In this document: positions 1-43,891 of the stretch, piece after piece
Position numbering within the stretch: the first letter of the stretch is position 1
How the letters are laid out: each line of letters opens with the position of its first letter
Sequence record: OR525704.1
Source: Escherichia phage vB-Eco-KMB35
DNA: 43,891 nt
Strand: one strand, 5' to 3'
Notes under the pieces: model-generated
Databases searched by the model: none
What the model was told of the DNA's origin: nothing
Seen by the model: the letters and a program-made list of their open reading frames with translations, nothing else
Position numbers and translations under genes: made by a program

Positions 1-1
1 C

Positions 2-1228
2 GGTATGCATTGCAAGTTTCCGGCATTCGTAGCTGGCTTCGGTACGGGTAAATCCGAAGTTATGTGCAACTCTGCACTACTCGACAGCATGGAAGGTGGT
101 AGCGATTCTATCATCGCCATGTATGAGCCGACTTATGACCTGGTGCGCCTCATCCTTGCACCGCGTATGGAAGAAAAGCTCACCGACTGGGGTATCCGGT
201 ACAAATACAACAAGTCTGACAACATAATCTATACGTCTTCCGGACAATTTGGGGATTTTGTTCTGCGTACACTTGATAATCCAGCACGAATCGTTGGCTA
301 CGAATCGTTTCGTGCGAAAATCGACGAGTTGGACACCCTTAACATGGAGCACGCCGAGCACGCGTGGAACAAAGTCATCGCCCGTAACCGCCAGTTGCCG
401 CGGACATATAAACCTATTACACCGAAACCTGCTAATACCGTTTCCGTGTTCACTACCCCGGAAGGATTCCGTTTCGTACATGACCGCTGGGTAGTCAAAA
501 AGAATCCAGGCTACGAGATGATTCAGGCGTCCACCCTGTCTAACCCGTTCCTGCCAGAAGATTATGTGCAGTCGTTACGCGACACATACCCAGGTCAGTT
601 GATTGACGCCTACATCAACGGCGAGTTCGTCAACCTGACGGCGGGGACTGTCTATTACGCCTATGACCGCAGGAAAAACAGCAGCCGCGAAACAATAAAA
701 CCAGGCGAGACTCTGTATATCGGGCAGGACTTTAACGTAGGCCACATGGCTAGTACAGTTTACGTGCAACGTGGCAAAGTCTGGCATGCAGTCGCCGAGT
801 TGGTGGATATGTTCGATACGCCCGATGTGGTGAGAGCCGTAACAGAGCGCTGGAAAAGTAAGGGCCACTATATCGTTATGTACCCCGACGCAAGCGGTAA
901 AAACCGTAAAAGTAACAACGCCAGCACATCTGATATTGCCCAGTTACAGCAGGCCGGCTTCGAAGTGCGCGCTAAATCGACAAACCCACCGGTTAAAGAC
1001 CGCGTAGCGGCGATGAATAAGGCGCTTGAATCTGGTATGGTCATGATTAATGAACAGGCTTGCCCTGTTACCGCACGATGCCTGGAGCAACAGGCTTACG
1101 ACAAGAACGGCGAACCGGATAAATCAGGCGGTGTGGACCACCAGAATGATGGAACCACATACCCTATCGCGTATGAAATGCCGATTCGCAAACCAGTTAT
1201 TAACGTCCCGGTGACTTTCGCACTTTAA
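2..1228 (+). CDS. terL: Terminase large subunit, C-terminal 408 codons; 5' end is at 43848..43891 if the genome is circularly joined
   Basis: ORF open from window position 2; N-terminal GFGTGKS Walker A-like motif; precedes portal gene; follows terS across the window junction. Confidence 0.8.
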   Translation, partial: GMHCKFPAFVAGFGTGKSEVMCNSALLDSMEGGSDSIIAMYEPTYDLVRLILAPRMEEKLTDWGIRYKYNKSDNIIYTSSGQFGDFVLRTLDNPARIVGYESFRAKIDELDTLNMEHAEHAWNKVIARNRQLPRTYKPITPKPANTVSVFTTPEGFRFVHDRWVVKKNPGYEMIQASTLSNPFLPEDYVQSLRDTYPGQLIDAYINGEFVNLTAGTVYYAYDRRKNSSRETIKPGETLYIGQDFNVGHMASTVYVQRGKVWHAVAELVDMFDTPDVVRAVTERWKSKGHYIVMYPDASGKNRKSNNASTSDIAQLQQAGFEVRAKSTNPPVKDRVAAMNKALESGMVMINEQACPVTARCLEQQAYDKNGEPDKSGGVDHQNDGTTYPIAYEMPIRKPVINVPVTFAL

Positions 1229-1240
1229 GAGGATTATTCA

Positions 1241-2722
1241 ATGTTAACTATGAACGGTCAGAATCAGGGTGTTAAGACAAAACACCGGGAATGGCTGCAT
1301 CACTTCGATAAATGGCAGAAGGTACGCCACGCTCTTGAAGGCGACCTTATCCGCTATCTGCGCAACGTCGGGAAGAACGAGCCTGACCAGACCTACGCAG
1401 CACAGCGACAGGAAGAATACGAGAACGGCGCTATCTGCTACAATTTCACCAAACGCACGCTGGCGGGGATGACGGGGTCAGTGATGCGCAAAGACCCTGA
1501 GCAGATTATCCCGCCTGAACTTGAGTACCTGTTGCACAACGCTGACGGTTCAGGTGTCGGGCTGTGGCAGCACGCGCAGGATACGCTGATGGAGATTAAC
1601 TCGATAGGCCGTGGCGGGTTGCTGGTGGACGCCCCGGAAACAGCCGCAGCAACGGCGGCAGAGCAGAACGCGGGATTATTAAACCCGGTAATCGCATTCT
1701 ATACCGCGGAGAACATTATCAACTGGAGACTCACCCGCATCGGTTCAGTGAACCGCGTGACGATGGTTGTATTGCGTGAGGCATGGGAATACTCGGAACC
1801 AGGCGCTGAGTTTGAAACAAAATTCGGCGAGCAATACCGCGTCCTTGACCTGATTGACGGTCGCTACCGCCAGCGCATCTACCGCTTCGATGCCGAAGGT
1901 GGCGCACAGGATGAAGTAATCGAAATCTTCCCGGAACTCGGCGAACAGTTGCGCGGTAAAATCCCGTTCACGTTCATTGGCGCAAGCAACAACGACGCCA
2001 CTATAGACGATGCGCCTTTACTGCCGTTAGCTGAGCTAAATATAGGACACTTCAGAAATTCGGCCGATGTGGAAGAGGCCAGCTTTATAGTAGGTCAACC
2101 GACACTGTTCATTGCCCCCGGCGAGAACATGAGCATGGAGCAGTGGAAAGAAGCCAACCCACACGGCATACGCATGGGGTCGCGTTCAGGCCACAACATC
2201 GGCTCCGGCGGCAATGCGTTTCTGGTTCAGGCGGCGGAAACTAACCTCGCCAAACAGAATATGCTGGATAAAGAGAATCAGGCCATCCAGATTGGCGCGC
2301 AGCTTATCACCCCGACGCAGCAAATCACCGCTGAATCGGCACGGCTGCAACGCGGCGCCGACACGTCAGTCATGGCAACAATAGCACGTAATGTAAGCAT
2401 GGCGTATACCGATGCGTTGCGCTGGGTTGCGGGTATGCTTGGGCTTAGTGAAGATACTGAGATTGAGTTCAAGCTGAATATGGAATTCTTCCTGCAACCT
2501 ATGACAGCTCAGGACCGCGCTCAGTGGATGGCGGATATTAACGCTGGCCTGCTACCCGCCACCGCTTACTATGCTGCGTTGCGCAAGGCAGGTGTGACTG
2601 ACTGGACAGATGAGGACATTCAGAACGCTATTGAAGACGCACCTCTGCCGTTGGGTTCTGTTGCTCAGGTAGCGGGAGAGATTCCGCAGTCGGCGCAGCA
2701 ACAGGACACCACTCAGCAGTAA
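1241..2722 (+). CDS. Portal protein
   Basis: 493-aa ORF directly after terL, ATG with RBS, size and position typical of portal. Confidence 0.8.
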   Translation: MLTMNGQNQGVKTKHREWLHHFDKWQKVRHALEGDLIRYLRNVGKNEPDQTYAAQRQEEYENGAICYNFTKRTLAGMTGSVMRKDPEQIIPPELEYLLHNADGSGVGLWQHAQDTLMEINSIGRGGLLVDAPETAAATAAEQNAGLLNPVIAFYTAENIINWRLTRIGSVNRVTMVVLREAWEYSEPGAEFETKFGEQYRVLDLIDGRYRQRIYRFDAEGGAQDEVIEIFPELGEQLRGKIPFTFIGASNNDATIDDAPLLPLAELNIGHFRNSADVEEASFIVGQPTLFIAPGENMSMEQWKEANPHGIRMGSRSGHNIGSGGNAFLVQAAETNLAKQNMLDKENQAIQIGAQLITPTQQITAESARLQRGADTSVMATIARNVSMAYTDALRWVAGMLGLSEDTEIEFKLNMEFFLQPMTAQDRAQWMADINAGLLPATAYYAALRKAGVTDWTDEDIQNAIEDAPLPLGSVAQVAGEIPQSAQQQDTTQQ

Positions 2723-2732
2723 GTTCACCTAT

Positions 2733-2755
2733 AGCCCCGAAAGGGGCTTTCTTAT
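2733..2755 (+). terminator. Hairpin agcccc-gaaa-ggggct followed by ttctt after portal gene
   Basis: Perfect 6-bp GC stem with tetraloop and T-rich tail. Confidence 0.5.
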
Positions 2756-2758
2756 AGT

Positions 2759-3835
2759 ATGCTATTAACTTTAGCGCCACAGGGTTTATCTATGAGCTTA
2801 CTTACATCCCTAATCAGCCATCAGATATGGCTGCAACGCACCGCATCCGGTGAAGTGAAAGACCTCACGCCGTTCATTCAGGAGATAAGGGATGAAATCA
2901 AACGGCAGGTGCTGTTATTCGGTGACGACGGTCGCAGCACTGCGCGACTGAATAAACTGTTACGCGACCTGGAAGAAGCACTAACCGGTATTACGGGTGA
3001 CTGGCAAACAAAGCTAACAGACGACCTTAAGGAACTGGCGGCGTACGAGGCTGAGTGGAACGTAAAGACACTGACCGCCAACGTAGACGCGGAATTTGTT
3101 ACGCCTACCGCTGAGCAGGTATGGGCCGCTGCCGAGTTTCAACCATTATCATTGAGCGACAAGCCCGTTGATTTCACTAAGCTGATGGACGGCTGGGGTG
3201 AAACGGAAGTAGCACGTCTTGTAACTGGAGTTAAGATGGGCTTTGTGCAAGGTCAAACCACACGGCAGATTGTTAAGAATGTTGTTGGCGCTGGTGGACT
3301 AGCCGACATCTCAGAACGTAACGCGACTACGGTAATCCGCACCGCGCTGTCCCACGTATCCAACGAGGCCCGTAACGAGACGTACCGCCAGAACGACGAC
3401 ATCATCGAGAAATATGAGTGGGTGTCAACTTTGGACAGCCGTACCAGCACGATTTGCAGGGCCAGAGACGGAATGACGTGGGAAATCGGTAAAGGTCCGA
3501 TGCCACCAGCCCATCCTAATTGCCGAAGTACCACTGCACCGGTAATCAGTTCAGAGTTCGACTTCCTTGATAAAGGCGCAAAACGTGCGGCTAAGGGTGC
3601 GGACGGCGGTACTCAGGTAAGCGCAGACACCACCTATTACGAGTTCCTGAAACAACAACCAGCATGGTTTCAGGACCAGGCGCTCGGTCCTGTTCGCGGT
3701 AAGATTTTCCGTAACAGCGGTATATCGCCGGAAGAGTTTCGCGTAATATCTGTAGATGGTTTCGGGAATCCGCTCACGCTTAAGCAGATGGCGGAACTCG
3801 ATAAACGTGTTGCTGATTATCTGAAAGGGGAATAA
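2759..3835 (+). CDS. Head morphogenesis protein (MuF / SPP1 gp7-like minor head protein)
   Basis: 358-aa ORF after portal; position and size typical of MuF-like proteins. Confidence 0.6.
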   Translation: MLLTLAPQGLSMSLLTSLISHQIWLQRTASGEVKDLTPFIQEIRDEIKRQVLLFGDDGRSTARLNKLLRDLEEALTGITGDWQTKLTDDLKELAAYEAEWNVKTLTANVDAEFVTPTAEQVWAAAEFQPLSLSDKPVDFTKLMDGWGETEVARLVTGVKMGFVQGQTTRQIVKNVVGAGGLADISERNATTVIRTALSHVSNEARNETYRQNDDIIEKYEWVSTLDSRTSTICRARDGMTWEIGKGPMPPAHPNCRSTTAPVISSEFDFLDKGAKRAAKGADGGTQVSADTTYYEFLKQQPAWFQDQALGPVRGKIFRNSGISPEEFRVISVDGFGNPLTLKQMAELDKRVADYLKGE

Positions 3836-4296
3836 TGATGGGCTTTTTCAAAGTAACTGACGTACCGTCTCGTCGCGTAGTCCAGTACGCCCGCGTGTCT
3901 GGCTCTGGCGAGAACGTGGTATTTATTGAGGACGAAAGTGTACTCGGTACACCGGTAGATGATATGCCGTTTGCAGATAAAACCGGTATTGCGTTGCCCG
4001 CCGCCGGTATGCTTTATGAAATTCCGTATCTGGCGGACGCTGGCGACGTGTATTTCTCTGCGCAACCGCAGGACGCTGAACTGGCGGGCGGCAGCGCAAC
4101 CATCACTGTCGAGGTTAAGGCAGGCAAAGCGCCGTATTCTCTGACCTGGTACAAAGACGGTAAGGAAGTGGTGAATGCGCCTGAGGAGGCTCTGTCTCTG
4201 ACGGTTAATGCGGTCGGCGAATACTTCGTTAAAGTTACTGATGCCGATGGAGTAGAGGCGGTAAGCAAAGCGGCGAAGGTTACTAAGCCAGAATGA
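3835..4296 (+). CDS. Ig-like domain protein (possible head decoration or minor structural protein)
   Basis: 153 aa; motif TWYKDGKEV typical of bacterial Ig-like domains; start overlaps previous stop (TAATGATG). Confidence 0.5.
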   Translation: MMGFFKVTDVPSRRVVQYARVSGSGENVVFIEDESVLGTPVDDMPFADKTGIALPAAGMLYEIPYLADAGDVYFSAQPQDAELAGGSATITVEVKAGKAPYSLTWYKDGKEVVNAPEEALSLTVNAVGEYFVKVTDADGVEAVSKAAKVTKPE

Positions 4297-4297
4297 T

Positions 4298-4326
4298 AAA
4301 AGGCCCCATTATGGGGCCTTAGTTTT
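4298..4326. terminator. Bidirectional hairpin ggcccc-attat-ggggcc between convergent genes
   Basis: GC stem flanked by A-run upstream and ttagtttt downstream. Confidence 0.6.
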
Positions 4327-4529
4327 CAACGGAATCTTGTGTTTAAATCCTGCTCATGGACAACCCTCAGAACAGTGTCATAATCCCCGTATCTTCCAGG
4401 TTCAAATATATCTAATGCCTTGTAAGCAGACATTGCGTCAGGGAAAACCTGCAGAACCTTTTTAACCCGGCACAAGTCACCGTCGAACTCTTCATCGAAC
4501 TCTTGAACTACTTCGCAAATTGCATACAT
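4326..4529 (-). CDS. Hypothetical small acidic protein (67 aa), reverse-oriented moron-like gene
   Basis: ATG at 4529 preceded by GGAGGTG RBS and the 32-bp promoter element; ends at bidirectional terminator. Confidence 0.6.
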   Translation of the reverse strand: MYAICEVVQEFDEEFDGDLCRVKKVLQVFPDAMSAYKALDIFEPGRYGDYDTVLRVVHEQDLNTRFR

Positions 4530-4553
4530 TTTTCACCTCCTGTTTAAGTTAAC

Positions 4554-4585
4554 TGAATAGTACCCTATTATATTGGGGTGTGCAA
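4554..4585 (-). promoter_or_regulatory. Promoter element family A (TTGCAC-N17-TACTAT), copy 1
   Basis: Minus-strand sense ttgcacaccccaatataatagggtactattca; 32 nt identical to 13678..13709; directly upstream of gene 4326..4529. Confidence 0.6.
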
Positions 4586-4651
4586 ACTATTTATTTACGT
4601 ATTCCAGTTATTCCTCCGAATTGTAAATGTTGGAATAAACTATTCGAATAG

Positions 4652-4680
4652 TTGACTTTTCACTAAAAATATGATAAGCT
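4652..4680 (+). promoter_or_regulatory. Putative sigma70-like promoter TTGACT-N17-TAAGCT
   Basis: Hexamers at 4652-4657 and 4675-4680 with a 17-nt AT-rich spacer. Confidence 0.3.
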
Positions 4681-4858
4681 CCACCTGAGCTTGTGAAGTA
4701 TGAACAAGCGACCGCGGCGCGGGCAGGTAACGGAGCGGGACGTAAGTCCTGAGTGTAGTTACGCTGACGCGTTCGGAAGGGCCATACTCTATTGCTTGTG
4801 TAAAAAGTAACTGGTTTACTGAGATTACGCCGTTTCTATGTTTAAATGATAAGGACTA

Positions 4859-4888
4859 GCGCCCCGCTTTATGGCGGGGCTTTACTTA
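4859..4888 (+). terminator. Intrinsic terminator gccccgc-tttatg-gcggggc then tttacttat
   Basis: 7-bp GC stem and T-rich tail just upstream of the Rz start. Confidence 0.55.
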
Positions 4889-4904
4889 TCGAGAAAGGGG
4901 AAAC

Positions 4905-5291
4905 ATGAATCTTAAAGCAACTGTCGTAGCAGGAGCATGTTTCATCATCCTGGTTTACGCACACGGCATCTACCAGTATCGCAGCGGATGGAACGAAGGC
5001 CGGGCTAATCTCGTTTCGCAGCAACAGCAGAAAGCACAGGCTGAGTTAGCGAAGAAAACACAACGGCAGCAGCAGGATGAATCGAAGGCCGCCGCCGCTG
5101 ACAACGAAGGCAAGACGAAATCAGAGGTGATTACCCGTGAAGTCGTTAAGTACATTAAAACGCCTGGTCGCAGCGTGTGCACTTTTGACCCTGAGCGCGT
5201 GCAGCTCAAGTCCCGCGCCGTCGCCAACGCCAATTCCATCCCCGGATACGACGATGATGCAGCCGCCGTGCAAACTGGCGCAGCCAAGTAG
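4905..5291 (+). CDS. Rz-like inner-membrane spanin (i-spanin)
   Basis: 128 aa; N-terminal TM helix (VVAGACFIILVYAHGIY), Q/A/K-rich coiled coil, periplasmic Cys; overlapping +1-frame lipoprotein gene. Confidence 0.7.
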   Translation: MNLKATVVAGACFIILVYAHGIYQYRSGWNEGRANLVSQQQQKAQAELAKKTQRQQQDESKAAAADNEGKTKSEVITREVVKYIKTPGRSVCTFDPERVQLKSRAVANANSIPGYDDDAAAVQTGAAK

Positions 5292-5400
5292 CGACGCTGA
5301 TGAGGATTTGGCCGTCGACGTTCAGAATGCTGAATGCGTACGGCAACTGAGACTGAAAGTGTTCATGTTGCAGGATTACGTGAGGAATATTCTGGAATAG
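5137..5400 (+). CDS. Rz1-like outer-membrane lipoprotein spanin (o-spanin)
   Basis: 87 aa; signal peptide with lipobox LSAC, proline-rich mature part (SPAPSPTPIPSP); starts inside Rz in another frame and extends past it. Confidence 0.65.
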   Translation: MKSLSTLKRLVAACALLTLSACSSSPAPSPTPIPSPDTTMMQPPCKLAQPSSDADEDLAVDVQNAECVRQLRLKVFMLQDYVRNILE

Positions 5401-5482
5401 TTGCCTTGCATGTTGGAATAATTTATTCTTGACATGTAAATCCGGGTGGCCCGGATTCCAACGTCCAGGGGACATACTGACT

Positions 5483-6184
5483 ATGAATCGTTTTTTACGT
5501 TATCCGTTCCAGGAAGAAGCTGGAGCAGAAGATAAAGCTGGTGGCGGTGACGCTCCTAAAATGTTCACCGCTGAAGAAGTTCAGGCGCTGATTGAGAAAG
5601 AAGTTGCCGGGCTTAAGGCTAATCAGGAAGCATTGTTGGCGGAGAAGAAAGAAGCCGCTCGCAAAGCAAAAGAGGCCGAAGAAGAACGGCAGCGCGCGCA
5701 CCAGGAGGCGTTAAAAGCCGCTGGTAAGATGGATGAGTTCGAAAAGACGATTCGTAGCCAGTACGACCCTGTGTTAGCCGAGAAAGACGGTCGCATCTCC
5801 AGAATGGCAGAGCGTATCCTCGGCAGCGAACGTAAAGCGGTGCTAGGCTCTTTCGCGGGTGACTTTATTACCCCAGAAGCAGTGGACATTCTTGCGCCGT
5901 TCGTTAAGACTGAGTTCGAAGGCGATGATGTGGTTACTAAGTTTGTTGGTGCAGACGGTAACGTAATCACGACTGACCCGGAACAGTTCCGCAAATACCT
6001 GCGCGAACACAAGGCGTTTTCGCATTTGATCAAAGCAAATGCAGCTTCCGGCGGCGGGGCTTCCGGTAGCAAAGGCGGCGGGGCCGCACCAGCGTTTAAA
6101 GACATGAGTGAAGCAGAGCGTTTAGCCCTGTATAAATCGAACCCTGCCGAATTTGAACGGCAACTTAAAGCCCTGAGGAAATAA
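5483..6184 (+). CDS. Scaffolding protein
   Basis: 233 aa from ATG 5483 (track ORF uses upstream TTG); Ala/Glu/Lys-rich helical protein immediately upstream of major capsid gene. Confidence 0.6.
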   Translation: MNRFLRYPFQEEAGAEDKAGGGDAPKMFTAEEVQALIEKEVAGLKANQEALLAEKKEAARKAKEAEEERQRAHQEALKAAGKMDEFEKTIRSQYDPVLAEKDGRISRMAERILGSERKAVLGSFAGDFITPEAVDILAPFVKTEFEGDDVVTKFVGADGNVITTDPEQFRKYLREHKAFSHLIKANAASGGGASGSKGGGAAPAFKDMSEAERLALYKSNPAEFERQLKALRK

Positions 6185-6186
6185 TA

Positions 6187-7236
6187 ATGGCAATTACCAC
6201 TATCGGCGATATCGTAACTGGCAACATCCCGGTCCTGGCGTCTTATATGACCGAGGACCCGGTAGAAAAAACCGCGTTCTTCCAGTCTGGTATTCTGACC
6301 CCGACCCCGTACGCTGCCGAGATTGCCCGCGGCCCGTCCAACGTCGCTAATATTCCTTTCTGGAAAGCGATTGATACCTCTATCGAGCCGAACTACTCGA
6401 ACGACGTATACCAGGACATCGCCACCCCGCGTAACGTGCAGACCGGCGAGATGATGGCGCGCGTTGCGTACCTGAACGAAGGTTTCGGTCAGGCGGATTT
6501 GACCGTTGAACTGACCAGCCAGAACCCGCTGCAATCCGTAGCGTCACGTCTGGATAACTTCTGGCAGCGTCAGGCACAACGCCGTCTGATTGCTACCGCG
6601 CTCGGGCTGTACAATGGCAACGTAGCCGCTACCGACGCATACCACGAGCAGAATGACATGGTAATCGACGTGTCTGCTACTCTGGGCTTCGATGCGGGCG
6701 CGTTCATCGACGCCACCCAGACTATGGGCGATGCTCTGATGGGCAACGGCGGTGAAGTGCTGGGGGCTATCGCGATGCATAGCTTCGTTTATGCGCAGGC
6801 ACGTAAGCAGCAGCTTATCGACTTCATCCGTGACGCGGACAACAACACCATGTTCGCCACCTACCAGGGCTACCGCGTGATTGTTGACGACAGCATGACC
6901 GTAGTCGGCACTGGCCCGACCCGTAAGTTCATCTCCATCATCTTCGGCAACGGCGCTATCGGTTACGGTGAAGGTTCACCGTCCAACCCGCTGGAATACG
7001 AGCGCGAAGCGTCCCGCGGCAACGGCGGCGGCGTTGAAACCCTGTGGACCCGTAAGACCTGGTTGCTACATCCGTTTGGTTACAGCTTCACCAGTGCAGT
7101 AATCACTGGCAACGGCACCGAGACTACCCCGCGCTCTGCTTCCTGGCAGGACCTGGCGAACGCCTCCAACTGGAACCGTGTGGTTGACCGCAAGCACGTA
7201 CCGATTGCCTTCCTGGTAACTGGTGTCGGTGCTTAA
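6187..7236 (+). CDS. Major capsid protein
   Basis: 349 aa, follows scaffold, strong terminator downstream, high-expression codon pattern. Confidence 0.75.
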   Translation: MAITTIGDIVTGNIPVLASYMTEDPVEKTAFFQSGILTPTPYAAEIARGPSNVANIPFWKAIDTSIEPNYSNDVYQDIATPRNVQTGEMMARVAYLNEGFGQADLTVELTSQNPLQSVASRLDNFWQRQAQRRLIATALGLYNGNVAATDAYHEQNDMVIDVSATLGFDAGAFIDATQTMGDALMGNGGEVLGAIAMHSFVYAQARKQQLIDFIRDADNNTMFATYQGYRVIVDDSMTVVGTGPTRKFISIIFGNGAIGYGEGSPSNPLEYEREASRGNGGGVETLWTRKTWLLHPFGYSFTSAVITGNGTETTPRSASWQDLANASNWNRVVDRKHVPIAFLVTGVGA

Positions 7237-7252
7237 GGTTAAGCTATAATCG

Positions 7253-7280
7253 AGAGGGACTTCGGTCCCTCTTTTCATTT
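7253..7280 (+). terminator. Hairpin agagggac-ttcg-gtccctc followed by ttttcattt after capsid gene
   Basis: Perfect GC-rich stem, tetraloop, T-run. Confidence 0.65.
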
Positions 7281-7295
7281 ACTAAGAGGTAAATT

Positions 7296-7595
7296 ATGGC
7301 TAAGACCGGAAAAGGCTTGCCGCGCAGCCTTCAGAATGTCGACTTCGGTGACTTTGATATCCCAGTCACGCCTGCTACTACCAGCGTAGTTGGTGGGGTT
7401 AAAAAGTCAGCTACTGTAGCCGCCCCCGCGGCCATTACCGCTGCCGCCGGGTCGCAGTCCGCTGCGGACCCGACTAAGACCGAGTTCGATGCCCTTGTAG
7501 CCGAGTACAACAAACTTCGAACTGATGTAACCGCGCTGCGCACTACCGTAGCAAATCTGTTGACTGCGCTTAAAAATGCAGGAACTGTAAGCTAA
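7296..7595 (+). CDS. Hypothetical Ala-rich structural protein
   Basis: 99 aa, RBS AAGAGG upstream; between capsid gene and Ig-like protein. Confidence 0.5.
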   Translation: MAKTGKGLPRSLQNVDFGDFDIPVTPATTSVVGGVKKSATVAAPAAITAAAGSQSAADPTKTEFDALVAEYNKLRTDVTALRTTVANLLTALKNAGTVS

Positions 7596-7607
7596 AGGAG
7601 CTTAAAA

Positions 7608-7958
7608 ATGGTTGATGTAATCAAACGTCGTATTACTGGTGTTTCTGATGATTCTCCTGCCGATGGTCAGGTTGAAATCGATATGGCGAATATCTCGCCC
7701 GCATCTTTTTCTACCGCACTTGCCGCTACCACTACCAAGTCTACGGGGCAGACGATGACTCTTACCGTAGCCGTAACTGGCGGTCTGGCCCCGTACACAT
7801 ACCAGTGGTACAAAGATAACAACGCTATCCCAGGCGCTACCGCCGCCACCTACGAGAAAACTTCGCTCGCTACTACCGATTCCGGTACGTATAAAGTGGT
7901 TGTCCACGATGTATATGGTAATATTATCTCCAGCAGCACCGTAGCAACTGTATCTTAA
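7608..7958 (+). CDS. Ig-like domain protein (possible capsid decoration)
   Basis: 116 aa; motif YTYQWYKDNNAIPGATAATYEKTS resembles bacterial Ig-like domains. Confidence 0.5.
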   Translation: MVDVIKRRITGVSDDSPADGQVEIDMANISPASFSTALAATTTKSTGQTMTLTVAVTGGLAPYTYQWYKDNNAIPGATAATYEKTSLATTDSGTYKVVVHDVYGNIISSSTVATVS

Positions 7959-7994
7959 TACCGCGGCCCTTCGGGGCCGTAATAAGGAAAGGTC

Positions 7995-8174
7995 ATGGCA
8001 GATAATTATGTAATCCGCGAAAAGTACACCCACGTTGATGTTGTTGACGGTCAGGTTATGCCCGTTCGCGGTGTTGTAGAAGCGGATGAACTGGTAGCGG
8101 TTCAACCGGACAACGAAGAAGCGCACAACAACGGCGGTGGCACTAAGCGTCGCCGCCGTAAGTCAGAGGAATAA
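7995..8174 (+). CDS. Hypothetical small protein with basic C-terminus
   Basis: 59-aa ORF (below track cutoff), RBS AAGGAAAGG, ends GGTKRRRRKSEE. Confidence 0.4.
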   Translation: MADNYVIREKYTHVDVVDGQVMPVRGVVEADELVAVQPDNEEAHNNGGGTKRRRRKSEE

Positions 8175-8177
8175 TTT

Positions 8178-8690
8178 ATGCCGCTAATCGTGGAAACTGG
8201 GGCAATCGTCCCGAATGCCGACAGTTACATTAGTCTGGCTGACGCCCGCGCGTTAGCGGCTAATTATGGCCTTGAGCTACCGGAAGACGATACCGCCGCG
8301 GAGGTGGCCTTGCGTAACGGCGCCACTTATGTCGGGCTTGCGGAACCGCAGATGTGCGGTCGCCGGGTATCCGCCGAACAGTCTCTGGCGTACCCACGTA
8401 CGGGAACAACACTGAACGGCTTCACTGTAGCGGATAATGATATTCCGTCGCAGTTAATCCGGGCGCAGGTAATCGCCGCTGTTACATATGGCGCAGGAAC
8501 TGATGTTCGGGCTAACTCTGATGGGCGTTCCGTGCAGACTGAGCGCGTAGAAGGCGCGGTGACCGTGACATACTTCAACAACGGCAACAGCGGAGCTACA
8601 ACTGCGATTACCGCCGCGGACGACGCTTTACGCCCGTTACTGTGCAGCGGTCTTAACAATGGCTTCTCATTTAACGTGTACCGGGGTTAA
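8178..8690 (+). CDS. Head-tail connector / adaptor protein (putative)
   Basis: 170 aa; position between head and tail genes. Confidence 0.45.
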   Translation: MPLIVETGAIVPNADSYISLADARALAANYGLELPEDDTAAEVALRNGATYVGLAEPQMCGRRVSAEQSLAYPRTGTTLNGFTVADNDIPSQLIRAQVIAAVTYGAGTDVRANSDGRSVQTERVEGAVTVTYFNNGNSGATTAITAADDALRPLLCSGLNNGFSFNVYRG

Positions 8691-8692
8691 AA

Positions 8693-9307
8693 ATGGCGAA
8701 AACTAAGGCAGAGATGTTTACCCTTATCGGTGCAAATCTCCCCGATAACACTACCGGACTTATTACCCCCGCTGCATTGCGTGAGGTAATGACGCAGATG
8801 GCGGACTCACCTATTTACGCCACTCCAGGCGTTAAAGAGGTTGAAGTTCTCCGTGCCGCGTCGACAGTAGCACAAGCGCCTACCGCGGTAGATACGGCAT
8901 TGCAGGTATCGTTCGGCTCTGCGAAGGGCAGCGCATCTGATCCGGTAATGATTAATGCTGCGGGGCTGGTTACGTTCAACACCGCAGGTAACTATGCCGT
9001 TCGCATCAAGTTACAGGCGGGCCGCACTGGCGCTAGCGGAACCTCTATCTTGCTATCGCGCATTCTGGTTAATGGCGCACAATACGGCTCTCCCGCAGCA
9101 ACTAAGCTGGTAAGTGCTGATATTACAATCCCGATTGAATCCCGCGTCGTTATTAACCCAACAGCAGGCCAGACATTCGCAGTTCAGATTATGCGAGATA
9201 GCGCCGGGACTAACTTCGGCGGCGTATATCCGCAAGCGGCTACCGTAACCGCATGGGGTACTGCACCATCCGCACTACTGGTTATTTCGAGACTGGAGGC
9301 TGCGTAA
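8693..9307 (+). CDS. Structural protein of unknown function
   Basis: 204 aa, tightly packed in structural operon. Confidence 0.45.
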   Translation: MAKTKAEMFTLIGANLPDNTTGLITPAALREVMTQMADSPIYATPGVKEVEVLRAASTVAQAPTAVDTALQVSFGSAKGSASDPVMINAAGLVTFNTAGNYAVRIKLQAGRTGASGTSILLSRILVNGAQYGSPAATKLVSADITIPIESRVVINPTAGQTFAVQIMRDSAGTNFGGVYPQAATVTAWGTAPSALLVISRLEAA

Positions 9308-9438
9308 TGCGTAAAATAATTAATATGTGGATTAACTCTGATTTTTTGTGGAAGTACGAATTTTTGGTATCAGTGTTTGCGATGGTGTCAACAACAGCTC
9401 TAATTATATTTTTAGCGGTTTGCGGGGAGTCAACATGA
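9307..9438 (+). CDS. Small hydrophobic peptide (43 aa, one predicted TM helix)
   Basis: ATG overlaps upstream stop (TAATG); sequence FLVSVFAMVSTTALIIFLAVC; lies in a markedly AT-rich island. Confidence 0.35.
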   Translation: MRKIINMWINSDFLWKYEFLVSVFAMVSTTALIIFLAVCGEST

Positions 9439-9794
9439 GCACCGCGTTCAGTAAACGTATGCAAGGCGTGGGTACACGCCTGTTAACCAAATTCGGTAGC
9501 ACGGTATCTCTGATTCGCGCTGGCTCGAAAGTGTGGGATGAAGTTCTCGGTGAGTACGTCTGGTCTGCGGATGAAGTGTTGCCGTTGAAGGCCGTTCCGG
9601 TTCCTGTTAATGCGGGTCTGGTGAACGGTACGACGATTCAGGCTGGTGACATGATTGTTAAAGCCGATTACAGCGTCGTTCCTAAGATGGAAGACAAAGT
9701 GCAATTCGGCGGCGAGCAATGGTCCGTCGTAGCCATTGAGAAGAAGGTGGTTAACGATGATGTTGTGGCCTACTTTATTCAGGTGAGAAAATGA
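9435..9794 (+). CDS. Head-tail joining protein (putative)
   Basis: 119 aa from ATG 9435 with GGGGAG RBS; gene order analogous to lambda FII. Confidence 0.45.
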   Translation: MSTAFSKRMQGVGTRLLTKFGSTVSLIRAGSKVWDEVLGEYVWSADEVLPLKAVPVPVNAGLVNGTTIQAGDMIVKADYSVVPKMEDKVQFGGEQWSVVAIEKKVVNDDVVAYFIQVRK

Positions 9795-10291
9795 GTTTCG
9801 CGCTGGACGTCTCTAAGTTCGTGGAAAAGGCGAAGAAGAACCCTGAGAAGGTGATGCGTCAGGTGTCTATCAAGCTGTTTTCCGCTATTATAAAGGCGAG
9901 TCCGGTAGATACTGGTCGGTTTCGCATGAACTGGATGGCATCTGGCGGTACTCCTGCTTCCGGTACGAGTCGCGGTACCGACCCTAGCGGGGCTAACGCA
10001 ATAAGCGCTATGGTTTCTACGGTGTCAGGTTTACCTGACTGGAGCGAGTTTACCCTGACAAATAACCTGCCGTATGCGGAAGTTATAGAGTTCGGGGGCT
10101 ACGCTACTGGCTTCCACGGCCCTAAGCGCCCTTCTAACTTAGGCTCTAAATTTGTTGGCCCATTGAGGCCGAAAGCGCCCAGCAGAACAACCACAGACGG
10201 ATATTCCCTTCAGGCTCCGCAAGGTGTTGTCCGGGTTAACGTTCAGCGATTCAATAAACTGCTCGAAGAAGAAGCGAGGAAGTATAAATAA
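9791..10291 (+). CDS. Tail completion protein (putative)
   Basis: 166 aa; overlapping start/stop with neighbours; gene order. Confidence 0.45.
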   Translation: MSFALDVSKFVEKAKKNPEKVMRQVSIKLFSAIIKASPVDTGRFRMNWMASGGTPASGTSRGTDPSGANAISAMVSTVSGLPDWSEFTLTNNLPYAEVIEFGGYATGFHGPKRPSNLGSKFVGPLRPKAPSRTTTDGYSLQAPQGVVRVNVQRFNKLLEEEARKYK

Positions 10292-10704
10292 TGGGCTACT
10301 TTGAGGACTTAACAAAAGCGTTCGATGTTCCGCTGGTAGCCTTCGGAACCGCCAACGGCATCAAGGTTGCGCTTGAAAACATCGACGCGCCGACGTCAAC
10401 CGATACGCCGTATCTGGCGAGTTACATGCTACTGGCAGATACTGAGCAGGCGGATTTGTTCTTCACTGAGCAACGCTCTGGTATTTATCAGGTAGACATT
10501 AACTACGCATCGGTGAAAGGTAGCGCGCCAATCAATAAAATGGCAGACTTACTTAACACGGCGTTTAAAGCGGGTAAGTCATTTTCGCGTAACGACATCT
10601 GCGCCGAGGTTCAATCGGTTAGCCTGGGGCCGCTGATTGTAGAAAACGGATGGGCCAAACGGCCATTGTCAATTAACTTTATAGCATTCACCAAGAGGCT
10701 GTGA
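10291..10704 (+). CDS. Tail terminator protein (putative)
   Basis: 137 aa, immediately upstream of major tail protein gene. Confidence 0.45.
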   Translation: MGYFEDLTKAFDVPLVAFGTANGIKVALENIDAPTSTDTPYLASYMLLADTEQADLFFTEQRSGIYQVDINYASVKGSAPINKMADLLNTAFKAGKSFSRNDICAEVQSVSLGPLIVENGWAKRPLSINFIAFTKRL

Positions 10705-10706
10705 AT

Positions 10707-11873
10707 ATGGCTACAACTCCTTTTAAGGGCGCGAATACCGCGCAATTCTATGTGGCGGAAGTGACCCCGGGTGTAACACCGACTAACCCGGTCTGGTCAC
10801 CATTACGTAACACGGGCGGTGTTCCTGCCATTACCCGCGACACGCTGACCTCCAACGAACTGGACGGCAGCCGTGAAACTACATCCATCCGCACCGGTAA
10901 CAAACAGGTTAGCGGTGAATACGCAATTGAGCTTAGCTCTAAAAGCCAGGACGACTGGTTAGCCGGGGCTTTAGGCTCTACGTGGCAGGCTGGCGCATCT
11001 CTGTCAGGGTTATCGATTACCGTCGCACCGGCTGGCAAGACGTTCACACGTGCCACCGGCAGCTTTATCACTGACGGAGTTGTGGTAGGCGACCTGATTG
11101 CGTTTACCGACTTAACAGGCGATAACGCAAAACCATTTATCGTTACTGCAGTAACAGCTACGGTCGTTACTGGTGCTGGTATCCAACACACCCTGACCAC
11201 CGAGACAAAAACTAGTAAGGCTAAAACTGGCGACACGCTGGAAACCGGTAACACGTGTAAGACGTTCTCTATCCTTACCTGGTACAAAGGCCAGTGCGGC
11301 GGCACTGACGCGTACACGTTAACCAAAGGCGTGGAAGTTTCTGGTTTCACTATTGAGCAGTCAGTTAACGCTATGGTAACCGGCAGCTTCCCATTCATCG
11401 GTCGCAGTCAGGAGATTCTCACTACGCCGCCGACCGGTTCCAACTTCTCATCTATTACTTTTGGTGATGAGCCATTCTCTTCGGTTGACGTTTCCGTGTT
11501 CGATGGCTCTACGCCGTTGCGTTGTGATAGCCTTACCATCACCAACGACAACAGCGCGTCCGCACAGTTCGAACTCGGCAACTCTAACGTTGCGTTTGTG
11601 GAACGTAGCCGCGCAGCTAACACCTTCTCCATCTCCGGTAAGCTGTATGACATGGCTATGATTCAGAAGTTTATCAACGAACAGCAGGTAGAGATTAACT
11701 CTATTCTGGCGGGGGTAAACGGGGCTATGTCTTTCAGTTTGAAACGTGCGGAGCTTACGGCAGTTACCCCAGAGATTGGCGGACCTGAGTCAATCACTCA
11801 GTCCATTGAAGGCCAGGCTACTGGCAACCAGTACCAGTCGTCTATTGTTATTCAGCGTATCACCTACGCATAA
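10707..11873 (+). CDS. Major tail protein
   Basis: 389 aa from ATG 10707 (RBS AAGAGG 8 nt upstream); position before chaperone/tape-measure genes; terminator downstream. Confidence 0.6.
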   Translation: MATTPFKGANTAQFYVAEVTPGVTPTNPVWSPLRNTGGVPAITRDTLTSNELDGSRETTSIRTGNKQVSGEYAIELSSKSQDDWLAGALGSTWQAGASLSGLSITVAPAGKTFTRATGSFITDGVVVGDLIAFTDLTGDNAKPFIVTAVTATVVTGAGIQHTLTTETKTSKAKTGDTLETGNTCKTFSILTWYKGQCGGTDAYTLTKGVEVSGFTIEQSVNAMVTGSFPFIGRSQEILTTPPTGSNFSSITFGDEPFSSVDVSVFDGSTPLRCDSLTITNDNSASAQFELGNSNVAFVERSRAANTFSISGKLYDMAMIQKFINEQQVEINSILAGVNGAMSFSLKRAELTAVTPEIGGPESITQSIEGQATGNQYQSSIVIQRITYA

Positions 11874-11875
11874 AA

Positions 11876-11904
11876 CTAAGGCCCCGAAAGGGGCCTTTTT
11901 TATT
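11876..11904. terminator. Bidirectional terminator ggcccc-gaaa-ggggcc followed by ttttttatt
   Basis: Perfect stem-loop between convergent major tail gene and minus-strand cassette. Confidence 0.7.
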
Positions 11905-12133
11905 ACTCATCAATGTTACTCCTGTACTCCCGTAACTTTTCCAGACTTTCAATTGCTTCCGCTAAGTCGGTTCCGGTGTCCTTGTGTCCACGTAAACCCA
12001 TGCACAATAGCTTCTTCAATGCGTGCTGTAACGCCGGGTCGCGGATGTCGAAAGCGCGGAGCACATCATAAACGTCTACTGTCATAGTGCTGCCGTGAGT
12101 GTTTGTCATTGTTCGGTTGTATTTTGAAGTCAT
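11903..12133 (-). CDS. Hypothetical protein (76 aa), last gene of reverse cassette
   Basis: ORF overlapping stop of upstream gene (12130), ends at terminator. Confidence 0.5.
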   Translation of the reverse strand: MTSKYNRTMTNTHGSTMTVDVYDVLRAFDIRDPALQHALKKLLCMGLRGHKDTGTDLAEAIESLEKLREYRSNIDE

Positions 12134-13260
12134 CCCAGCATCTCCGGTGAAATAGTTAAACGTGCGACCTCGCCATATTCGGCGCTATAAGTAATTACAT
12201 TTGCACTACGGCCTGACATCCACCCGCCGCGGGAGGCATAGGCGTCTTTAGCCGCTAAGGTGCGGTGTTGCTCAACAATCATGTTACGGCTTTCTACAAT
12301 CTTCTGGTGGTGCAGGTGGCCTACGTGGGCGTAGCTATAGACACTCTCACCGAACGCTTTGCGGAATTTGGCAATCATAACCGGTTCGATAGCATCGAAT
12401 CGCGCCTTATGCCCGTGGTGAAAGAACAACGTCGTTTTTCCGTGTTGCACCATCTTGTAAACATCCGGCGACGTATCGACAATCACTCGGCTGTCGTTCG
12501 AATATAAAACTGTGAACATTTCAGCCAGCCATACAGAGCCTACAGGGTCATGGTTCCCCTGTACGATAAGCAAGCGAACATTTTTATGTTTAACCAGTGC
12601 CATATCTACAACACGGCGTACCATACGAATCATGTAGCGGACGAGTTTCTGGTAGCGAGTGTCTGCGTCCAACACGTGACGCGACTCAGGTGTAACGGCA
12701 TCCAGACTATCGAAGTGCGCGAAATCACCCAGCAGGTTAATAACTCCTGTTCCTGCATCCGGTGCTTTCTGAAACGCCGCGTCGAACCAACGAGAGAACA
12801 GGTCTTCCGCAATCTTTATATCCCAGTCGTCGCCGCTCTCGTCGGCCCAGGCAAGCATACCGAGATGGAAATCAGATACCGTGTAAAGATTGAGTAGCTT
12901 GTCGTCGCGTTTGGCTCGAGTCGCTTTAGCCGGCGCAACTGGCGTAATCTCTGACTTCATGCCTTCAATCACGGCTTTCATCAACTCGACCTGACGTTCA
13001 GCGTCGGTGTCTGTCTTAACCCATTGCAACTTAGTATTGCCGAACTCGTCTACCAGAGACGACGTCCCTTTAATCTTGTAGCCGTCTGGGACAAGGTGGC
13101 TAACGTCACGCCCGTGGCCTACACCTTTCTTAGCCAGCTTCGCTTTACGGATACGAATAACTCGGTCTGAGATGCCGTATTTACGGGCGATGTCTACATT
13201 CTTCATCCCGGCGTTCAATTCTTCCTGTAACTGTTCGTCGGTTATTTTCTTCTGGGCCAT
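12130..13260 (-). CDS. HTH-domain / calcineurin-like metallophosphoesterase fusion protein
   Basis: 376 aa; N-terminal HTH (NVDIARKYGISDRVIRIRKAK); phosphoesterase motifs SDFHLG, LGDFAHFD, GNHD, HHGH, GHLHH in canonical order. Confidence 0.6.
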   Translation of the reverse strand: MAQKKITDEQLQEELNAGMKNVDIARKYGISDRVIRIRKAKLAKKGVGHGRDVSHLVPDGYKIKGTSSLVDEFGNTKLQWVKTDTDAERQVELMKAVIEGMKSEITPVAPAKATRAKRDDKLLNLYTVSDFHLGMLAWADESGDDWDIKIAEDLFSRWFDAAFQKAPDAGTGVINLLGDFAHFDSLDAVTPESRHVLDADTRYQKLVRYMIRMVRRVVDMALVKHKNVRLLIVQGNHDPVGSVWLAEMFTVLYSNDSRVIVDTSPDVYKMVQHGKTTLFFHHGHKARFDAIEPVMIAKFRKAFGESVYSYAHVGHLHHQKIVESRNMIVEQHRTLAAKDAYASRGGWMSGRSANVITYSAEYGEVARLTISPEMLG

Positions 13261-13325
13261 GCTTACTTCCTCGTGTTTAGGATTTGTCCTATTTAACCAC
13301 AGTGGATTCCTTTAAATAAAGGCAA

Positions 13326-13652
13326 CTATTTACTTTCTGCGCCTATCGCCCACCCTGTCATTACCATTTGCAGACGGGTGGCTGTCAGTAGGCTATAGAA
13401 AGCATCTCCGTTTTTCTCTACCGAACGTATCACTGTGTAGGTTACGGCCTGCGGGGGTAGGCCCGATTTACCAACCTCCACGGCGGCCTCACACTCGCGA
13501 ACTGTAGAGTCCTTGAACGCCTTTACAATAGTAGGGTCGGCTTTATCAAGCACACCAGAAGTCATAAGAACAGATTCACTAAATACCTGTTCGCACGGGG
13601 CTCCAAAAGTAGCAAAAGACATAAAACCCAGAGCTAGTACTAATTTACGCAT
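13326..13652 (-). CDS. Secreted/periplasmic protein (108 aa) with N-terminal signal peptide
   Basis: MRKLVLALGFMSFATFGA signal-like N-terminus; promoter element directly upstream. Confidence 0.55.
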   Translation of the reverse strand: MRKLVLALGFMSFATFGAPCEQVFSESVLMTSGVLDKADPTIVKAFKDSTVRECEAAVEVGKSGLPPQAVTYTVIRSVEKNGDAFYSLLTATRLQMVMTGWAIGAESK

Positions 13653-13677
13653 AATTATTTCCTCAGTAAGTTACATG

Positions 13678-13709
13678 TGAATAGTACCCTATTATATTGG
13701 GGTGTGCAA
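13678..13709 (-). promoter_or_regulatory. Promoter element family A, copy 2 (identical to 4554..4585)
   Basis: 32-nt exact repeat; TTGCAC-N17-TACTAT in minus-strand sense, upstream of 13652 start. Confidence 0.6.
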
Positions 13710-13816
13710 GTAGTGTGCTAGAATAAGTTTGCGCCTAGTGTCGCACACGAAAAGCGGGTGGTTCCCGCCTGGCGCATTAACCATAACCAGTAACCTCTTA
13801 ACCAAAGGACTAAAGA

Positions 13817-14233
13817 ATGAAACTTTCTGATTTCTATTTTGCCGACCGCCACGCCGCCGGTACTAAAATGCCTATCCTTCTGCCCAGTGGTAAAGATTCC
13901 GGTGAATGGTTGCAGGTCATCGGCCCCGATTGTGACGCTGGTGTTCGTGCGGGCCGTGCCTACACCACGGCAATTCGACGCCTTACGGAAGAACTTGCGC
14001 CATTAGATAAAGAGTGCGAGGCGCTGAATAACTGGGCGCGCTATAATGATGAGAAGGGCTGGCGGGTGATGGACCTGAACAAGCAGCTTGCCGTGGAAAT
14101 CGTCACCGGTTGGTCATTCGACGAACCATTCAGCAAAGAGGCGCTTGCTAACCTGTTCGACCAGTACAGTGGGTTGGCAGAGGCCGTAGTTAAGCATCAC
14201 ACCGATAGCCGTGAGAAACTCTCGGAAAAGTAA
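13817..14233 (+). CDS. Tail assembly chaperone (G-like)
   Basis: 138 aa immediately upstream of tape measure gene; overlapping -1 frame ORF downstream. Confidence 0.6.
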   Translation: MKLSDFYFADRHAAGTKMPILLPSGKDSGEWLQVIGPDCDAGVRAGRAYTTAIRRLTEELAPLDKECEALNNWARYNDEKGWRVMDLNKQLAVEIVTGWSFDEPFSKEALANLFDQYSGLAEAVVKHHTDSREKLSEK

Positions 14234-14595
14234 AAGCGCTGTATGAATTTGCGCAATGGTGCTTTGTCGACCGCCACAAACGTAAGCAATTCGACGACAT
14301 CGCGGCGGGCCACCAGGCGGCTTTGATTGCAATGGGCGTGATTAAAGAACCGCAGATGAAAGAAGCGACGGGGCCGGAATGCCCCGTTTCTCTTATCGAC
14401 GTGTTCGAGAAATACCGTGCCATTAAATTCCTACAGCGCGAAACAGATGATACTATCGTTATAATCCCGCGCGATGCGCTCAAATGGCAAGATTTGGTAG
14501 CGTTTCGTGATGTCGCCGGTTACGGCATAAGTTTGTTCGAAGCCGAGGTTATCATGGGCTTAGACGGAATATTTGAGGGCAGAGAAGATGGCTGA
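14215..14595 (+). CDS. Tail assembly chaperone frameshift extension (GT-like), reached by -1 frameshift near GGAAAAG 14224..14230
   Basis: Frame-1 ORF open from 14215 to 14595, overlaps chaperone 3' end and ends at tape-measure start; slippery A-rich run. Confidence 0.45.
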   Translation, partial: ETLGKVKALYEFAQWCFVDRHKRKQFDDIAAGHQAALIAMGVIKEPQMKEATGPECPVSLIDVFEKYRAIKFLQRETDDTIVIIPRDALKWQDLVAFRDVAGYGISLFEAEVIMGLDGIFEGREDG

Positions 14596-16900
14596 TACGG
14601 CTTCCCTAATTGCCAGAGTAAAAACAGAAGGCGCTGATGTAGCCGCTAAACAGCTTGACGCTATGGCGGCATCCGCAGACCGTGCGGACACATCCGTAAA
14701 CAAACTAACGCCGGATGTTAATAAAGTAAACTCCGCTACGTCTAAAGCGGCTTCTGACGGTTTCGCTAAATTCCGTAACGCCGCCGGGCAGGTAGGCTTC
14801 CAGGTGCAGGACATGGTCGTCCAGTTGCAGTCCGGTACGTCAGCATTTGTGGCAATAGGCCAGCAAGGTTCGCAACTTGCGGGTGCTTTCGGCCCTGGTG
14901 GTGCTGTGCTTGGGGCCGTAATCGCACTAGCGTCGGCTGTTGGTGGAGTACTGTATAAATCACTAACCGAAGCAGAAGGCAGTTCAAAAGACCTCGAAGC
15001 CGCGCAGAAACAGTTAAAAGATACTTTCCAGCAAACGGCATCTGGCTCTCTCGAGCTGACAGACGGCCTTATCCAGCTTACCCAAATCAGCAGAGAAGCA
15101 GCGGAGACTCAGCTTGCTCTGGCTAAGGCTAACGCGGACCTTATCGCGCAGCAAACCGCTAAAGCTGTTCGTGAAGATGCCGAATCATGGGAAACGTGGA
15201 AAGCCTCCACGGCATCGGCGATTAGCCAGTATGATGCATTAGTCTCTAAGGGCGCAGATGTAGGCGACACATTAGAAAAACTCGGCGGCACTTACGAGGG
15301 CAACATCGTAGGCGTCAACATGCTGGCGCAGAATATCGCGGAGCTTAGCAGTAAGTTCGGAGTTAACCGTGACCAGGCGCTGGAGATGATAGCGGCGCAG
15401 AGTGCGTTTAACAAAGAGCCAACCGCCGAGAATGCCCGTCGCATCGCCGATGTGTTTACCGACTGGCTCGGTAACACAAAACAGTTGAACCCGGAACTTA
15501 TCCGCCTGACGGACAACGCCAACAAGAACGCCACGGCACTGGAGAACGCGGAGAAGTCAGCAAACGCGGCGGCAGAGGCCCAAAAGAATCTTGGTCGCAA
15601 CGTCAACTCAACCACGCAGAGATTCCAGGAACAGAACGAAGCTATCGTCAAAAACCAGCAAATCGCCATCTTAAGCGACCGTGAGCGTATCCGGGCGCAA
15701 GCTGAACTTGATAAACAGGCGTTCGCTAAACGTGAAGCCGTCACCAAAGAACAGATAGCCGCGTATAATGCGGCCCGCGACGCGGAAGCGCAGCAAGACA
15801 TCGCCCGCATTGACAAGACCGAGAAAGAGAAGGCCGACCGCGAGGCTAAATCGAACGAGGAACGTCTGGCGGCACAAGCCAAACGCGAAGAAACAGCGGC
15901 ACAACGTCAGAAAAAAGCGGCGGAAGATTTCCTGGCTACTGTCGACCGCACAACCGGAGACGAAATTTCACGTATCACAGCGGCAGAAGAACAGAAACTG
16001 GCGAAACTTGAAGAGTTCAACCGCGCCGGAACGATAAGCCAGCAGCAGTACGAAAACGCCAAAACTCAAATTATGCTCACCGCCGAGCAGGCCAGACAGG
16101 AAGAACTGGATAAGAAAAGAAAAGAGCAGCAGGAAAAGCAGCAGAAAGGCGACGACTTCATGGCCCAGATTATGGGTCAGAACGCCGCTGAGCTTGAGCT
16201 TCTCGACATCCAGGAACAGCAGAAACTGTCGGTAGCAGATAAGTACCGCGAGCAGGGTTTGATTAGTGAGAAGCAGTATCAGGCTGCGCTTAATGCCATC
16301 AACGAGCAGTACGCCACGAAGCGTGCCGACGCAACGGCAACGGCCTTCGGTAACATGGCCTCAAACATCGGTTCGGCTTTGGGCGAGGCTTCTGGCGCGT
16401 ACAAGGCATTCGCTATCGTGCAGGCCACTATAGCCACGTACACCGCGGCTATTGAGGCGTATAAGTCAACAGCGGCTATCCCTGTAGTTGGCCCGTTCCT
16501 GGCTCCTGTAGCTGCCGCTGCTGCCGTTGGGGCGGGTATGGCGCAGATTTCCGCTATCAGGTCCGCACGTGAACAGGGCGGACAGTTATCCGCGGGGCAG
16601 GCTTCAACCATCGCCGAACGCGGTAAACCAGAAGTTATCATGCCCGCTGGTGCGTCACGTGTACGCACCGCACAGCAGATGAAAGAAATTATGGGGCAAA
16701 ACGGGTCTTCTTCCGGACCGTCTAATGTTACTATCGTAAACAACACGAGTTCTCAAATCGGCAACGTATCCACTGAGCAAGATGATGAAGGCCGTTTGCG
16801 TATCATCATCGAGGAGCAAGTGGCTGCCTCTTTGCAGAACAGTAACAGTAAGATTAGCAAGGCCCGCAAGGCCACAAGAAATGCGCCGGGGTTTAAATAA
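14588..16900 (+). CDS. Tail tape measure protein
   Basis: About 770 aa, long Ala/Gln/Glu/Lys-rich helical protein after chaperone pair. Confidence 0.8.
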   Translation: MADTASLIARVKTEGADVAAKQLDAMAASADRADTSVNKLTPDVNKVNSATSKAASDGFAKFRNAAGQVGFQVQDMVVQLQSGTSAFVAIGQQGSQLAGAFGPGGAVLGAVIALASAVGGVLYKSLTEAEGSSKDLEAAQKQLKDTFQQTASGSLELTDGLIQLTQISREAAETQLALAKANADLIAQQTAKAVREDAESWETWKASTASAISQYDALVSKGADVGDTLEKLGGTYEGNIVGVNMLAQNIAELSSKFGVNRDQALEMIAAQSAFNKEPTAENARRIADVFTDWLGNTKQLNPELIRLTDNANKNATALENAEKSANAAAEAQKNLGRNVNSTTQRFQEQNEAIVKNQQIAILSDRERIRAQAELDKQAFAKREAVTKEQIAAYNAARDAEAQQDIARIDKTEKEKADREAKSNEERLAAQAKREETAAQRQKKAAEDFLATVDRTTGDEISRITAAEEQKLAKLEEFNRAGTISQQQYENAKTQIMLTAEQARQEELDKKRKEQQEKQQKGDDFMAQIMGQNAAELELLDIQEQQKLSVADKYREQGLISEKQYQAALNAINEQYATKRADATATAFGNMASNIGSALGEASGAYKAFAIVQATIATYTAAIEAYKSTAAIPVVGPFLAPVAAAAAVGAGMAQISAIRSAREQGGQLSAGQASTIAERGKPEVIMPAGASRVRTAQQMKEIMGQNGSSSGPSNVTIVNNTSSQIGNVSTEQDDEGRLRIIIEEQVAASLQNSNSKISKARKATRNAPGFK

Positions 16901-18300
16901 TGAGCGACTTATATTTCCCACGTAGCCTTAAGCCGGTGGTATCGAAAGGCTACTCAATGACCAGACGCAACAACGTCTGGAGTGTAGATTTAGCCGGTGG
17001 CGGAGTGCGTCAAGGCCGTGACACGTATTATGATGTGTTCCCAATAAGCGTAACCCTGATTACATCTGCACTAGGGCGACAGGCGTTCCTGTCGTTCCTT
17101 GAGAAAGTGGACGGCGGCGCGTCAAGTTTCTGGATGGCGCATGACTTCGGCATGGGTATTGAAGATTATCAGGTAACCATCACGTCCACCATCGCGGAGT
17201 CCACCGAAGACGGCATTAACTGGACGATTACTTTCACGGCAACCGCCGAGAAATCCCCGTTCCAGGACCAAGAGAACCAGTGCCTGATTAACAATCTTCC
17301 AGATTTGTACGGTTGTTACGGGGATTGTCTGGGTAGTTTCCTGAAAATATACGCGAACTACGAGACTACGTTCCCGCGCATCTGGAGCAATGAAGGGCCT
17401 GCCGGGCATCCACCGATTAACCTTCTGGCGTCGACTCTTGATAGCCGCATTGTTTACGACGGGCCACAGGTTTACTACATCAACCGAAATGGCAATCTTG
17501 TGCAGTCCGCCACTAATGAATGGCCTCTTACGTTTATCGATGGAGTTGCTGTTGGGCGTGTACCACCGGAAAAGGCGGCTACCAATGTGGTAGAACATTC
17601 TAACAACTTACTATCTACATCATTTTCACGTACCAGAACAACAACCACGGCGAGTTCTTTGGCGTTATTCCAAGAAACTTATGCTGCTAAATTAACCGCA
17701 ACGTCGGTATCAGGTAACCATTATATAAACCAGATGGTGGCTCCCGCACCGGGAACAAGGTATTCTCTTAGCGCTATCATGAAAGCAGATGAGTACCAGT
17801 CGGCAGCGGTAGTCATCGGCAACCGAGCCGCTTTAGATAATTTCCAGTATGCCTATGTTGACTTAGCCTCCGGCTATTTGATATCAGGCGACACCTCAAG
17901 GTCGTTCGTAAGCAATCTTGGTGGTGGGTGGTATCACGTTTCAATGTCAGCGGACACTAACGACTCCGGCGGATTGATTTATTCGCAGATAAACATGTTG
18001 TCGCCGTCTAACTCCCTCACCTTCACAGGGGATGATGTCAGTGGGTTCAATGTGGCTCTAATTCAATTGGAGGCATCGCCATTTGCCACATCGCCAATAG
18101 TAACCGATGCGTCACCGGTAACCAGACACACGGCATCGGCAAAAGTAGCAATGAACGGCGCAACAAGCATCGACATTACCTATTCAGACGGCTCCGTGAT
18201 AAACGTTCAGGCTGTTGACGGTTACGCCTCCATACCCCAAGCGGATTCGGCGTGGGGTAGTAAGTACATCACTCGTATTGATTTTAATGTGGACGGTTAA
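16900..18300 (+). CDS. Distal tail protein, lambda gpM-like N-terminus with about 340-aa C-terminal extension
   Basis: N-terminal FLSFLEKVDGGASSFWMA resembles gpM FLEEHGGWKSFLW region (recollection); follows tape measure. Confidence 0.5.
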   Translation: MSDLYFPRSLKPVVSKGYSMTRRNNVWSVDLAGGGVRQGRDTYYDVFPISVTLITSALGRQAFLSFLEKVDGGASSFWMAHDFGMGIEDYQVTITSTIAESTEDGINWTITFTATAEKSPFQDQENQCLINNLPDLYGCYGDCLGSFLKIYANYETTFPRIWSNEGPAGHPPINLLASTLDSRIVYDGPQVYYINRNGNLVQSATNEWPLTFIDGVAVGRVPPEKAATNVVEHSNNLLSTSFSRTRTTTTASSLALFQETYAAKLTATSVSGNHYINQMVAPAPGTRYSLSAIMKADEYQSAAVVIGNRAALDNFQYAYVDLASGYLISGDTSRSFVSNLGGGWYHVSMSADTNDSGGLIYSQINMLSPSNSLTFTGDDVSGFNVALIQLEASPFATSPIVTDASPVTRHTASAKVAMNGATSIDITYSDGSVINVQAVDGYASIPQADSAWGSKYITRIDFNVDG

Positions 18301-18303
18301 TTT

Positions 18304-18819
18304 ATGAGCCAGGAATCTGTAGAAGCCGCCTATCGCCGTAAGCTGGCCTCAAATCCCGACGGCGAGATGGACTACATCACGTTGCAAATCAGCCACCCGT
18401 TGTTGTCAAAGACGTACTATCTTGTTCGTGGGCTACAGGAACTTACGGCGACACTGGAAACCGGCGAAACTATCACATTCGAACCCACCCCGATGGAGGC
18501 GTCGGGGGCCGCTAACAACAGTGATATGGACCAGACGACCACGTTTACTTTACCGGATATCCTCAATCAACTTGATGATGAGATGGATAAAATCCCAATG
18601 GGCAATACGGAGTTGCCGAAGTTCGTATTTCGCCGTTACGTCAGCACCGACCTGTCTTATCCGGCGGACGGCCCTGTCGTGTACGAGTTACAGGCCATCA
18701 ACCAGGAGAAGGGCGAGTTCTCTGCGGATGTCGGTACACCTATGCTGAACCAACGAAGCACTGGTATACTGATGACACCTAAAGAGATACCGTTATTACG
18801 CGGCCTGTTGACTACATGA
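18304..18819 (+). CDS. Minor tail protein
   Basis: 171 aa, gene order in tail-tip module. Confidence 0.45.
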   Translation: MSQESVEAAYRRKLASNPDGEMDYITLQISHPLLSKTYYLVRGLQELTATLETGETITFEPTPMEASGAANNSDMDQTTTFTLPDILNQLDDEMDKIPMGNTELPKFVFRRYVSTDLSYPADGPVVYELQAINQEKGEFSADVGTPMLNQRSTGILMTPKEIPLLRGLLTT

Positions 18820-19181
18820 ATATTAACGACTACACGGGAATACCTTACGACTTTCGCAAACGTAATTGCTGGCATCACGTGCGCATTGTCCGCGCGGATG
18901 CCGGGTTAGAAACCCCAGCGTTCGACGTTGCAAGCCCAACGGCGATTAACGAAGCGTTCGACGAAGGACATCGCAACACGAAGGGACTTACAAAAATTGA
19001 TAAGCCTGAAAACTTCTGTGCGGTGCTTATGGGGTATCGCCGCGGCGGTCGTATCGTGTGGCACGCAGGAGTTTACTTCGACGGGATGGTGAGCCATTGC
19101 GAGCTTGCTTCCCGTCAGGTACGGCTTGACAGGCTGGCGGATCTCAGAGACACGTACACGGAGATTGAATTTTGGCGATAA
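18816..19181 (+). CDS. Tail assembly protein with NlpC/P60-like Cys-His signature (gpK-like)
   Basis: 121 aa; conserved C and H residues (NCWHH, HAGVY, SHCE); gene order. Confidence 0.45.
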   Translation: MNINDYTGIPYDFRKRNCWHHVRIVRADAGLETPAFDVASPTAINEAFDEGHRNTKGLTKIDKPENFCAVLMGYRRGGRIVWHAGVYFDGMVSHCELASRQVRLDRLADLRDTYTEIEFWR

Positions 19182-21739
19182 TCCTGCACTACACGCGAAA
19201 CGCTGATGGCGCTTTCAACCGTACAAAACACGTCGGGATGCCGATGGAGTTTGTCGTTAACCGTATCCCGGACGGCGTTCCGGTACGCGTCTATCTTGGC
19301 GAGATTGGTGATGATACTGATGTTACAGACGACTTCGACGCGCTCAAAGACGAGGACGCCGTGTACCACATTATTGAGGGCGCTGGCGGCGGCATTGGCG
19401 ACGCCATCGGGAGTGTATTCAGTTTCATCCTTAAGCCAATCGCCAAATTGTTCGGGCTAAACACAGCGGCTAACGCTAATTATTCCGCTACCAACAATCA
19501 GGCTACGTCGCCTAACAACAGTCTCACCGACCGCTCAAACAAGCCACGACCTTATGAGCGTTCCTATGATATCTGCGGGACAGTGCAGACCATCCCCAAT
19601 GACCTGATGCAGACATATAAGGTGTTTAATGCCGCGGGTGCGCTTATTGAATATGCGTACTATGACGCCGGTCGAGGGTATCTGCATATTGAGGAAGACG
19701 GTGTAACTGAGGCAGATACCCGAATCAGCGAGATAACTGGCTCGTCGGTGACGGTGTATTCTCCTTACACTTCGCCGAATAACACCAGCACACCACAATT
19801 GCGTATCGGCGACCCTATAGACCAGAAATTGTACGTTACATTTAAAAACGCCGATGTCGATGGCGCTGTTCTTCCCGCCCCTAATGATATCGCTATAGAC
19901 GTGCAGGACTACACTGTCCAGCGGCAGGGAACAACCGGCGTTGTAGTAGGCGATGACGCTGGTTTCGATGAGTTTTTGGCGGTCGGGGACCTGGCATACT
20001 TCGATAACGTATATGCAGATACAACCCCAGGGTCTTTGGGTAATGAGGTTAACCTGGACGGGAGGTACACGGTTCTTTCGGTTAGTGAAACCACCCTTAT
20101 TGTGGACGTCAGTACAAATCAATCAGTATGGAACCAGCTAGGGGCGTCTGTGTGGTTTATAGGTGAAGAGGGTAACCATCTTATAGGCCCGGCGGACACT
20201 TACGCGGCTTCTCTCTCTGAATGGGCGTACATCACCCGCGGTACTGTCGACCGTGTTGTAGCCAATGTCGCCGCCAGCAACGGCATGTATAAATACAACG
20301 GCGACTATAACCGCGCTTCTGTGACGGTGGAACTGCAATACCAGATGGTCGACGAGTTGAAACAACCTGTAGGTGATGTATTTACCGTACAAGGAACCGT
20401 AACAGGCCGGAACACGGATTACACAGGGATTACTCTTTACGGAAGTTTACCAACTGCTTCCAGATTCCGCGCCCGTATGCGTCGTGTTTCTGACACCGAT
20501 AAAGATTTTGAAGGTACTGTTAGTGACGAGGTTACTTTCACTAATCTGTACGGACAGTCACTGGACACAACACCGCACTACGGCAACCGCACTACGGTGC
20601 ACTGCGCCCGTAAACAAACACCACGTGCGGCGGAGGTGTCCGAACCGGAACTGCGCATGATTGCTACTGAGATGTGTTACAAATACTTAGGCAATGGGGT
20701 GTTCGATACAGTAATGACCCCAAATACGCAGGCTGTGCAATCGCTAATCAGACTGGCGCGCGACCCGGCGGTTGGCAATCTGGAGCTGACAACAGCAAAC
20801 ATGGACAAGTTACTCGCCGTGCAGGAAGAAATCGAGTCCTATTTCGGAAGTAAGTTAGCAGGTCAGTTCTGCTACACGTTCGACGACTACGACACAACCA
20901 TGCAGGACATAGTTCAGACCATAGCGGAAGCCGAGTTTTGTACTGCGTACCGTAAAGGTGCGGATATTATGCTGCGATTCGACCGTCCGGTTGCAGGGCC
21001 TGAGATGGTGTTCACTCACCGTAGCAAAACTACCGGTACAGAGAAATGGACCCGCACGTTCAACGATTCGACAACCTACGATAGCCTGTCGTTCTCGTAT
21101 ATCGACCCGGATACTAACGTACAGGAAACGATTTATATCCCGGAAGAACTCGGAGCAAACACCGAGGAATATGAATCGAAGGGCGTACGTAACTATCAGC
21201 AGGCATATTGGCTGGCGTGGCGTCGCTACCAGCGCAACGCGTTAAGTAAAGTTGTCGTAGAGTTCGAAGCTACCGAAGAGGGGGCACTCGCTACACCGGG
21301 CGGCGTAATCAGCGTGGTTAAAGGCTCACGCATCGCGCCGCAGGATGGTTATGTTGTTGCCGTTAACGGGCTTACGCTTACGCTGTCTCAGCCAGTTACG
21401 TTTACCCCCGGAGACGACCACTCCATCATCCTCAAGAAGCGCGATGGCTCTGTGCAGAGTATCTCGGTTATCAAAGGAAGCCACGACCGCGAGGTGATTA
21501 TGCTCTCCGCGCCGGAAGAAGCAATCTACACGGGGAATAGCGCGCTAAAAACTGAGTTTTCATTCGGCAACGAAGCAAGGCATAATGCCCAGAAGATAGT
21601 TGTTTCTTCAATCGACCCCGGCGACGACCGCACGGTCAAGATTACGGGCTACAACTATGATGACGGATTCTATAAATACGACGGCGTCGCGCCATACGGC
21701 AGCGGTTTCTCCGACGGATTCAGCAATGGTTTTAATTAA
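19172..21739 (+). CDS. Tail tip / host specificity protein (gpI-like N-terminus fused to J-like body)
   Basis: 855 aa; Gly-rich GAGGGIGDAIGSVFSFILKP segment like gpI C-terminus; start uncertain (TTG 19172 or ATG 19238). Confidence 0.5.
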   Translation: MAIILHYTRNADGAFNRTKHVGMPMEFVVNRIPDGVPVRVYLGEIGDDTDVTDDFDALKDEDAVYHIIEGAGGGIGDAIGSVFSFILKPIAKLFGLNTAANANYSATNNQATSPNNSLTDRSNKPRPYERSYDICGTVQTIPNDLMQTYKVFNAAGALIEYAYYDAGRGYLHIEEDGVTEADTRISEITGSSVTVYSPYTSPNNTSTPQLRIGDPIDQKLYVTFKNADVDGAVLPAPNDIAIDVQDYTVQRQGTTGVVVGDDAGFDEFLAVGDLAYFDNVYADTTPGSLGNEVNLDGRYTVLSVSETTLIVDVSTNQSVWNQLGASVWFIGEEGNHLIGPADTYAASLSEWAYITRGTVDRVVANVAASNGMYKYNGDYNRASVTVELQYQMVDELKQPVGDVFTVQGTVTGRNTDYTGITLYGSLPTASRFRARMRRVSDTDKDFEGTVSDEVTFTNLYGQSLDTTPHYGNRTTVHCARKQTPRAAEVSEPELRMIATEMCYKYLGNGVFDTVMTPNTQAVQSLIRLARDPAVGNLELTTANMDKLLAVQEEIESYFGSKLAGQFCYTFDDYDTTMQDIVQTIAEAEFCTAYRKGADIMLRFDRPVAGPEMVFTHRSKTTGTEKWTRTFNDSTTYDSLSFSYIDPDTNVQETIYIPEELGANTEEYESKGVRNYQQAYWLAWRRYQRNALSKVVVEFEATEEGALATPGGVISVVKGSRIAPQDGYVVAVNGLTLTLSQPVTFTPGDDHSIILKKRDGSVQSISVIKGSHDREVIMLSAPEEAIYTGNSALKTEFSFGNEARHNAQKIVVSSIDPGDDRTVKITGYNYDDGFYKYDGVAPYGSGFSDGFSNGFN

Positions 21740-21751
21740 AGAGGACTCTAT

Positions 21752-23932
21752 ATGTCAAGCGGATGCGGTGACGTTTTAAGCCTGGTGGATTTACAAACCG
21801 CCAAGAAACACCAGATTTTCGAGGCCGAGGTTATCACCGGTAAAGCTGGCGGTGTAGCTACGGGTGCTGATATTGATTACGCAACTAATCAGGTTACGGG
21901 ACAGACACAGAAGACGTTGCCAGCCGTGTTGCGTGACGCCGGGTTCAGACCTGCGCCATTCACATTCGAAACAGGTGGGACTTTGGGCGTTAACGACGCT
22001 GACCTGGCGGTGTTGTGGCCAGGGCCATCAGGCGACGGCAACTATTATGCATGGAAAGGTGCCCTGCCAAAAACCATCCCGGCATCTTCAACCCCGGCGT
22101 CTACGGGCGGAGTAGGCCAGACCGCATGGGTTGCCGTTAGTGAAGCTGCATTGCGCCGTGATTTGGCCCTAAGCACTGGCGCAGGGTTAGTTGGGACAAC
22201 ATCCGGCAGGACCGTACAGGCAGAGTTTGACTACCGCAAGACTCAAGCAGCAAAAACAGAGATAAACATACTTGACTACCTTCCGGATAACGTGATCGCG
22301 GCGCTAAACGATGTTAACGCGTCAAAAGCTCTAGGAAGCGTAAGGACATACATTGAGCAGGCTTTAGCGGCAGCAACGAGCGCGAATATCGGTACGGGGG
22401 TTACTTTACGTTTCCCGGCTGGGTTCTTTTGGCTTGATTCTACTCTTAACCTACCTCGTAGGACGCGTATTATCGGGGTCTATCCAGAAACATATTTCAT
22501 GGCGCTCCCTAGCTTCACTGGCACTAACGTAATTGCTGGCGCTACAGGGCCTGCTATCGTCGCTATTGATAATTCAGGGCAAGACCCGTTTTATATTGAA
22601 GGTTTCCAGATAAACGCAGATGGTTCACAGCCGAATGTGGTTGGACTTCACATTGGCGGCTGCCGTAATGCTGTCGTCCGCCGGGTATCCGTATCCGGTA
22701 CCTTCGATGCTGGTGTTGTTATCCACCCTAAAAACGCAACATCTGGAGACGTAGAGAACCTTGAATTAAGCCATGTATGGACCTTAGGCGGGGGGCTTGT
22801 GCTCCGGTCTAATACCGCTATTACCCGCGGCAATTTAACAGGTCTGTCATTCCGGGATTGCATGTTCTTCAGTACAATCGACAACAACCCATCATGGGCG
22901 ACATCCGGTAACCCTAGTATTAGGTTCTCCTGCCATGTAGACCGACAGATTTTTGCATGTACATTCGACCGCGTTGGCTGGGCGAGCCGTGCGACATACG
23001 CCATCTACTCAGAAAGTCTTGCTGGAGATACCGCGTCAGACGTAAAAGGTTTCCGAGATATTCATTTCTCAGATTTCCACGGAGAAGCGCATAACGCCGA
23101 CGGCTCTCTAACATCAGATTGTACGTTCGCTCTTCTCACAAAGATGCGGAACAGCACATTTACTAACATCCAACGCTCCGGCGCTGTGACTCGCGGCGGT
23201 ATTATCATGGATGGGTGCGAATACGTAACATTCAACTCAGTATCGTTTGCGGACCCTAATATCACAACAGGAACAACGGCACCCATTTGTGTATACCAGA
23301 ACTCCACCAACAGATTTAATAGATTTATTAACTGTGACTTAACAGATGCAACCGGAAGTATGTTTGATTTAGCTGGTTGGACTATAGCCCAGAGTGTTAT
23401 GTATTATTTTAAAGGTTTATTTTGGGATGATAGCGGAACCAGTATATGGGAAAGCGAACAGATGTCTTCTACGCCGCGAGTACTGTTTCACCGAGCGGCG
23501 CTAAACCAAAGTAACGGCAGCGGATACCCACAGCAGTCGGGGGTGACTATGGCGACATCGGGTGATAACTTGCAAGTTACTTTCGCGAGAGACGCCACTA
23601 CAAAACTGTTTACTATCCCAATAACTTCGGCGTCAGGAGCTTTTAATAACCAAGACCGAGTGTATGTCTTATTCCGCCATCAGTTCACTAGCTATGGAAC
23701 TAATACGGTTGTAAAAATTGGACTAGGAAACTCTTATGTAACCATATCCCCTCAGAGTGGGAGTGATTATTTTGCGGCTATTAGCCTTAAAAGAAGTCAG
23801 GCTACAAGTTTTAACATTCAAGTTATATACAGCGGTGCATCTGCCGATTGTGGAATTCTAATTCGAGATTTAGTAATTTCTGACAGGATGCCGTGGGCGC
23901 CAAACTTCACCAAATCCTTACTTTGCGATTAA
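21752..23932 (+). CDS. Tailspike / tail fibre receptor-binding protein, probable beta-helix (possible depolymerase)
   Basis: 726 aa, last structural gene; body rich in repetitive G/N/T/S beta-strand-like segments. Confidence 0.55.
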   Translation: MSSGCGDVLSLVDLQTAKKHQIFEAEVITGKAGGVATGADIDYATNQVTGQTQKTLPAVLRDAGFRPAPFTFETGGTLGVNDADLAVLWPGPSGDGNYYAWKGALPKTIPASSTPASTGGVGQTAWVAVSEAALRRDLALSTGAGLVGTTSGRTVQAEFDYRKTQAAKTEINILDYLPDNVIAALNDVNASKALGSVRTYIEQALAAATSANIGTGVTLRFPAGFFWLDSTLNLPRRTRIIGVYPETYFMALPSFTGTNVIAGATGPAIVAIDNSGQDPFYIEGFQINADGSQPNVVGLHIGGCRNAVVRRVSVSGTFDAGVVIHPKNATSGDVENLELSHVWTLGGGLVLRSNTAITRGNLTGLSFRDCMFFSTIDNNPSWATSGNPSIRFSCHVDRQIFACTFDRVGWASRATYAIYSESLAGDTASDVKGFRDIHFSDFHGEAHNADGSLTSDCTFALLTKMRNSTFTNIQRSGAVTRGGIIMDGCEYVTFNSVSFADPNITTGTTAPICVYQNSTNRFNRFINCDLTDATGSMFDLAGWTIAQSVMYYFKGLFWDDSGTSIWESEQMSSTPRVLFHRAALNQSNGSGYPQQSGVTMATSGDNLQVTFARDATTKLFTIPITSASGAFNNQDRVYVLFRHQFTSYGTNTVVKIGLGNSYVTISPQSGSDYFAAISLKRSQATSFNIQVIYSGASADCGILIRDLVISDRMPWAPNFTKSLLCD

Positions 23933-23936
23933 AACT

Positions 23937-23962
23937 AAGGCCCCTTTTGGGGCCTTTTCTCT
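23937..23962. terminator. Bidirectional terminator ggcccc-tttt-ggggcc then ttttctc
   Basis: Perfect stem-loop between convergent tailspike gene and minus-strand replication operon. Confidence 0.7.
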
Positions 23963-24098
23963 ACTCTTCTGATAACTTCTCCAGTACAAACGCCAGTTGC
24001 GCATTAGCGGCATCTCTCTGCTGACGTAGTCGTAGAACCTCTTCTTCGAGTTCCTTGATACGTTTTTGCAATGCTGGAATCGGGGCTATGATGTTCAT
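23961..24098 (-). CDS. Small coiled-coil protein (45 aa)
   Basis: ORF below track cutoff; heptad-like KRIKELEEEVLRLRQQRDAANAQLAFVLEKL. Confidence 0.35.
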   Translation of the reverse strand: MNIIAPIPALQKRIKELEEEVLRLRQQRDAANAQLAFVLEKLSEE

Positions 24099-24280
24099 TT
24101 CTCACCTTCGCTTTTCTTGAAGCTGCGCTTTATGTCCGGCAGCGTGTAACATCGTGACTTTTCATATTTACCGTTCGAGCTTACTAAAACAAAGCTGTTG
24201 CCGTCTTTTGATATGTACTCGATGGTGAAAGTATTGAATGAGCGTATGCTGTATATTTCATCGCCAACATTAAGTTTCAT
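24095..24280 (-). CDS. Hypothetical protein (61 aa)
   Basis: Start overlaps helicase stop; translationally coupled. Confidence 0.45.
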   Translation of the reverse strand: MKLNVGDEIYSIRSFNTFTIEYISKDGNSFVLVSSNGKYEKSRCYTLPDIKRSFKKSEGEK

Positions 24281-25701
24281 TTCTTACCTCGTCTCTTCAT
24301 GTAATTAAGCAACTCTTCCTGTACCGATTTTTTCTCGTCCGTACGCGCGGCAACAACCTCGTCCAGCGTGTCTTTAGCGACGATATGATAGAGGAACACC
24401 GGGCGCTCGTGTCCCGCCTGTTTCTGGCGGACCGGGCCTATGCGCTCAACAACCTGTAAATAGTGCTCAAGGTTCCACCCTTGCGAAATAAACGCCAGAT
24501 GATGTCCGCCGTCCTGTAAATTCAAACCATGACCAGCTGACGCAGGATGCACGCATAAGATTTCGATTTCGCCACGGTTCCACGCTTCCATCTGCTTATT
24601 ACCCTTCGCACCTTTAGCAAACGCCTGTGCTTGCGGGAATCGCTTAAGGATACGCTCCAGTTCGTGCTTGAACTGATAAGCCACCAGTAACGGCGCACCT
24701 TGTAGCTCCTCAACAATTGACTCGAGCGCATCCAGTTTCGTGTCGTGCACTTTCTCCCAGTCTTTGGTTGCTTCTCCGTCGTCACCCGTCACATACACGG
24801 CACCGGAAGCAATCTGCAAACACTTAGACGTCTTCGCTGCCGCGTTAGCCGCTTCAACTTCCCCGCTCTCCAGTTCCGCGAATAACTTTTCCTCCATATC
24901 GATGTACGCCTGACGCGCTTTCTTCGGCAGGTCGATTTCAACAGGTACGATAACCGGCGCTTCGCATCCGAACCACTCAGCGGCGTCAATCGTGAGACTG
25001 ATGTCCTTCATCTTCTGGTGGATTTCAGTATCCGCACCCGGGCGGGCGTGGTATTCGCGCGCCATAGCAGATTTGCCCTTCTGCACCGAGTTAAACCAGC
25101 GGTCGGTGAATGCCGTGTACGAAGAACCGAGGCGCTCGCCCGCGTCGATAAACCAGTTCTGTCCCCACAAGTCCTTGAGGCCGTTAGGCGATGGTGTACC
25201 TGTCAGGTTGATAAAACGCTTAACCTTTCCGAACGCCACTCTACTAAGCGCCTTCGCCCGCTTGCTGCCGCCTGAACGGCTGCGGAATGACTTCAGTTTC
25301 GTGCTTTCATCGGCAACGATAACGGTAAAAGGCCAGTCGTCTTTGCCGTAGTAGTCAATCAACCACTCTATTACCTCATAGTTCGTGCACACCACGTTAG
25401 CGTCCGACTCCAGCGCCGCGATGCGGCGCTTCTCTGAACCGGTCGCGTCTACGACACGCAGACATGGGAAATTCCACTTAGTTTGTTCCGCCGGCCATGT
25501 GCCTGATGCAACGCGCAACGGGGCGAGGATTAACACGCGGTCCTCTTCTGTAAGCTGCCCGTTGCGGAACAGTCGGTTTAATGTCCACAGTACGCTGCCA
25601 GTCTTCCCGGCGCCCATGCTCGCCCAAATATTACAGCGATGGTGCCGCAACATGAACGAAGTCATTAGCTTCTGGTATTCGCGCCTTTGAAACTTACTCA
25701 T
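24277..25701 (-). CDS. SNF2/DEAD-like superfamily 2 helicase
   Basis: 474 aa; Walker A GAGKTGS, DExx box VIVADESTK, C-terminal helicase domain. Confidence 0.75.
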   Translation of the reverse strand: MSKFQRREYQKLMTSFMLRHHRCNIWASMGAGKTGSVLWTLNRLFRNGQLTEEDRVLILAPLRVASGTWPAEQTKWNFPCLRVVDATGSEKRRIAALESDANVVCTNYEVIEWLIDYYGKDDWPFTVIVADESTKLKSFRSRSGGSKRAKALSRVAFGKVKRFINLTGTPSPNGLKDLWGQNWFIDAGERLGSSYTAFTDRWFNSVQKGKSAMAREYHARPGADTEIHQKMKDISLTIDAAEWFGCEAPVIVPVEIDLPKKARQAYIDMEEKLFAELESGEVEAANAAAKTSKCLQIASGAVYVTGDDGEATKDWEKVHDTKLDALESIVEELQGAPLLVAYQFKHELERILKRFPQAQAFAKGAKGNKQMEAWNRGEIEILCVHPASAGHGLNLQDGGHHLAFISQGWNLEHYLQVVERIGPVRQKQAGHERPVFLYHIVAKDTLDEVVAARTDEKKSVQEELLNYMKRRGKK

Positions 25702-26488
25702 TTACGGCCCCCATGAACGCCTTTATAAATTCAGCGGCTACTTGCGGGACGATAGCATTGCCGTAACCGCGCAATCGTCCCACTCTGGCGGGTACCCCAT
25801 TAGCCAGCGGGAATGTGCTGGGTTCAACTGGCCTGAATTTTCCATCCCGGCATCCGAGCCAGTCAGCATCTGACCAGAACCCGTTAGGCGGATTGGCTGT
25901 GTCAGAGATGCCTCTGTTTGCAGATTGTGGCCCCCGTTCCTGCCCTGATGGCCTGCTCCCGCCGAGTTGTTCGCACACGGTGTTGGCCAGTTGCTGCGCT
26001 CCGAAGAACAATCGATTCCTTTTGTGCGGTGCGCCGACGCTACAAGCTGGGAGTACGGCAAACCCGACGGCGTAGTCTTCTCTTTCCAGGTGAGTTTGTA
26101 AATCGCACATCCACGATTTTGCAATTGCTGCCGCAACCTGCTCCCCAAAGATGACTGGAGGGTGGCACTCGCTGATGAGGTCGAGGAGCACAGGTGCGAG
26201 GTGTCTCTGGTCGAACTGTCCGAGTTGCTTTCCTGCCGTGCTAAACGGTTGGCAAGGCGGACTTCCCGTCCATATAGGCGTATCTTCAGAAACTCCCGCA
26301 AGTCTGAGCGCGAGAGGCCAGCCGCCGATACCCGCGAAAAAATGACACTGGGTGAACCCGTCAAGGTCTTCTGGCTTAACTTCGGTAATGCTTCTTTCAT
26401 CTACAACTCCAAAAGGTATGTGACCCTGTTTTATCAACTCACGCAGCCACGCGGCTGCGCCTTTATCCCATTCATTGTAATAGTTCAT
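25694..26488 (-). CDS. DNA (cytosine-5) methyltransferase
   Basis: 264 aa; motif I FAGIGGW, motif [13 protein letters not shown], QxRxR-like KRNRLFF, C-terminal GNAIVP. Confidence 0.7.
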
Positions 26489-26676
26489 TTCGCCACCAGC
26501 ACCAGCTCTTTACGCCCGAACGCCGTAACGTTACCCGTTACATCTTCGATAACCAGTTTACCGTTCGACTCGACGAACACCGTATCAACGGCAACAGGTT
26601 GACGTGTCTTAACGTTGAAAATCATGTCACCCGGTACGATGTCACGTGCTGGTTTGCGGTCGTATTCGTGTTTCAT
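26485..26676 (-). CDS. Hypothetical protein (63 aa)
   Basis: RBS AAGGAA; overlaps methyltransferase start. Confidence 0.45.
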   Translation of the reverse strand: MKHEYDRKPARDIVPGDMIFNVKTRQPVAVDTVFVESNGKLVIEDVTGNVTAFGRKELVLVAK

Positions 26677-26706
26677 TTCTCAATTCCTTATATTGTTGGT
26701 GTGTGA

Positions 26707-26994
26707 TTAACTATAATAGCCCGCTATTAGGTCGTCAACCTGTTTAAACGAACCAACGACAAAAACATTTGCACCACGTTTACGCATCCGCTCGTGCTCT
26801 CGTAACTGGTGCGGGTCCGGCTTCGTGTTTTCGTCTTTCTTAACCTCGACGAACCAGATGATGCCACCAGGGAGAATTACCAGCAGGTCGGGGGCGCCGG
26901 AGCGCCCCTCATAAGACAGCTTACGAACGAGGCCACCAATGGCCTCGAATCGCTCTTTTGCGTATTTCTGCACGCGCCCCTCAGGCGTACTCAT
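26707..26994 (-). CDS. VRR-NUC domain nuclease
   Basis: 95 aa; PDLLVI...VEVKK PD-(D/E)XK-type motif. Confidence 0.7.
   Translation of the reverse strand: MSTPEGRVQKYAKERFEAIGGLVRKLSYEGRSGAPDLLVILPGGIIWFVEVKKDENTKPDPHQLREHERMRKRGANVFVVGSFKQVDDLIAGYYS
26709..26738 (-). promoter_or_regulatory. Promoter element family B (minus-strand TTGACG-N17-TATAGT) overlapping the 3' end of the VRR-NUC gene
   Basis: 30-nt element aactataatagc-NNN-ctatt-NNNN-cgtcaa shared with 30898 and 33447. Confidence 0.45.
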
Positions 26995-27075
26995 CTATAC
27001 ACCCCTCACGTTTCGTATGTTCAGTACCGCAGCGCGGACAGATTCGACAGTCTTCTTCATAAAACCAGTAGATTT

Positions 27076-27207
27076 TCATTCCAGCACCCACAGATAAATT
27101 GCGATGAACATGCCCAATATGGCAACCATCATGCCGTATTGACCCTCGTGACAGTAGACACCGGCAGCAAATCCCGCCAGTACCGCGATAATCAGTTTAC
27201 TTGGCAT
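27076..27207 (-). CDS. Small membrane peptide (43 aa)
   Basis: Strong AAGGAG RBS; hydrophobic sequence LIIAVLAGFAAGVY...MMVAILGMFIAIYLWVL. Confidence 0.45.
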   Translation of the reverse strand: MPSKLIIAVLAGFAAGVYCHEGQYGMMVAILGMFIAIYLWVLE

Positions 27208-27892
27208 CTCTACATTCTCCTTCAGGCCACCTATTAGGAAAAGACGGTATATGTGAAACTTCTCTCGCCGCTTTTATTCTTTTAATGGCGGGACCTATCT
27301 CCGTAACCATTTCAATGAATGTAAACCGGTGTCCTCTGGTAAGATTACATGTCTGACAACAAGAAACGCAGTTAGATACTATGTGCCCGCTTGTATTATC
27401 TATGCGGTCTACCCCGACTTTTGTAGTGCTTCCGCAATAATGGCATGGCTGTGATATTAGTTTAATAACGCTTTCCAGTGTTAAATCGCAGATAAGCCCT
27501 TTTCCTGAATCTGCTCTTTTGTATCCTAACAAAAGCGCGTACGCCCGCGTCCTTTGGTCCTTATTCACCAGTTCCCTGCGTTGCTTGTTGAGACACTCCC
27601 GGCAATCTTTCCTGATATGAGAGCCATTACTTTTATTTCCTTTCCTGAAGTTTTCCTCTGTTAAAGGTTTTACCTCCCCACACTTTCTGCATTTAACAGG
27701 CTTCCCAGTGAAAACATACCAAGGGCTTTCTCGTCTGGATTTACCTTGTAATTTAAGTTTTTCGTCATACTTTTCCTTCCTGTTAGCATTTACACACTCT
27801 TTACACCAGCGTTGCAGCCCGAGGCGCGTTGACTTTGAAAAATACTCTGTAGTCGCCGGTTTATCTTCGCCGCATCTTGAACACTTTTTCAT
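27197..27892 (-). CDS. HNH endonuclease with two N-terminal CxxC zinc-ribbon repeats (homing-endonuclease-like)
   Basis: ATG 27892 with GGAG RBS; repeated C-R/K-CGE-KP...C-E-C modules; C-terminal CHYCG...DRIDN...H HNH motif. Confidence 0.7.
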   Translation of the reverse strand: MKKCSRCGEDKPATTEYFSKSTRLGLQRWCKECVNANRKEKYDEKLKLQGKSRRESPWYVFTGKPVKCRKCGEVKPLTEENFRKGNKSNGSHIRKDCRECLNKQRRELVNKDQRTRAYALLLGYKRADSGKGLICDLTLESVIKLISQPCHYCGSTTKVGVDRIDNTSGHIVSNCVSCCQTCNLTRGHRFTFIEMVTEIGPAIKRIKAAREVSHIPSFPNRWPEGECRDAK

Positions 27893-27902
27893 TAATAACT
27901 CC

Positions 27903-27939
27903 AAAAAAAAAAATACCGACATAGCCATTATATCGGTAT
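27903..27939 (-). terminator. Minus-strand intrinsic terminator: hairpin ataccga/tcggtat followed by T11
   Basis: 11-nt A-run on + strand (27903..27913) adjacent to 7-bp inverted repeat, just 3' of DNA polymerase gene. Confidence 0.6.
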
Positions 27940-27971
27940 TTACATTTTCTACAACGTATTTCCTAAATCTA

Positions 27972-30152
27972 CTACTTGGCGTATCTGTACATTTCGCTAC
28001 CTTCTGCTACAAGAGGGAACCCCTCCGCCCATTCTGGTAATTCGCACATCAATCGCTCAAGCTCTGCGACATTGTATTCCGGCGTATCTGGAGTTTCGCA
28101 GATAATCTCATCGTGGACATGAAGTACAATTGGATAACCGTTTGCTTCTACGTTCAGCAGCGCGTTGGCCAGCAAATCACGGCACAACGCCTGAGTGCAG
28201 TTTTCCACCAGTTTACCAGAGTAGGTGTACTGGAAGCCCCACTGCCGGGTTAACTGGTTTTCGCCCTGGTACTTGATGCGCACGTTAGTAGACACCTTTC
28301 CATCTTCGTCTGTCTCTTTCGACACACTTAATCCGACGCCCGGGTATGACATAACGCGACCCGACGGCAACGTCATGCGCAACCACCAGCCCGCGACTTT
28401 GTCGCCGTTGTTGTCTGTCTCTATGTTACGCGAAAACTTAACGCCTCGCGGTCCTGCGGTGAACTCTTTACCTGGATTGCGGATAGCGGCCATAGCTGCG
28501 TCTTCAATATCTCGCCAGAAAGCTACTGTTTCAGGGTGTGACTCTCGCCACATACGCTTGATAGCGTCACAGGTACGCCACACTTTCTTATCAAGAATAT
28601 ACGATGGTCGGTCATCCTTCTCCCCGGGTCGCGGCGGTCGCTTGGCTTCCTGAATACGTGCCCATTCATAGCCGCGTGCAGTAGCCGCCCAGATGTGGTC
28701 CGGGAAAGTACCGTCCATTGTTTTTGACATATCAACAAGGTCAAGTCCGAGGTTCTTAGCAAACTGAACGAAAGCGCCAACACCACCAGCGTAGCCGAGG
28801 CCAAGCTCGCAGGCTTTACCAATCTGGCGCAAGTCTTTGCGTTCCTTCTTAATGTAATCCGGCTCCATGCCGAACATCTTACCCGCGGTTACACAGTAAA
28901 TGTCCAGCCCGGCGCGGAACGTATCTAGCGCGGTTTCTTCGCCTGCCAGCCACGCAAGCCCCCGACCTTCAACGTTAGAGTAATCGGCGACGACAAACTT
29001 TTTTCCGGCTTCCGGGATAATGCAGCTACGCACCGTCGATGCCGTTAGCTTAGCGACATCGAAACGGCGATGCGCGCGGCCCTTAAGTAACGCTGAAATA
29101 CCTTTATCCAGTTCATCATCGTGATAGTACCCACGCGCGAGGTTCTGCGGCTGAAATCCTTTACCGGCAAATCGTAATGTACGCTTGGCTCCGCCGTACT
29201 GAATGCAACCACGACGGCGGTCGTCCGACGAGCGCCCTAACAGCAGCGGGTTATATTTCGTTGACGCTGTGGACGCGGCCCCGAGGCGCATTTCGATAAT
29301 CGCGCGGGCGTCGTCCGGTAAATCATCGTCCGCCAGCAGGTCGTTAAGCGTTGACTTCTGTGCATTGTGTATGCGGTGCGCGGGCGCAAGTTCACGCAGA
29401 ATCGGAAGGAAGTCTTTACCGGTAAGCGAGCCGCCGTATTTACGTTGAGCTTCTTCCTGTAACTGTGCCTTGTGCTTCTCTACGGCTTCAATCGCGGCTT
29501 CCGCCAGTGCGACGTCAACCTTAAATCCGCGGTCGTTGATTAACTGGTCAAGTTCCAGTACACGGTCTTCGAATTCGGAGTTACCCCACCGCGGCAGCTT
29601 ATGGAACACTTCACGCATCGCTGTGATGTCACTCACGGCATACTTGATAAACAGCGCCCACTCATCCGGGTGCGTTTCCGCGGTATAGCGGCGGATTTTG
29701 TAGTTCTTCGGCGTCGGTTTAGAGAAACGCTTAATCAGAGCCTTGCCGCGTTTATCTTTCGCGTTGTCTGCAGACACGCCCAGCACTTCGCACAGCGCAT
29801 CAAGAGAACCCGGCAGCGCGTGACGGAACGCCCAAATCATAGTATCAATGGTGTTGCTTACCGGAATATCAAAGCCCCAGCAGTGCTTCATGACGAGCCT
29901 ATCGAAAAGTCCACCGTTGTGCCACACCATCTTGATGCGGCTGTTGGGCTTAACAAGGCGGCGCAGTGCGCGGTGTAAATCCCCCGGCATGTCGCTGCCG
30001 TCGGTGCAATCCCATACCCGCACAGGTTCGTCGTCAAAAGCATATGTACAGATAAGCACTTCGGTTGACGGGTGTTCGGCGTAAGCGTAAGAACCGACTT
30101 TCTTCAAATCGGCTTCTGAGAATGTTTCAAAGTCTAAGAACAGGTAACTCAT
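27972..30152 (-). CDS. Family A DNA polymerase with N-terminal 3'-5' exonuclease domain
   Basis: 726 aa; exo motif FLDFETFS; polymerase motifs DYSNVEGR (A), RQIGKACELGLGYAGG (B), HVHDEI (C). Confidence 0.9.
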   Translation of the reverse strand: MSYLFLDFETFSEADLKKVGSYAYAEHPSTEVLICTYAFDDEPVRVWDCTDGSDMPGDLHRALRRLVKPNSRIKMVWHNGGLFDRLVMKHCWGFDIPVSNTIDTMIWAFRHALPGSLDALCEVLGVSADNAKDKRGKALIKRFSKPTPKNYKIRRYTAETHPDEWALFIKYAVSDITAMREVFHKLPRWGNSEFEDRVLELDQLINDRGFKVDVALAEAAIEAVEKHKAQLQEEAQRKYGGSLTGKDFLPILRELAPAHRIHNAQKSTLNDLLADDDLPDDARAIIEMRLGAASTASTKYNPLLLGRSSDDRRRGCIQYGGAKRTLRFAGKGFQPQNLARGYYHDDELDKGISALLKGRAHRRFDVAKLTASTVRSCIIPEAGKKFVVADYSNVEGRGLAWLAGEETALDTFRAGLDIYCVTAGKMFGMEPDYIKKERKDLRQIGKACELGLGYAGGVGAFVQFAKNLGLDLVDMSKTMDGTFPDHIWAATARGYEWARIQEAKRPPRPGEKDDRPSYILDKKVWRTCDAIKRMWRESHPETVAFWRDIEDAAMAAIRNPGKEFTAGPRGVKFSRNIETDNNGDKVAGWWLRMTLPSGRVMSYPGVGLSVSKETDEDGKVSTNVRIKYQGENQLTRQWGFQYTYSGKLVENCTQALCRDLLANALLNVEANGYPIVLHVHDEIICETPDTPEYNVAELERLMCELPEWAEGFPLVAEGSEMYRYAK

Positions 30153-30171
30153 TATTTTTGACCCCTAGTAA

Positions 30172-30198
30172 AAAGGCCCAATGAAGGGCCTTAGTTAA
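30172..30198 (-). terminator. Hairpin aggccc/gggcct with T-run in minus-strand sense, between SSB-like and polymerase genes
   Basis: Inverted repeat followed on minus strand by ttttt. Confidence 0.45.
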
Positions 30199-30212
30199 AA
30201 TTGATTCAGATA

Positions 30213-30839
30213 TTAGCGGCGACGACGTTCACGGCGCGGTGCTTCATCTTCTTCGTCATCTTCCAGGTCATTGACGCTCGCGGCGACTTTAGAACCGCCG
30301 AACGCTTTGCCTTCGCCAACGTATTTAATCGCCAGCAGGTTAACGCCGAGGACTTTGTATTTCTGGCTGAACCAGATTTCAACGCTTACGTTAGCTAAGC
30401 ATCCGCTGTAAACCTGTTCACCTTCAATCTGTTCGCCGTCTACGTTGAAGTCCTGCTCTACCTGAGTCTCACCTTTTTTAGAGGTTACAATCAGCGGCTG
30501 TTTCTGTGCCTTCGCTTTGAAGTAGAAGCCTTCCGGGAAGTCTTCAAACGGATTGTCGCGCTCGGCAATGTCTTTAATCGCGCATTTATCCATGTGCTTA
30601 CCTTCACCGTAGTTGGACTTCATCCATTTCTCGGCAGCGGCTGCGCCTAACGCTTCTTCAACTACAGCGTAAACGGTGTCGTAGAGTGCATCGATTTGAG
30701 CATGGTCAGACGGCAGGATGATAGTCGCGCTGTACTGGCCTTTAGTGATTGAGCCATCATCGTTTTCACGGTCTTTTTCACGTTCAAATACGTTAACCCA
30801 AGCAGTGTTTACTTTACGCAGATTCAGTTTAATACCCAT
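30213..30839 (-). CDS. Single-strand DNA-binding-like protein (DUF2815-like, from memory)
   Basis: 208 aa; acidic C-terminal tail DLEDDEEDE; position next to polymerase and nuclease genes. Confidence 0.5.
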   Translation of the reverse strand: MGIKLNLRKVNTAWVNVFEREKDRENDDGSITKGQYSATIILPSDHAQIDALYDTVYAVVEEALGAAAAEKWMKSNYGEGKHMDKCAIKDIAERDNPFEDFPEGFYFKAKAQKQPLIVTSKKGETQVEQDFNVDGEQIEGEQVYSGCLANVSVEIWFSQKYKVLGVNLLAIKYVGEGKAFGGSKVAASVNDLEDDEEDEAPRRERRRR

Positions 30840-30897
30840 CGTGATTTCTCGCTTTTAAGTTTCGTTTACTCCGGGAAGCTGCCCGGTCAGTGATTAG

Positions 30898-30927
30898 AAC
30901 TATAATAGCTAACTATTCAGGTGTCAA
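30898..30927 (-). promoter_or_regulatory. Promoter element family B (minus-strand TTGACA-N17-TATAGT)
   Basis: Near-consensus hexamers, 17-nt spacer, about 60 nt upstream of gene start 30839. Confidence 0.6.
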
Positions 30928-31116
30928 ATAAAATTTCGCAATACGGACTATGTTCTCGAAATCATTCATATCAACGGGTTCGAATTCATCCTCCACATGG
31001 TTGTATCGCACCATCGTGCCGTTCAGGAACGTAAACGATTCCGAATGGATATAACCGCCCCAGCGCCATATCATCACAAAATCTTTATCTGTGGGCATTT
31101 CATTTACTTGAATCAT
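30913..31116 (-). CDS. Hypothetical protein (67 aa)
   Basis: ORF with start overlapping upstream stop. Confidence 0.4.
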   Translation of the reverse strand: MIQVNEMPTDKDFVMIWRWGGYIHSESFTFLNGTMVRYNHVEDEFEPVDMNDFENIVRIAKFYLTPE

Positions 31117-32354
31117 TCTAAATCCTCCTCTGTTACCCTATTCCACTCAGGACGTTTGTCGTCTGCCGTTGCAACACATGGTGCGCCTGGCTTACGGGTA
31201 ATGAAGTCTTTCAGTTCTTCTTCCGGTATGACTTTAACCGCTTCGGTTGGCGTCATGAGCACTTGCTTCATTAGCGCTATGCCATACTTGCCAGCCACTT
31301 TCTCTGCGTCTTTCCACGCACGATTGCCCGGGCGGCCCTCAACCAGCTTGTACCCCGGCACTTTCTTACCGGAATGCAACGCGGTGGCCATCGCTTTCTC
31401 AACCTTGTCGATGTGCTGGCGCAACAACGGCAACTTCTCATATTCAGCTACGAGTTGCTCCGGCGTAAGTTCCAGCGCAAAGTCGTCCTCCAGTTCTTCC
31501 GCCAGTACAGAGTTAACGGTTTTTGTACGCGCGGCACACTGTTCAGAGAACCGACACCACTGACAACCATCTACAGACGGCTTGAAATCAGATGCTTTCA
31601 GGTTCTTCTTACCGCGGAAATACGCATCAAGCGCCAACAGTGCACGTTTCTTGGCAAACTTAGCGAACAGTTCAAGGCCTTCAACCGAGATGTCCCACTC
31701 CGACGCGCCGCCAGTGTACGGCTGGAAGATTACCAGACGAACAACTGTTATGTTATAACGTCTCTTGAGTCGGCGATAAACACCGAGAGCGTAAAGCATA
31801 AGCTGTTTGTTTTCTTTCGCTTCGACACGATGCCGCCCGGTTTTCAGGTCGCCGATAATGAGCATGTGCTCGTCGGTGTTTGCCAGTTCCTGTACAGCAA
31901 CGAGGTCAGCGGTTCCGAACGTCTCAACGCCTTCATACCCCGGATGCAATACCTCAGTAAGATTGACACGCATTTCCAGCTTGGCGTAAGTCGCTACGTC
32001 TATAATCGCTTTGCAGTAGTCGGTGTACTTGCGCACCTGCTCAATCATGTCCGCCGTAATCAGTACCGCGCCTTTCATCGGGCTGATTAGCGCCTTAATC
32101 TGACCTTTACCCTCATCCAGCACGTAAGCACCGACTTCACGTTCTAACGGCAGCGCAGTGCCACGGATATAGGCGTTTAGGTGCACTTCTGCGATTGTAT
32201 GGCATGCGGTCCCCGTAACGGCAGCTTTACCTGACGTGTTAGGAATATCTTTTTCACAGGCCAGTGATGCACTGCACGTCAGCCACTTCTTAGCACCTGA
32301 CGGCGACAATAAGGCGTGCACATCATTATTGCCACCGCGTTCTTTTAGAATCAT
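31113..32354 (-). CDS. PD-(D/E)XK-type nuclease (DUF2800-like, from memory)
   Basis: About 413 aa from ATG 32354 (RBS GGGAGAA); IGDLKTG...EAKENKQLMLYALG nuclease-like motifs; adjacent to SSB-like and polymerase genes. Confidence 0.55.
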   Translation of the reverse strand: MILKERGGNNDVHALLSPSGAKKWLTCSASLACEKDIPNTSGKAAVTGTACHTIAEVHLNAYIRGTALPLEREVGAYVLDEGKGQIKALISPMKGAVLITADMIEQVRKYTDYCKAIIDVATYAKLEMRVNLTEVLHPGYEGVETFGTADLVAVQELANTDEHMLIIGDLKTGRHRVEAKENKQLMLYALGVYRRLKRRYNITVVRLVIFQPYTGGASEWDISVEGLELFAKFAKKRALLALDAYFRGKKNLKASDFKPSVDGCQWCRFSEQCAARTKTVNSVLAEELEDDFALELTPEQLVAEYEKLPLLRQHIDKVEKAMATALHSGKKVPGYKLVEGRPGNRAWKDAEKVAGKYGIALMKQVLMTPTEAVKVIPEEELKDFITRKPGAPCVATADDKRPEWNRVTEEDLE

Positions 32355-32623
32355 GCTCTGTTCTCCCACTGGTCAATTAAATGCCGTGTCTTGTGGTCGC
32401 AATGTAAGGCCCATCCATACATCGACTCGAAGACATAAAAGTCGGGCTTGGCGAATGTCGTGCGTTTAATCCGCGACACGTGACGACCTATATCTTTAGG
32501 ACGCGGTACTTTGCCTAAGTACGCCATCTCTTCCATCTGGTGCGCACCGGACGGCGCACGCAACAGCCACAACGCCTCTGTGTTATCCCGCCTGTCTACG
32601 GCGCGGTAGAGTTGGTAAATCAT
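32351..32623 (-). CDS. Hypothetical protein (90 aa)
   Basis: ORF translationally coupled to nuclease gene. Confidence 0.45.
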   Translation of the reverse strand: MIYQLYRAVDRRDNTEALWLLRAPSGAHQMEEMAYLGKVPRPKDIGRHVSRIKRTTFAKPDFYVFESMYGWALHCDHKTRHLIDQWENRA

Positions 32624-32666
32624 ATTTCCGCCCCTCCGTTAAAGCGGCCCGAAGGCCGCCTGATAG

Positions 32667-33167
32667 TTATTCTTCTTCGAAATACTTGTTCTTGATTGCT
32701 GTCAAGCGTTCCAGGTATTCAGCCAGGTCTTCGTCTTTAATCGCTGCAATCTTCATTTTCTTACCTGTGAACTCTTCCAGCAGTTCATCAGAATCATCGC
32801 ACGCGGCATCGCTCGGACCTTCGTTAATTGCATCGTCGATAGCCTGAATCTGGTCGCGCAGAGACTTATAGTCTACTTCTTCTTTCTCTTCTTCCGGCTC
32901 TGGCGTCGTTTCCTCTACTTTAGCTTTACGCGGCTTGCGTTTTGGCTTCTCTTCTTCTGCCGGTTTAGTGTCAACGATGTCTTCACCTTCTGCCGGGATT
33001 TCTTTTGTTGCTTCTTCAGCGCACTCAGCTACCGCTTCTTTGGTGTACGATACAGTCTCTACTTCCAGCGGCGCGGCAACCTGAACAACTTGTTTCGCAC
33101 TGTTCGCGGCAATCAGTTCATGTGCAACTACGAAACGTTCCAGCAATACTAAGAATTTCTCTAACAT
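32667..33167 (-). CDS. Highly acidic protein (166 aa)
   Basis: E/K-rich low-complexity centre (EEEKPKRKPRKAKVEETTPEPEEEKEE). Confidence 0.5.
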   Translation of the reverse strand: MLEKFLVLLERFVVAHELIAANSAKQVVQVAAPLEVETVSYTKEAVAECAEEATKEIPAEGEDIVDTKPAEEEKPKRKPRKAKVEETTPEPEEEKEEVDYKSLRDQIQAIDDAINEGPSDAACDDSDELLEEFTGKKMKIAAIKDEDLAEYLERLTAIKNKYFEEE

Positions 33168-33191
33168 TTGTTTCTCTCCTGTTTGTGTAAG

Positions 33192-33419
33192 TTACTCACC
33201 GTCGCCTTCAGTAAGGCTATCGTCTATTAGTTCAAATTTACCGTTTGAGTGTTGAATAGCTTCTTGCCCGCAATGGTCACAGACAACAAGTTTATCGAAC
33301 CCATCAAACTCATCCCCTACTACGCAAGAAAGTACAAATTTATGTTTTGTGCACACTTCTTGCGGAGCGCCGAAAATTGCTCGAAAACCTTTAGCTATGG
33401 CCCCAGTGATTGTGTTCAT
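33192..33419 (-). CDS. Small zinc-ribbon protein (75 aa)
   Basis: CxxC-like Cys pairs (C..C...C..C); RBS GAGAGGGG; first gene downstream of promoter 33447..33476. Confidence 0.5.
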   Translation of the reverse strand: MNTITGAIAKGFRAIFGAPQEVCTKHKFVLSCVVGDEFDGFDKLVVCDHCGQEAIQHSNGKFELIDDSLTEGDGE

Positions 33420-33446
33420 ATCTGCCCCTCTCGTTTGGTATGGGCT

Positions 33447-33476
33447 AACTATAATAGCGAACTATTCACATGTCAA
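33447..33476 (-). promoter_or_regulatory. Promoter element family B (minus-strand TTGACA-N17-TATAGT), early leftward promoter
   Basis: Consensus hexamers with 17-nt spacer; palindromic core TAATAG-N4-CTATTC. Confidence 0.6.
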
Positions 33477-33540
33477 TGGGCTTTTCTAAAATAATTAATA
33501 TGGTACTATTCACATATCAACTGACTAAGGAGTAATTGAC

Positions 33541-33756
33541 ATGCAACCATCTGAACTAGGTATCCGTGTAGAACAACGCCGTAAAGAACTCGGCATCTCC
33601 CAGCGCCGTTTGGCGGCCCTGACCGGCGTTTCCCAGGGCGCGATTAACCAACTGGCACTTGGAGTAACTCAGGACGTCCGCCCGGCAACGCTGTTCAAAC
33701 TGGCGGAAGTTCTGGAAGTAGACGCCAAGTGGCTGGCGTTAGGTGAAGGGGCTTAA
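33541..33756 (+). CDS. Cro/XRE-family helix-turn-helix transcriptional regulator
   Basis: 71 aa; LGISQRRLAALTGVSQGAINQL HTH; divergent from replication operon; AAGGAG RBS. Confidence 0.7.
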   Translation: MQPSELGIRVEQRRKELGISQRRLAALTGVSQGAINQLALGVTQDVRPATLFKLAEVLEVDAKWLALGEGA

Positions 33757-33773
33757 AGCCCCTTTCTTTTTAC

Positions 33774-36008
33774 CTATTCCAAATCCTCCTCTGTCACCAC
33801 CAGCATCTCATTTGGTTCGTATAGTGTCTTCGGCCTTAATCTATCCCCTATTCTTTCGGGTATACGATATGTTCTCGGTACTACTTCGCCGTTAGCATCG
33901 CAACCAAGCATTAGTTCTCCATCTTTCAACATTTTATCAAGATGGGTGTTAGTCACAGAGAAGTCACCGGAACGAGCCACTATCTGCTGCTGAGTAAAAC
34001 CGCGACCTGTGTCATCTGACTGTTGCAGGTCTTCCAGTGCCGAAAGTATTGACTCCTTCCTTACTTCATCCCTGCCGCGTTTAACTTCTTCCTTTACTTT
34101 TTGCTTACCTTCTTTCGTCAACCCTTCTTCCCGCTCTTTCTCCTCGTCAGTTTTGAACGGCTCGAAACCCCACGGCATCAACACAAGCGCCTTGTGTGGT
34201 TCAGGCAGGTCCAGGTTTACGATTGTGCCGTATTCCTCTGTGCTACCCAGGAACTCAACCGCTCGGTATTCTTTAGGCGGCGGCGCTTCACGGAACTGTA
34301 CCGACTCCAGCACCATGCCAACCGTCTTCTGCTGAGGCCCGTGCTTGAATTTCGAGTGATATACGTTTATCTGACGGTCGGTTGCACGTTCGATTGTCAG
34401 TTCCACGTCAACACCCGCATACAGCGCCCCACTGCCGCGTGCTTTCTTTCCACCCTTCGGCGTATGGTGGACAACGCCTACTGCGGCTTTAGTTGCATCG
34501 CGTACTTCTTTCAGAATGGCGATAACTTTACCCATGCCGATTGCTGTTGATGAACTGTTCTCGTCGAACTTATCAATCGTCAGGGCCAGCGTCTGGTTAA
34601 GGGTGTCGAAGGCAACCATGCCAATAGGTTCATCCCCTGCGGTTTCGCGCATTAACTTAATCAGGCTTTTAAGTTTGCCGACTTCGCCCATATCGATGAC
34701 GTGTACATAATCTTTACCTTCCCCGCCATATTTAGCCGCTAGTGCATCAATACGGGTGCGTGTAGCTGCGCCACCCTCACCATCAATATAGAAATGGTGG
34801 CAACGCTGGGTATCCGCCCCCGCAAACCGGTACCCGGCGGCGCTCAGGTACATCATCCCCAGCGTATAGAATGATTTGTACGTGCCAGATTCCCCGACGA
34901 TATCCCATATACAATCTGATGGCATGTACCCTTCAACGACGAAATCAGCCTTTACCGGCTCCGGTAACTCGTCCCCCTCTGAGTCCTCCTCTGAGTCCTC
35001 GTCGTCTTCCAGGTCGTCGAGGCTGCAAGTTACTGGGTCCTCGTTCTCTGTGCGGTGTAGTTCTTCAATCTCTTCATCCGGTAAATCAGGCAGAGCCGCA
35101 CGAATGCTGTTAATACTGATAGGTTGCTTGTCTACGTTAAGCTCGTCTGGCAGGCCGCACATACGCAGGGCCAAATGCTGTCGGCGGTTAAGCTCGGTGC
35201 AAGCGCCGTTGTTTGTATGCTGGCACACAAAGCGCACTTCTTTACCATCAAGCATGATGCTTGTGGAGCCTTTGCCTGTATGCAGATGTTCGTTAGGACA
35301 TGGGACTTCGTACCCGCGCCCGGAAGATAAAGCGTCAAGGCCAAGCTCGGCTTCGCAGAAATGCGCTATATCAGCGTTAAGCCCATACTCATCGGCGGCA
35401 AGTGTCTTAACTTCACGTTTACTCAACCCCATCTCTTCGGCTTTCTTGATGTACCGCTCGGCACGGATAACACGCCCTTCTGTAACCGTTATCTTTGACT
35501 CTCTATGTGGCAGATAGATAAGGCGGTTGCCGTCTTCCGTGCAGTGGTCACGCAAGGCTTCATCTATTTCTAACTCTGCACAAATAGCCCGTTGGACCAT
35601 CCACGCATCGTTAGAGTTAAACGGCGTGCGAGCCGGTACGAGAACGCGGAAGGCGTAATCACCGTTTTTACACACATGCTGATGCGATGCCGTTGTATGC
35701 AGAATATTGAAGAACGGTGCGTTCTTGAATTTGCGGGTAAGGTCGCGGTACTGAGTACGGTTGAGATGGTCAAAATCGAACTTAACCACACTGTCTTCCA
35801 GAATAGCGTTCTTACGGCGACCGCCAACAGGCGCAATAGCTTTCTGTTTAATCTTGGCCGCGTCGTACTCTTCCTTAGTCCATGACGGGTCCACGGATAA
35901 ACGCTTCGATGTATCGCAGACATACTCCACAAACTGCTCGAGCGGCATCTCACGCGCTACAGGGTTTTTATCGAATGTGTTACGCAGCGTTGCAAAAACA
36001 ATATTCAT
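33774..36008 (-). CDS. Bifunctional DNA primase-helicase
   Basis: 744 aa; central zinc-binding CPNEHLH...C...C; C-terminal RecA/DnaB-like Walker A GESGTYKS. Confidence 0.7.
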   Translation of the reverse strand: MNIVFATLRNTFDKNPVAREMPLEQFVEYVCDTSKRLSVDPSWTKEEYDAAKIKQKAIAPVGGRRKNAILEDSVVKFDFDHLNRTQYRDLTRKFKNAPFFNILHTTASHQHVCKNGDYAFRVLVPARTPFNSNDAWMVQRAICAELEIDEALRDHCTEDGNRLIYLPHRESKITVTEGRVIRAERYIKKAEEMGLSKREVKTLAADEYGLNADIAHFCEAELGLDALSSGRGYEVPCPNEHLHTGKGSTSIMLDGKEVRFVCQHTNNGACTELNRRQHLALRMCGLPDELNVDKQPISINSIRAALPDLPDEEIEELHRTENEDPVTCSLDDLEDDEDSEEDSEGDELPEPVKADFVVEGYMPSDCIWDIVGESGTYKSFYTLGMMYLSAAGYRFAGADTQRCHHFYIDGEGGAATRTRIDALAAKYGGEGKDYVHVIDMGEVGKLKSLIKLMRETAGDEPIGMVAFDTLNQTLALTIDKFDENSSSTAIGMGKVIAILKEVRDATKAAVGVVHHTPKGGKKARGSGALYAGVDVELTIERATDRQINVYHSKFKHGPQQKTVGMVLESVQFREAPPPKEYRAVEFLGSTEEYGTIVNLDLPEPHKALVLMPWGFEPFKTDEEKEREEGLTKEGKQKVKEEVKRGRDEVRKESILSALEDLQQSDDTGRGFTQQQIVARSGDFSVTNTHLDKMLKDGELMLGCDANGEVVPRTYRIPERIGDRLRPKTLYEPNEMLVVTEEDLE

Positions 36009-36133
36009 TTCTTTTTCTCCGCACGTTCTAAGGCTTCCTGCATACGGCGCATTGCGCGGTTCATCTTTACCGGTGCGAAGAAGTCAGCGCCGTGTTTCTG
36101 TCGGCGCAGCTGTGGAACTATTAACTTCGTCAT
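36005..36133 (-). CDS. Small basic protein (42 aa)
   Basis: ORF below track cutoff; AAGGA RBS; stop overlaps primase start (ATGA). Confidence 0.35.
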   Translation of the reverse strand: MTKLIVPQLRRQKHGADFFAPVKMNRAMRRMQEALERAEKKK

Positions 36134-36202
36134 TGTATAATCCTTGTGCTTACTTTGATGATTTGTGCTTTGGCCCCGACGTTCTTGCGTTGGGGTTTCT
36201 TT

Positions 36203-36493
36203 TTACCGTTTAGCCAACCCTTCCAGCAAATTTTTATACTCTTCAAAATATTCCTCGACCAAATCATCGCCGAAATAGAAGTCGATATACTCGAGATTAT
36301 CTCTTACGTTAAGCGATGCCGACATGGTGCTTAGTTGGCGTAAGCTAATTAGCTTCATTTCTGTTTCTACGCAGAAAGGCCGGTAGGTATCAAGATGGCA
36401 AGAGATATTGAAGCATAAAGCGAACTCTCCGGCCACGGAGTGAACCATATACACTTCGTTTTCTGCTTTATTGTGGAAAATTACGCCTTTCAT
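36203..36493 (-). CDS. Hypothetical protein (96 aa)
   Basis: ORF in replication operon, overlaps upstream gene stop. Confidence 0.45.
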   Translation of the reverse strand: MKGVIFHNKAENEVYMVHSVAGEFALCFNISCHLDTYRPFCVETEMKLISLRQLSTMSASLNVRDNLEYIDFYFGDDLVEEYFEEYKNLLEGLAKR

Positions 36494-36672
36494 TTCACGT
36501 TCTCCTTAATCCATGCTTCGACTTTATTACGGTCAAATGTTCCCGGTAAACGGCGGCCCATAACCTTAATACAGCAGTCAGGGAATTTGCCGCTGCGCAA
36601 CCAGTTATTAATGGTCTGACGTGTCACCCCGATACGCTCGGCTACCTCATTCTGTGTCATGTAATGTTGCAT
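36490..36672 (-). CDS. AlpA/excisionase-like HTH DNA-binding protein
   Basis: 60 aa from ATG 36672 (RBS AGGGGA); MTQNEVAERIGVTRQTINNWLRSGKFP matches AlpA-type HTH pattern. Confidence 0.6.
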   Translation of the reverse strand: MQHYMTQNEVAERIGVTRQTINNWLRSGKFPDCCIKVMGRRLPGTFDRNKVEAWIKENVK

Positions 36673-36703
36673 TTTTATATCCCCTGTTTGTTTAGTGAAA
36701 CCG

Positions 36704-36732
36704 AGTATAGGATAGCGGGAATGTAAAAGCAA
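36704..36732 (-). promoter_or_regulatory. Minus-strand promoter TTGCTT-N17-TATACT for the leftward early operon
   Basis: Hexamers (read on minus strand) with 17-nt spacer about 30 nt upstream of AlpA-like gene. Confidence 0.45.
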
Positions 36733-36769
36733 CCAATCCCTGCAATATTTAATCTTTACAAAAAAGTTA

Positions 36770-36799
36770 TTGAAAGTTCTTGACACATGTTTGTATAAT
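36770..36799 (+). promoter_or_regulatory. Plus-strand promoter TTGAAA-N18-TATAAT
   Basis: Consensus -10, good -35, TG adjacent to -10; divergent from the minus promoter. Confidence 0.5.
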
Positions 36800-36805
36800 G
36801 GTTTT

Positions 36806-37026
36806 GGGACTTGTATATATTACGGAGTTGACGAACCCTCCCCGAGGGATTCGTCAACCCCTCCCAGACAGCTGAGATGCTTGCCTTGTGGTTTAAGGAT
36901 AAGTGTATCTAAATCTCATTTAAAGAAGTAACCCGCTGAAATATCTACTGTTTCTTAATGTGCCGTAGATTCGCAACCGTAAAAATGTAACGATTATTGG
37001 GCAGGCTTAGGGCCTGCCCTTTAGTT
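36806..37026 (+). ncRNA. Candidate small non-coding RNA (promoter to terminator, no ORF)
   Basis: About 220 nt between promoter 36770..36799 and terminator 36999..37026; 13-bp imperfect hairpin 36828..36857; longest ORFs 10-11 codons. Confidence 0.35.
36999..37026 (+). terminator. Intrinsic terminator gggcaggc-ttagg-gcctgccc then tttagtt
   Basis: Perfect 8-bp GC stem with T-rich tail. Confidence 0.6.
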
Positions 37027-37091
37027 ACCAAGTAATAAGAATAAAGGCACAACAGTTTCGAAAGAATCACAACGGCAACGTAACTATTCTC

Positions 37092-37123
37092 TTGCACACC
37101 CCAACATAATAGGATACTATTCA
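37092..37123 (+). promoter_or_regulatory. Promoter element family A (TTGCAC-N17-TACTAT), copy 3, rightward early promoter
   Basis: 30/32 identity to copies at 4554 and 13678 in opposite orientation; 30 nt upstream of ORF 37155. Confidence 0.6.
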
Positions 37124-37154
37124 CTTATCGAAACGAGACAGAGGAGTGAGGGTT

Positions 37155-37346
37155 ATGTTTAAGAAGGGTCAGTTGGTTATAACTAAACGCGGAGGGCAAT
37201 ATGTATTAGTGTTGCAGGACGAGAGCGAGTATGACGAGGATAATCTGGTTGACGTATGGGGTCTGGTAAGAAAGAAAACTGGGTTCGCCTCACGCGATAA
37301 TTTAGAACTCATCGGCAACAATTTTAAATTCAAAGGGGCGAAGTGA
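37155..37346 (+). CDS. Hypothetical small protein (63 aa)
   Basis: ATG with GAGGAG RBS. Confidence 0.5.
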   Translation: MFKKGQLVITKRGGQYVLVLQDESEYDEDNLVDVWGLVRKKTGFASRDNLELIGNNFKFKGAK

Positions 37347-37582
37347 TGCAAATCATAATTACGGATAACACAGTTGCCTACGAAAAAGGTGGCGACAATA
37401 CTCTGGAAAGAATAGGCGTAAATATAGGTGACGTTTTTGATGTGCTTGGTACTGTATCAGGCGGTTGGTGGATTAAGGTTGGACGCAACAAAGTGCCAGT
37501 AACTAAGGCCGAAGCGGAAATATACACAACGGCATCGAATCATGATGCTCGTGCCAACGACTCTGAGGGAGGTTGCCGTTAA
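37346..37582 (+). CDS. Hypothetical small protein (78 aa), paralog of next gene
   Basis: Start overlaps upstream stop; shares I-ITD...GV-GD-F-V pattern with 37582..37773. Confidence 0.5.
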   Translation: MQIIITDNTVAYEKGGDNTLERIGVNIGDVFDVLGTVSGGWWIKVGRNKVPVTKAEAEIYTTASNHDARANDSEGGCR

Positions 37583-37773
37583 TGAGAATTCGTATAACTG
37601 ATGTTGATTATGTGGACCCGCGCGATGGTGACGATTTGTCGCTTAGTTACTGGGGAGTTTCGGTAGGTGATGAGTTTGAGGTTTCCCTTGCTGGTTCCGA
37701 TATGTTCATTATCGAATGTGACGCCGGATATGTGGTTGTGCACTCCTGTGAGTGTGAGGTTCTGGAGGACTAA
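37582..37773 (+). CDS. Hypothetical small protein (63 aa), paralog of previous gene
   Basis: TAATG overlap; RBS GAGGGAGG. Confidence 0.5.
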   Translation: MRIRITDVDYVDPRDGDDLSLSYWGVSVGDEFEVSLAGSDMFIIECDAGYVVVHSCECEVLED

Positions 37774-37776
37774 GTT

Positions 37777-37920
37777 ATGAGAGGAGCATTTGAACGGTGG
37801 GCCGTAGTCGAGGGTCTGCCGGTTAACAAGGGTTCGAAGAAAGAGTACCTGAACGTTAAGACGCGTCTCGCGTGGCGGGCGTGGAAAGCTGGTGTGCAAA
37901 CGGTGGTGAATACGAGGTGA
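37777..37920 (+). CDS. Hypothetical small protein (47 aa)
   Basis: ORF below track cutoff filling the gap between neighbours. Confidence 0.35.
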   Translation: MRGAFERWAVVEGLPVNKGSKKEYLNVKTRLAWRAWKAGVQTVVNTR

Positions 37921-37923
37921 GAT

Positions 37924-38112
37924 ATGAGCGAGTGGATTAAGTGTAGCGAGCGGATGCCAGAAGAGCTTGAGGATGTACTGGTTACTGATGGTAGGTCCGT
38001 AGAAGTTATGTACCTCAGATTCGGCCTCTGGTACGTAACATCCCCGGATTCTGCTATTTGTGGGGATGAGGTTACACACTGGATGCCGTTACCAGAACCG
38101 CCGGAAGTGTGA
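37924..38112 (+). CDS. DUF551-like small phage protein (from memory)
   Basis: 62 aa; MSEWIKCSERMPE...HWMPLPEPP pattern. Confidence 0.5.
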   Translation: MSEWIKCSERMPEELEDVLVTDGRSVEVMYLRFGLWYVTSPDSAICGDEVTHWMPLPEPPEV

Positions 38113-38259
38113 TGTTCAATAGTTTGGGATTTTACTGTGTGACTTACGCTGCTACACAGCAGCGTATCATTTTTCTCATTTTTGTTCTATTTCACCAAAC
38201 GCAACAATCGAAGCGACTATTGCAGGAGACGCAACAATACAAACACCAATAAAATTTAC

Positions 38260-38291
38260 TTGCACACTAATATAGAGTAGGCTACTATTCA
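38260..38291 (+). promoter_or_regulatory. Promoter element family A variant (TTGCAC-N17-TACTAT), copy 4
   Basis: Same hexamers and spacing; TACTATTCA core; 28 nt upstream of ORF 38320. Confidence 0.5.
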
Positions 38292-38319
38292 TTTACACAA
38301 ACGAGAGGAGAGACAGAAT

Positions 38320-38469
38320 ATGGTTACTTTGATGATTATGGAATTCGAAAACAGCGCCGCAACTTATCGCGAGATGACTATGGCGCAGGCGTACCGCCTG
38401 GCCTCGAACGGCAACTTCTACAAGGCTCAAATCATCAATGAGTTCGGGGTAATTGACTATGAATTTTAG
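38320..38469 (+). CDS. Hypothetical small protein (49 aa)
   Basis: ORF below track cutoff, preceded by conserved leader aaacgagaggagagacaga. Confidence 0.4.
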   Translation: MVTLMIMEFENSAATYREMTMAQAYRLASNGNFYKAQIINEFGVIDYEF

Positions 38470-38731
38470 AAGCTACACCGTGACCGTTGATTTTGAGGGG
38501 CTGGAGTTGCCCCTCCCTAACAACTACAGGTATATAACTCGTGACCGTTTCGGGTTTATTCAGGGGTGGCGGAACAAACCTACAGACACTGAGTTCGGGA
38601 TGTCTGGCGGCGAAGAGTTGCCGATCACTTTCGGGCATCAGAGTAGTCACGAAGAGCTTAAAACGGTGATTCGTAAGTATCGCCGCCGCGGTAACACGGG
38701 GCTTATAGCAATAACAGGCGCTGTTGAATAA
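38459..38731 (+). CDS. Hypothetical protein (90 aa)
   Basis: ATG overlapping upstream gene end. Confidence 0.45.
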   Translation: MNFRSYTVTVDFEGLELPLPNNYRYITRDRFGFIQGWRNKPTDTEFGMSGGEELPITFGHQSSHEELKTVIRKYRRRGNTGLIAITGAVE

Positions 38732-38748
38732 ACGAGAGGAGAGACAGA

Positions 38749-39174
38749 GTGAACACTAAAAACGAAGTATTCGAGTACCTGATTGACCAACTACGGCAGC
38801 AGGTGAACAACAGCCCGTACAAGCAACAGTGCGAAGACCTGGCGCACGAGGTGTTGTCACTCAAGAATCAGTTACGTGATGCTTCGGCGCAGATTAAGGA
38901 GTTGCATCTGGCTCTGGCCCAAGCTACGGGTGACGTGGAGGCGTATAAACTTATCCGCAAAGGTGGGTACGTTTCCGCAGGCCAGCGCTACGTGGTTGGC
39001 GAACATGCGCCCGGGCCAACGGTAAATTGTCGGTGCACACAGACGCCTGTACCGCCGGAGCAATCTGGTTGCCGTAAGGAAGATACGCAGGAGTGCCGCC
39101 ACGACTTTGAATACATATACCCTGAAAGCGGGGTGCACCGTCATTGTATTAAATGTGGATGGATAACCGAATGA
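38749..39174 (+). CDS. Hypothetical protein with C-terminal Cys-rich zinc-finger-like region (141 aa)
   Basis: GTG start after the same 19-nt leader as 38320; CRC...C...C...H..CIKC cluster. Confidence 0.5.
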   Translation: MNTKNEVFEYLIDQLRQQVNNSPYKQQCEDLAHEVLSLKNQLRDASAQIKELHLALAQATGDVEAYKLIRKGGYVSAGQRYVVGEHAPGPTVNCRCTQTPVPPEQSGCRKEDTQECRHDFEYIYPESGVHRHCIKCGWITE

Positions 39175-39374
39175 CCAGCATCCTCTTTATCTGGGTACTG
39201 TCCGCAGGCCAGATGCAACTCGCGGCATCAGAAACGTTTTACTCGATGGAGGCGTGCCAGTCAGCGGCACGCGCCGCTGAGAACGCGCACTTTCTGTTTC
39301 AGGGTGACAAGCCCAACGATTCAGAGGTACGCGCTATCTGCTCACCTAAGCGACTTGGAAAACAGGAGAAATAA
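39171..39374 (+). CDS. Small protein with signal-peptide-like N-terminus (67 aa)
   Basis: ATGA overlap with upstream gene; N-terminus MTSILFIWVLSAGQMQLAAS. Confidence 0.45.
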   Translation: MTSILFIWVLSAGQMQLAASETFYSMEACQSAARAAENAHFLFQGDKPNDSEVRAICSPKRLGKQEK

Positions 39375-39375
39375 C

Positions 39376-39579
39376 ATGGTACAGAGATATTCTAAGTATG
39401 GGTCCGACAACCATTTCATTGACCGCCACGGGAAGTGGGTTAAGTTTGAGGACTACCAGAATCTTGACCTAAAGCTGTTGGAAGTTGAAGCCGAGTTACA
39501 GAAATACAAGGACCAGTTCCCGGATTACGTCGAGTGCGCGAACTGTGGGTCAGTTACACATGTGGGAGGGGTGGAGTGA
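39376..39579 (+). CDS. Hypothetical small protein (67 aa), paralog of next gene
   Basis: RBS AGGAGAA; shares MV-RY...G-WV--EDY--L--KL-E with 39579..39758. Confidence 0.5.
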   Translation: MVQRYSKYGSDNHFIDRHGKWVKFEDYQNLDLKLLEVEAELQKYKDQFPDYVECANCGSVTHVGGVE

Positions 39580-39758
39580 TGGTGCATAGATACGAAAACG
39601 ACCACGGCGATATGTTTCAGGCCGCGGGAGGGCGCTGGGTCCTATACGAAGACTACGCGGAGCTGGCGCGTAAACTGCGCGAGCTTGCTAAGCAGGTAGT
39701 AAACAGTCCGTGCGACTGGAAGACGGATGAATTAGCGCGCGAGATTCTGGACCTATGA
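39579..39758 (+). CDS. Hypothetical small protein (59 aa), paralog of previous gene
   Basis: ATG overlapping upstream stop (TGATG). Confidence 0.45.
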   Translation: MVHRYENDHGDMFQAAGGRWVLYEDYAELARKLRELAKQVVNSPCDWKTDELAREILDL

Positions 39759-40048
39759 GCCTTGCAACTGACATCCTGAAACGGAGCGGCCTTGCGCCGC
39801 TGTCGCCGAGAGCGAACACACGAATATACAAGCGCCGCCGTAATGCGCTGTACCCTGAGATTCAGGCCAGACGCAAAGCAGTCCGCGCCTGCGGATTCCA
39901 GAACGGAAAGGCCGTGAATCTCGGTGAGTTTAAAACAAAGGAACGTGCGGCTATCGCTAATCGGTTATTTAATTACTGGAAATCGCTGGGTTATGAAGAT
40001 ATTCCGACGAAACCACAGAGACGACAATACATCTGGCGTCATAAATAA
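39755..40048 (+). CDS. Small basic protein, possible AP2-like DNA-binding domain
   Basis: 97 aa; NGKAVNLGEFKTKERAAIANRLF resembles AP2/HNH-associated DNA-binding motif (weak). Confidence 0.35.
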   Translation: MSLATDILKRSGLAPLSPRANTRIYKRRRNALYPEIQARRKAVRACGFQNGKAVNLGEFKTKERAAIANRLFNYWKSLGYEDIPTKPQRRQYIWRHK

Positions 40049-40078
40049 ACCGTTATTAAGATAATTCCTAACCGTGCT

Positions 40079-40118
40079 ATCCTCCAGTTACTGCATACTT
40101 AATACGCACCTGGAGGAT
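40079..40118 (+). promoter_or_regulatory. RNA hairpin sequestering the holin Shine-Dalgarno (atcctccag ... ctggaggat)
   Basis: 9-bp perfect inverted repeat; 3' arm contains GGAGGA located 6 nt before TTG start at 40124. Confidence 0.4.
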
Positions 40119-40123
40119 TCATC

Positions 40124-40432
40124 TTGGATAAATTTACTGAAACAGTGACAGGCTGGCTTCTCGCTGCCGCACTAGCCGGAGGGGTAATCGGACTAAGGCA
40201 ACATAAGTCCGCTATTTCCGGCCCTATCGACGGCTTCTGCTTTATTGCAACTGGCTTCACTTGCGCCGTATTTGGCGCACCTCTCGCAGCTCAATGGTTT
40301 GGAATCACGGGCGACCGTGAAATCGCAGGCCTGGGCTTCATTATCGCTATTCTCTGGATGCCTATCTATTCCCGTCTGTCCGGTATCGTCGCCGGAGAAT
40401 ACATCGCACGTCGAGGAGGCCCGGATGAATGA
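40124..40432 (+). CDS. Holin (three predicted TM segments), TTG start
   Basis: 102 aa with three hydrophobic helices; immediately upstream of second TM protein and endolysin. Confidence 0.6.
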   Translation: MDKFTETVTGWLLAAALAGGVIGLRQHKSAISGPIDGFCFIATGFTCAVFGAPLAAQWFGITGDREIAGLGFIIAILWMPIYSRLSGIVAGEYIARRGGPDE

Positions 40433-40697
40433 GTTATTCTGGTTCTGCGGTATGCTGGCAATCGGAGGCACATCGCTGTTTAATGTGTATCATCCCAGCG
40501 TTGACGACGGGCTATTTGGCCGGGTGCTCTATATCCTGACTGCTATTGTCTGCGCCGCAGGATGTATCCACCTGTTACAGGGCAGCATGTCTCCGACGCT
40601 GCCTGAGACATTAATCACATTAGTTGCGCTGCGCCAGATTCGTCAGGCGTGGCTGTCATACGGAGGACATAAGCGTGTCTCGAAATATTTCAGATAA
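40425..40697 (+). CDS. Second holin-like / antiholin membrane protein (two TM segments)
   Basis: 90 aa from ATG 40425 overlapping holin stop (ATGAATGA); two hydrophobic helices. Confidence 0.5.
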   Translation: MNELFWFCGMLAIGGTSLFNVYHPSVDDGLFGRVLYILTAIVCAAGCIHLLQGSMSPTLPETLITLVALRQIRQAWLSYGGHKRVSKYFR

Positions 40698-41163
40698 TGG
40701 ATTGCATTTCACCGCTGCGTTCGAGGGATTCCGCGGAACTGCATACCGCGCTACGCCGAACGAGAAGTACCTGACTATCGGGTACGGGCACTATGGGCCG
40801 GACGTAACCCCGGGTAAGACCATCACACCGGGGCAAGGCCTCCTGTTACTGAATCGCGATATGGCTAAGGCCGTAGCTGCGGTTGATGTGGCGGCACACC
40901 ATTCGCTGACACAGGCACAGTTCGACGCTGTGTGCGACCTGGTCTATAACGCCGGTGCTGGTGTGATTGCAGCTGCTACCGGCACAGGAAAGGCGCTGCG
41001 TTCTGGTGACATCGCGACACTGCGGGCTAAACTGGCGCTGTTTATCAACCAGAACGGCAAACCGTTACTTGGTCTGCGCCGCCGTACTGCCGGGCGTCTT
41101 GCACTGTTTGACGGCAAGCCGTGGCAGGAGGCGGAGGCCATTGGGCGCGCGGTGAAAGGTTGA
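40675..41163 (+). CDS. Endolysin, T4 E-like lysozyme (glycoside hydrolase family 24-like)
   Basis: GTG 40675 with GGAGGA RBS; FEGFRGTAYRATPNEKYLTIGYGH matches T4 lysozyme EG-R--Y-D--G--TIG-GH catalytic region. Confidence 0.8.
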   Translation: MSRNISDNGLHFTAAFEGFRGTAYRATPNEKYLTIGYGHYGPDVTPGKTITPGQGLLLLNRDMAKAVAAVDVAAHHSLTQAQFDAVCDLVYNAGAGVIAAATGTGKALRSGDIATLRAKLALFINQNGKPLLGLRRRTAGRLALFDGKPWQEAEAIGRAVKG

Positions 41164-41229
41164 CACCTGAGACTAATCCGACGATACTTAAATCACCCCC
41201 TGTTCCATACCTCTGCTCTCCAGTTTTAT

Positions 41230-41260
41230 CCCGGCCCTGACCCAGCCGGGATTTTTTTTA
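41230..41260 (+). terminator. Intrinsic terminator cccggc-cctgaccca-gccggg followed by T8
   Basis: GC stem plus long T-run after endolysin. Confidence 0.7.
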
Positions 41261-41281
41261 TCTATTTTCTGCAATGACTAG

Positions 41282-41310
41282 TTGACTATTACCTACGACC
41301 CTATTATATT
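41282..41310 (+). promoter_or_regulatory. Promoter TTGACT-N17-TATATT
   Basis: Good -35 and -10 hexamers with 17-nt spacer directly after terminator. Confidence 0.5.
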
Positions 41311-41343
41311 TACTCCATCGACAACGAGAACGGAGTAGAGAAG

Positions 41344-41647
41344 ATGAGTAACGTACAGACAATCGCAATAACCGAGGAACTTGAAGCCAAATGTATCGCA
41401 TGGACTATGGGTAATGACCAGGTTGCTATGCGTAAATTTCCAATGAAAATCACAGACATCGAAGCGTAATGACCAGGTTGCTATGCGTAAATTTCCAATG
41501 AAAATCACAGACATCGAAGCATTCAAAGATGCACAACTGATGGCACGTATTGCCGTTGGCAACCTGAGCAACAATATCCCGGCGGACGCGTTCTGGTTCG
41601 CTGCTATGCAGACACTGAAAGCAGCTTATGCAGGAGAGAAGAAATGA
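41344..41647 (+). pseudogene. Small gene split by a 55-bp tandem duplication (N-fragment 41344..41469, C-fragment restart 41483..41647)
   Basis: Removing one 55-bp copy restores a single 82-codon ORF; with both copies the frame shifts and stops at TAA 41467. Confidence 0.55.
41411..41520 (+). repeat. Perfect tandem direct repeat, 2 x 55 bp
   Basis: 41411..41465 identical to 41466..41520; flanking bases differ. Confidence 0.95.
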
Positions 41648-41841
41648 AAGTTAAAGCCGCTAAAATTCTCTGGTTAGCCGCCCTTGACTATGTCACAGAG
41701 GGTAAAGTGTATGATGTATACAACCCGACAGCTACTGGTTTCGGTTATATAGACTCCGACGACGACTGCCATATTTTCATAGACTTTGGTAACGATGACG
41801 GTGATGGTTTCCACGGCGTTAAATGGGAGGTTGTAGAATGA
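41644..41841 (+). CDS. Hypothetical small acidic protein (65 aa)
   Basis: ATG overlapping upstream stop. Confidence 0.5.
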   Translation: MKVKAAKILWLAALDYVTEGKVYDVYNPTATGFGYIDSDDDCHIFIDFGNDDGDGFHGVKWEVVE

Positions 41842-41999
41842 GCGAACAAGGTCAAGTAAGCCAACCATTACGAGTAGGCCGTAAGGTGAGTCACACCCCG
41901 TTCCCGACACGCGAGGAACTGATGAAACGTAACAGTTTCCCTGGGCCGGACAAGAACAAGTATCTCAACCGCATGTGGGGAGAGCGTAAAAATGACTGA
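41838..41999 (+). CDS. Hypothetical small protein (53 aa)
   Basis: ORF below track cutoff; RBS GGGAGG; ATGA overlaps at both ends. Confidence 0.4.
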   Translation: MSEQGQVSQPLRVGRKVSHTPFPTREELMKRNSFPGPDKNKYLNRMWGERKND

Positions 42000-42177
42000 C
42001 CGTGAATATGAAAAGATGATGGTAGAGGCCGTTAACGGCGGCGTAGACATTAGCCACGTGATGTGCGTCCTGAATAATAAAATCGCGGTAGCCGAGCAAA
42101 TGGTGGAGTCGCTTTATGAGACGCGCCGCGAACTGATTAACCGCTTCAACCTGAACAAAGGTGACACCAATGCCTAA
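41992..42177 (+). CDS. Hypothetical small protein (61 aa)
   Basis: Translationally coupled ORF. Confidence 0.45.
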   Translation: MTDREYEKMMVEAVNGGVDISHVMCVLNNKIAVAEQMVESLYETRRELINRFNLNKGDTNA

Positions 42178-42469
42178 AATCACAATTGCATCGCTCGAGC
42201 GCCGTATTATGGTGCTTGAGTCGGAGAAACAGACGTTAGGCGGGCAACTGTCAATTAACGGTGAGTTTCAACTGGAGGCGTATAAAGAACTTCTAGAGGC
42301 GTTTAAAGAGCTACAAGCCATCGCGTCTGACATAGAAAATATGATTGGATTGTTGCAATCCGGGGAGTGGGCCGAACACTGCACTAAATCGGCGTTAGGA
42401 AAACGGCTTGAGACGGAGATTACTGACATGCTGAGTTGTCTTGTTGAGGCGCCAGATGAGCACGCCTGA
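42170..42469 (+). CDS. Hypothetical coiled-coil protein (99 aa)
   Basis: ATG 42170; heptad-like helical sequence. Confidence 0.45.
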   Translation: MPKITIASLERRIMVLESEKQTLGGQLSINGEFQLEAYKELLEAFKELQAIASDIENMIGLLQSGEWAEHCTKSALGKRLETEITDMLSCLVEAPDEHA

Positions 42470-42638
42470 GCCGGTAGTTATCGATGGCGTCCTGTGGAAA
42501 CCTTACTCGGTTAACCACATCGACGCCGATGGGAAGAAGTTCAGTTTCTACATTTTTGCGATTAGCCGTGAGCACGCTGCGTGTGTAGTAGACGATATAC
42601 GAGAAACGGCGTGGCTTGGCGATGAGATAGTGGGGTGA
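42456..42638 (+). CDS. Hypothetical small protein (60 aa)
   Basis: ATG 42456 overlapping upstream gene. Confidence 0.45.
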   Translation: MSTPEPVVIDGVLWKPYSVNHIDADGKKFSFYIFAISREHAACVVDDIRETAWLGDEIVG

Positions 42639-42642
42639 GAGC

Positions 42643-42726
42643 ATGAGTCTTGAGGTTGTTATAAGTCTGGTTGGTCTTAGTTACTTCATTGGGCTATTGG
42701 TCGGTTTTCTGTGGGGTAGATACTAA
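42643..42726 (+). CDS. Very small hydrophobic peptide (27 aa, single TM helix)
   Basis: MSLEVVISLVGLSYFIGLLVGFLWGRY; coupled to flanking ORFs. Confidence 0.3.
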   Translation: MSLEVVISLVGLSYFIGLLVGFLWGRY

Positions 42727-42896
42727 TGTTCAGCGACATCAACGCAGCAATCGAAGAAGCAATCTGGCGCCGTTACAACGGCGAGCAACAGCGTCACTTC
42801 TGCCTGGTGCAACGTGGTAACATGGTCGCCGTGGTGCAGGACCGCGATAACAAATATCCGAATGCGATGTGGACAACGAGGAATTTCTTAGGATGA
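42726..42896 (+). CDS. Hypothetical small protein (56 aa)
   Basis: ORF below track cutoff; TAATG overlap with preceding peptide ORF. Confidence 0.35.
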   Translation: MFSDINAAIEEAIWRRYNGEQQRHFCLVQRGNMVAVVQDRDNKYPNAMWTTRNFLG

Positions 42897-43129
42897 TTAC
42901 CAGCATTCCTAACCTGATTAAAGAATATGGCACGATGGCCGAGACATGCCGACAAACCGGCATCAACGAAATGACTATTGCTAAGTACAGCAAAGATGTT
43001 AACTGCGATCGCCACGTAATTTTTAACAACCGTCTGATGACGCACGTTAAGACAAGCCCGGTGTTATTCACGCGCCGGGGTATCACTAAAACAGAGCAAC
43101 GCATTGCTAAAGAGGAGAGTGGGGAATGA
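42893..43129 (+). CDS. Small HTH-like DNA-binding protein upstream of small terminase
   Basis: 78 aa; AETCRQTGINEMTIAKYSK HTH-like segment. Confidence 0.4.
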   Translation: MITSIPNLIKEYGTMAETCRQTGINEMTIAKYSKDVNCDRHVIFNNRLMTHVKTSPVLFTRRGITKTEQRIAKEESGE

Positions 43130-43231
43130 GACTACTAGTCTTTCCGAATTCCTGGGCTATCGCCGTAGCTAACGACCATTACGGCGGCGACGGTAAACGA
43201 GCGCCACGCCACGGCCTATATAACTGATACA

Positions 43232-43255
43232 AGCCCTCTACGGAGGGCTTTTCTG
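43232..43255 (+). terminator. Hairpin agccctc-tacg-gagggct followed by tttct
   Basis: Perfect 7-bp stem, tetraloop, T-rich tail. Confidence 0.55.
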
Positions 43256-43348
43256 TACATCCCGCCCAATCCCCTTATATAATCCCTTTAGACGCGTAGG
43301 GCGCGTCTGGTGCGCTCTGATGGTCAGACGCATATGCAAGGGGATTCT

Positions 43349-43858
43349 ATGAAGCTGAAACTTAAGCAGCCATCGCCAGAGGTGGTACAAGCTGCACATG
43401 AAGAAGCTGTTAGCGCAAACCGTCGCCGTAAACGACCGCGCGGTAAACAGAGCCTTTATCAATCATCCCGTAATTCCGCCGCGTTGTGGGACCCGGGCTA
43501 TTGCGATGCACTAATCGAGTTCTTCGACCGCACGTCGTGGGAGCTTGTGCCTACGTCTAAGGGTGACGAACGCCCGCTGATTCAGGATAAACCACCGTCA
43601 CTGGCCCGCTTCGCCTTACACATCGGAGTCACTATCCCGATTATTAAGCTTTGGCTGCGTGAGATTCCCGCATTTGCAGAAGCCTATGAAACGGCGCAGG
43701 CGCTGGAAGAGGCGTACTTCACCGAGACAGGGGCCGCGGGCATCTCTGCTACGTTTGCTGCTGCGAAACTGGGGTTGAATAAAACAGTTGTCGCCGAAGA
43801 AGTACGCGACGAGCCAATCAGCGAAGTAACAATTAAGGTGGTGTCCGGTGAACGTTAA
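43349..43858 (+). CDS. terS: Terminase small subunit (putative)
   Basis: 169 aa from ATG 43349 (RBS AAGGGG); basic N-terminal region RRRKRPRGK; immediately precedes and overlaps terL start. Confidence 0.5.
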   Translation: MKLKLKQPSPEVVQAAHEEAVSANRRRKRPRGKQSLYQSSRNSAALWDPGYCDALIEFFDRTSWELVPTSKGDERPLIQDKPPSLARFALHIGVTIPIIKLWLREIPAFAEAYETAQALEEAYFTETGAAGISATFAAAKLGLNKTVVAEEVRDEPISEVTIKVVSGER

Positions 43859-43891
43859 TATCACGGCAACGGAGCCGCAAGGCGCGTTTCT
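43848..43891 (+). CDS. terL: Terminase large subunit, first 15 codons (continues at window position 2)
   Basis: GTG 43848 with AAGGTGG RBS 6 nt upstream; reading frame is continuous across the window junction into ORF 2..1228. Confidence 0.6.
   Translation, partial: MNVNITATEPQGAF

Follow-up and report, generated by a model that had tools for sequence, protein, structure and literature searches.

The stretch at positions 4297-4585 of the genome of Escherichia phage vB-Eco-KMB35 (OR525704.1; the window, that is the whole 43,891 nucleotides analysed here) is probably a self-contained moron in the sense of Hendrix, placed in a conserved slot between late head units of a virulent Kagunavirus. 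It consists of a promoter-type element, a ribosome binding site (RBS), an open reading frame for a 67-aa protein (orf67) and a terminator, all in reverse orientation between late head genes. A cassette of the moron type is ordinary phage biology. Its promoter belongs to a class found genome-wide and is resident at the slot. The initial annotation had already read the unit as a moron, and at the sequence level this reading stands: the unit is self-contained and reversed, it is patchy in relatives and it is AT-richer than its flanks.

The cassette and its gene

By its sequence the window belongs to a Kagunavirus (Guernseyvirinae) genome. The closest match over 1.5 kb around the orf67 locus is Bas74 (Escherichia phage SonjaBuckley_Bas74) with 99.9% identity, and ten further records match the same 1.5 kb at 96.5-99.6%, including Bas70, 71, 72, 75 and 76, which like Bas74 are BASEL isolates, as well as NTEC3 and 590B. 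About 300 Guernseyvirinae records match this region at lower identity. The cassette is flanked by a Hoc-like gene on the plus strand on one side and by the Rz spanin gene, followed by the scaffold and major capsid genes, on the other. In Bas74 orf67 is Bas74_0006, which is annotated as 'hypothetical protein'. One related record (L049, OR594183.1, vB_EcoM_SHAK7858) carries the taxonomy line Autographiviridae/Kayfunavirus; in its 1.6-kb locus, which matches the window at 92.5%, the genes are arranged as in Kagunavirus (morphogenesis, Hoc-like gene, orf67 slot, spanin), and the Kayfunavirus label is probably wrong.

The initial annotation described an acidic 67-aa gene antisense to the head operon, with a GGAGGTG RBS, a 32-bp promoter element shared with the tail module and a bidirectional terminator, and this anatomy was confirmed (Table 1). 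The gene is in the list of open reading frames and its product has a pI of 4.5. The minus strand ahead of it reads ACAGGAGGTGAAAAATG, and the upstream region in full, TTGCACACCCCAATATAATAGGGTACTATTCAGTTAACTTAAACAGGAGGTGAAAAATG, contains the GGAGGTG site, which is in fact part of the 9-mer AGGAGGTGA, a 9-nt complement of the 16S rRNA 3' end. The 32-bp element is separated from the orf67 ATG by 24 nt and recurs without a mismatch in the tail module; an exact 32-mer repeat within 44 kb is far beyond chance. A third copy is inverted and lies at 37092-37127 (92% over 36 nt).

The claim of a bidirectional terminator was borne out for one direction. The stem has 9 pairs, 6 of them G-C, and with the minus-strand tail TTATCATTCT it was called by the terminator scan, so that a hairpin of the factor-independent type lies directly downstream of orf67, as is expected of a moron. 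On the plus strand the tail TTAGTTTT is an interrupted U-tract and the scan made no call. Action in both directions is plausible, and the case would be stronger for the cassette's own strand. Hairpins of the same family, AAAACTAAGGCCCC-loop-GGGGCCTTTT, are found at the two other convergent junctions of the genome (11871-11899 and 23930-23958).

Table 1. Features of the cassette, its surroundings and related sites; positions refer to the window except where phage Jersey is named.
Feature	Position	Strand	Remarks
Structural genes	1-24 kb	+
Replication genes	24-37 kb	-
Rightward small-gene array and lysis genes	37-44 kb
Hairpin terminator AAGGCCCC-loop-GGGGCCTT	4300..4320		common to Hoc-like gene (+) and cassette (-)
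orf67	4326..4529	-	ATG start, 67 aa; ORF list and translation
Shine-Dalgarno AGGAGGTGA	4533..4541	-	9-mer, 4 nt 5' of ATG, read from sequence
32-bp element	4554..4585	-	100% identical to 13678-13709
Dyad AATAG-N4-CTATT, putative operator	4556..4569	.	overlaps -10
Proposed -10 TACTAT, class-A promoter	4557..4562	-
Proposed -35 TTGCAC	4580..4585	-	17 nt from TACTAT; right cassette boundary
Conserved promoter and RNA region	4586-4904	+	most conserved DNA of region; upstream of Rz spanin, scaffold and capsid genes
TATTCC/TATTCC/GGAATA repeats	4600-4614 and 4632-4637	+	conserved
-35 of leader promoter	4652-4657	+	TTGACT-17-TAAGCT
-10 of leader promoter	4675-4680	+	invariant TG, extended -10
RNA, ~200 nt	about 4687-4890	+	predicted transcript
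Hairpin terminator	4861-4880	+	ends 24 nt before Rz spanin start codon
Class-A copies (n=5)	4554-, 13678-, 37106+, 38274+, 33495+	as given	TTGCAC-17-TACTAT type
Class-B copies (n=3)	26713, 30902, 33451	read on -	TTGAC[A/G]-17-TATAGT
Divergent promoter near HTH_3 gene	33448-33476	-	TTGACA-17-TATAGT
Class-A-type -10 near HTH_3 gene	33495-33512	+
Cro/CI-type HTH_3 gene	33541-33756	+	Pfam E 3.9e-13; own terminator
Phage Jersey (L043), reverse cargos	1845-3224 and 4882-5535
Phage Jersey (L043), amidase promoter	5569-5595	-

We consider orf67 (translation MYAICEVV...NTRFR, 67 aa) a real gene because of its low dN/dS, its homologues across phage groups and a confident AlphaFold model. The dN/dS is 0.08-0.23 (Nei-Gojobori; three unsaturated comparisons). 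With tblastn, homologues were found in 32 phage records and extend to four other phage groups. The initial annotation had allowed for the ORF being missing from sequence-confirmed assemblies; looking for such absence, we found it instead at >=98% amino acid identity in 18 GenBank records. The remaining homologues are at 84%, at 62-67% (Salmonella Jerseyvirus) and at 52-58% (Klebsiella phages and one Escherichia phage record), and the most distant is in Cornellvirus Shemara at 44%. That orf67 is a chance or decaying, unexpressed ORF, with conserved surroundings which serve the neighbours only, would agree with its shortness, the bare 'hypothetical protein' annotation, the missing family match and its absence from most relatives. 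It is very improbable given the purifying selection, a family which spans several phage groups at 44-100% identity, the confident fold and a perfect Shine-Dalgarno sequence at ideal spacing. The base composition of orf67 is foreign to its flanks, as in morons, with a GC content of 43.1% (GC3 0.43) vs 52-58% in the neighbours (Hoc-like gene 53.5%, spanin gene 54.8%, major capsid gene 57.8%). On the antisense strand within orf67 there is a promoter-like site, 4357-4384 (+), TGGACA-16-CATAAT with a TG extension (10/12), which may be due to chance.

The 7.9-kDa product is acidic (14 D+E vs 8 K+R, net charge about -6). AlphaFold2 with the family alignment predicts a single alpha/beta domain in which a helix and a third strand follow a long beta-hairpin (pLDDT 89.5). 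An exhaustive HMM/profile search among 1.84 billion proteins shows that the family is tiny (22 clusters at 50% identity) and phage-only, and nearly every member has 63-75 aa; metagenomic homologues add only a small family. The conserved positions are C5-E-V, F15-D-G and L26-Q-x-F, and the C-terminal F-R is invariant. None of the 22 clusters is informative on the role of orf67. There was no match in Pfam, NCBIfam or PADLOC, only a weak one in PHROGs to an unannotated family (phrog_27256, E 4e-4), and the best hit among PDB sequence profiles was non-significant (E 0.06). Foldseek found no match to the model in PDB, and in BFVD only uncharacterised phage proteins of the same size. Likewise, orf67 resembles no characterised anti-defence protein (anti-CRISPR, Ocr-like DNA mimics, others) in sequence or structure. 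A conserved partner was considered and rejected: the ~170-aa genes which follow or replace orf67 in four phages are unrelated (19-24% identity). We suggest, with low confidence, that the product might bind a host or defence protein stoichiometrically, in host takeover or counter-defence.

Portability and cargo exchange

The unit from promoter to terminator is a discrete, portable cassette. In the Salmonella Jerseyvirus VSt10 an orf67 homologue is found at a different head-module junction, antisense between the portal and head-morphogenesis genes. The two phages align from the -35 (TTGC..) via AATATAATAGGGTACTATT, the Shine-Dalgarno sequence and the ORF to just past the terminator GGGGCCTTTT, which marks the left cassette boundary, and the flanks of the cassette are unrelated. 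Klebsiella phage Geezett likewise has a homologue antisense between portal and MuF. Elsewhere the family is found co-directional in non-structural operons, directly after DNA polymerase A or before primase, and in one other setting co-directional among small genes arrayed behind the lysis genes. This location within early or replication operons of other phages suggests that orf67 belongs with the early or replication genes, and that in structural modules it is inverted and brings its own promoter.

The mapping of presence and absence which the initial annotation had proposed finds orf67 in some related phages and replaced or absent in others: it is in 32 records vs the ~300 which match the surrounding 1.5 kb. 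We surveyed the slot in 37 related loci with the conserved plus-strand promoter (32 IMG/VR loci and GenBank relatives). The motif TGAATAGTnnnCTATTAT is in 28 of the 37, and in 25 loci it sits 87-91 nt from the conserved plus-strand promoter, nearly always 91. Because this near-constant distance is kept irrespective of the cargo, promoter and 5'UTR are resident at the Hoc-spanin slot and not part of the cargo. About 24 nt past the motif an ORF starts whose identity varies between phages, and at least ten unrelated cargos are found in this place (33-35, 57, 61, 67, 70, 81, 83, 94, 173 and 242 aa). The 242-aa cargo is an N6_N4 DNA methyltransferase, the 173-aa cargo has a weak sliding-clamp-like match and the 70-aa cargo has a membrane-type N-terminus. 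Promoter and terminator are 89-100% conserved around ORFs that have no relation to one another. The 5'UTR AAACAGGAG[A/G]TGA.AA-ATG is common to several unrelated cargos, and therefore the exchange points would lie at the start codon and at the terminator.

In phage K1H (L003, about 1500-1650, minus strand) and a Golestan-like phage (L011) the slot is empty by annotation and holds a 33-35-aa hydrophobic ORF, MVMMVAISFVLLVNLGLFVWAVSG..., behind the same slot promoter and a strong Shine-Dalgarno sequence. The junction is empty in phage Jersey, where the conserved leader region comes directly after the Hoc-like gene. In several relatives the motif is repeated 1.8-2.9 kb upstream, and this distance agrees with the portal-morphogenesis slot. 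Phage Jersey carries reverse cargos at the terminase-portal and portal-morphogenesis junctions, a homing endonuclease and an amidase. The amidase promoter has a different dyad, ATGGTATAT.C.TATATATACCAT, which suggests that operators may be lineage-specific.

Putative promoters and a candidate regulator

The initial annotation took the shared promoter as the mark of two inserted units which are co-regulated. This view has to be widened. The core motif ATAATAGNNNACTATTCA (<=2 mismatches) occurs 8 times in the window against 0.04 expected, and 0/100 shuffles reached 8; the copies fall into five of class A and three of class B. The tail-module unit is furthermore no simple insertion. Behind 13678 follow the gene of a 108-aa secreted-type protein, that of a DNA-repair exonuclease, which is conserved (phrog_704, E 1.5e-162), and a 76-aa ORF. 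Bas74 has kept the latter two but differs in the promoter-proximal genes, one of which is annotated as 'superinfection immunity protein'. The unit is a conserved reverse operon with a variable first gene. The promoter is not private to the two cassettes, and any co-regulation would span the whole non-structural programme. For the 76-aa ORF at the end of the tail operon (11903-12133, -), the matches in PHROGs are families of ~210-250 aa, one of them annotated as ATPase, and cover no more than their C-terminal third; the ORF is conserved as such in Bas74 and may be a truncated or split gene. The motif is quasi-palindromic, and within the 13678-13709 copy a promoter-like site on the opposite strand was called at 13670-13698 (+) (GTTACA-17-TATATT, 9/12), which points at the tail assembly chaperone genes. 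This element might fire in both directions.

Both motif classes contain the dyad AATAG-N4-CTATT, over the -10 in class A and in the spacer in class B, and a dyad-symmetric site thus overlaps the hexamers or their spacer at several promoters. Class-A copies are followed by a Shine-Dalgarno sequence and a start codon within about 20-35 nt. The 17-nt spacing is exact in the copies at 4554, 13678, 37106 and 38274, and the block which contains TACTAT is kept in 5/5, including 38274 and 33495 with a degraded inner TATAAT. The counterpart in VSt10 is TTGCTT-17-TACTAT. The copies at 37106 and 38274 head the rightward small-gene array, a region in which we also noted an exact tandem duplication (55-bp unit x2, 100% identical, 41411-41520). 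The class-B promoters face the replication genes, and within that half of the genome they take the top three places among sigma-70 matches on the replication strand (11, 11 and 10/12).

The hexamers at orf67 itself are weak (TTGCAC 3/6, TACTAT 4/6, 7/12 in total, with a spacer of 17 nt), and a generic sigma-70 scan made no call at 4554-4585 because the element is only a moderate match. Its assignment as a promoter draws on position, orientation and recurrence and not on a consensus score, and the element may depend on an activator or serve mostly as a binding site. In the alternative which develops this idea, the element is chiefly a regulator-binding site or a recombination boundary and transcription of the cargo starts elsewhere or needs an activator; as a boundary, element and conserved terminator would be the homology arms for ORF swapping. 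The conserved ends around unrelated ORFs, the junctions at start codon and terminator, the weak hexamers and a dyad typical of HTH dimers all agree with it. Against it, there is no space for another promoter, since in most relatives 24 nt separate the motif from the start codon and the 60 nt that follow upstream are part of the divergent plus-strand control region. Four independent copies also preserve the -35 TTG, the spacer length of 17 nt and, in the -10, A2 and T6. We find this alternative rather unlikely as a full account, and it is compatible with our preferred explanation and not exclusive of it.

We suggest that the 32-bp element is an early/middle-class promoter for the host polymerase with an embedded operator. 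In Kagunavirus fBC-Eco01 the same consensus, detected with PHIRE as tgAATAGTa-ccTATTat-T in seven copies, was assigned to a phage RNA polymerase (PMC9825357). We rejected the idea that the motif is a promoter for a phage-encoded polymerase, which is barely credible: it is contradicted by gene content, with no RNA polymerase gene annotated in Bas74 and none among the ORFs scanned in the window, and the class-B copies are near-perfect sigma-70 promoters (up to 11/12).

The candidate regulator of all AATAG-N4-CTATT promoters is a Cro-like HTH_3 protein. Its gene has two dyad copies upstream (region 33420-33770), and the region is kept at >=94% in 116 Kagunavirus records, with frequent annotation as Cro or repressor; the gene is present in Bas74 and unannotated there. 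In the only Guernseyvirinae RNA-seq study which we found, on a Kagunavirus, an HTH-domain gene is among only four early genes, with a coarse timing and with gene numbers which are the study's own (PMC12645636). Searches of the literature on Jerseyvirus/Kagunavirus with moron, antitermination or sRNA found nothing relevant.

The mechanism which we propose, and which we judge to be probable together with the moron reading, is the following. Host sigma-70 RNA polymerase would start at the minus-strand class-A promoter, TTGCAC-17-TACTAT, and make a short mRNA of ~250 nt, in which a leader of roughly 21 nt with a perfect Shine-Dalgarno sequence precedes orf67. Transcription would halt at the hairpin common to the Hoc-like gene, so that no antisense RNA enters the head genes. 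Since the replication genes, the rightward small-gene array and the Cro-like regulator have the dyad in their promoters too, orf67 would follow the early/middle (non-structural) programme independently of the late genes, and the regulator would probably modulate its expression. The acidic product would then most likely act stoichiometrically by binding a host or defence protein.

Directly next to the cassette, 4586-4904 holds an unannotated feature, a promoter and a structured RNA. The promoter is the only obvious one immediately upstream of the spanin, scaffold and capsid genes. A query with 4586-4900 matches 180 records, 173 of them at >=95% identity. The segment 4684-4890 has 96-100% identity in 35/36 related loci which contain it, Salmonella Jerseyviruses among them, and 92% in the remaining one (L013); the flanks are less conserved across these loci (Hoc 84-100%, spanin 70-100%). 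Phage Jersey and 268 further records, of which nearly all are Salmonella phages, have a 66% identical 'type 2' version of the RNA at this position, with the same architecture and altered helix sequences. In a joint alignment of the two types 98% of cells pair vs 89% in shuffles (0/500 shuffles reach the observed value), where the structure was derived from the same alignment as was tested and the alignment spans only two clades. There are compensatory changes at eight pairs, and slid controls pair at 26-46%.

A 36-aa ORF at 4700-4810, annotated in BASEL records, was rejected because three variants have single-base frameshifting indels. The 'tRNA-Ser' annotated in one record also seems spurious; it overlaps the Hoc terminator, on the opposite strand. 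Rfam gave nothing credible for the RNA at the gathering cut-off or at E <= 10, ARAGORN found no tRNA or tmRNA in the region, and there was no match in 5,426 E. coli genomes and no matching paper in the literature searched. The RNA may serve the late operon downstream as control region and leader, or be an antitermination element; alternatively it may be a stand-alone small RNA. It recalls lambda pR'-6S RNA-tR' or antiterminator RNAs that act in cis. No Q-like antiterminator was found among 10 rightward ORFs. Divergence from one 150-bp region could also mean that orf67 partners the adjacent RNA, for instance as an RNA-binding partner or regulator. This is improbable, as the RNA is 97-100% conserved in relatives with other cargos or an empty slot, and the orf67 family occurs in phages and positions without that RNA. 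The conserved promoter and leader RNA are more unusual than the cassette and may prove to be the more important lead.

Comparison with known systems

Morons are said to have been described in lambdoid and HK97-like phages by Juhala, Hendrix and colleagues in 2000. The orf67 cassette is like them as a promoter-ORF-terminator unit between genes which are adjacent in relatives, within a late structural operon, and shares their presence/absence polymorphism and deviating base composition. Unlike classic morons it is in a virulent phage, so that prophage expression and lysogenic conversion do not apply, and its promoter appears to be of the phage's own early class and to reside at the slot instead of arriving with the gene.

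The putative operators recall the OR/OL sites of lambda Cro/CI, in that several promoters have a dyad over their -10 or spacer and the gene of a small HTH_3 protein lies beside two of the sites. In contrast to lambda, the window has no CI or lysogeny module and the sites are scattered genome-wide, including the structural modules.

In virulent phages T7 genes 0.3 (Ocr) and 5.5-5.9 and the variable early regions of T-even and BASEL phages are hot spots of accessory and anti-defence genes. The cargos described here are similar, being small, often acidic, single-domain proteins of no known fold which vary among close relatives; one alternative cargo is a DNA methyltransferase, and as in T7 5.5-5.9 the orf67 family directly follows the DNA polymerase gene in some relatives. 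The difference is that orf67 itself lacks similarity to characterised anti-defence proteins. As in integron cassettes, one resident promoter serves interchangeable promoterless ORFs at a fixed site. Unlike integrons, the slot lacks an integrase (none is annotated in Bas74) and attC/attI; the cassette boundaries are promoter/5'UTR and terminator and not attC-like repeats, and exchange would be by homologous recombination between these two.

This leads to a broader and doubtful reading, in which Guernseyvirinae would keep fixed slots in late operons, each bounded at one end by a resident early promoter/operator with 5'UTR and at the other by a conserved bidirectional terminator, for integrase-free swapping of ORFs by homologous recombination. 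The cargos would be counter-defence or host-takeover genes and the orf67 family a new inhibitor whose target is a protein of host defence or DNA metabolism. As most cargos have no assigned role, the counter-defence theme rests on one methyltransferase.

The slot is an apparently dispensable landing pad for payloads: the phages are small (41-45 kb), promoter, RBS and terminator are already in place, and the BASEL authors call these genomes attractive for synthetic biology. The ~ten small cargo families, including orf67, are good candidates for host-takeover and counter-defence screens with the BASEL Kagunavirus set (Bas70-76). For the Guernseyvirinae, whose transcription programme is essentially unstudied, our results offer a regulatory model in which one dyad operator and one Cro-like protein would serve all non-structural promoters.

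Follow-up and report, generated by a model that had tools for sequence, protein, structure and literature searches.

The 32-mer that recurs in the window (the whole stretch of DNA analysed, 43,891 nucleotides) is well supported by its sequence as a host-type (sigma70) promoter. Its conserved unit is a 14-bp dyad, AATAG-N4-CTATT, which spans the 3′ half of the spacer and the -10 hexamer in the promoters of class 1. Judged from their hexamers and spacing, at least nine sigma70-type promoters bear this dyad, in three registers, and the dyad is very probably an operator recognised by a protein. As the binder we favour, with a little better than even confidence, the 71-aa HTH_3 protein encoded in the window. 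The chances are about evenly balanced that the dyads are the operators of a Cro-like HTH_3 repressor, placed on host-type promoters and serving early and middle shut-down together with autoregulation.

The source phage was assigned by sequence to Kagunavirus (subfamily Guernseyvirinae), as an E. coli siphophage. In a megablast search, Bas70-76 (BASEL), XY2, 590B and others showed 94-96% identity to the first 20 kb of the window over nearly the full length. Gene order in the window parallels that of the annotated relative Bas75:

Rightward: genes for packaging, head and tail, interrupted by two short groups of reverse-oriented genes.
About 24-36.8 kb, leftward: replication module, interrupted by one rightward gene for a 71-aa "transcriptional regulator".
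Rightward block: small genes, lysis genes and the small terminase gene.

This is a strictly virulent phage; a cI-length repressor, an integrase and an immunity region are all missing from the annotations of the relatives Bas75, Salmonella phage Jersey and Golestan. An Rfam scan of the window found no family. Terminator-like hairpins are numerous in the phage genome.

The 32-mer (TTGCACACCCCAATATAATAGGGTACTATTCA) was found exactly at 4554-4585 and 13678-13709, on the minus strand in both cases as an earlier note on this DNA had stated, and matches to it were absent from all 100 dinucleotide-preserving shuffles of the window. The 30/32 variant (two mismatches) that the note placed at 37092 on the plus strand was found at 37092-37123, as was its looser variant at 38260 (plus): the pattern TTGCAC-N17-TACTATTCA has exactly four sites in the window, compared with 0.07 expected, and the fourth of these, 38260-38291 (plus), is 25/32 identical to the 32-mer by manual count. 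The four promoters, which form class 1, are as follows:

4554..4585, minus strand: copy 1, with the -35 TTGCAC at 4585-4580, the -10 TACTAT at 4562-4557 and the dyad (AATAGTACCCTATT) at 4556-4569; its predicted target is the 67-aa reverse-oriented ORF 4326-4529.
13678..13709, minus strand: copy 2, with the dyad at 13680-13693; predicted targets are 13326-13652 (108 aa), 12130-13260 (phosphoesterase-like) and 11903-12133.
37092..37123, plus strand: copy 3, dyad at 37108-37121; the rightward block of small genes opens with this promoter (ATG 37155).
38260..38291, plus strand: copy 4, with the dyad at 38276-38289 (AGTAG..CTATT, one mismatch).

The start codon follows the 3′ end of the element after 24, 25, 31 and 28 nt in copies 1 to 4, and a GGAG-type ribosome-binding site is present in each case, which bears out the start codon and ribosome-binding site reported shortly downstream of every copy. 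The gene behind copy 3 probably starts at ATG 37155 and not at GTG 37146 of the ORF list, in agreement with the start of Bas75_0057. The promoter function proposed earlier is supported in silico: class 1 has sigma70 hexamers at 17-bp spacing, lies upstream of genes in the correct orientation and at a suitable leader distance, and 4 of the 6 promoters annotated as sigma70-like in the Jersey GenBank record overlap a dyad. Sigma70 consensus matches of comparable quality were not enriched overall (20 found vs. 15.2 expected from shuffles). In related phages, the elements lie at syntenic positions in Golestan and fBC-Eco01, with orthologues in Jersey. The Jersey orthologue of copy 2 reads TTGCAT-17-TATTAT and has the same dyad with the register shifted by 3 bp; that of copy 3, for which 36 orthologues were found, is the annotated promoter 39893-39920. 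The AGTAG arm of copy 4 is a derived change in this genome, because relatives have AATAG at that place.

Within the 32-mer, the two halves behaved differently. Exact identity between copies 1 and 2 ends at the edges of the 32-mer, and copies 1-3 have the 5′ spacer and parts of the 5′UTR in common. The 5′ part of the spacer (ACCCCAATAT) occurs only in copies 1-3, with neither copy 4 nor the Jersey orthologues having it, and the two Golestan copies differ within it; this restricted distribution looks like common descent of paralogous promoter cassettes. The Golestan counterparts of copies 1 and 2 have identical dyad arms and differ at two positions, one of the 5′ spacer and one of the dyad centre.

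The 3′ half extends the family well beyond four copies, so that the set of four described earlier is incomplete. A query with this half (ATAATAGGGTACTATTCA, up to three mismatches) found 7 sites in the window compared with 0.04 expected, adding 30902, 33451 and 33495, and the dyad with at most one mismatch has 13 sites compared with 1.1 expected. When all 5+5 palindromes with gaps of 0-12 were counted without bias, AATAG-N4-CTATT ranked first in the window (6 exact copies vs. 0.04 expected), in Bas75 (7 copies) and in Golestan (8 copies). In Jersey it tied for first place with its own one-base extension, TAATA-N6-TATTA (4 copies each). In the same count, the more distant phages TS33 (Hafnia) and SE1 (Salmonella) and the Dhillonvirus KarlBarth were without an exact copy, and no dyad was enriched in these three when dyads were enumerated with mismatches.

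Promoter-like sequence was present at 10 of the 13 dyad sites. The registers are listed below by the first position of the dyad; positions relative to the start site assume that it lies 7 nt past the -10.

4556, 13680, 37108 and 38276: class 1, TTGCAC-17-TACTAT, dyad at about -19..-6, over the -10.
26715, 30904 and 33453: class 2, TTGACR-17-TATAGT, dyad at about -25..-12, within the spacer and in the opposite orientation.
41277 and perhaps 4647: class 3, with TTGACT as the -35 and the dyad centred on it.
33497: the regulator's own dyad (imperfect), TTCACA-16-TAAAAT, dyad just 3′ of the -10.

The dyads at 2753, 20830 and 35835, in or at the edge of coding sequence, are probably chance occurrences. 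Two promoter-like sites are without the dyad, 43254 (TGTACA-18-TATAAT, before the small terminase gene) and 36770 (TTGAAA-18-TATAAT).

A consensus scan at 30902 and 33451 gave TTGACA-17-TATAGT on the opposite strand (11/12 matches), with the shared sequence inside the spacer and inverted with respect to transcription. Class 2 comprises three strong leftward promoters of the replication module, whose hexamers (TTGACA or TTGACG-17-TATAGT) have 10-11/12 consensus matches. The promoters of class 2, of the regulator gene and of class 3 are as follows:

26710..26738, minus strand: class 2, TTGACG-17-TATAGT, with the dyad at 26715-26728 in the spacer, beginning 4 nt past the -35.
30899..30927, minus strand: class 2, TTGACA-17-TATAGT, with the dyad at 30904-30917, upstream of the gene for the ssDNA-binding protein (30213-30839).
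33448..33476, minus strand: class 2, TTGACA-17-TATAGT, with an exact dyad (O1) at 33453-33466, divergent from the regulator gene; predicted targets are 33192-33419 and the downstream leftward genes.
33465..33512, plus strand: promoter of the regulator gene, TTCACA-16-TAAAAT at 33465-33492, with an imperfect dyad (O2, AATATGGTACTATT) at 33497-33510 near the predicted start site.
41277..41310, plus strand: class 3, TTGACT-17-TATATT at 41282-41310, with the dyad ACTAGTTGACTATT (one mismatch) at 41277-41290, centred on the -35.
4647..4680, plus strand: possible second class-3 site, AATAGTTGACTTTT (one mismatch) over a TTGACT -35, divergent from copy 1 and the weakest member of the family.

Annotated Jersey promoters are orthologous to two of these, 29238-29266 to the site at 26710..26738 and 42343-42371 to the site at 41277, where the Jersey sequence is AATAGTTGACTAGT. 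At the ssDNA-binding-protein gene of SE1 and TS33, the orthologous promoter is kept together with its leader, the dyad is absent and the spacers are non-palindromic; this promoter therefore has no need of the dyad. O1 and O2 bracket the back-to-back promoters beside the HTH_3 gene at a centre-to-centre distance of 44 bp, and the imperfect arm of O2 (ATATT) is identical in 34/34 sites of that orthologous cluster. An imperfect arm of this kind is the usual design for late autorepression. Dyads centred on the -35 could act otherwise, for example by activation.

On comparison between genera, the arms of the dyad are selectively conserved. At six orthologous sites of the window and Jersey, the arms were 95% identical (57/60), compared with 42% for the centre (10/24) and 51-57% for the 12-bp flanks. 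In SETP13, a second Jerseyvirus, the dyad recurs on these promoters, yet with other central bases. Among approximately 35 Kagunavirus contigs from IMG/VR, in which sites were chosen by their arms, the arms were fixed and the centres varied within orthologous groups (tatc/taac; ttcg/ttca/ttag; cggg/cgaa/cgag/caca). An unselected conservation profile within Kagunavirus gave about 90% conservation everywhere and little discrimination, so the comparison across genera was needed.

Arms kept across genera, a free centre, three registers and both orientations are best explained by the site of a dimeric DNA-binding protein. The suggestion that the element is recognised by more than RNA polymerase alone is thus supported, whereas the argument given for it, conservation of the 17-nt spacer, is not, the real unit being the dyad. 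It is improbable that no extra factor is involved, that is, that duplicated cassettes are read by sigma70 polymerase alone and that the palindrome results from near self-complementary -10 hexamers and bidirectional symmetry. The common descent of copies 1-3, seen in the 5′ spacer and parts of the 5′UTR, is compatible with such an origin; one dyad arm always overlaps or abuts the -10 hexamer, and the opposite strand of copy 2 can be read manually as TTACAT-16-TATATT directed toward the tail genes. The class-2 sites, however, have no usable opposite-strand -35 on manual reading, and their distal AATAG arm lies 4-9 nt past the -35, where polymerase makes no base-specific contact; this arm is still conserved between genera, unlike the centre and flanks. 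The use of the dyad-free ssDNA-binding-protein promoter by SE1 and TS33 also argues against polymerase as the only reader.

The candidate that we favour as the binding protein is encoded next to O1 and O2:

33541..33756, plus strand: HTH_3 (XRE, Cro/cI-type) gene, 71 aa, followed by a terminator at 33745-33765.

The protein matched Pfam HTH_3 (E 3.9e-13). Its closest solved relatives by sequence (phmmer against PDB) were 434 Cro, which is also 71 aa long (E 8.5e-6), and 434 cI (E 1.1e-5); P22 C2 was found as well. An AF2 model (pLDDT 81) has a lambda-repressor-like fold, with fold matches to HipB, C.BclI, 434 cI and Cro, SinR and P22 c2. HipB, the C proteins, 434 cI/Cro, SinR and P22 c2 are all known as dimers that act on palindromic operators, and in the 14-bp dyads that form the operators of 434 the outer bases are conserved and the centre is free.

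Three features of a 434 Cro/cI-type system were found: an HTH_3 fold, a dyad of approximately 14 bp with a freer centre, and operators over promoter cores, including the regulator's own promoter and the divergent one. The resemblance to OR and OL of 434 (and also to P22 C2/Cro and lambda Cro) thus covers the 71-aa single-domain HTH_3 protein, the variable centre of the 14-bp dyads and their position over promoter cores, and it extends to the two operators, one of them weaker, between divergent promoters beside the regulator gene. Unlike 434, in which operators are clustered at OR/OL, this virulent phage has its operators scattered on at least nine promoters in three registers. Its half-site (AATAG) is unrelated to the ACAA of 434, and operator binding is predicted for the phage protein. 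With no cI-length repressor or integrase annotated in the relatives, a Cro-like working is indicated rather than a lambdoid immunity region. The controller (C) proteins of restriction-modification systems are also small HTH_3 dimers, with C.BclI, C.AhdI and C.Esp1396I among the fold matches, and they resemble the phage system in binding paired palindromic C-boxes over their own promoter as a timing switch. C proteins act only on their own operon, which they both activate and repress, whereas the phage sites are genome-wide and no restriction-modification system is present.

If the HTH_3 protein is the binder, host sigma70 polymerase would initiate at the dyad promoters early in infection. The HTH_3 dimer would then accumulate, bind the 14-bp operators over the -10, the spacer or the -35, and compete with polymerase, so that the promoters of the replication module, the rightward small genes and the reverse-oriented accessory genes would be turned down. 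Last, by way of the weaker site, O2, the protein would also repress the promoter of its own gene, and the dyad-free promoter before the terminase and structural genes would stay free. Binding, if it occurs, is likely to repress. The sole expression data found for the group are an RNA-seq time course of the Kagunavirus K1B4, which does not map 5′ ends and in which an HTH-domain gene (possibly either of the HTH genes) is among only four early-peaking genes (PMC12645636).

Two observations count against HTH_3 as the binder. The protein is only 48% identical between Kagunavirus and Jerseyvirus and the recognition helices differ (SQGAINQ vs. SQSLITH), yet the dyad core is the same. In addition, SE1 and TS33 encode HTH_3 homologues (35-41% identical) without an enriched dyad set. 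An all-against-all search for 18-mer repeats in SE1 and TS33, similar to PHIRE, returned only coding-composition noise. A hand-derived motif, GATTAGT-N3-GTAT, is suggestive at several SE1 promoters; it was found 16 times in SE1 (8 expected) and 14 times in TS33 (9.5 expected), which is too weak for covariation. The only consistent difference between the operators of the two genera is a flanking base, G/T in Kagunavirus and T/T in Jersey, and this difference tracks the HTH_3 type rather than the HTH_17 allele, although it tracks phylogeny too.

The second HTH gene of the phage encodes the main rival for the role of binder:

36493..36672, minus strand: HTH_17 gene, 60 aa, Xis/BldC/MerR-N-like winged helix, first gene of the leftward early operon.

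We regard the HTH_17 protein as an unlikely operator binder, and it is rather unlikely that the inverted repeat is occupied by two of its monomers which repress or modulate these promoters, the one of the HTH_3 gene among them. Its distribution is the same as that of the enriched dyad: the window, Bas75, Golestan and Jersey all encode HTH_17, and SE1, TS33 and KarlBarth do not. Since SE1 and TS33 have HTH_3 homologues and no dyad, it is with HTH_17 that the dyad set co-occurs phyletically; this match, however, is effectively one evolutionary event, and an IMG/VR scan with HTH_17 found only Kagunavirus-like contigs and no independent lineage. A search for proteins specific to Kagunavirus and Jerseyvirus returned mostly shadow ORFs, the real ones being HTH_17, the phosphoesterase, the 108-aa ORF and a 63-aa ORF (26485-26676), which by its sequence does not look HTH-like. 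HTH_17 is also 80-86% identical between the two genera, compared with 48% for HTH_3, which fits a common dyad core. Against HTH_17 as the binder, there are at least four HTH_17 alleles, one of them 70% identical with the recognition helix VS[TP]MTLNRW instead of VTRQTINNW, and the dyads are unchanged across them, with HTH_3 at least 92% identical. A distinct upstream promoter region travels with each allele, which suggests a self-contained mosaic module with local targets, and there is no dyad at HTH_17's own promoter. In its AlphaFold model (pLDDT 79), the protein is similar to RacA, BldC, Xis and MerR N-domains. The site of RacA is a 14-bp inverted repeat, whereas BldC, Xis and Cox, the closest structural relatives, mostly bind direct repeats, and the phage protein is without a dimerisation domain.

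The MerR-like fold of HTH_17 and a dyad between the -35 and the -10 are also reminiscent of MerR-type activators that bind the spacer. MerR promoters have over-long spacers of 19-20 bp that are untwisted by the activator. The phage spacers are instead an optimal 17 bp between near-consensus hexamers, and HTH_17 has no coiled-coil dimerisation helix. A MerR-type activator site was ruled out on spacer length (16-17 bp rather than 19-20 bp).

Because the dyad is found in phages of both E. coli and Salmonella, a host transcription factor common to the two could bind it and tie early phage transcription to host physiology. The trp operator core may resemble both the 5-N4-5 geometry of the dyad and the class-3 variant ACTAGTTGACTATT. 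TrpR needs CTAG, however, and the consensus AATAG destroys it. We know of no host factor with the dyad consensus, Salmonella phage SE1 and Hafnia phage TS33 are without the dyad, and the phage's own HTH genes adjoin dyad sites; a host factor is therefore very improbable.

It is still less probable that the dyad is the loading site of a Q-like or AlpA-like antiterminator that yields terminator-resistant transcripts. Q- and AlpA-binding elements likewise lie between the -35 and the -10 (PMC9371919), terminator-like hairpins are many in the phage, and AlpA-type proteins of E. coli go by the same name as HTH_17. The AlpA of P. aeruginosa, however, is built of eight helices, its N-terminal ring reaches into the RNA exit channel, and its DNA contacts at R128-H142 imply well over 140 residues (PMC9371919), whereas the phage HTH proteins are single domains of 60 and 71 aa. 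None of the genes annotated for Bas75, Jersey and Golestan is Q-like, and registers that vary by up to 20 bp are at odds with a fixed geometry relative to a paused polymerase. This loading site, which the HTH_17/AlpA name and the position in the spacer had prompted, was dropped on account of the large eight-helix AlpA (PMC9371919).

The 20-mer core of the repeat has been listed before among PHIRE "phage promoters", seven per genome, in Table S4 for Golestan (TAATAGGGTACTATTCATTA and others) and Table S2 for fBC-Eco01 (TGAATAGTACCCTATTATAT and others) (PMC9825357, PMC7203180). These lists contain the same sequences at syntenic positions and give them as repeats only; the dyad, the sigma70 hexamers, the class-2 orientation and a candidate binding protein are not mentioned. 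The dyad, its several registers and a binding protein are likewise unnoted in the Jersey record. In the fBC-Eco01 paper the motif is credited to a phage RNA polymerase. Selection of the 20-mer by PHIRE as a repeated phage-specific motif agrees with this attribution (PMC9825357, PMC7203180), and we nevertheless consider it almost certainly wrong: the dyad sites have good sigma70 hexamers at 17 bp, and the annotations of Bas75, Jersey and Golestan include no gene for an RNA polymerase. No RNA polymerase domain was found in the ten ORFs scanned, that is, every ORF longer than 500 aa except the 775-aa tape-measure ORF (14573-16900); these ten encode tail proteins, helicases, DNA polymerase, nucleases, a primase-helicase and a methylase.

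Sigma70 promoters combined with an operator correct the published "phage promoter" annotation and would provide a map of the early/middle regulon that is open to testing and that takes in the reverse-oriented accessory genes of the structural module. A literature search found no functional study of transcription control in Guernseyvirinae. Most likely, we are dealing with an ordinary Cro-type switch, previously undescribed in this phage group; as the repressor-operator design is familiar, the surprise for specialists is modest. A wider role is possible, if doubtful, in which a lone Cro-type protein and one 14-bp operator on essentially every non-late promoter control the whole early-to-late programme. 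The register (-10, spacer, -35 or +1) and operator quality would then set the order and extent of shut-off, the sites centred on the -35 might even activate, and the regulon would have grown from a local autoregulatory site, still present in SE1 and TS33, to a genome-wide one in the ancestor of Kagunavirus and Jerseyvirus. These two genera rank among the most frequent isolates when coliphages and Salmonella phages are sought for therapy and biocontrol, and the dyad promoters would offer compact, phage-controlled promoter and operator parts for engineering.

When the gene order of positions 33541-36008 of the window was compared with that of Hafnia phage TS33, Dhillonvirus KarlBarth and Salmonella phage SE1, the gene for HTH_3 (the 71-aa Cro-like proposed binder of the dyad, the 14-bp palindrome AATAG-N4-CTATT) and the primase-helicase gene were co-directional in SE1 and TS33. 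A small ORF occupied the HTH_3 position in the Dhillonvirus, also co-directional with the primase-helicase gene. Kagunavirus and Jerseyvirus carried an inverted primase-helicase segment, read from the side of HTH_17 (the 60-aa rival binder), and this rearrangement coincided with the appearance of HTH_17 and the genome-wide dyad set. The HTH_17 gene showed at least four alleles (identity 100, ~89, ~86 and ~70%; window 36493-36800, minus strand, and corresponding parts of the Kagunavirus contigs L007-L041), each linked to its own, differing upstream promoter region. The regulator and its site are a mosaic module exchanged among Kagunavirus and Jerseyvirus genomes.

Several dyad-bearing promoters had in common the 5′UTR word AACGAGAGGAG (or close variants), within which the Shine-Dalgarno sequence lies:
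37124-37154, 5′UTR segment with the word
38292-38319, 5′UTR segment with the word
33420-33447, minus strand, 5′UTR segment with the word
41311-41340, 5′UTR segment with the word
The units that spread may have been cassettes, each comprising promoter, UTR and ribosome-binding site.

Two small ORFs lay behind class-2 promoters (leftward, with the dyad inside the spacer):
26485-26676, minus strand, 63-aa ORF, immediately 3′ of the promoter at 26738
33192-33419, minus strand, 75-aa ORF, directly 3′ of the promoter at 33476
The first was 95% identical between the window and Salmonella phage Jersey, with neighbouring genes far less conserved, and was absent in SE1, TS33 and the Dhillonvirus. The second, which has a good ribosome-binding site, matched PHROG 32657 (E 6e-52) and was also found in Golestan; the rightward ORF annotated at the matching locus of Bas75 (33234-33455, plus strand) was probably called on the wrong strand.

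A candidate phage small RNA (36770-37030, plus strand) was located between divergent early promoters:
36770-36799, plus strand, strong sigma70-like promoter, TTGAAA-18-TATAAT
~36826-36858, long hairpin in the RNA
36999-37019, intrinsic terminator
The ~225 nt behind the promoter, ending at the terminator, held no convincing ORF, and the stretch had no match in Rfam. Folding of the RNA was far better than that of shuffles (z = -4.07).

The remaining two sites were as follows:
41277-41292, plus strand, dyad variant ACTAGTTGACTATTAC, centred on the -35 element
43254-43310, plus strand, TGTACA-18-TATAAT, a promoter-like site ahead of the gene for the small terminase
The variant closely resembles (14/16) the E. 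coli trp operator core, ACTAGTTAACTAGTAC; its Jersey orthologue (42338-42353) carries CTAG on the opposite arm, and the likeness may be a coincidence. The terminase-side site lacks the dyad, and its leader, the inverted repeat agacgcgtagggcgcgtct...gatggtca, was kept even in SE1 (~39630, minus strand) and TS33 (~16986, plus strand). This site is probably the late promoter with its leader, or a packaging-related element.

Follow-up and report, generated by a model that had tools for sequence, protein, structure and literature searches.

In phage lambda, the late promoter pR' gives rise to a 194-nt '6S' transcript that runs to the terminator tR', beyond which lie S, R, Rz/Rz1 and the head genes. 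In phage T7, the RNase III site R18.5 lies before gene 18.5, the spanin equivalent. The RNase III sites of T7 include R3.8, R4.7, R6.5 and the strong R18.5 (bioRxiv 10.1101/106799). Yet another arrangement is represented by the put RNAs of HK022, which consist of two promoter-proximal stem-loops of ~70 nt and bring about antitermination independently of any protein, through the zinc-binding domain of the RNA polymerase beta' subunit (PMC9378689).

Here we analysed a 43,891-nt stretch of DNA from Escherichia phage vB-Eco-KMB35 (OR525704.1; hereafter the window), focusing on the interval that precedes the spanin genes Rz and Rz1. The reading that we favour, with a probability of roughly 55%, is that positions 4652-4904 comprise a promoter and a ~218-nt 5' leader of the Rz/Rz1 spanin unit, the leader being a folded, cis-acting RNA of a family outside Rfam. 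The first-pass annotation had suggested that either a small RNA or a micro-protein is encoded here. The conserved promoter, the covarying plus-strand fold and the near-invariance of the sequence bear out a functional RNA, whereas the micro-protein did not survive scrutiny. The features of the locus are collected in Table 1.

Table 1. Features at and around the Rz/Rz1 leader (positions in the window)
Feature	Position	Strand	Details
Hoc-like decoration protein gene	3835-4296	+	
Hairpin	4300-4320		terminator-like on the - strand only; + strand tail has ~4 T in 8
Small gene	4326-4529	-	sits in the variable slot
Operator-like GGAATA/TATTCC cluster	4600-4651		TATTCC at 4600, TATTCC at 4609, GGAATA at 4632; directly upstream of the -35
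Candidate extended -10 promoter	4652-4680	+	-35 TTGACT 4652-4657, 17-nt spacer, TG 4672-4673, -10 TAAGCT 4675-4680
H1, 5' hairpin	4689-4709	+	GCUUGU/ACAAGC, 9-nt loop
36-codon ORF	4700-4810	+	judged spurious, outside the functional element
Core three-tier hairpin (H2, H3, H4)	4712-4776	+	minimum-energy fold and covariation
H2	4712-4714/4774-4776 and 4716-4721/4768-4773	+	
H3	4724-4731/4758-4766	+	G4763 bulged
H4	4737-4741/4746-4750	+	GUAA cap
Single-stranded blocks	4777-4800	+	(CGG)AAGGGCC 4777-4783; UAUUGCUU 4790-4797
H5, small hairpin (tentative)	4806-4820	+	AGUAA/UUACU, loop CUGGU
AU-rich linker	4823-4847	+	conserved block GAUUACGCCGU 4823-4833, plus AUGUUUA
Terminal three-tier hairpin	4848-4890	+	lower tier GAUAAG 4848-4853/CUUAUC 4885-4890
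Terminal hairpin, middle tier	UAG 4857-4859/UUA 4882-4884	+	
Terminal hairpin, upper tier	4861-4868/4873-4880	+	loop UUAU
Rz ribosome-binding site	4894-4907	+	AAAGGGGA, including ATG 4905; Shine-Dalgarno GGGG at 4897-4900
Rz	4905-5291	+	
Rz1	5137-5400	+	

The window belongs to a Kagunavirus (Guernseyvirinae), and over positions 4300-4910 it matches Escherichia phage Bas70 at 100% identity and the other Kagunavirus genomes at 97-99.8%. On the plus strand, the portal, head morphogenesis and Hoc-like protein genes are followed by the hairpin at 4300-4320, the small reverse-strand gene and the interval with the leader, and then by Rz, Rz1, scaffold and major capsid. The small gene sits in a slot whose content varies: elsewhere it may be a beta clamp, Dam methylase, RusA-like resolvase, regulator or tRNA gene, and in some phages the slot is empty. 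Only 16 nt separate the hairpin tail (4888) from the Rz ATG (4905), which makes it likely that Rz has no promoter of its own and, since there is no room for one, that substantial read-through of the terminal hairpin would be required. Given this gap and the hairpin at 4300-4320 upstream, Rz and Rz1 would be transcribed through the leader RNA. The interval had also been described as containing a GC-rich stretch of about 180 nt. A GC-rich part is indeed present, but it extends over only ~100 nt (60% GC at 4700-4790, 57% at 4687-4800); the whole of 4600-4888 has only 44% GC because its flanks are at 31-33%, the window mean being 50.9%.

Relatives of the locus, drawn from IMG/VR and GenBank, represent at least five sequence types, all of them directly upstream of Rz, and in every type (A-E) a non-coding stretch of 300-500 nt immediately precedes this gene. 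Type A, that of the window, occurs in Kagunavirus and in some Jerseyvirus genomes, and type B, a diverged homologue with the same fold, in SETP7-like Jerseyvirus; in the searched collection of 50,697 phage records, they are present in 181 and 269 records, respectively. Type C is found in VSiA-like Cornellvirus and in Pantoea phage AH01, type D in FSL SP-031, phiEap-2 and Hafnia TS33, and type E, which has a different operator repeat, in three IMG/VR contigs. The 181 records were returned by a BLAST search with 4530-4904; of these, 178 span 80% or more of the query, identity is 94% or higher in almost all, and Salmonella Jerseyviruses are among them. Trained on type A only, a covariance model found every type-B locus (E = 1e-8 to 1e-11), reached type D only at E = 0.6 and did not reach type C. 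A model of types A and B (with one type-D sequence) reached type D at E = 1e-4 to 1e-8 (0.03 for locus L231), a result due in part to how the model was built; type C was reached at no better than E ~0.4-0.8. Types C and D have their last ~115 nt in common. On the strength of these comparisons, we regard type D as a probable and type C as a possible relative. Dhillonvirus was also considered as a carrier and rejected: the order of its head genes is similar, but its spanin gene overlaps the preceding gene and there is no leader. A tRNA-Ser annotated under a type-B match in phage ER21 belongs to the variable slot and not to the element, and is encoded on the opposite strand.

The degree of conservation is far from uniform across the neighbourhood. 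Among 37 type-A loci, 4687-4888 is 98.1-98.5% identical; in the flanking genes (head morphogenesis, Hoc, Rz and capsid) of the same loci, identity is 71-86% at third codon positions and 95-98% at first and second positions. In Salmonella phages with flanking third positions at 48-79%, the RNA is still 95-100% identical. Similarly, Salmonella Jerseyviruses compared with the window are 72-84% identical in the neighbouring genes and 95-97% identical over 4600-4904. Part of this cross-genus identity surely reflects recombination, which clearly moves the tract between genera; the identity of the Hoc gene is also raised in the cross-genus comparison, to 87-88%. The distribution of substitutions relative to Salmonella phage S100 helps to separate the two effects. 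There is a single substitution across ~4675-4925, a block that extends through the Rz ribosome-binding site, whereas counts per 25 nt rise to 1-5 in the operator/promoter bins (4600-4674) and up to 10 in Rz. Because the near-invariant bins (4675-4924) are flanked by substituted ones, we assign the constraint to the transcribed leader and not to the whole recombination tract. The same gradient is seen within type A, where the identity of the operator cluster (94%) and of the operator and promoter DNA taken together (94-95%) is below that of the RNA.

The promoter hexamers TTGACT-N17-TAAGCT were located correctly by the first-pass annotation, and TG at 4672-4673 adds an extended -10 element. A consensus promoter scan passed over 4652-4680 because the -10 hexamer matches only three of six positions. 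Nevertheless, the architecture T(T/A/G)GA(C/T)T-N17(TG)-TA(A/C)(G/C)CT is kept in 59 of the 61 loci of types A, B and D, in which the base between TG and the -10 hexamer is free to vary. It is thus conservation, and not the consensus scan, that speaks for this putative promoter, from which transcription is predicted to start near G4687. The operator-like cluster just upstream includes the palindrome AACTATTCGAATAGTT at 4638-4653, and types A, B and D all retain the motif TTATTCCARTTATTCC...GGAATAA. In the whole window, clusters of GGAATA/TATTCC occur only at 4600-4651 and 5384-5425. A second operator-like site, accompanied by a conserved hairpin, precedes the scaffold gene, and in types C and D a reverse gene is inserted between Rz1 and the scaffold gene; for these reasons, the head genes probably have a promoter of their own.

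The structural centre of the leader is the core three-tier hairpin, which is the minimum-energy fold of 4711-4778 (-31.1 kcal/mol, z = -2.75). The reverse strand folds less stably (-19.6 kcal/mol, z = -1.2), and the type-B sequence, folded on its own, adopts the same three-tier shape (-30.8). The folding energy of the whole leader is unremarkable (z = -2.2), and the argument that the fold is more than chance comes from conservation and covariation, not from folding energy alone. Within type A, 97.2% of the cells are paired and both partners have changed in four pairs, a result matched by none of 500 shuffles; slid controls give 28-37%. When the type-B loci are aligned with type A through the type-A model, 95.4% of the cells are paired (76% if shuffled, 31-45% if slid) and both partners have changed in 15 of the 28 pairs. 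This alignment was, however, fitted to the model, and as types A and B are two clades, independent events are fewer than the cell counts suggest, many of the cells that differ between A and B going back to one ancestral split. Individual substitutions are nevertheless informative. Throughout type B, and also in L019/L090 and L030, U-A replaces the pair C4718-G4771; GGAC/GUCC of H4 becomes GUGC/GCAC in L019, L030 and L090; G4737-U4750 becomes C-G in L010 and L029, and U4728-A4761 becomes G-C in L030. Single changes compatible with wobble pairing are found in L025, L026, L034 and L039, and the sixth pair of H4 in type B alternates between U-A and C-G. While the surrounding stems change, the internal loop of the core, GGAGC/(U)GAGUGUA (UGAGUGUA), is invariant. 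Of the 326 cells, 28 are G-U pairs, mostly the conserved tandem pairs 4716-4773 and 4717-4772; on the opposite strand, a G-U pair would read A-C. These tandem pairs, together with the GNRA caps, show that the plus strand is the functional one and that we are dealing with an RNA and not a DNA feature.

The core is preceded by the 5' hairpin H1 (-7.2 kcal/mol, z = -3.3), which is 100% paired within type A and includes changes of U-A to U-G; in locus L030, its stem is lengthened through changes in the loop, and type B has ACGCU/AGCGU at the same position. H1 may not be part of the RNA in every type, for the start predicted in types B and D lies within the 5' hairpin. Downstream of the core, UAUUGCUU is common to types A and B and CGGAAGGGCC to types A, B and D, the linker between the two single-stranded blocks (4784-4789) being the most variable stretch within type A. 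The small hairpin H5 shows in type A five different loop changes, two wobble-compatible stem changes and two changes that break pairs, one in mid-stem and the other at the stem end; no clear counterpart was seen in type B. The AU-rich linker that follows is alignable between types A and B.

The first-pass annotation further placed a strong terminator just before Rz, expected to attenuate read-through into the spanin genes. A GC-rich hairpin is indeed found there (4861-4880, tail TTTACTTATC), being the top-ranked terminator-like site in both scans. Eight pairs, seven of them G-C, make up this upper hairpin (-17.9 kcal/mol, z = -4.4), which has the stable GC-rich stem-loop of an intrinsic terminator; the full three-tier structure reaches -21 to -23 kcal/mol. 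The terminal fold is kept in 39 of 40 type-A loci and in all 12 type-B loci; the fortieth type-A locus, the deletion variant L031, forms a perfect 18-bp hairpin, and a GC-rich hairpin of analogous form is present in types C and D. Compensatory changes are found within type A (C-G to U-A), within type B (G-C to A-U) and also within types C/D, while the lower stem is GAUAAG/CUUAUC in type A vs UAUACG/CGUAUA in type B. Thus, the hairpin is strong and its fold conserved, but the proposed attenuation fares less well: only type A has a usable U-tract (TTTACTTA, with 5 T in 8 at nearly all loci, as opposed to 3 T in 8 in types B, C and D), and the tail is base-paired in every type (here, CUUAUC pairs with GAUAAG and so is not free). 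Because the U-tract is decent only in type A, termination does not appear to be the conserved role. What has been conserved is a stable hairpin, with the Rz ribosome-binding site starting 3 nt past its base; the sequence AGAAAGGGGA-AC-ATGAAT at the Rz start is common to types A and B. In type A, the hairpin with UUUACUUAU lies 14 nt before the Rz ribosome-binding site, and partial termination at this hairpin is plausible in the present phage.

Searches for known families and for further copies came back largely empty. Rfam release 15 at gathering thresholds gave no match in the window or in eight loci of types B-E, and the best sub-threshold scores of a permissive search over 4300-5000 were 11-18 bits against thresholds of 35-160. 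ARAGORN found no tRNA or tmRNA, the type-A covariance model detected no second copy within the window, blastn against E. coli genomes gave no match to the leader, and complementarity to the phage's own genome did not go beyond 11 nt, which is the chance level. A metagenome scan with the operator pattern TATTCCARTTATTCC returned chance matches only, the model finding none among the 80 matches listed. A bacterial genome scan with a two-block pattern returned high-GC chance matches and one 738-bp contig with a type-B element, which is probably phage contamination. No description of the element was found in the full-text literature. By inspection of the sequences, we found no convincing terminator/antiterminator or Shine-Dalgarno/anti-Shine-Dalgarno switch backed by covariation. 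The pairings AAGGGC/GCCC..UU and CGGCG/CGCCG were discarded, as one partner changes alone in L037, L050, L030 and L021, and K-turn, loop E, boxA, CsrA-site, anti-Shine-Dalgarno and antiterminator readings were inspected and found insufficiently supported. As for proteins, no Q-family antiterminator is annotated in Bas70, and a Pfam scan of 20 small proteins revealed two HTH regulators (Bas70_0050 and Bas70_0054), a DUF551 protein and a sub-threshold NinH-like match, and no Q- or N-like protein.

These data allow several other readings of the locus to be weighed against a spanin leader. That the interval encodes a 36-residue Arg/Cys-rich micro-protein is scarcely credible. The frame, previously reported as 38 codons at 4700-4816, actually has 36 codons (4700-4810); it is open in ~30 of 40 type-A loci, and several GenBank records annotate it as a hypothetical protein. 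However, it is broken in eight type-A loci: 1-nt indels shorten it to 9-17 codons in L004, L010, L025, L026 and L029, L019 carries a frameshift, and the ATG is absent in L015 and L030. Every observed substitution is non-synonymous, the type B-E representatives checked have no ATG-initiated counterpart, and the product matches no Pfam or PHROG family. No Shine-Dalgarno precedes the ATG, in agreement with the first-pass annotation, the start codon lies in the H1 loop, and the frame crosses covarying stems. The leader thus has no conserved ORF, and the frame is a by-product of a G-rich structured RNA. We consider it highly improbable, too, that the locus functions purely at the DNA level (as operators, origin, packaging site or recombination hotspot), its conservation being a by-product of recent transfer. 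The tract is mosaic, with type A present in Salmonella phages that are 72-84% identical in other genes, and operator-like repeats lie on both sides of the Rz/Rz1 module; yet the covariation is strand-specific, as seen from the tandem G-U pairs and the energy of the plus fold (-31.1 vs -19.6 kcal/mol), the hairpins are capped with GNRA tetraloops, and the near-invariant block runs from near the -10 and the predicted start to Rz, the adjacent operator and promoter DNA being less conserved.

Among the RNA-based alternatives, a free-standing ~200-nt sRNA (4687 to ~4888) acting in trans on host or phage mRNAs or on a host protein, with the spanins expressed by leak-through, is unlikely, though its probability is far from negligible. 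In favour of such an RNA, the locus has its own conserved promoter and a hairpin at either end, the 3' one being stable and, in type A, accompanied by UUUACUUAU; the single-stranded blocks AAGGGCC, UAUUGCUU and GAUUACGCCGU could be its seed regions, and 96-100% identity between E. coli and Salmonella phages is what a conserved host partner would entail. The locus is nonetheless not a self-contained unit, since Rz, with no promoter of its own in the 16-nt gap, is not independently transcribed and the same transcript must go on. Moreover, a usable U-tract is missing from types B, C and D (3 T in 8), the tail is base-paired, a long U-tail of the Hfq-binding type is absent, complementarity to the phage's own genome is at most 11 nt, and E. 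coli genomes yield no blastn match. Alternatively, the RNA might be a processive antitermination leader of the late operon, either put-like or a Q-type loading site, ensuring read-through of the terminal hairpin and of later terminators. The layout is that described for putL (PMC9378689), with two adjacent bulged stem-loops right after a sigma-70 promoter and then a hairpin before the first late gene; further strong terminator-like hairpins are present on the plus strand of the late block (7252-7273, 11878-11897 and 14367-14388), the lack of a recognised protein antiterminator is compatible with an RNA-only mechanism, and the extreme sequence constraint would fit docking on the host polymerase. 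We still find this quite unlikely: there is no sequence relationship to put, compared by description only, the two stem-loops here start at about +3 and span ~90 nt vs ~70, no Q- or N-like protein is among the 20 small proteins scanned, any candidate -10-like pause in the early transcribed part is weak and varies between types, and the head genes probably have their own promoter. It is very unlikely that the two three-tier hairpins are RNase III (or RNase E) processing and stability signals akin to the T7 R sites, cleavage of which would free the spanin message and leave protective hairpins. Both are irregular duplexes of ~17-22 bp with internal loops, the general form of the T7 sites, and have the corresponding length of about two helical turns (17 bp in H2 and H3 plus 5 bp in H4 for the core; 6+3+8 bp for the terminal hairpin). 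T7 has a strong site named R18.5 (bioRxiv 10.1101/106799), and every type has the terminal hairpin at a distance of 3 nt from the ribosome-binding site. However, the upper stem of the core hairpin has only 5 bp and processing alone would leave the invariant loops and linkers unexplained; besides, this possibility overlaps with the spanin leader rather than excluding it.

Returning to the spanin leader, we envisage that transcription would begin near 4687 from the extended -10 promoter, under the control of a GGAATAA-type operator. The nascent RNA would fold into the 5' hairpin and the three-tier hairpin with its invariant internal loop and GNRA cap, followed by the conserved single-stranded blocks and the second three-tier hairpin, the base of which would lie 3 nt from the Rz ribosome-binding site. 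Acting in cis, the leader would set the amount of transcription, the stability of the mRNA and its translatability for the spanin genes, and its effect could possibly extend to the head genes beyond them. The terminal hairpin would serve as a leaky stop and/or as a processing and stability signal, and in type A stopping at this hairpin would produce a discrete RNA of ~200 nt as a by-product. As Rz has no room for a promoter of its own, the RNA must be at minimum a spanin leader, not necessarily a free-standing sRNA. On present comparisons it is a new RNA family, albeit of a known general kind, namely a phage structured leader or small RNA. At the same time, the near-total invariance of loops and linkers exceeds what a simple attenuator or stabiliser would need, which hints at a specific partner such as RNA polymerase, a nuclease, another protein or a target RNA. 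It is because of this invariance that we keep both the trans-acting sRNA and put-like antitermination under consideration. A more far-reaching and rather doubtful idea is that the locus encodes a self-sufficient regulatory RNA representing a new class in virulent enterobacterial phages, either put-like or a riboswitch-like/protein-binding sensor. If this were so, the put-like form would ride the host RNA polymerase through the terminators of the 19-kb late block and the sensor form would time the expression of the spanins and late genes; the near-invariance would then reflect docking onto a conserved host machine.

Guernseyvirinae (Kagunavirus, Jerseyvirus and Cornellvirus) are among the commonest phage isolates of E. 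coli and Salmonella and are widely proposed for use in therapy and food safety. The leader RNA is present in several hundred E. coli and Salmonella phages, whose records either leave the locus without annotation or wrongly give it as a 36-aa hypothetical protein. As the most constrained stretch of its neighbourhood, the leader marks an unstudied control step in late-gene expression or lysis. It offers a compact RNA motif backed by covariation and suitable as a new Rfam family. Bas70-76 are held in a public collection, and public RNA-seq data for the Kagunavirus vB_Eco_K1B4 are available (PRJNA939978 / PRJCA028359). With regard to phage engineering, the adjacent variable gene slot is a natural insertion site, provided that the leader stays intact.

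How does this locus relate to the systems described at the outset? The leader has none of the defining molecular features of the lambda, put or T7 elements that are testable here, and the resemblance is one of layout for lambda and putL and of hairpin form for the T7 sites. Like intrinsic terminators and 5' leader attenuators, it has a GC-rich hairpin (-17.9 kcal/mol) followed by UUUACUUAU before a ribosome-binding site; unlike them, types B-D keep the hairpin without the U-tract, the tail is paired, and no antiterminator alternative was found on inspection. With the T7 RNase III sites it shares irregular two-turn hairpins with internal loops, located in intergenic leaders of late genes, but the layout of the internal loops is different, the promoter is its own and of the host type, and the hairpins are known here from sequence alone. 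The similarity to HK022 put consists in a highly conserved structured RNA of two adjacent irregular stem-loops right after a sigma-70 promoter, with no dedicated protein. The leader is larger, however, and shows no apparent sequence similarity to put RNAs as described, which belong to the early operons of temperate phages. Together with putL, lambda pR'-6S-tR' is the closest match in layout: a promoter (4652-4680), a leader of ~200 nt (~4687-4890) and a terminator-like hairpin right before lysis and late genes, beginning here with Rz at 4905. As with 6S, a short terminated RNA would be expected as a by-product in type A. Yet this phage is virulent and unrelated to lambdoid phages, neither a Q-like protein, among those scanned or annotated, nor a Q-binding or pause element was recognised in it, and, in contrast to lambda, it is the RNA fold itself that appears to be under selection.

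Several further sequence features lie around the predicted folded leader RNA, upstream of the lysis genes Rz and Rz1, and elsewhere in the window (see table). Among these are the GGAATA/TATTCC clusters, which occur at only two sites in the entire 43.9-kb window, one on each side of the module formed by the leader and Rz/Rz1. The clusters are kept across genera, including Cornellvirus, where they lie 5′ of the scaffold gene, and they are probably operators of a single phage regulator. Candidates for such a regulator are Bas70_0050 and Bas70_0054, a pair of small HTH proteins encoded by Escherichia phage Bas70, which is identical to the window across 4300-4910. In a fifth type of leader, found in IMG/VR contigs (L235-L237), the GGAATAA operators are replaced by repeated ACTCGCAA/TTGCGAGT motifs about 330 nt 5′ of Rz; this replacement suggests that regulator specificity has been swapped at the same locus. 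A further palindrome, proximal to the leader promoter, may serve as an operator or as a pause element. At the same place, the SETP7-like (type B) leaders have, instead of the palindrome, a direct repeat of their own −10 hexamer, TACGCT-AAC-TACGCT. One type B leader (L257) was detected on a 738-bp contig, NZ_JACVEL010000048.1, of a Taishania pollutisoli assembly (98.6 bits, model R2), most likely reflecting contamination of that assembly with a Jerseyvirus.

Coordinates of sequence features around the leader and elsewhere in the window
Feature	Position	Strand	Location or composition
Variable accessory-gene slot	4321-4599	reverse	between the Hoc terminator and the operator of the leader
32-bp repeat, GAATAGTAYCCTATTATRTTGGGGTGTGCAA	4554-4585	+	
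	13678-13709	+	
	37092-37123	-	
GGAATA/TATTCC clusters	4600-4650; 5384-5425		palindrome GGAATAA-N-TTATTCC
Promoter-proximal palindrome	4676-4692		AAGCTC-CACCT-GAGCTT; overlapping both the -10 hexamer and the predicted start of transcription
Hairpin before the scaffold gene	5437-5457		3′ of TTGACA (5429) and 5′ of the scaffold gene
Strong terminator-like hairpins	7252-7273; 11878-11897; 14367-14388	+	within the + strand late block

Compensatory changes between genera (AATCCGGG/CCCGGATT, ACACCGGG/CCCGGTGT and AAGCCGGG/CCCGGCT) mark the hairpin preceding the scaffold gene as a predicted second structured RNA or regulatory hairpin, located at the start of the head genes. Farther downstream, the terminator-like hairpins of the late block are positioned 3′ of the capsid gene and to either side of a cluster of reverse-strand genes; the hairpin at 11878-11897 is bidirectional.

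The content of the accessory-gene slot varies between phages. In the window it holds a 67-aa protein of phrog_27256, a family of unknown function. In other phages it is occupied by a beta clamp, Dam methylase, RusA-like resolvase, regulator or tRNA-Ser, and in SETP7-like phages the slot is empty. The three copies of the 32-bp repeat are 94-100% identical to one another, and each is followed, after some 20-45 nt, by a Shine-Dalgarno sequence and the start codon of a gene pointing away from the repeat. Read on the strand of the adjoining gene, the repeat contains TTGCAC...TATAAT; it is a candidate promoter or 5′UTR cassette that would serve accessory or early genes. The identical 32 nt are also present in Klebsiella phage vB_kpnM_D1.

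Follow-up and report, generated by a model that had tools for sequence, protein, structure and literature searches.

A conserved GGAATA inverted repeat at two predicted promoters of the spanin and scaffold/capsid genes in Escherichia phage vB-Eco-KMB35 and related phages

The window, i.e. the whole stretch of 43,891 nucleotides of Escherichia phage vB-Eco-KMB35 that was analysed (OR525704.1), carries two spanin genes on its plus strand. The i-spanin gene (4905..5291) is overlapped by the o-spanin gene (5137..5400, lipobox LSAC), and both are followed by the scaffold gene, with its ATG at 5483, and the capsid gene. On the other side, a 67-aa accessory (moron-type) gene lies on the minus strand (4529..4326). 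The spanin genes are bracketed by two exact copies of the 12-mer ATGTTGGAATAA, at 4627-4638 and 5410-5421, to which an earlier note on this DNA had drawn attention; a third exact copy is not found in the 43.9 kb window. As that note had stated, TTGACT follows 13 nt past the first copy (4652-4657), TTGACA follows 7 nt past the second (5429-5434) and the palindrome tccgggtggcccgga is located at 5441-5455.

Shuffling of the 43.9 kb window gives an expectation of about 65 direct exact 12-mer pairs, and the presence of one such pair anywhere in it is unremarkable. Copies with up to two mismatches show no enrichment either, with five seen and 3.1 expected. For exact pairs with both copies inside the 3.2 kb of intergenic DNA, approximately 0.3 are expected; this pair is one among four independent intergenic repeats, the remaining three being promoters or terminators. 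The conservation in relatives that had been expected of the 12-mer holds for its GGAATA(A/C) core, which alone is constant, whereas the 5' ATGTT differs between clades at both sites and is common to both sites within Kagunavirus only.

Judged from these relatives, the conserved unit is an inverted repeat of 14-15 bp, GGAATA-N3-TATTC(C), and the 12-mer is merely its left part. GAATA-N3-TATTC occurs twice in the window (4633 and 5416), with 0.027 copies expected, and two copies were seen in none of 300 shuffles. Inverted repeat 1 (GGAATA-aac-TATTC, 4632..4645) is centred around -48 from the predicted start of the first promoter, with a geometry that is fixed in four clades. Inverted repeat 2 (GGAATA-att-TATTC, 5415..5428) is centred around -14, and the -10 hexamer of the second promoter forms its right arm. 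Additional GGAATA hexamers accompany the inverted repeat at both sites, giving at least five hexamers per site, and the intergenic GGAATA/TATTCC hexamers of the window are confined to these two sites plus one ribosome-binding site. Across the Kaguna, Jersey and Cornell-type phages and phiEap-2, i.e. four Guernseyvirinae clades, the half-sites do not vary, in contrast to the N3 and the flanks, a pattern typical of sites that bind a dimer.

At site 1, a half-site direct repeat TATTCC-agt-TATTCC (GGAATA-N3-GGAATA on the minus strand) is located at 4600..4614, 17 nt upstream of inverted repeat 1; its hexamers are invariant and its N3 is variable in the same four clades. A perfect 16-bp palindrome, AACTATTCGAATAGTT (4638..4653), overlaps both the inverted repeat and the -35 hexamer. 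It is specific to Kagunavirus and is not kept in Jersey-type phages, which have TATTCAAAAAGTAGAC. Next to it lies a predicted sigma-70 promoter (promoter 1, 4652..4680, plus strand), with -35 TTGACT at 4652-4657, a 17-nt spacer, an extended -10 TGaTAAGCT at 4672-4680 and a predicted start around 4687. Its near-TTGACA -35, 17 nt spacer, TGn and -10 with A2 and T6 are those of an extended -10 sigma-70 promoter. Across four clades there is no variation in TnGACT and TGnTAnnCT, nor in the geometry of the whole site (direct repeat, 16-17 nt, inverted repeat, 6 nt, -35, 14 nt, TGn, TAnnCT). In phage fBC-Eco01 this promoter was already predicted, as HP1 (PMC9825357). The statement of the earlier note that neither TTGAC hexamer has a good -10 is therefore wrong for site 1, where TGaTAAGCT follows 17 nt after TTGACT, but right for site 2: at 16-18 nt past TTGACA, no -10 is present, the hexamers there being CCGGAT, CGGATT and GGATTC, inside a hairpin.

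Promoter 1 would drive a structured leader RNA together with the spanin genes. This predicted leader or non-coding RNA (4687..4904, plus strand), which is conserved in relatives, consists of a three-helix hairpin (4712-4776), the single-stranded GGAAGGGCC (4775-4783) and a hairpin with a weak U-tract (4859-4880). A 36-aa ORF annotated here (4700-4810) has no ATG in Jersey-type relatives, and a structured leader RNA is the more likely reading of this stretch. Neither 4500-5520 nor the whole window had a credible match in Rfam at gathering or permissive thresholds, and no tRNAs were found in the window.

At site 2, GGAATAttctGGAATA (5384..5399, plus strand) contributes two more hexamers, the second of which overlaps the o-spanin stop codon, and the palindrome GAATATTC is centred around -47.5 from the predicted start. 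A probable sigma-70 promoter (promoter 2, 5401..5429, plus strand) is formed by -35 TTGCCT (5401-5406), a 17-nt spacer in which the second 12-mer lies and -10 TATTCT (5424-5429), with a predicted start around 5436. It matches the consensus at 8/12 positions, A2 and T6 included, and its position is constant (TTGnnn-17-TATnnT) in every relative, including those lacking GGAATA. Where GGAATA is absent the hexamers are better, with TTGTTA-17-TATATT in L055 and TTGCAT-17-TATATT in L058 (9-9.5/12 matches) and TATATT in Smarc3. TTGCCT-17-TATTCT is thus the probable promoter of the scaffold/capsid operon. The TTGACA at 5429..5434 (plus strand) lies between its -10 and the predicted start and is probably not a -35; it is kept in Kaguna, Cornell-type, L050 and phiEap-2, is TTGTTA in Jersey-type phages and is absent in L055, L058 and Smarc3. 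Since the right arm of inverted repeat 2 coincides with the -10, part of its conservation could be due to promoter function alone. In the GenBank relatives, no promoter is annotated at either site.

The palindrome tccgggtggcccgga is not a promoter element but belongs to a covarying stem-loop, AAUCCGGG-UGG-CCCGGAUU (5439..5457, plus strand), downstream of the predicted transcription start and about 3 nt from the predicted mRNA 5' end. In this stem, 94.6% of cells are paired, four of the eight pairs have changed on both sides, and the covariation score is 0.321, a value reached by 0 of 500 shuffles, compared to 0.072 in shuffles. The hairpin was rejected as an intrinsic terminator because the stem is followed by AUUCCAACG, without a U-tract; a terminator scan made no call. 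By analogy with ompA-type 5' stabilising stem-loops, the CCGGGTGGCCCGG palindrome stem-loop probably protects the very abundant scaffold/capsid mRNA from 5'-end-dependent decay. As in that type, a GC-rich hairpin lies close to the 5' terminus of a strongly expressed mRNA, and here the stem is maintained by compensatory changes; in contrast to it, the 5' end (around 5436) is a predicted one. A second, small stem-loop, GUCC-agg-GGAC (5463..5473, plus strand), takes in part of the scaffold Shine-Dalgarno and shows compensatory GACC/GGUC in L055, L056 and L061.

This region is common to about 490 GenBank records, and about 490 phage records retain the repeat core. The motif occurs in phages of Escherichia, Salmonella and Enterobacter, with a distribution that follows phage clades. 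Phage phiEap-2 has two repeats at its scaffold promoter, at the -47 and -14 positions, and inverted units of direct plus inverted repeat on both sides of an accessory (moron) gene. Phage fTaEco01 is motif-positive and retains both sites despite a swapped scaffold/capsid module, the junction of which is exactly the scaffold ATG. The repeat-negative lineages of L050, L055 and L058 were compared over 5.7-kb loci, and Smarc3 is repeat-negative as well. In Shemara, site 1 is replaced by a consensus-like promoter, suggesting that repeat-based regulation is dispensable in this phage. Within the window, the repeat is absent at the tail-operon restart (13.7 kb) and at the terminase promoter (43.25 kb), late operon starts at which an activator site of the kind proposed for the 12-mer should have recurred. 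In the literature that was searched, the GGAATA element is not described.

A second motif occurs close to site 1. A divergent promoter, TTGCAC-17-TACTAT (4557..4585, minus strand), lies inside a 32-mer repeat (4554-4585), is predicted to drive the 67-aa gene and represents a motif family separate from the GGAATA element. The 32-mer, 47 nt upstream of inverted repeat 1, is a copy of the PHIRE ‘phage promoter’ motif tgAATAGTa-ccTATTat-T published for Kagunavirus fBC-Eco01 (PMC9825357), and members of this N6 family map to 4555, 13679, 30903, 33452, 33496, 37107 and 38275. Both motifs occur in the same genomes and have a related half-site word (GAATA). However, the PHIRE motif has N6 instead of N3, sits within early/middle consensus promoters and is absent from Shemara and phiEap-2, both carriers of the GGAATA repeat. 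At the two sites, the PHIRE motif (TAATAG-N4-CTATTC in a consensus promoter) was not found, GAATA and TATTC being spaced by N3 there. As a correction to the literature, the published ‘phage RNA polymerase promoters’ of these genomes are a motif other than the GGAATA repeat.

These data are best explained by an array of operators at two promoters of Kagunavirus-type phages, to which a dimeric regulator would bind, a reading that, taken as a whole, we consider moderately probable. The repeat, together with the GGAATA hexamers located upstream at distances of one to three helical turns, would form a protein-binding array at two consecutive promoters, both read by the host RNA polymerase (sigma-70). 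Promoter 1 would serve the structured leader RNA plus both spanin genes, and promoter 2 the scaffold, the capsid and the downstream head and tail genes. We infer that a dimeric DNA-binding protein, most likely phage-encoded, binds the repeat. At promoter 1, this protein would sit just upstream of the -35, where activators or architectural proteins are placed. Over the spacer and the -10 of promoter 2, it would take an operator position, from which it would occlude RNA polymerase binding or remodel it. In this way, the protein would co-ordinate both units. Observed here are the motif, with its specificity, conservation and fixed geometry, and the covariation of the stem; the start sites, the protein binding, the direction of regulation and the choice of factor are predictions.

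Several observations speak against such an array. The -48 and -14 positions demand two modes of action from one protein, the element is missing at the other late operon starts, and promoter 2 has only 8/12 consensus matches.

The proposed array is comparable to the lambda Cro/CI operators in that the repeat is short and dyad-symmetric, with conserved half-sites and a free centre, that one copy (5415-5428) covers the spacer and the -10, with several sites spaced by helical turns, and that small HTH proteins are encoded in the window. It differs from them since the other copy lies upstream of the -35, ending 6 nt before it, since the sites belong to a virulent phage and lie in its late structural region instead of an immunity region, and since the distribution of neither HTH protein matches the motif. 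The Cro/C1-type HTH protein (33541-33753) is present in all genomes, including the repeat-negative Smarc3, and is therefore uninformative as a candidate binder. The HTH_17 protein (36672-36493) was rejected: compared with Shemara, phiEap-2 and Smarc3, it is present in the window and SETP3 only, and tracks the N6 motif, not the GGAATA repeat. Also rejected was the 67-aa minus-strand gene product, which has no Pfam match and in place of which site 1-positive relatives carry other genes. P2 Cox is a small phage protein that acts on helically phased arrays of short repeats, repressing one promoter and activating another. The short repeats described here are likewise phased by helical turns, but cox boxes are 9-bp direct repeats with a sequence unrelated to the GGAATA repeat, and no Cox homologue was identified here.

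A weak candidate for binding the repeat is a NinH-like (Fis-like) protein of 78 aa (42893..43126, plus strand). Its match to Pfam NinH (E=2.8e-5) is under the curated cut-off, as are the matches of four out of four homologues. The gene was found on 39 of the 41 contigs that carry the repeat and on 0 of the 4 that lack it, contigs which are not phylogenetically independent, and is absent in Smarc3. A PDB sequence search with the protein gave no match, and its single-sequence structure prediction (pLDDT 50) is unusable. Like the sites of Fis and lambda NinH (PMC7166090), the repeat is a pseudo-palindrome of 15 bp built around an AT-rich core; a location around -48, upstream of the promoter, is typical of Fis-type activation, and a NinH-like gene is present and co-occurs with the motif. 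On the other hand, the inner positions mismatch the Fis and NinH logos, with A-T instead of pyrimidine-purine at -4/-3, and the G-N13-C frame, which GGAATAAATTATTCC of Cornell-type phages and phiEap-2 fits, lacks its terminal C in the window copies, which end in G or T. For NinH, no in vivo target is known. It is a possible, though unlikely, scenario that the GGAATA arrays are specific in vivo targets of a phage NinH-type Fis mimic, which would bend the spanin-leader promoter at -48 and sit on the scaffold/capsid -10, setting the timing or the ratio of lysis and head gene expression in virulent Guernseyvirinae. If true, this would be the first physiological function and the first defined operator for the NinH family.

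Binding by a host protein, e.g. Fis or another nucleoid-associated or regulatory enterobacterial protein, which would tie the promoters to host physiology, appears doubtful. GAAT-N5-ATTC is one base off the spacing of the ArgR box; ARG boxes, however, have a 4-nt centre, not a 5-nt one. Consensuses of host factors (RcsAB box, ArgR box, Fis, CpxR, EvgA and sigma-54) show only partial or off-spacing matches, of use as leads only. The preservation of the motif across Escherichia, Salmonella and Enterobacter phages would suit a host factor, whereas its tracking of phage clades would not. The full form of the repeat, GGAATA-N3-TATTCC, has the general Fis frame, a palindrome of the G-N13-C type around an AT-rich core (PMC7166090), but the Fis-type pyrimidine-purine steps at -4/-3 and the final C of the window copies are missing, as described above.

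It also seems improbable that there is no dedicated binder at all and that the repeat reflects AT-rich promoter context (UP-element-like, spacer and -10), with the identity of the 12-mers arising from homogenisation or recombination between promoter regions that are module junctions. Several of the above features would agree with this, namely the right arm at site 2 being the -10, the fTaEco01 junction at the scaffold ATG, the inverted units flanking the phiEap-2 moron gene and the ATGTT common to both sites in Kagunavirus only, which suggests local copying. By contrast, invariant half-sites with variable spacers in four clades, with at least five hexamers per site, a geometry identical between clades and the lack of the hexamers at all other promoters of the same genome are unexpected for a generic AT-rich context.

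The earlier note had read the TTGAC hexamers as -35s of late promoters without a -10, firing only with an activator on the 12-mer upstream. Part of this stands: both sites are promoter regions of late-type genes (spanins; scaffold and capsid) that share a conserved cis-element resembling a binding site, each 12-mer is followed, after 7-13 nt, by a TTGAC hexamer, the site 1 repeat is truly upstream of the -35, and the TTGACA at 5429 is kept in Kaguna, Cornell-type, L050 and phiEap-2. However, the 12-mer is not the unit, as its 5' half is not conserved, and site 1 has a conserved extended -10. The site 2 TTGACA is not conserved (Jersey-type, L055, L058, Smarc3) and lies downstream of a conserved promoter, with a GC-rich hairpin filling the place expected for its -10. 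Moreover, the distance between repeat and TTGAC is not the same at the two sites, the difference being 6 bp, and other late operon starts lack the motif. As the repeats occupy non-equivalent positions, around -48 and around -14, a single model of an activator upstream of the -35 does not fit both sites. In the P2 Ogr and Mu C late promoters, the activator site is common to all late operons and the core promoter is defective; here, the GGAATA repeat is not common to them, site 1 has a good extended -10 and promoter 2 is weak but recognisable. We therefore consider activator-dependent firing from these hexamers quite unlikely. The notion that the 12-mer pair is a functionless chance repeat agrees with the shuffle numbers and the lack of enriched near-matches, but is very improbable and already contradicted by the conservation data, with both copies intergenic and a core that is conserved in relatives and unique to the two sites.

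The GGAATA element is a previously undescribed instance of an ordinary kind of element; both phage-promoter operators and 5' stabilising hairpins are well known, making the finding unsurprising in kind. Kagunavirus and Jerseyvirus are among the phages most often isolated for therapy and biocontrol of E. coli and Salmonella, and they time their gene expression without an RNA polymerase of their own. For these phages, a conserved putative operator array at two promoters provides an experimental handle, with a short list of candidate proteins, defined promoters and mutations to make.

This siphophage is of the Kagunavirus type (subfamily Guernseyvirinae). Over 4300-5500 it shares 99.8% identity with Escherichia phage SonjaBuckley_Bas74, and megablast matched this region to 330 phage records. 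The head morphogenesis and Hoc-like genes end at 4296, followed by a bidirectional terminator and, on the minus strand, a moron-type accessory gene of 67 aa (4529..4326). A non-coding stretch of 375 nt separates the latter from the i-spanin gene (4905-5291), which is overlapped by the o-spanin gene (5137-5400). After a gap of 82 nt, the scaffold gene starts (ATG at 5483), with the major capsid gene behind it. The comparison set consisted of 58 related loci retrieved via the scaffold protein (56-100% identity), to which the whole genomes of SETP3 (Jerseyvirus), Shemara (Cornellvirus), phiEap-2, Smarc3 and fTaEco01 were later added.

An earlier note had described a 12-mer repeated on both sides of the spanin genes, at 4627-4638 (site 1) and 5410-5421 (site 2), as a possible activator site of late promoters. 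The sequences and positions of the 12-mer, the TTGAC hexamers and the palindrome were all correct on recheck. In shuffles of the window, about 65 direct pairs of exact 12-mers are expected by chance, and near-matches to the 12-mer are not enriched in the window. Pairs with both copies intergenic are expected only about 0.3 times, and the three other independent intergenic repeats found are each a promoter or a terminator. The pair per se is not unusual; the observation as a whole is confirmed as more than chance.

The 12-mer is not the conserved unit. Its 5' ATGTT shifts with clade at both sites (ATTCA, AAAGT or ACGTT at site 1; TAAGT, CCTGT or CTTGT at site 2), and GGAATA(A/C) stays constant. 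Conserved instead is the inverted repeat GGAATA-N3-TATTC, located here at 4632-4645 and 5415-5428. In the window, its N3 is aac at site 1 and att at site 2; it is ctt at site 1 of Jersey-type phages and aat in Cornell-type phages and phiEap-2. GAATA-N3-TATTC occurs exactly twice in the window (4633 and 5416; 0.027 expected). Extra GGAATA/TATTCC hexamers are found at both sites, as TATTCC-agt-TATTCC (4600-4614) and GGAATAttctGGAATA (5384-5399), and in the intergenic DNA of the whole window the hexamers are confined to these sites, bar one ribosome-binding site at 8168. There, GGAATAATTTAT (8168-8179), the same as 5415-5426, provides the head-tail adaptor gene with its ribosome-binding site and start codon, which is probably a coincidence. 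Between clades the half-sites are invariant and the centres and flanks variable, as is usual for sites recognised by a dimeric protein. In Cornell-type loci (L045, L047-L049, L051, L053 and Shemara, L103), the first o-spanin codons (ATGAATAAATTATTCCTG) hold a third exact GAATAAATTATTC, which may be a coding coincidence or an internal site.

Site 1, originally read as having no good -10, is predicted to be a normal promoter. TTGACT (4652-4657) and TAAGCT are separated by a 17-nt spacer, and a TG in front of the latter makes it an extended -10; T.GACT and TG.TA..CT are invariant in three clades of the site 1 alignment. The same promoter was predicted in silico earlier as host promoter HP1 of Kagunavirus fBC-Eco01 (PMC9825357). 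Kaguna, Jersey, Cornell-type and phiEap-2 all share the same layout, in which a direct repeat is followed 16-17 nt later by the inverted repeat, the -35 comes 6 nt after that and, beyond a further 14 nt, TGn leads into TAnnCT. With the predicted start near 4687, the repeat is centred around -48. In Shemara (6815-7295), the GGAATA array and extended -10 promoter are swapped for a different, consensus-like promoter containing TATAAT, adjoining a phosphatase accessory (moron) gene. In phiEap-2, the complete unit of direct plus inverted repeat occurs twice, in opposite orientations, on either side of an accessory (moron) gene of the minus strand and its terminator (left, 11499-11540, AGAATAactTATTCC..GGAATAactGGAATA; right, 11841-11886, TATTCCagtTATTCC..GGAATAaatTATTCC).

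Between this promoter and the i-spanin gene lies a conserved, GC-rich, structured leader/ncRNA (4687-4904), without a match in Rfam. The 36-aa ORF annotated here in some relatives is unconserved, and its ATG region is lost in Jersey-type phages. A three-helix hairpin (4712-4776) followed by single-stranded, invariant GGAAGGGCC was obtained for both Kaguna and Jersey, folded independently, with helices P2 and P3 built from different underlying sequences in each clade; manual reading of a single fold suggests a similar layout in phiEap-2. The poor U-tract of the last hairpin (4859-4880) makes it probable that leader and spanin genes form one transcript. In Shemara, the 3' half of the leader is retained despite the replacement of site 1.

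At site 2, TTGACA had been taken as the -35. No -10 was found 16-18 nt downstream, where a GC-rich hairpin fills the position, and the hexamer becomes TTGTTA in Jersey-type phages and is missing from loci L055 and L058 and from Smarc3. Therefore, TTGACA is probably not the -35. Every relative has instead a putative TTGnnn-17-TATnnT promoter, with its -10 stopping 10-12 nt upstream of the hairpin; in the window it reads TTGCCT-17-TATTCT (5401-5429). Where the GGAATA words are absent, the hexamers at the same position are better (TTGTTA-17-TATATT in L055, TTGCAT-17-TATATT in L058). The predicted start near 5436 places the centre of the repeat around -14, its right arm forming the -10. The scaffold promoter of phiEap-2 carries two repeats, at about -47 and -14, linking the two geometries of the window.

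The palindrome noted downstream of site 2 is best read as a predicted 5'-terminal stem-loop of the scaffold/capsid mRNA, AAUCCGGG-UGG-CCCGGAUU (5439-5457), beginning about 3 nt past the predicted start. Over 14 distinct variants, pairing is kept in 94.6% of cells, and four of the eight pairs have both bases changed (AU, CG, GC, UA); none of the shuffled or slid controls came near the covariation score. Since the outer stem pairs covary and the first loop base is free, selection seems to act on RNA base pairing rather than on a double-stranded recognition sequence. A terminator is not indicated, the hairpin having no U-tract and the terminator scan giving no call. In ompA-type leaders, 5' stem-loops stabilise the message; by analogy, we infer that this stem-loop would stabilise the scaffold/capsid message. 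A small stem, GUCC-agg-GGAC (5463-5473), takes in part of the scaffold Shine-Dalgarno sequence and is compensated as GACC/GGUC in L055, L056 and L061. Kagunavirus fTaEco01 (5150-5250) combines an intact site 2 promoter and the two 5' UTR hairpins, likewise intact, with a scaffold/capsid module from another lineage. Both sites are kept and the recombination junction lies at the scaffold ATG, so the promoter/5' UTR block moves together with the spanin module and may double as a recombination junction.

The strongest repeat of the region is a 32-mer (4554-4585), identical at 13678-13709 and inverted at 37092-37123. Its family, TAATAG-N4-CTATTC, lies within near-consensus early/middle promoters (also at 26714, 30903, 33452, 33496 and 38275) and equals the PHIRE motif tgAATAGTa-ccTATTat-T of fBC-Eco01, ascribed to a phage RNA polymerase (PMC9825357); contrary to this attribution, these phages do not encode one. 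The family is present in the window, SETP3 and fTaEco01. The two motifs are independent, since the GGAATA repeat is found in Shemara and phiEap-2, which lack this family. The GGAATA repeat is absent at the terminase promoter and at the tail-operon restart (13.7 kb). The latter, after a minus-strand gene island, has its own extended -10 promoter (TTGGGG-16-TGcTAGAAT) with a nested 5' hairpin, GCGCC..GCGGG-tggtt-CCCGC..GGCGC, directly downstream (together 13696-13766), and shares the promoter-plus-hairpin design of the scaffold promoter but not its GGAATA sites. A 55-nt unit is perfectly duplicated in tandem in the early region (41411-41520).

Scanning 32 of the window's small ORFs against Pfam gave three possible DNA-binding proteins. 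The NinH-like protein (42893-43126, under the curated cut-off) is an unlikely but nameable candidate binder. Of four complete comparison genomes, SETP3, Shemara and phiEap-2 carry the repeat and Smarc3 does not; five small genes, the NinH-like one included, follow this pattern. In IMG/VR, this gene was located in 39 of 41 near-complete contigs with the repeat and in none of four without it. The cross-tabulation was made by hand and is confounded by shared ancestry, and the underlying pattern search may overlook divergent homologues. According to published work, lambda NinH is a Fis-like, DNA-bending homodimer preferring G-N13-C sites (PMC7166090). The full GGAATA-N3-TATTCC has this frame, but the inner positions differ and neither copy in the window has the final C; NinH is therefore treated as a lead, not a finding. 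The 71-aa Cro/C1-type gene (33541-33753, plus strand; HTH_3, E=4e-13) is universal among the four comparison genomes, Smarc3 included. It lies on the opposite strand adjoining the helicase-primase gene, with divergent promoters on its flanks, and its homologues carry annotations as regulators in SETP3, Shemara, Smarc3 and fTaEco01; the Bas74 annotation omits the gene. The HTH_17 protein (36672..36493) was rejected, its presence tracking TAATAG-N4-CTATTC.

Of the original interpretation, the promoter regions with a shared regulatory site stand; it erred on the unit and on the -10 at site 1, and probably also on the site 2 -35 and on what the palindrome does. The 12-mer is a partial view of an operator-like GGAATA-N3-TATTC array at two promoter regions, a new example of a well-known type of phage regulatory element.

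Follow-up and report, generated by a model that had tools for sequence, protein, structure and literature searches.

In the lambda Rz/Rz1 model of spanin function, an inner-membrane protein and an outer-membrane protein bind each other in the periplasm and are restrained by peptidoglycan until the cell wall is degraded. In lambda, a type II inner-membrane protein is paired with a small lipoprotein of the outer membrane that is read from the same DNA in the +1 frame, and there is periplasmic cysteine; the Rz1 gene lies entirely within Rz, and the two close the S-R-Rz cassette. The LysB/LysC genes of P2 are overlapped, not embedded, and also reside in the lysis cassette. T4 PseT.3/PseT.2 represent a different arrangement, in which the spanin genes lie away from the holin and the endolysin (PMC6139136). 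They are separated rather than overlapped, and in this phage the holin and the endolysin are themselves unlinked from each other. Closest to the locus considered here are the 'Jersey' i-spanin and o-spanin families catalogued by Kongari et al. 2018, which cover 27 phages and belong to the overlapped class (PMC6139136). They include Jersey, SETP3 and SETP13 (SETP13 and Jersey being members of Jerseyvirus), K1G, K1H and K1ind1-3 of Kagunavirus, and HK578 of Dhillonvirus; in phage Jersey itself the overlap is 155 bp, and Cys45 and Cys67 of the o-spanin are constant (PMC6139136).

We analysed a gene pair of Escherichia phage vB-Eco-KMB35 within the whole 43,891-nucleotide stretch of its DNA (OR525704.1), hereafter the window. 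With lambda Rz/Rz1 the pair shares the predicted topology, the +1 frame of the lipoprotein gene and the periplasmic cysteine, but its o-spanin gene runs 109 bp past the i-spanin gene and the pair sits in the head module. Overlap without embedding is what it has in common with P2, although not the location in a lysis cassette, whereas remoteness from the holin and endolysin genes is what it has in common with T4, whose spanins form an unrelated sequence family. Relative to the 'Jersey' families there is no substantive difference; the window o-spanin starts with GTG. Judging from the sequence data set out below, we consider it highly likely (a probability of roughly 0.93) that this Kagunavirus phage has its two-component spanin in ORFs 4905..5291 and 5137..5400, and that both belong to the 'Jersey' families.

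Genome map and position of the gene pair

Region 4300-6200 of the window shares 99.9% identity with Escherichia phage SonjaBuckley_Bas74 (Bas74) and 96-99% with numerous further Kagunavirus siphophages that infect E. coli. This region is matched by 482 phage records in total, most of them Salmonella Jerseyvirus and Escherichia Kagunavirus (Guernseyvirinae). When aligned with positions 1-1882 of Bas74 (98% identity), the window continues from its last letter to its first with no interruption, and a 429-codon frame of the terminase large-subunit gene, terL, crosses the junction. The window is therefore a complete, circularly permuted Kagunavirus (Guernseyvirinae) genome opened inside terL. The neighbours of the pair and the genes of the lysis cassette are as follows.

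3835..4296: Hoc-like decoration gene, upstream neighbour of the pair
4326..4529, reverse strand: 67-aa ORF, upstream neighbour of the pair
ATG at 5484: scaffold gene, downstream neighbour of the pair
40124..40432, + strand: holin (phrog_2359)
about 40425..40697, + strand: second holin/antiholin (phrog_2508)
about 40675..41163, + strand: soluble GH24-type endolysin (PF00959)

PHROG and Pfam matches, together with the ORF scan, bear out the original prediction that holin, antiholin and endolysin genes occupy 40124..41163 with no spanin adjoining them: neither the ORF list nor the lipobox scan contains an ORF with a transmembrane segment or a lipobox after this cassette. A location in or next to the holin-endolysin cassette is a usual, non-obligatory trait of spanin genes, and the window pair does not display it. 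The distance of about 35 kb that had been claimed, however, is a product of linear numbering. On the linear map the cassette and the pair are 34.7 kb apart, whereas on the circular map the pair lies only 7,633 bp (7.6 kb) downstream of the endolysin stop. The two are co-oriented on the circular genome, and all genes between them are on the + strand, the reverse-strand ORF 4326..4529 being the sole exception. As for the immediate surroundings, the pair had been placed between head-morphogenesis and scaffold genes; the scaffold gene indeed follows, but the head-morphogenesis gene is one gene further up.

The overlapping i-spanin and o-spanin genes

The features of the two genes, all on the + strand, are listed below.

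4895..4900, + strand: Shine-Dalgarno-like AAGGGG before the i-spanin ATG, kept in SETP13 and in the L13-like type
4905..5291, + strand: putative i-spanin gene, ATG start, 128 aa (ORF list; phrog_2536, E = 4.8e-57)
4917-4973, + strand: predicted N-terminal transmembrane helix of the i-spanin, residues about 5-23 (hydrophobicity)
5123..5127, + strand: Shine-Dalgarno-like AGAGG, 9-10 nt upstream of the o-spanin GTG at 5137
5137..5291, + strand: two-frame overlap of 155 bp, encoding the i-spanin C-terminus and the o-spanin signal peptide and linker
5137..5400, + strand: putative o-spanin gene, GTG start, 87-aa precursor (ORF list; phrog_1267, E = 3e-21)
5191-5202, + strand: o-spanin lipobox LSAC, with Cys22

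The upstream gene product is matched by phrog_2536 ('Rz-like spanin') over residues 1-128, its entire length. Its maximum 18-residue hydropathy is 2.02, and the AlphaFold model, computed from the single sequence, has one helix spanning residues 3-63 (pLDDT 75-92) and a second one at residues 69-79, the C-terminal half of the protein being modelled with low confidence. A sequence search of the PDB with the i-spanin returned no relative. Taken together, these features suggest a single N-terminal transmembrane domain followed by a mostly helical domain that would be periplasmic. Both the N-terminal membrane anchor and the periplasmic cysteine that had been predicted for this ORF were recovered; the lone periplasmic cysteine is Cys92, invariant in five genera-level homologues. 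The coiled coil proposed at the same time holds up as far as a long polar helix, in the periplasmic part of which hydrophobic heptad positions are scarce. Across Kagunavirus, Jerseyvirus, Cornellvirus, Dhillonvirus and a Klebsiella phage, the i-spanin keeps the block ITREVVKY..P.R.VC.F.

The product of the second gene is matched by phrog_1267 ('Rz-like spanin') over residues 9-86. Its residues 1-22, MKSLSTLKRLVAACALLTLSAC, comprise a basic n-region, a hydrophobic core and the lipobox LSAC; the sequence SSS follows, and the +2 residue is Ser, not Asp. The mature part of 66 aa has a Pro-rich linker and contains Cys45 and Cys67. The lipoprotein signal was called by a rule-based lipobox scan that considered every start codon in six frames of the whole genome, and it agrees with the lipoprotein signal and proline-rich body described for this ORF at the outset. 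Apart from the o-spanin, the only match in the genome was a 31-aa ORF inside a tail gene; the six-frame scan found no other credible lipoprotein ORF and no further spanin candidate elsewhere in the genome.

The o-spanin frame is +1 relative to the i-spanin start at 4905, and the overlapped arrangement of the original prediction is thus present as a 155-bp overlap in different frames, also found in the related loci L001 and L007. An overlap of this length and o-spanin cysteines at positions 45 and 67 are the features reported for the 'Jersey' families, and the window i-spanin and o-spanin are each 67% identical to their SETP13 counterparts. By these sequence features the pair can be counted as a further member of the 'Jersey' i-/o-spanin families, or PHROG 2536 and 1267. 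The label 'Rz/Rz1-type', by which the pair had first been described, fits in topology and function only, and not as membership of the lambda Rz/Rz1 sequence families: a Pfam scan gave no match to lambda Rz (Phage_lysis) or Rz1 at E <= 0.1. DUF2514 scored 16.8 bits against the pair, below its cut-off of 26, and the NCBIfam model NF038368 (P2_Rz1) scored 17.3 bits (E = 0.004), below its cut-off of 27, the pair not being a member of P2 LysC. None of the curated Pfam/NCBIfam spanin models reaches its threshold for the pair.

Conservation and synteny

Relatives that are 96-99.9% identical have both genes annotated as spanins in GenBank, at the same position, and the pair, intact in the window, is retained in >600 phage records from several genera. 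When compared with SETP13 over the non-overlapped parts, the i-spanin gene has a dN/dS of 0.29 and the o-spanin gene of 0.06, indicating that both are under purifying selection. The lipobox Cys, Cys45 and Cys67 of the o-spanin are invariant in an alignment of Kagunavirus, Jerseyvirus, Cornellvirus, Dhillonvirus and Klebsiella phage sequences. A scan of IMG/VR identified 43 related loci, with an overlapping o-spanin homologue at every i-spanin except those of L045 and L049, and L049 has an overlapping ORF with a lipoprotein-like signal that is too diverged for homology detection. In the 38 loci that could be parsed (in addition to the window), the lipobox Cys and two further cysteines are always present and the +2 residue is never Asp; mature o-spanins are 60-66 aa long with three cysteines, and their signal peptides are unrelated in sequence. 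These counts leave aside 11 other loci that gave no full o-spanin parse, namely L002 and L008, in which the lipobox is LNGC, with an Asn at -2 that the pattern excludes, and nine in which the o-spanin motif was unmatched.

Synteny, which had been proposed as a check, holds in related phages. SETP13 (Jerseyvirus), vB_CECAV_044 (Cornellvirus) and JLBYU60 (Dhillonvirus) all have the pair in the same slot between head-morphogenesis/Hoc and scaffold genes. The start of the i-spanin gene and the stop of the head-morphogenesis gene overlap in JLBYU60, where the i-spanin gene is simply part of the late head operon. In many prophage-like contigs, a pair with about 40% identity directly follows a gene for a holin (PF04971, PF16080 or PF05106) and one for a Phage_lysozyme endolysin (PF00959), and Klebsiella phage KpnBHU6 likewise has a homologous pair directly behind holin and lysozyme. 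The placement of the approximately 40% identical homologues supports a role of the family in lysis.

A conserved noncoding module upstream of the pair

The DNA preceding the i-spanin gene contains three elements that recur together.

4651..4679, + strand: promoter-like TTGACT-N17-TAAGCT with an extended -10 TG, conserved in all three module variants
4681..4795, + strand: candidate structured noncoding RNA, a 5' hairpin and an extended hairpin of about 68 nt
4861..4880, + strand: GC-rich terminator-like hairpin of 8 bp, 7 of them G-C, with a short U tract (terminator scan)

In the module, the promoter-like site is followed by about 110 nt of GC-rich sequence, a stretch that varies and, last, the hairpin at 4861-4880. 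The promoter-like site scores below the hexamer threshold of the scan and was recognised by inspection and conservation only. The hairpin, whose recovery by the terminator scan agrees with the terminator predicted in front of the pair, is followed by UUUACUUAU and lies 24 nt before the i-spanin start; in L007/L062 and in type B sequences, compensatory changes preserve its stem. When the window is compared with SETP13, the stretch of 375 bp from the reverse-strand ORF to the i-spanin gene is 95-97% identical and segment 4640-4904 is 97% identical, versus 72-78% for the adjoining spanin DNA. A copy of the module lies directly upstream of the spanin pair in every locus inspected. The window-like variant A matched 180 phage records, and a further search with variant B, which is like that of phage L13 and about 70% identical, matched 269; this adds up to 449 records, compared with 482 for region 4300-6200, with the proviso that the two sets may overlap.

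Variants A, B and C, folded independently, all adopt the same structure of a 5' hairpin and a long three-part hairpin, and RNAalifold yields 15 consensus pairs, five of which display compensatory changes. Variant C is a second copy that some relatives have in their early control region, at the equivalent of window positions 36736-37061, and it is accompanied by the same promoter. A search with covariance model R1 found no second copy in the window, which has one; in Cornellvirus, Dhillonvirus and prophage-type loci the model likewise found no copy, returning only those already known. Rfam searches with the window at gathering thresholds, with 4280-5500 at E <= 10 and with three related loci produced nothing meaningful for the upstream element, and a tRNA/tmRNA scan was negative. 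No E. coli genome matched 4640-4900, so that the element does not derive from the host or from a prophage in E. coli. A 36-aa ORF at 4700..4810, annotated as a hypothetical protein in Bas74, was considered and rejected as coding; since the type B variant has neither its ATG nor its frame, the segment is unlikely to be coding.

We tentatively propose, as a reading that we ourselves consider rather doubtful, that the promoter site, the RNA and the hairpin together make up a cis-acting regulatory RNA not previously described in Kagunavirus and Jerseyvirus. It might, for instance, work by promoter-proximal antitermination, following a logic like that of HK022 put or lambda PR'-6S-tR', and let RNA polymerase that started at this promoter pass the hairpin at 4861-4880. 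If true, polymerase would read into the spanin, scaffold and capsid genes, which would make the spanin genes the first cistrons of a late transcription unit under separate control. The regulatory-RNA reading gains support from variant C, which in some relatives comes directly after that promoter in the early control region. An equally open alternative is that the RNA represents a free-standing phage sRNA unrelated to spanin expression. A literature search for noncoding RNA or antitermination in these phages returned nothing, Bas74 has no annotated Q-type antiterminator, and the accessible text of Guernseyvirinae genome notes does not discuss transcription of the pair or the upstream noncoding module. 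The RNA module is the only element described here that could lead to something new.

Proposed mode of action and alternative explanations

A spanin function of the pair is supported by its architecture, homology and gene context; our literature search found no experiment on any member of the 'Jersey' families. By analogy with the lambda model, the i-spanin would insert into the inner membrane through its N-terminal helix, with the helical domain in the periplasm. The o-spanin would be exported, lipidated at Cys22, cut by signal peptidase II and, since it has Ser and not Asp at +2, directed to the outer membrane. The C-terminal parts of both proteins would then bind each other to form complexes spanning the periplasm, probably stabilised by disulfides through the conserved cysteines; i-spanin C92 and o-spanin C45 and C67, all of them invariant, are available for intermolecular bonds. 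Such complexes would build up harmlessly during late infection, held by the peptidoglycan mesh. When the holins (40124..40697) have let the endolysin out and the wall has been broken down, the complexes would fuse or otherwise disrupt both membranes and thereby complete lysis.

In this scheme no tight genetic link to the holin would be needed, because it is the peptidoglycan itself that restrains the spanins. With the wall acting as the restraint, expression along with late head genes would suffice, which would explain why the position of the genes can drift. In Kagunavirus, Jerseyvirus, Cornellvirus and Dhillonvirus the spanins would be expressed among the late head genes. In the window, their transcription probably takes one of two routes, or both: read-through from the late head genes, or initiation at the conserved promoter-like site at 4651. 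Polymerase starting at 4651 would have to pass the hairpin at 4861-4880.

The absence of a link to the holin-endolysin cassette in the window also invites a different explanation, according to which the pair would be a membrane protein and an outer-membrane lipoprotein that serve in superinfection exclusion or mask the receptor, in the manner of T5 Llp or Cor-type lipoproteins, and are expressed together with the head genes. Accessory 'moron' genes on the opposite strand do occupy the slot between Hoc and scaffold, and, as noted above, the pair passes the threshold of no curated spanin HMM. However, many prophage-like contigs have homologues immediately after their holin and endolysin genes, and the two-frame overlap, the short Pro-rich lipoprotein and the conserved cysteine pattern are typical of spanins. 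A phage that infects a Gram-negative host and has a canonical holin and endolysin is, moreover, expected to have a spanin, and there is no other one in this genome, whereas Bas74 has a separate superinfection immunity protein annotated elsewhere. We therefore regard an exclusion or masking function as very unlikely. That the pair is an inactive relic and the outer membrane is disrupted by other means might be suggested by its unusual location and by the terminator-like hairpin directly upstream, but the genes are intact, are under purifying selection and persist across the >600 records mentioned above, leaving this idea with next to no chance of being correct. Spanin function thus remains the preferred reading, and the spanin identity of the original prediction stands on the PHROG matches, the architecture, the conserved cysteines, the selection pattern and the homologues located in lysis cassettes.

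Another alternative concerns the o-spanin product rather than the pair as a whole. In Bas74 and RefSeq SETP13 the o-spanin is recorded as a protein of 47 aa that starts with MMQPPCK and has no signal peptide, and PHROG 5672 is a 47-position profile of this truncated form. If only this product (5257..5400) were made, there would be no lipoprotein and no classical two-component spanin. Yet the frame is open further upstream, with a start codon, a basic/hydrophobic signal and a lipobox Cys in 38 of the 38 parsed loci, and this signal is kept even where its sequence is unrelated; phrog_1267 aligns over residues 9-86, the GTG at 5137 is preceded by the Shine-Dalgarno-like AGAGG, and the long lipoprotein form is what Kongari et al. 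2018 take as the o-spanin (PMC6139136). Exclusive synthesis of the 47-aa protein is accordingly very improbable. Because the upstream lipobox is conserved, the sequences indicate that the long form is the real one and the 47-aa annotation an error, and the o-spanin entries without a lipoprotein signal in many GenBank/RefSeq records and in PHROG 5672 need correcting.

Relation to published phages

Both the spanin family and its place among head genes have already been described for Guernseyvirinae, which makes the pair an ordinary find. The novelty implied by the original prediction does not survive: the family was catalogued by Kongari et al. 2018, and separation of spanins from the holin-endolysin cassette has been published. 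The reports on Schulenberg (PMC6763661) and fBC-Eco01 (PMC9825357) state that the spanins are apart from holin and endolysin, and in the Golestan paper ORF7 and ORF8 are given as the spanins and ORF66-68 as the holins and endolysin (PMC7203180). All three phages resemble the window in having the spanins near head genes and the holins/endolysin near the other linear end. An older precedent for unlinked spanins is provided by T4 pseT.3/pseT.2 (PMC6139136). For the pair itself, then, little is at stake beyond confirming a catalogued family and a published gene position. The family is a clear case of spanins moving as a unit, in prophage-like elements within the lysis cassette and in Guernseyvirinae and Dhillonvirus within the head module, and this fits the view that peptidoglycan restrains spanins and that no regulatory link to the holin is needed.

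Repeats and a hairpin flanking the pair

Three short elements, all on the + strand, lie on either side of the pair.

4627..4638, + strand: ATGTTGGAATAA, copy 1, core TGGAATAA-ACT-ATTC, a short dyad just upstream of TTGACT
5410..5421, + strand: ATGTTGGAATAA, copy 2, core TGGAATAA-TTT-ATTC, 10 nt after the o-spanin stop
5439..5457, + strand: hairpin AAUCCGGG-UGG-CCCGGAUU, between the o-spanin stop and the scaffold ATG at 5484

The flanking repeat that had been pointed out does occur exactly twice, but two copies by themselves carry no significance. In 44 kb, chance would be expected to yield about 57 pairs of identical 12-mers, and self-comparison of the window returned several other chance 12-13-mers; the 12-mer was accordingly rejected as a significant repeat. 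Relatives keep only the core TGGAATAA-N3-ATTC at both sites, and half-site hexamers such as GGAATA are not enriched genome-wide. A TTGACA at 5431 was likewise rejected as a scaffold promoter, having no acceptable -10 hexamer and reading TTGTTA in SETP13. The hairpin at 5439..5457 has an invariant core stem, and its flanking pairs have co-changed in SETP13 and L008.

A conserved candidate RNA module precedes the spanin genes

Directly upstream of the spanin genes lies a module better conserved than they are: between Kagunavirus and Jerseyvirus its identity is 97%, versus 72-78% for the neighbouring genes.

Features upstream of the spanin genes
4651-4885 (+): module of promoter-like site, structured RNA and GC hairpin
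4681-4795 (+): conserved structured RNA of ~110 nt, part of this module
4700-4810 (+): 36-aa ORF inside the conserved RNA, "hypothetical protein" in Bas74 (a Kagunavirus, near-identical over the region compared) and other records

Variants of the module were found in 180 + 269 phage records, the fold of its RNA is backed by compensatory base changes, and Rfam 15 gave no match. We consider the module a candidate: a phage ncRNA or leader that would be new. The 36-aa ORF is probably not a gene, since both its start codon and its frame are missing from variant B, the form typified by phage L13.

In some related phages, a second copy of the same promoter and RNA occupies the early divergent control region (6708-6990 in locus L091 and 11302-11580 in L087). 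The equivalent part of the window, 36736-37061, carries a different module, which has a promoter-like site, a noncoding stretch of ~230 nt and a terminator.

Early control region of the window
36770-37025: promoter-like site, noncoding stretch and terminator, with terminator hairpin GGGCAGGC-TTAG-GGCCTGCCC

Upstream of the spanins in Cornellvirus-type relatives, the noncoding element is a different one and is longer (L004 1690-2060; L011 2100-2440), with several GNRA-capped hairpins such as GAUGC-GAAA-GCAUC and GGGCC-GUAA-GGCCU. It had no match in Rfam, and the covariance model built for the Kagunavirus element did not pick it up. In yet another type of relative (L009 2200-2440; L010 2150-2440), the motifs TTGCGAGT / ACTCGCAA recur in the noncoding region upstream of the spanin pair, an arrangement reminiscent of an operator array.

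Promoter-like repeats and a variable accessory slot

Repeats and accessory slot
4300-4320: hairpin separating the 67-aa ORF from the Hoc-like gene
4326-4529 (-): 67-aa ORF, putative, weak match to phrog_27256
4554-4585 (+), 13678-13709 (+), 37092-37123 (-): 32-bp repeat TGAATAGTACCCTATTATATTGGGGTGTGCAA

The reverse complement of the repeat reads TTGCAC-N17-TACTAT and is promoter-like; the repeat also fits the "phage promoter" consensus of the Guernseyvirinae phage fBC-Eco01, tgAATAGTa-ccTATTat-T (PMC9825357). The first two copies are located directly upstream of leftward accessory genes, in an orientation suited to driving them, and the third faces rightward to early genes. The 67-aa ORF sits in a slot whose content varies: the Jerseyvirus relative SETP13 has endonuclease VII there, and Cornellvirus has a RusA-like resolvase.

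The o-spanin gene, its downstream spacer and the genome ends

The real start of the o-spanin is GTG 5137. Public records (Bas74_0009; SETP13 V186_gp09) list a 47-aa o-spanin without the signal peptide, equivalent to 5257-5400 of the window, and PHROG 5672 was built from this truncated form. Between the o-spanin and scaffold genes lies a well-conserved spacer, 5401-5483 (+); its hairpin has an invariant core stem, with flanking pairs that co-vary in Jerseyvirus.

Spacer and terminase features
Within 5401-5483 (+): GGAATAGTTGCC, dyad TGGAATAATTTATTC and hairpin 5439-5457
43310..43858: terS
43848-43891 joined to 1-1228: terminase large-subunit junction

The window holds a complete genome, circularly permuted and opened within the terminase large-subunit gene.

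Follow-up and report, generated by a model that had tools for sequence, protein, structure and literature searches.

A candidate membrane microprotein gene carried as an accessory cassette between two virion genes of Kagunavirus phages

Small membrane proteins that are made late and tune lysis without being essential are known from several phages, and include the lambda S107 antiholin, T4 RI, P2 LysA/LysB and P1 LydB. Other small membrane proteins are toxins, such as Hok, Ldr, TisB and Ibs, or regulators of the AcrZ/MgtS type. Small orphan ORFs in the structural operons of phages are usually ignored or left unannotated. A described case from a tail operon is gene 15 of HK97, a lambdoid moron that encodes a small inner-membrane protein and mediates superinfection exclusion (PMC3594210). 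De novo transmembrane (TM) proto-genes are a further point of comparison; T-rich open frames readily yield TM-like segments (PMC7005711).

The 43-codon ORF described here lies at 9307..9438 on the plus strand of the window, by which we mean the whole stretch of DNA analysed, 43,891 bp of a Kagunavirus siphophage with a genome GC content of 50.9%. The phage that carries it is virulent (PMC11990801). Taking the structural points jointly and leaving function aside, we consider it probable that the ORF is a real translated gene, that it encodes a membrane peptide and that it is carried on an accessory, recombining cassette.

The cassette, its junctions and its slot

The ORF (ATG at 9307, TGA at 9436-9438) encodes a peptide of 43 residues, MRKIINMWINSDFLWKYEFLVSVFAMVSTTALIIFLAVCGEST, with a single predicted TM helix; its exact product is deposited as WQN07629.1 (phage vB-Eco-KMB35), and seven GenBank relatives annotate it as 'hypothetical protein'. 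Upstream, at 8693..9307 on the plus strand, lies a conserved virion-module gene of 204 codons (phrog_3614, named 'C1q domain protein' by one source), and downstream, at 9435..9794 on the same strand, the 119-aa head closure Hc1 or 'Neck1' gene. As the initial annotation had it, the ORF is coupled to both neighbours: TAATG (9305..9309, plus strand) holds both the end of the 204-aa gene and the microprotein start, and ATGA (9435..9438, plus strand) both the head-closure start and the microprotein stop. The accessory cassette proper, 128 bp long, occupies approximately 9308..9434/9435 on the plus strand. A Shine-Dalgarno (SD) sequence, GGAGG (9295..9299, plus strand), stands 7 nt 5' of the microprotein ATG and is the one that drives the head-closure gene in relatives whose slot is empty, while the 3' end of the cassette holds a replacement, GGGGAG (9424..9429, plus strand), 5 nt 5' of the head-closure ATG.

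Two other readings of the frame were rejected. The reading frame of the ORF is open upstream to 9253, which would allow a -1 frameshift fusion to the upstream protein, but by inspection of the sequence the stretch 9253-9305 is also present in phages with an empty slot and contains no slippery heptamer of the form X XXY YYZ. An antisense ORF of 60 aa (9282..9464) is open across the cassette; in the diverged homologue described below every antisense frame is closed and the sense frame alone is open.

Comparison of the interval 9308..9434 across relatives bears out the earlier suggestion of an insertion, as the interval behaves as a presence/absence cassette and not as a conserved non-coding spacer. 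An empty slot, consisting of nothing but a TGATGA overlap, is seen in about 50 of 67 IMG/VR relatives, in 27 of 40 GenBank records that were listed and in nearly all more distant relatives. Against Bas72, the closest backbone over the region, with a head-closure gene 98.9% identical to that of the window, the difference is a clean indel of 125-128 nt. Occupied slots hold one of four unrelated cassettes, and each of these is an unbroken ORF whose two ends overlap the neighbouring genes. Their products are the 43-aa TM peptide, a hydrophobic peptide of 32 aa, a basic one of 37 aa and a zinc-ribbon protein of 113 aa. A purine-rich, SD-like run closes each of the last three cassettes, and the zinc-ribbon cassette is under purifying selection (pN/pS 0.21). 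The BASEL phages alone span several of these states, with the 43-aa cassette in Bas73, Bas75 and Bas76, the basic-peptide cassette in Bas74 and an empty slot in Bas72. This one junction accepts at least four micro-genes that are unrelated to each other.

On the best explanation, the promoter-less cassette of 128 bp has docked where the end of the C1q-like virion gene and the beginning of the head-closure gene overlap; there it captures the resident SD for its own start and supplies a new SD for the essential downstream gene. With the resident SD captured and a new one supplied, ribosomes would be handed on from gene to gene, and translational coupling within the neck operon implies that the peptide would be made late, together with the neck proteins.

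Among 16 Kagunavirus carriers, the diversity of the cassette is 0.0065, compared with 0.114 and 0.068 in the flanking genes, and at third codon positions 0.017 compared with 0.27 and 0.15; the flanks exceed the cassette in diversity by a factor of 9-18. Between the window and other carriers, the divergence of the flanks would predict 10-17 differences over the 127 cassette sites, and there are 2-3 (P = 7e-6 to 3e-3); mismatches restart 33 nt 5' and 8 nt 3' of the cassette. The carriers themselves fall into at least three separate clades in the trees of both flanking genes. A variant with the substitution M26L was found in 71 contigs listed and in 99 indexed blocks of the collection, and it sat in the same slot at all ten places inspected. 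A near-clonal cassette on diverged and scattered backbones points to recent spread by recombination, in which one Kagunavirus allele would have moved onto diverged backbones by crossovers that, to judge from where mismatches resume, fall no more than tens of bases from the ends of the genes. A recent neutral insertion could also show little diversity across many backbones if the population recombines heavily.

The initial annotation had rested its suggestion of an insertion on base composition, and the AT-rich segment in the structural operon is indeed there: the 127-bp interval 9308..9434 has a GC content of 35.4%, compared with about 51-54% in its surroundings, and of all 127-bp windows it belongs to the 1.1% with the lowest GC (to the lowest 0.8% when 1..20000 is taken alone), although it is one of about a dozen such islands. 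All three codon positions are poor in GC (0.30/0.35/0.40; GC3 of the flanks 0.50-0.57), so the AT-richness is partly a matter of amino-acid composition and partly of codon choice. About half of it stems from a peptide rich in F, I, K, N, Y, W and L. The homologous cassette in a phage of 57% GC also lies some 12-16 points below its own flanks. For these two reasons AT-richness by itself is feeble evidence for an insertion.

The peptide and its diverged homologue

The hydrophobic segment, FLVSVFAMVSTTALIIFLAVCG (residues 19-40, 9361..9426 on the plus strand), is delimited by hydrophobicity, by an AlphaFold2 model and by alignment with the homologue. The best 19-residue Kyte-Doolittle window reaches 2.48 (residues 20-38), and AlphaFold2 predicts one helix (residues 2-41, pLDDT 91), which is weak evidence for a hydrophobic 43-mer modelled from a single sequence. 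The frame is open in just 3.1% of composition-matched shuffles, and 1% of those are equally hydrophobic; the lower value of 1.6 is passed by 23% of the matched open shuffles. Together with a diverged homologue in the same slot, the hydrophobicity and the predicted helix uphold the earlier reading of the ORF as coding for a single-TM peptide. The topology would place the N-terminus, with R2, K3 and K16, in the cytoplasm and a short GEST tail in the periplasm. A lipoprotein of the receptor-masking Cor or Llp type was also considered and rejected: the peptide has no valid lipobox ([LVI][ASTVI][GAS]C), and its cysteine is replaced by alanine in the homologue. That sole cysteine lies in L-A-V-C-G (residues 36-40), with Val at position -1, which the standard lipobox rule disallows, and the mature part would be five residues long.

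An exhaustive HMMER search returned one homologue, P0001, from a lineage that we call L204 (E 1.1e-5, about 50% identity), which is known from three contigs, each under 2 kb. It occupies the same slot, with ATGA overlaps on both sides and flanking homologues at 72% and 71% amino-acid identity. Synonymous divergence between the window and the L204 lineage is saturated in cassette and flanks alike, and 23 of the 43 residues are nevertheless kept. The invariant juxtamembrane motif NSDFLWKYEF (residues 10-19, codons at 9334..9363 on the plus strand) shows four synonymous differences and no non-synonymous one; when the conserved TM face T-x-ALI-x-FLAV (9391-9420, plus strand, inside the hydrophobic segment) is added, the count is ten to none. 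Over the full peptide, pS is 0.72 and pN 0.37 (Fisher p = 0.0016), and this pN, set against 0.19-0.20 in the flanks, puts the pace of change in the peptide at about double that of its neighbours. These figures support the view that the ORF is translated and that its amino-acid sequence is under selection, in a case for peptide-level selection that comes from one diverged homologue only. Within Kagunavirus, the first seven genomes aligned have three variable cassette sites (two synonymous and the conservative M26L), too few for dN/dS, and further copies, retrieved by exact protein sequence, form a biased sample in which non-synonymous variants are hidden. On this evidence the peptide family predates Kagunavirus, its amino acids and not its DNA being what is conserved. 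We infer that the aromatic and acidic NSDFLWKYEF would lie where the membrane meets the cytoplasm, and that the TxALIxFLAV face of the helix would pack against a partner membrane protein.

The ORF had been grouped with two others as small hydrophobic peptide genes scattered through the genome. All three exist, but they are unrelated, one being a core gene and the other two accessory: they have no pairwise similarity, and the 43-aa peptide scores a shuffle z of about 0 against the other small peptides. The second ORF, also of 43 aa, lies at 27076..27207 on the minus strand. Its AAGGAG ribosome-binding site, 9 nt upstream, and its coupling were correctly described, with a start that overlaps the end of the upstream gene by 11 nt (ATGCCAAGTAA) and a stop that overlaps the next start in ATGA, whereas a single TM segment is uncertain, as there are two hydrophobic stretches (5-18 and 25-42). 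It matches the profile of PHROG 10404 (phrog_10404) over its full length (E 4.5e-32, 43 of 43 positions) and is a core gene of Guernseyvirinae, adjoining the DNA polymerase gene across Kagunavirus and Jerseyvirus. Between its product and the 32-aa cassette peptide the shuffle z is 4.1, and BLASTP finds no alignment. The third ORF, at 42643..42726 on the plus strand, is present with its 27 codons and the TAATG at its end, but the upstream stop is 4 nt away and does not overlap it. This gene is accessory, being absent or replaced in some relatives and unannotated in others. Small annotated ORFs of this type of phage are mostly not hydrophobic, as judged from the Bas72 annotation.

Origin, rival readings and possible function

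The 43-aa peptide has no match in PHROGs, Pfam, NCBIfam (E <= 1 for the latter and Pfam) or the PDB sequences. A tblastn search against all phage records returned seven Kagunavirus copies and nothing else, and a word-indexed search of 5.8 billion proteins found no relative beyond P0001. Searches for a donor were likewise negative: neither 5,426 E. coli genomes nor PLSDB plasmids contained the cassette or anything related to it, IMG/VR offered no source, and JGI metagenomes and GTDB genomes, scanned with back-translated motifs, yielded neither a copy nor a relative. Three described groups were rejected as homes for the peptide, namely the HK97 gp15 type of superinfection exclusion protein (no PHROG, Pfam or NCBIfam similarity), the holin and antiholin families (no family match, and a position outside the lysis cassette) and type I or small membrane toxins such as Hok, Ldr, TisB and Ibs (no Pfam, NCBIfam or Rfam match).

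An orphan that most relatives lack might be an inert passenger of selfish or neutral DNA, its frame kept open and its end furnished with an SD only to relay ribosomes to the essential head-closure gene. Such a peptide could owe its hydrophobicity to a coding strand that is 37% T, since nearly a quarter of matched open frames are TM-like (PMC7005711); any young insertion in a recombining population would come to show low diversity on many backbones, and substitutions in Kagunavirus are too few to show selection. We nevertheless hold this to be unlikely. A relay needs an open frame and not a conserved sequence, and yet the homologue, at saturated synonymous divergence, has retained over half of the residues, including an unbroken run of ten; motif and TM face show synonymous differences only, and over the whole peptide the excess of synonymous change is significant. 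Of matched open frames, only 1% are as hydrophobic, and a relay would gain nothing over the empty TGATGA, but two deeply diverged lineages have kept the cassette. The same homologue, found where the flanks are only some 72% identical and dS is saturated throughout, could instead mean that the gene already stood in this slot before Kagunavirus and the L204 lineage parted, and that it was deleted many times. To this we give still less credence: carriers are polyphyletic on both flanking genes, the deficit of diversity in the Kagunavirus cassette extends to third codon positions, and exact losses restoring TGATGA in dozens of lineages are less parsimonious than gain. Low diversity and polyphyletic carriers fit recent introgression of one allele rather than long vertical descent. 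Ancestry and insertion are compatible at different depths, as an old family may have been recently re-introduced into Kagunavirus.

The cassette might also be a non-coding regulatory insert, be it an internal promoter that raises transcription of the tail genes, an operator for the HTH regulator of the phage or a small RNA, in which the ORF is incidental. The reason to consider this is an exact 16-nt repeat, TAAAATAATTAATATG, shared by the 5' end of the cassette (9312-9327) and a conserved divergent early-promoter region (33487-33502), where the copy holds the -10 element TAAAAT of a TTCACA-16-TAAAAT promoter; two copies of the 16-mer occurred in 0 of 100 shuffles. Against this, no promoter- or terminator-like site was found in 8600-9900, the best -35 upstream of the TAAAAT in the cassette matching at 3 of 6 positions, and Rfam, searched at E <= 1, gave no hit. 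Of 200 shuffles, 199 are more structured than the transcript (fold z-score +1.99), the L204 cassette keeps amino acids and not nucleotides and lacks the 16-mer, and three unrelated cassettes in the same slot are likewise exact ORFs. We therefore regard a regulatory insert as very improbable.

Returning to a translated membrane peptide on a recombining cassette, the best reading is that it would be non-essential and act late at the inner membrane. What it does there is a matter for guesses. Modulation of holin triggering and lysis timing may be tentatively put forward; neutralisation of a membrane-acting abortive or defence response of the host, set off by late proteins, is a less favoured guess, and exclusion of superinfecting phage DNA is the least likely of these, late expression arguing against exclusion of the classical kind. 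The rest of our expectation goes to some other function or to none. As to the genome position, the holins (40124-40697) and the endolysin (40771-41163) form a lysis cassette 31 kb away from the ORF. In Kagunavirus-type genomes the lysis genes Rz/Rz1 (4905-5400) sit within the structural region. We may speculate more broadly, and with considerable doubt, that the TGATGA overlap is a dedicated 'plug-in socket' for promoter-less micro-genes of unrelated sequence, among them two TM peptides, a basic peptide and a zinc-ribbon protein, each of which brings an SD for the next gene and which virulent Guernseyvirinae would swap among themselves by recombination at the boundaries. In that case the near-clonal state of the 43-aa allele on many diverged backbones would mark an ongoing selective sweep of a late membrane microprotein that counters a membrane-acting host defence or competing phages via the interfacial motif NSDFLWKYEF.

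Comparison with known systems

The comparison with a diverged relative points to an orphan ORF as a selected, translated membrane microprotein with a sharply conserved motif, and to one coupled junction at which virulent phages exchange at least four unrelated micro-genes. As natural variants are already public in the BASEL collection, the function of late phage microproteins and the effect of such cassettes on fitness are directly testable in E. coli K-12. The junction also bears on phage engineering, as a proven place to insert small payloads into a 44-kb phage of therapeutic type with virion gene expression undisturbed.

Of the described systems, morons resemble the cassette in being extra DNA of deviant base composition that is missing from collinear relatives and lies between conserved virion genes, and those of the HK97 gene 15 type also in encoding a small inner-membrane protein, here a predicted one, that is exchanged horizontally. 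In contrast to morons, the cassette has no promoter or terminator of its own and relies on translational coupling to a late operon, its phage is virulent and hence has no prophage expression, it has no sequence similarity to HK97 gene 15, and it is one of four alternatives at a single junction. With lambda S107, T4 RI, LysA/LysB and LydB the peptide would share small size, late expression, dispensability and a predicted place in the membrane, whereas its distance from the holin and endolysin genes and the missing holin or antiholin match set it apart from lysis tuners. Like Hok, TisB, AcrZ and MgtS, it has fewer than 50 residues and a single helix, and would likely bind a larger membrane protein or perturb the membrane; unlike the type I toxins, it comes with no antisense RNA, no promoter, no Pfam or NCBIfam match and no copy in E. 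coli or PLSDB. It is finally reminiscent of de novo TM proto-genes (PMC7005711), as a short, T-rich and AT-rich orphan whose TM segment is the sole recognisable feature. No non-coding precursor of the cassette was found, and, unlike such proto-genes, it has conserved amino acids in two deeply diverged lineages, which argues that it is not a newborn ORF.

The slot upstream of Hc1

The window is the complete genome (43,891 bp) of a virulent siphophage of the genus Kagunavirus (Guernseyvirinae). Kagunaviruses are small, strictly lytic, glycan-dependent siphoviruses (PMC11990801). The phages Bas70-76 of the BASEL collection are collinear with the window at 88-98% identity, and mapping over the annotation of Bas72 places the Rz/Rz1 spanins at 4905-5400, the major capsid gene at 6187-7236, the head-tail adaptor at 8178-8690, the tail terminator at 10291-10704, the holins at 40124-40697 and the endolysin at 40771-41163. 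All three small ORFs for hydrophobic peptides picked out in the initial annotation lie where it placed them, the first of these at 9307..9438.

This first ORF encodes the 43-aa peptide MRKIINMWINSDFLWKYEFLVSVFAMVSTTALIIFLAVCGEST, which is identical to WQN07629.1 of Escherichia phage vB-Eco-KMB35 and already annotated in GenBank as hypothetical. Its ATG overlaps the TAA of a 204-aa gene (TAATG, 9305-9309), and its TGA overlaps the ATG of the head-closure gene, Hc1 or 'Neck1' (ATGA, 9435-9438). A Shine-Dalgarno (SD) sequence, GGAGG, stands 7 nt 5' of the ATG, and GGGGAG (9424-9429), within the 3' end of the ORF, stands 5 nt 5' of the Hc1 start. Residues 19-40 are hydrophobic (19-residue Kyte-Doolittle score 2.48), and AlphaFold2, given this sequence alone, models residues 2-41 as a single helix (pLDDT 91). 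Shuffles of the same base composition are open in 3.1% of cases, and 1% of the open ones are equally hydrophobic. The 204-aa gene (8693-9307) has no PHROG function; one source calls it 'C1q domain protein', and it has weak, sub-threshold Pfam matches to BclA_C and a podophage fibre protein. Its product may be a fibre-like decoration of the neck or head.

The 127-bp segment 9308-9434 is AT-rich, as had been claimed: its GC content is 35.4% against 50.9% for the genome, in the lowest 1.1% of 127-bp windows, and is low at every codon position (0.30/0.35/0.40). The genome has about 12 comparable islands, this one among them. Others at or below 35.4% GC lie at 4477-4716 (the minimum, 29.1%), 13572-13733, 23283-23449, 23701-23829, 24155-24335, 27822-28021, 30088-30215, 33405-33590, 36641-36999 and 38153-38368; part of them coincide with intergenic or promoter regions or with a swapped part of the tailspike.

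The suggestion that 9308..9434 is an insertion is borne out by the comparison with relatives that the initial annotation had proposed, which reveals both presence and absence of the interval and alternative cassettes in its place. Seven of the 114 phage records matching the region carry it at 97-99% identity (Bas73, Bas75, Bas76, UTEC10, CR01, M01 and AMO_3701M); the match to most others is split in two, usually with a matched stretch precisely 128 bp shorter in the record than in the query. Against Bas72 the difference is a clean indel of 125-128 nt, with the adjoining Hc1 gene 98.9% identical. We read the slot between the end of the 204-aa gene and the Hc1 start in 67 IMG/VR relatives and several GenBank records. 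In about 50 of the 67 loci it is empty (TGATGA, TAATG or a 4-nt overlap) and has no product; these loci include nearly all the more distant ones, whose flank proteins are 65-83% identical. Elsewhere it is filled by the 127-nt cassette for the 43-aa transmembrane peptide (the window and the same seven phages), by a 94-nt cassette for the 32-aa hydrophobic peptide MNKFTCGVVFGFLTAVVLHSYGVLLTLQEVLK (about 11 loci, and fEg-Eco19, where it is unannotated), by a 109-nt cassette for a 37-aa basic peptide (Bas74 and two IMG/VR loci) or by a 337-nt cassette for a 113-aa CxxC...CxxC protein, phrog_11861 (RP180 and the relative L039). With a pN/pS of 0.21 between two copies of 74% DNA identity, the last is a real gene. 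In every cassette type the 5' ATG overlaps the upstream stop, the 3' ATGA overlaps the Hc1 start and a purine-rich, SD-like run precedes the terminal ATGA. This four-way cassette slot is an addition to the initial annotation, and it has practical appeal, as carrier, alternative-cassette and empty variants are all already in the BASEL collection.

A diverged homologue and recent spread

The 43-aa peptide has no family match in Pfam, PHROG, NCBIfam or PDB, and the cassette has none in Rfam; 199 of 200 shuffled versions are more structured than its RNA (z = +1.99), the behaviour to be expected of a coupled coding region. No copy of the cassette was found in E. coli genomes or plasmids, nor, by back-translated motif scans, in IMG/VR, JGI metagenomes or GTDB genomes. 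The peptide has no valid lipobox, which rejects a lipoprotein, and there is no slippery site by which it could be fused to the upstream protein. A word-indexed protein search returned no match. In the protein collection the peptide shares a 90%-identity cluster of 2,244 members with the unrelated 204-aa protein, probably a clustering artefact of the overlapping genes, which may be why that search missed a peptide present in the collection.

When 1.84 billion representatives were scanned exhaustively with HMMER, a single homologue emerged, P0001 (MSIWSKVKDYWENSDFLWKYEFIGGWFILCLTAALIVFLAVAENSQ, 46 aa, E 1.1e-5). Its gene, on the short Logan contigs L204 and L205, fills the same slot: a homologue of the upstream protein (207 aa, 72% amino-acid identity) precedes it and an Hc1 of 119 aa (71%) follows, with ATGA overlaps at both ends. 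Its phage is at most 70% identical in nucleotides to Enterobacter, Serratia or Salmonella Guernseyvirinae-like phages and is without a close known relative. The two peptides share 23 invariant residues, among them the run NSDFLWKYEF and T-x-ALI-x-FLAV, and the codons of these blocks differ at 10 synonymous and 0 non-synonymous positions. For the peptide as a whole, pS (0.72) exceeds pN (0.37; Fisher p = 0.0016); in the flanking genes pN is 0.19-0.20 and pS is saturated. The sense frame is the only open one at the P0001 locus. These comparisons argue that the ORF is translated and selected as a peptide, and that it belongs to a conserved microprotein family with a sharp motif, which the initial annotation had not foreseen. 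The P0001 gene is likewise about 12-16 GC points below its own flanks, mostly at codon positions 1 and 2; thus much of the 'AT island' is a signature of peptide composition. On L204 an extra 53-aa ORF (1294-1455) separates Hc1 from the following neck gene, whereas the two genes overlap directly in the window, and the junction 3' of Hc1 may therefore be a second cassette slot.

Within Kagunavirus the cassette is much more uniform than its flanks. Among 16 carrier genomes its nucleotide diversity is 0.0065 (third positions 0.017), against 0.114 (0.27) for the 204-aa gene and 0.068 (0.15) for Hc1. Between the window and other carriers 2-3 of 127 cassette sites differ, against 10-17 predicted from the flanks (P = 7e-6 to 3e-3), and dense third-position mismatches restart 33 nt 5' and 8 nt 3' of the cassette. 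In neighbour-joining trees of either flanking gene the carriers fall into at least three separate groups, mixed with empty and other-cassette genomes, and the window's Hc1 groups with those of empty-slot phages. An M26L variant, listed on 71 contigs and indexed in 99 blocks of the protein collection, occupies the same slot in 10 of 10 places inspected and is paired with either allele of the next gene. That gene (9791-10291, 'tail completion or Neck1', 166 aa) has a 501-bp allele, with a diverged middle and a 35-aa insertion (GFHGPKRPSNLGSKFVGPLRPKAPS...), in the window, Bas72, Bas73, Bas75, Bas76, CR01 and M01, and a 396-bp allele in K-01, UTEC10, RP180, Bas74 and fEg-Eco19; neither is linked to the cassette. 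The low diversity and interleaved carriers imply that one young allele moved among diverged backbones by recombination near gene boundaries. Such near-clonal spread, again new relative to the initial annotation, fits positive selection without proving it, as free recombination in the population could produce a similar pattern around a young neutral insertion.

Other small ORFs and variable sites

The two other small ORFs bear no relationship to the 43-aa peptide or to each other, and the majority of the small ORFs annotated in this phage type lack hydrophobic character. The ORF at 27076..27207 (minus strand) matches phrog_10404 (E 4.5e-32) and is conserved beside the DNA polymerase gene in both Kagunavirus and Salmonella Jerseyvirus; it is a core gene. 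It has two hydrophobic stretches, so that the initial description of all three peptides as single-span suits the 9307 ORF, with its one predicted helix, and not clearly this one. An endonuclease VII gene (27208-27900, minus strand) separates the ORF from the polymerase gene in the window and in Bas72, while in most relatives the polymerase gene is annotated directly beside the ORF; the endonuclease gene is likely a mobile nuclease insertion. Translational coupling, also proposed for all three, holds for the 9307 ORF, which overlaps both neighbours; the ORF at 42643..42726 starts 4 nt after the upstream stop, without overlap. In all other respects the initial description of these ORFs stands. 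The 27-aa ORF is accessory, as a comparison of 42639-42726 with relatives L079-L082 shows: fKuEco01 lacks it and couples the neighbours directly, hz69 has it without annotation, as Bas72 probably does (an unannotated 87-nt gap, 43076-43162), in K1G it is diverged (MSLEVVIGLVAAGYFIGVLIGFMWGRD...) and stands behind an extra gene of about 76 aa, and in LM02P1 a longer ORF ending in a similar hydrophobic C-terminal tail takes its place.

Whole genes are gained and lost at gene boundaries throughout the genomes of the window and Bas72. The C-terminal part of the tailspike is swapped (22232-23929), a 208-nt segment is replaced (38962-39169), two small genes of 142 and 340 nt occur in Bas72 only (sites 30150-30160 and 32350-32355), and a 246-nt insert with a 75-aa ORF (33192..33419, minus strand) occurs in the window only (33181-33426).

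An exact 16-nt repeat, TAAAATAATTAATATG, occurs at 9312-9327 and 33487-33502. The first copy, at the 5' end of the cassette, encodes KIINM in the non-conserved N-terminus and is absent at the P0001 locus. The second lies in the AT-rich early-promoter region from which ORF 33192..33419 and an HTH regulator gene (33541..33756, plus strand) diverge, contains the -10 of a TTCACA-16-TAAAAT promoter and is conserved in the four empty-slot IMG/VR Kagunavirus contigs inspected. Similarity between the loci ends at 16 nt; a weak internal promoter, a patch left by recombination or plain coincidence could each account for the sharing. The early-region copy of the 16-mer is flanked by two direct repeats, CTATTCACAT[G/A]TCAA. 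With three promoter-like sites against 0.6 expected (one of them, on the minus strand, an 11/12 match), the region 33440-33530 resembles an operator/promoter switch serving the adjoining regulator.

Possible function and known systems

No sigma-70-like promoter or intrinsic terminator was found in 8600-9900. The cassette is promoter-less: it takes over the SD already in place and brings a replacement, and therefore ribosomes leaving the upstream gene can translate the peptide and then Hc1, which implies that the peptide is made late, together with the neck proteins. It would insert into the inner membrane and keep its N-terminus on the inner side (R2, K3 and K16 versus C-terminal E41), with its aromatic and acidic NSDFLWKYEF motif at the cytoplasmic interface and a conserved helix face free to pack against a partner membrane protein.

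We tentatively rank first, though at a low probability, a role in modulating holin triggering and lysis timing, because the peptide would be late, membrane-embedded and dispensable, and spanin genes are also embedded in this structural region. Neutralisation of a membrane-acting host response set off by late proteins ranks second and is rather improbable. Exclusion of superinfecting DNA, third, seems doubtful: HK97 gp15 provides a precedent, but the late timing of the peptide argues against it. The remaining probability falls to another function or to none.

The defining criterion of a moron is transcriptional autonomy (PMC3594210), which the cassette lacks, so that it is no moron in the strict sense; it is moron-like in being 'more DNA' of deviant composition. 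Accessory genes for small membrane proteins within phage structural operons are a familiar kind of thing, and this is one of them.
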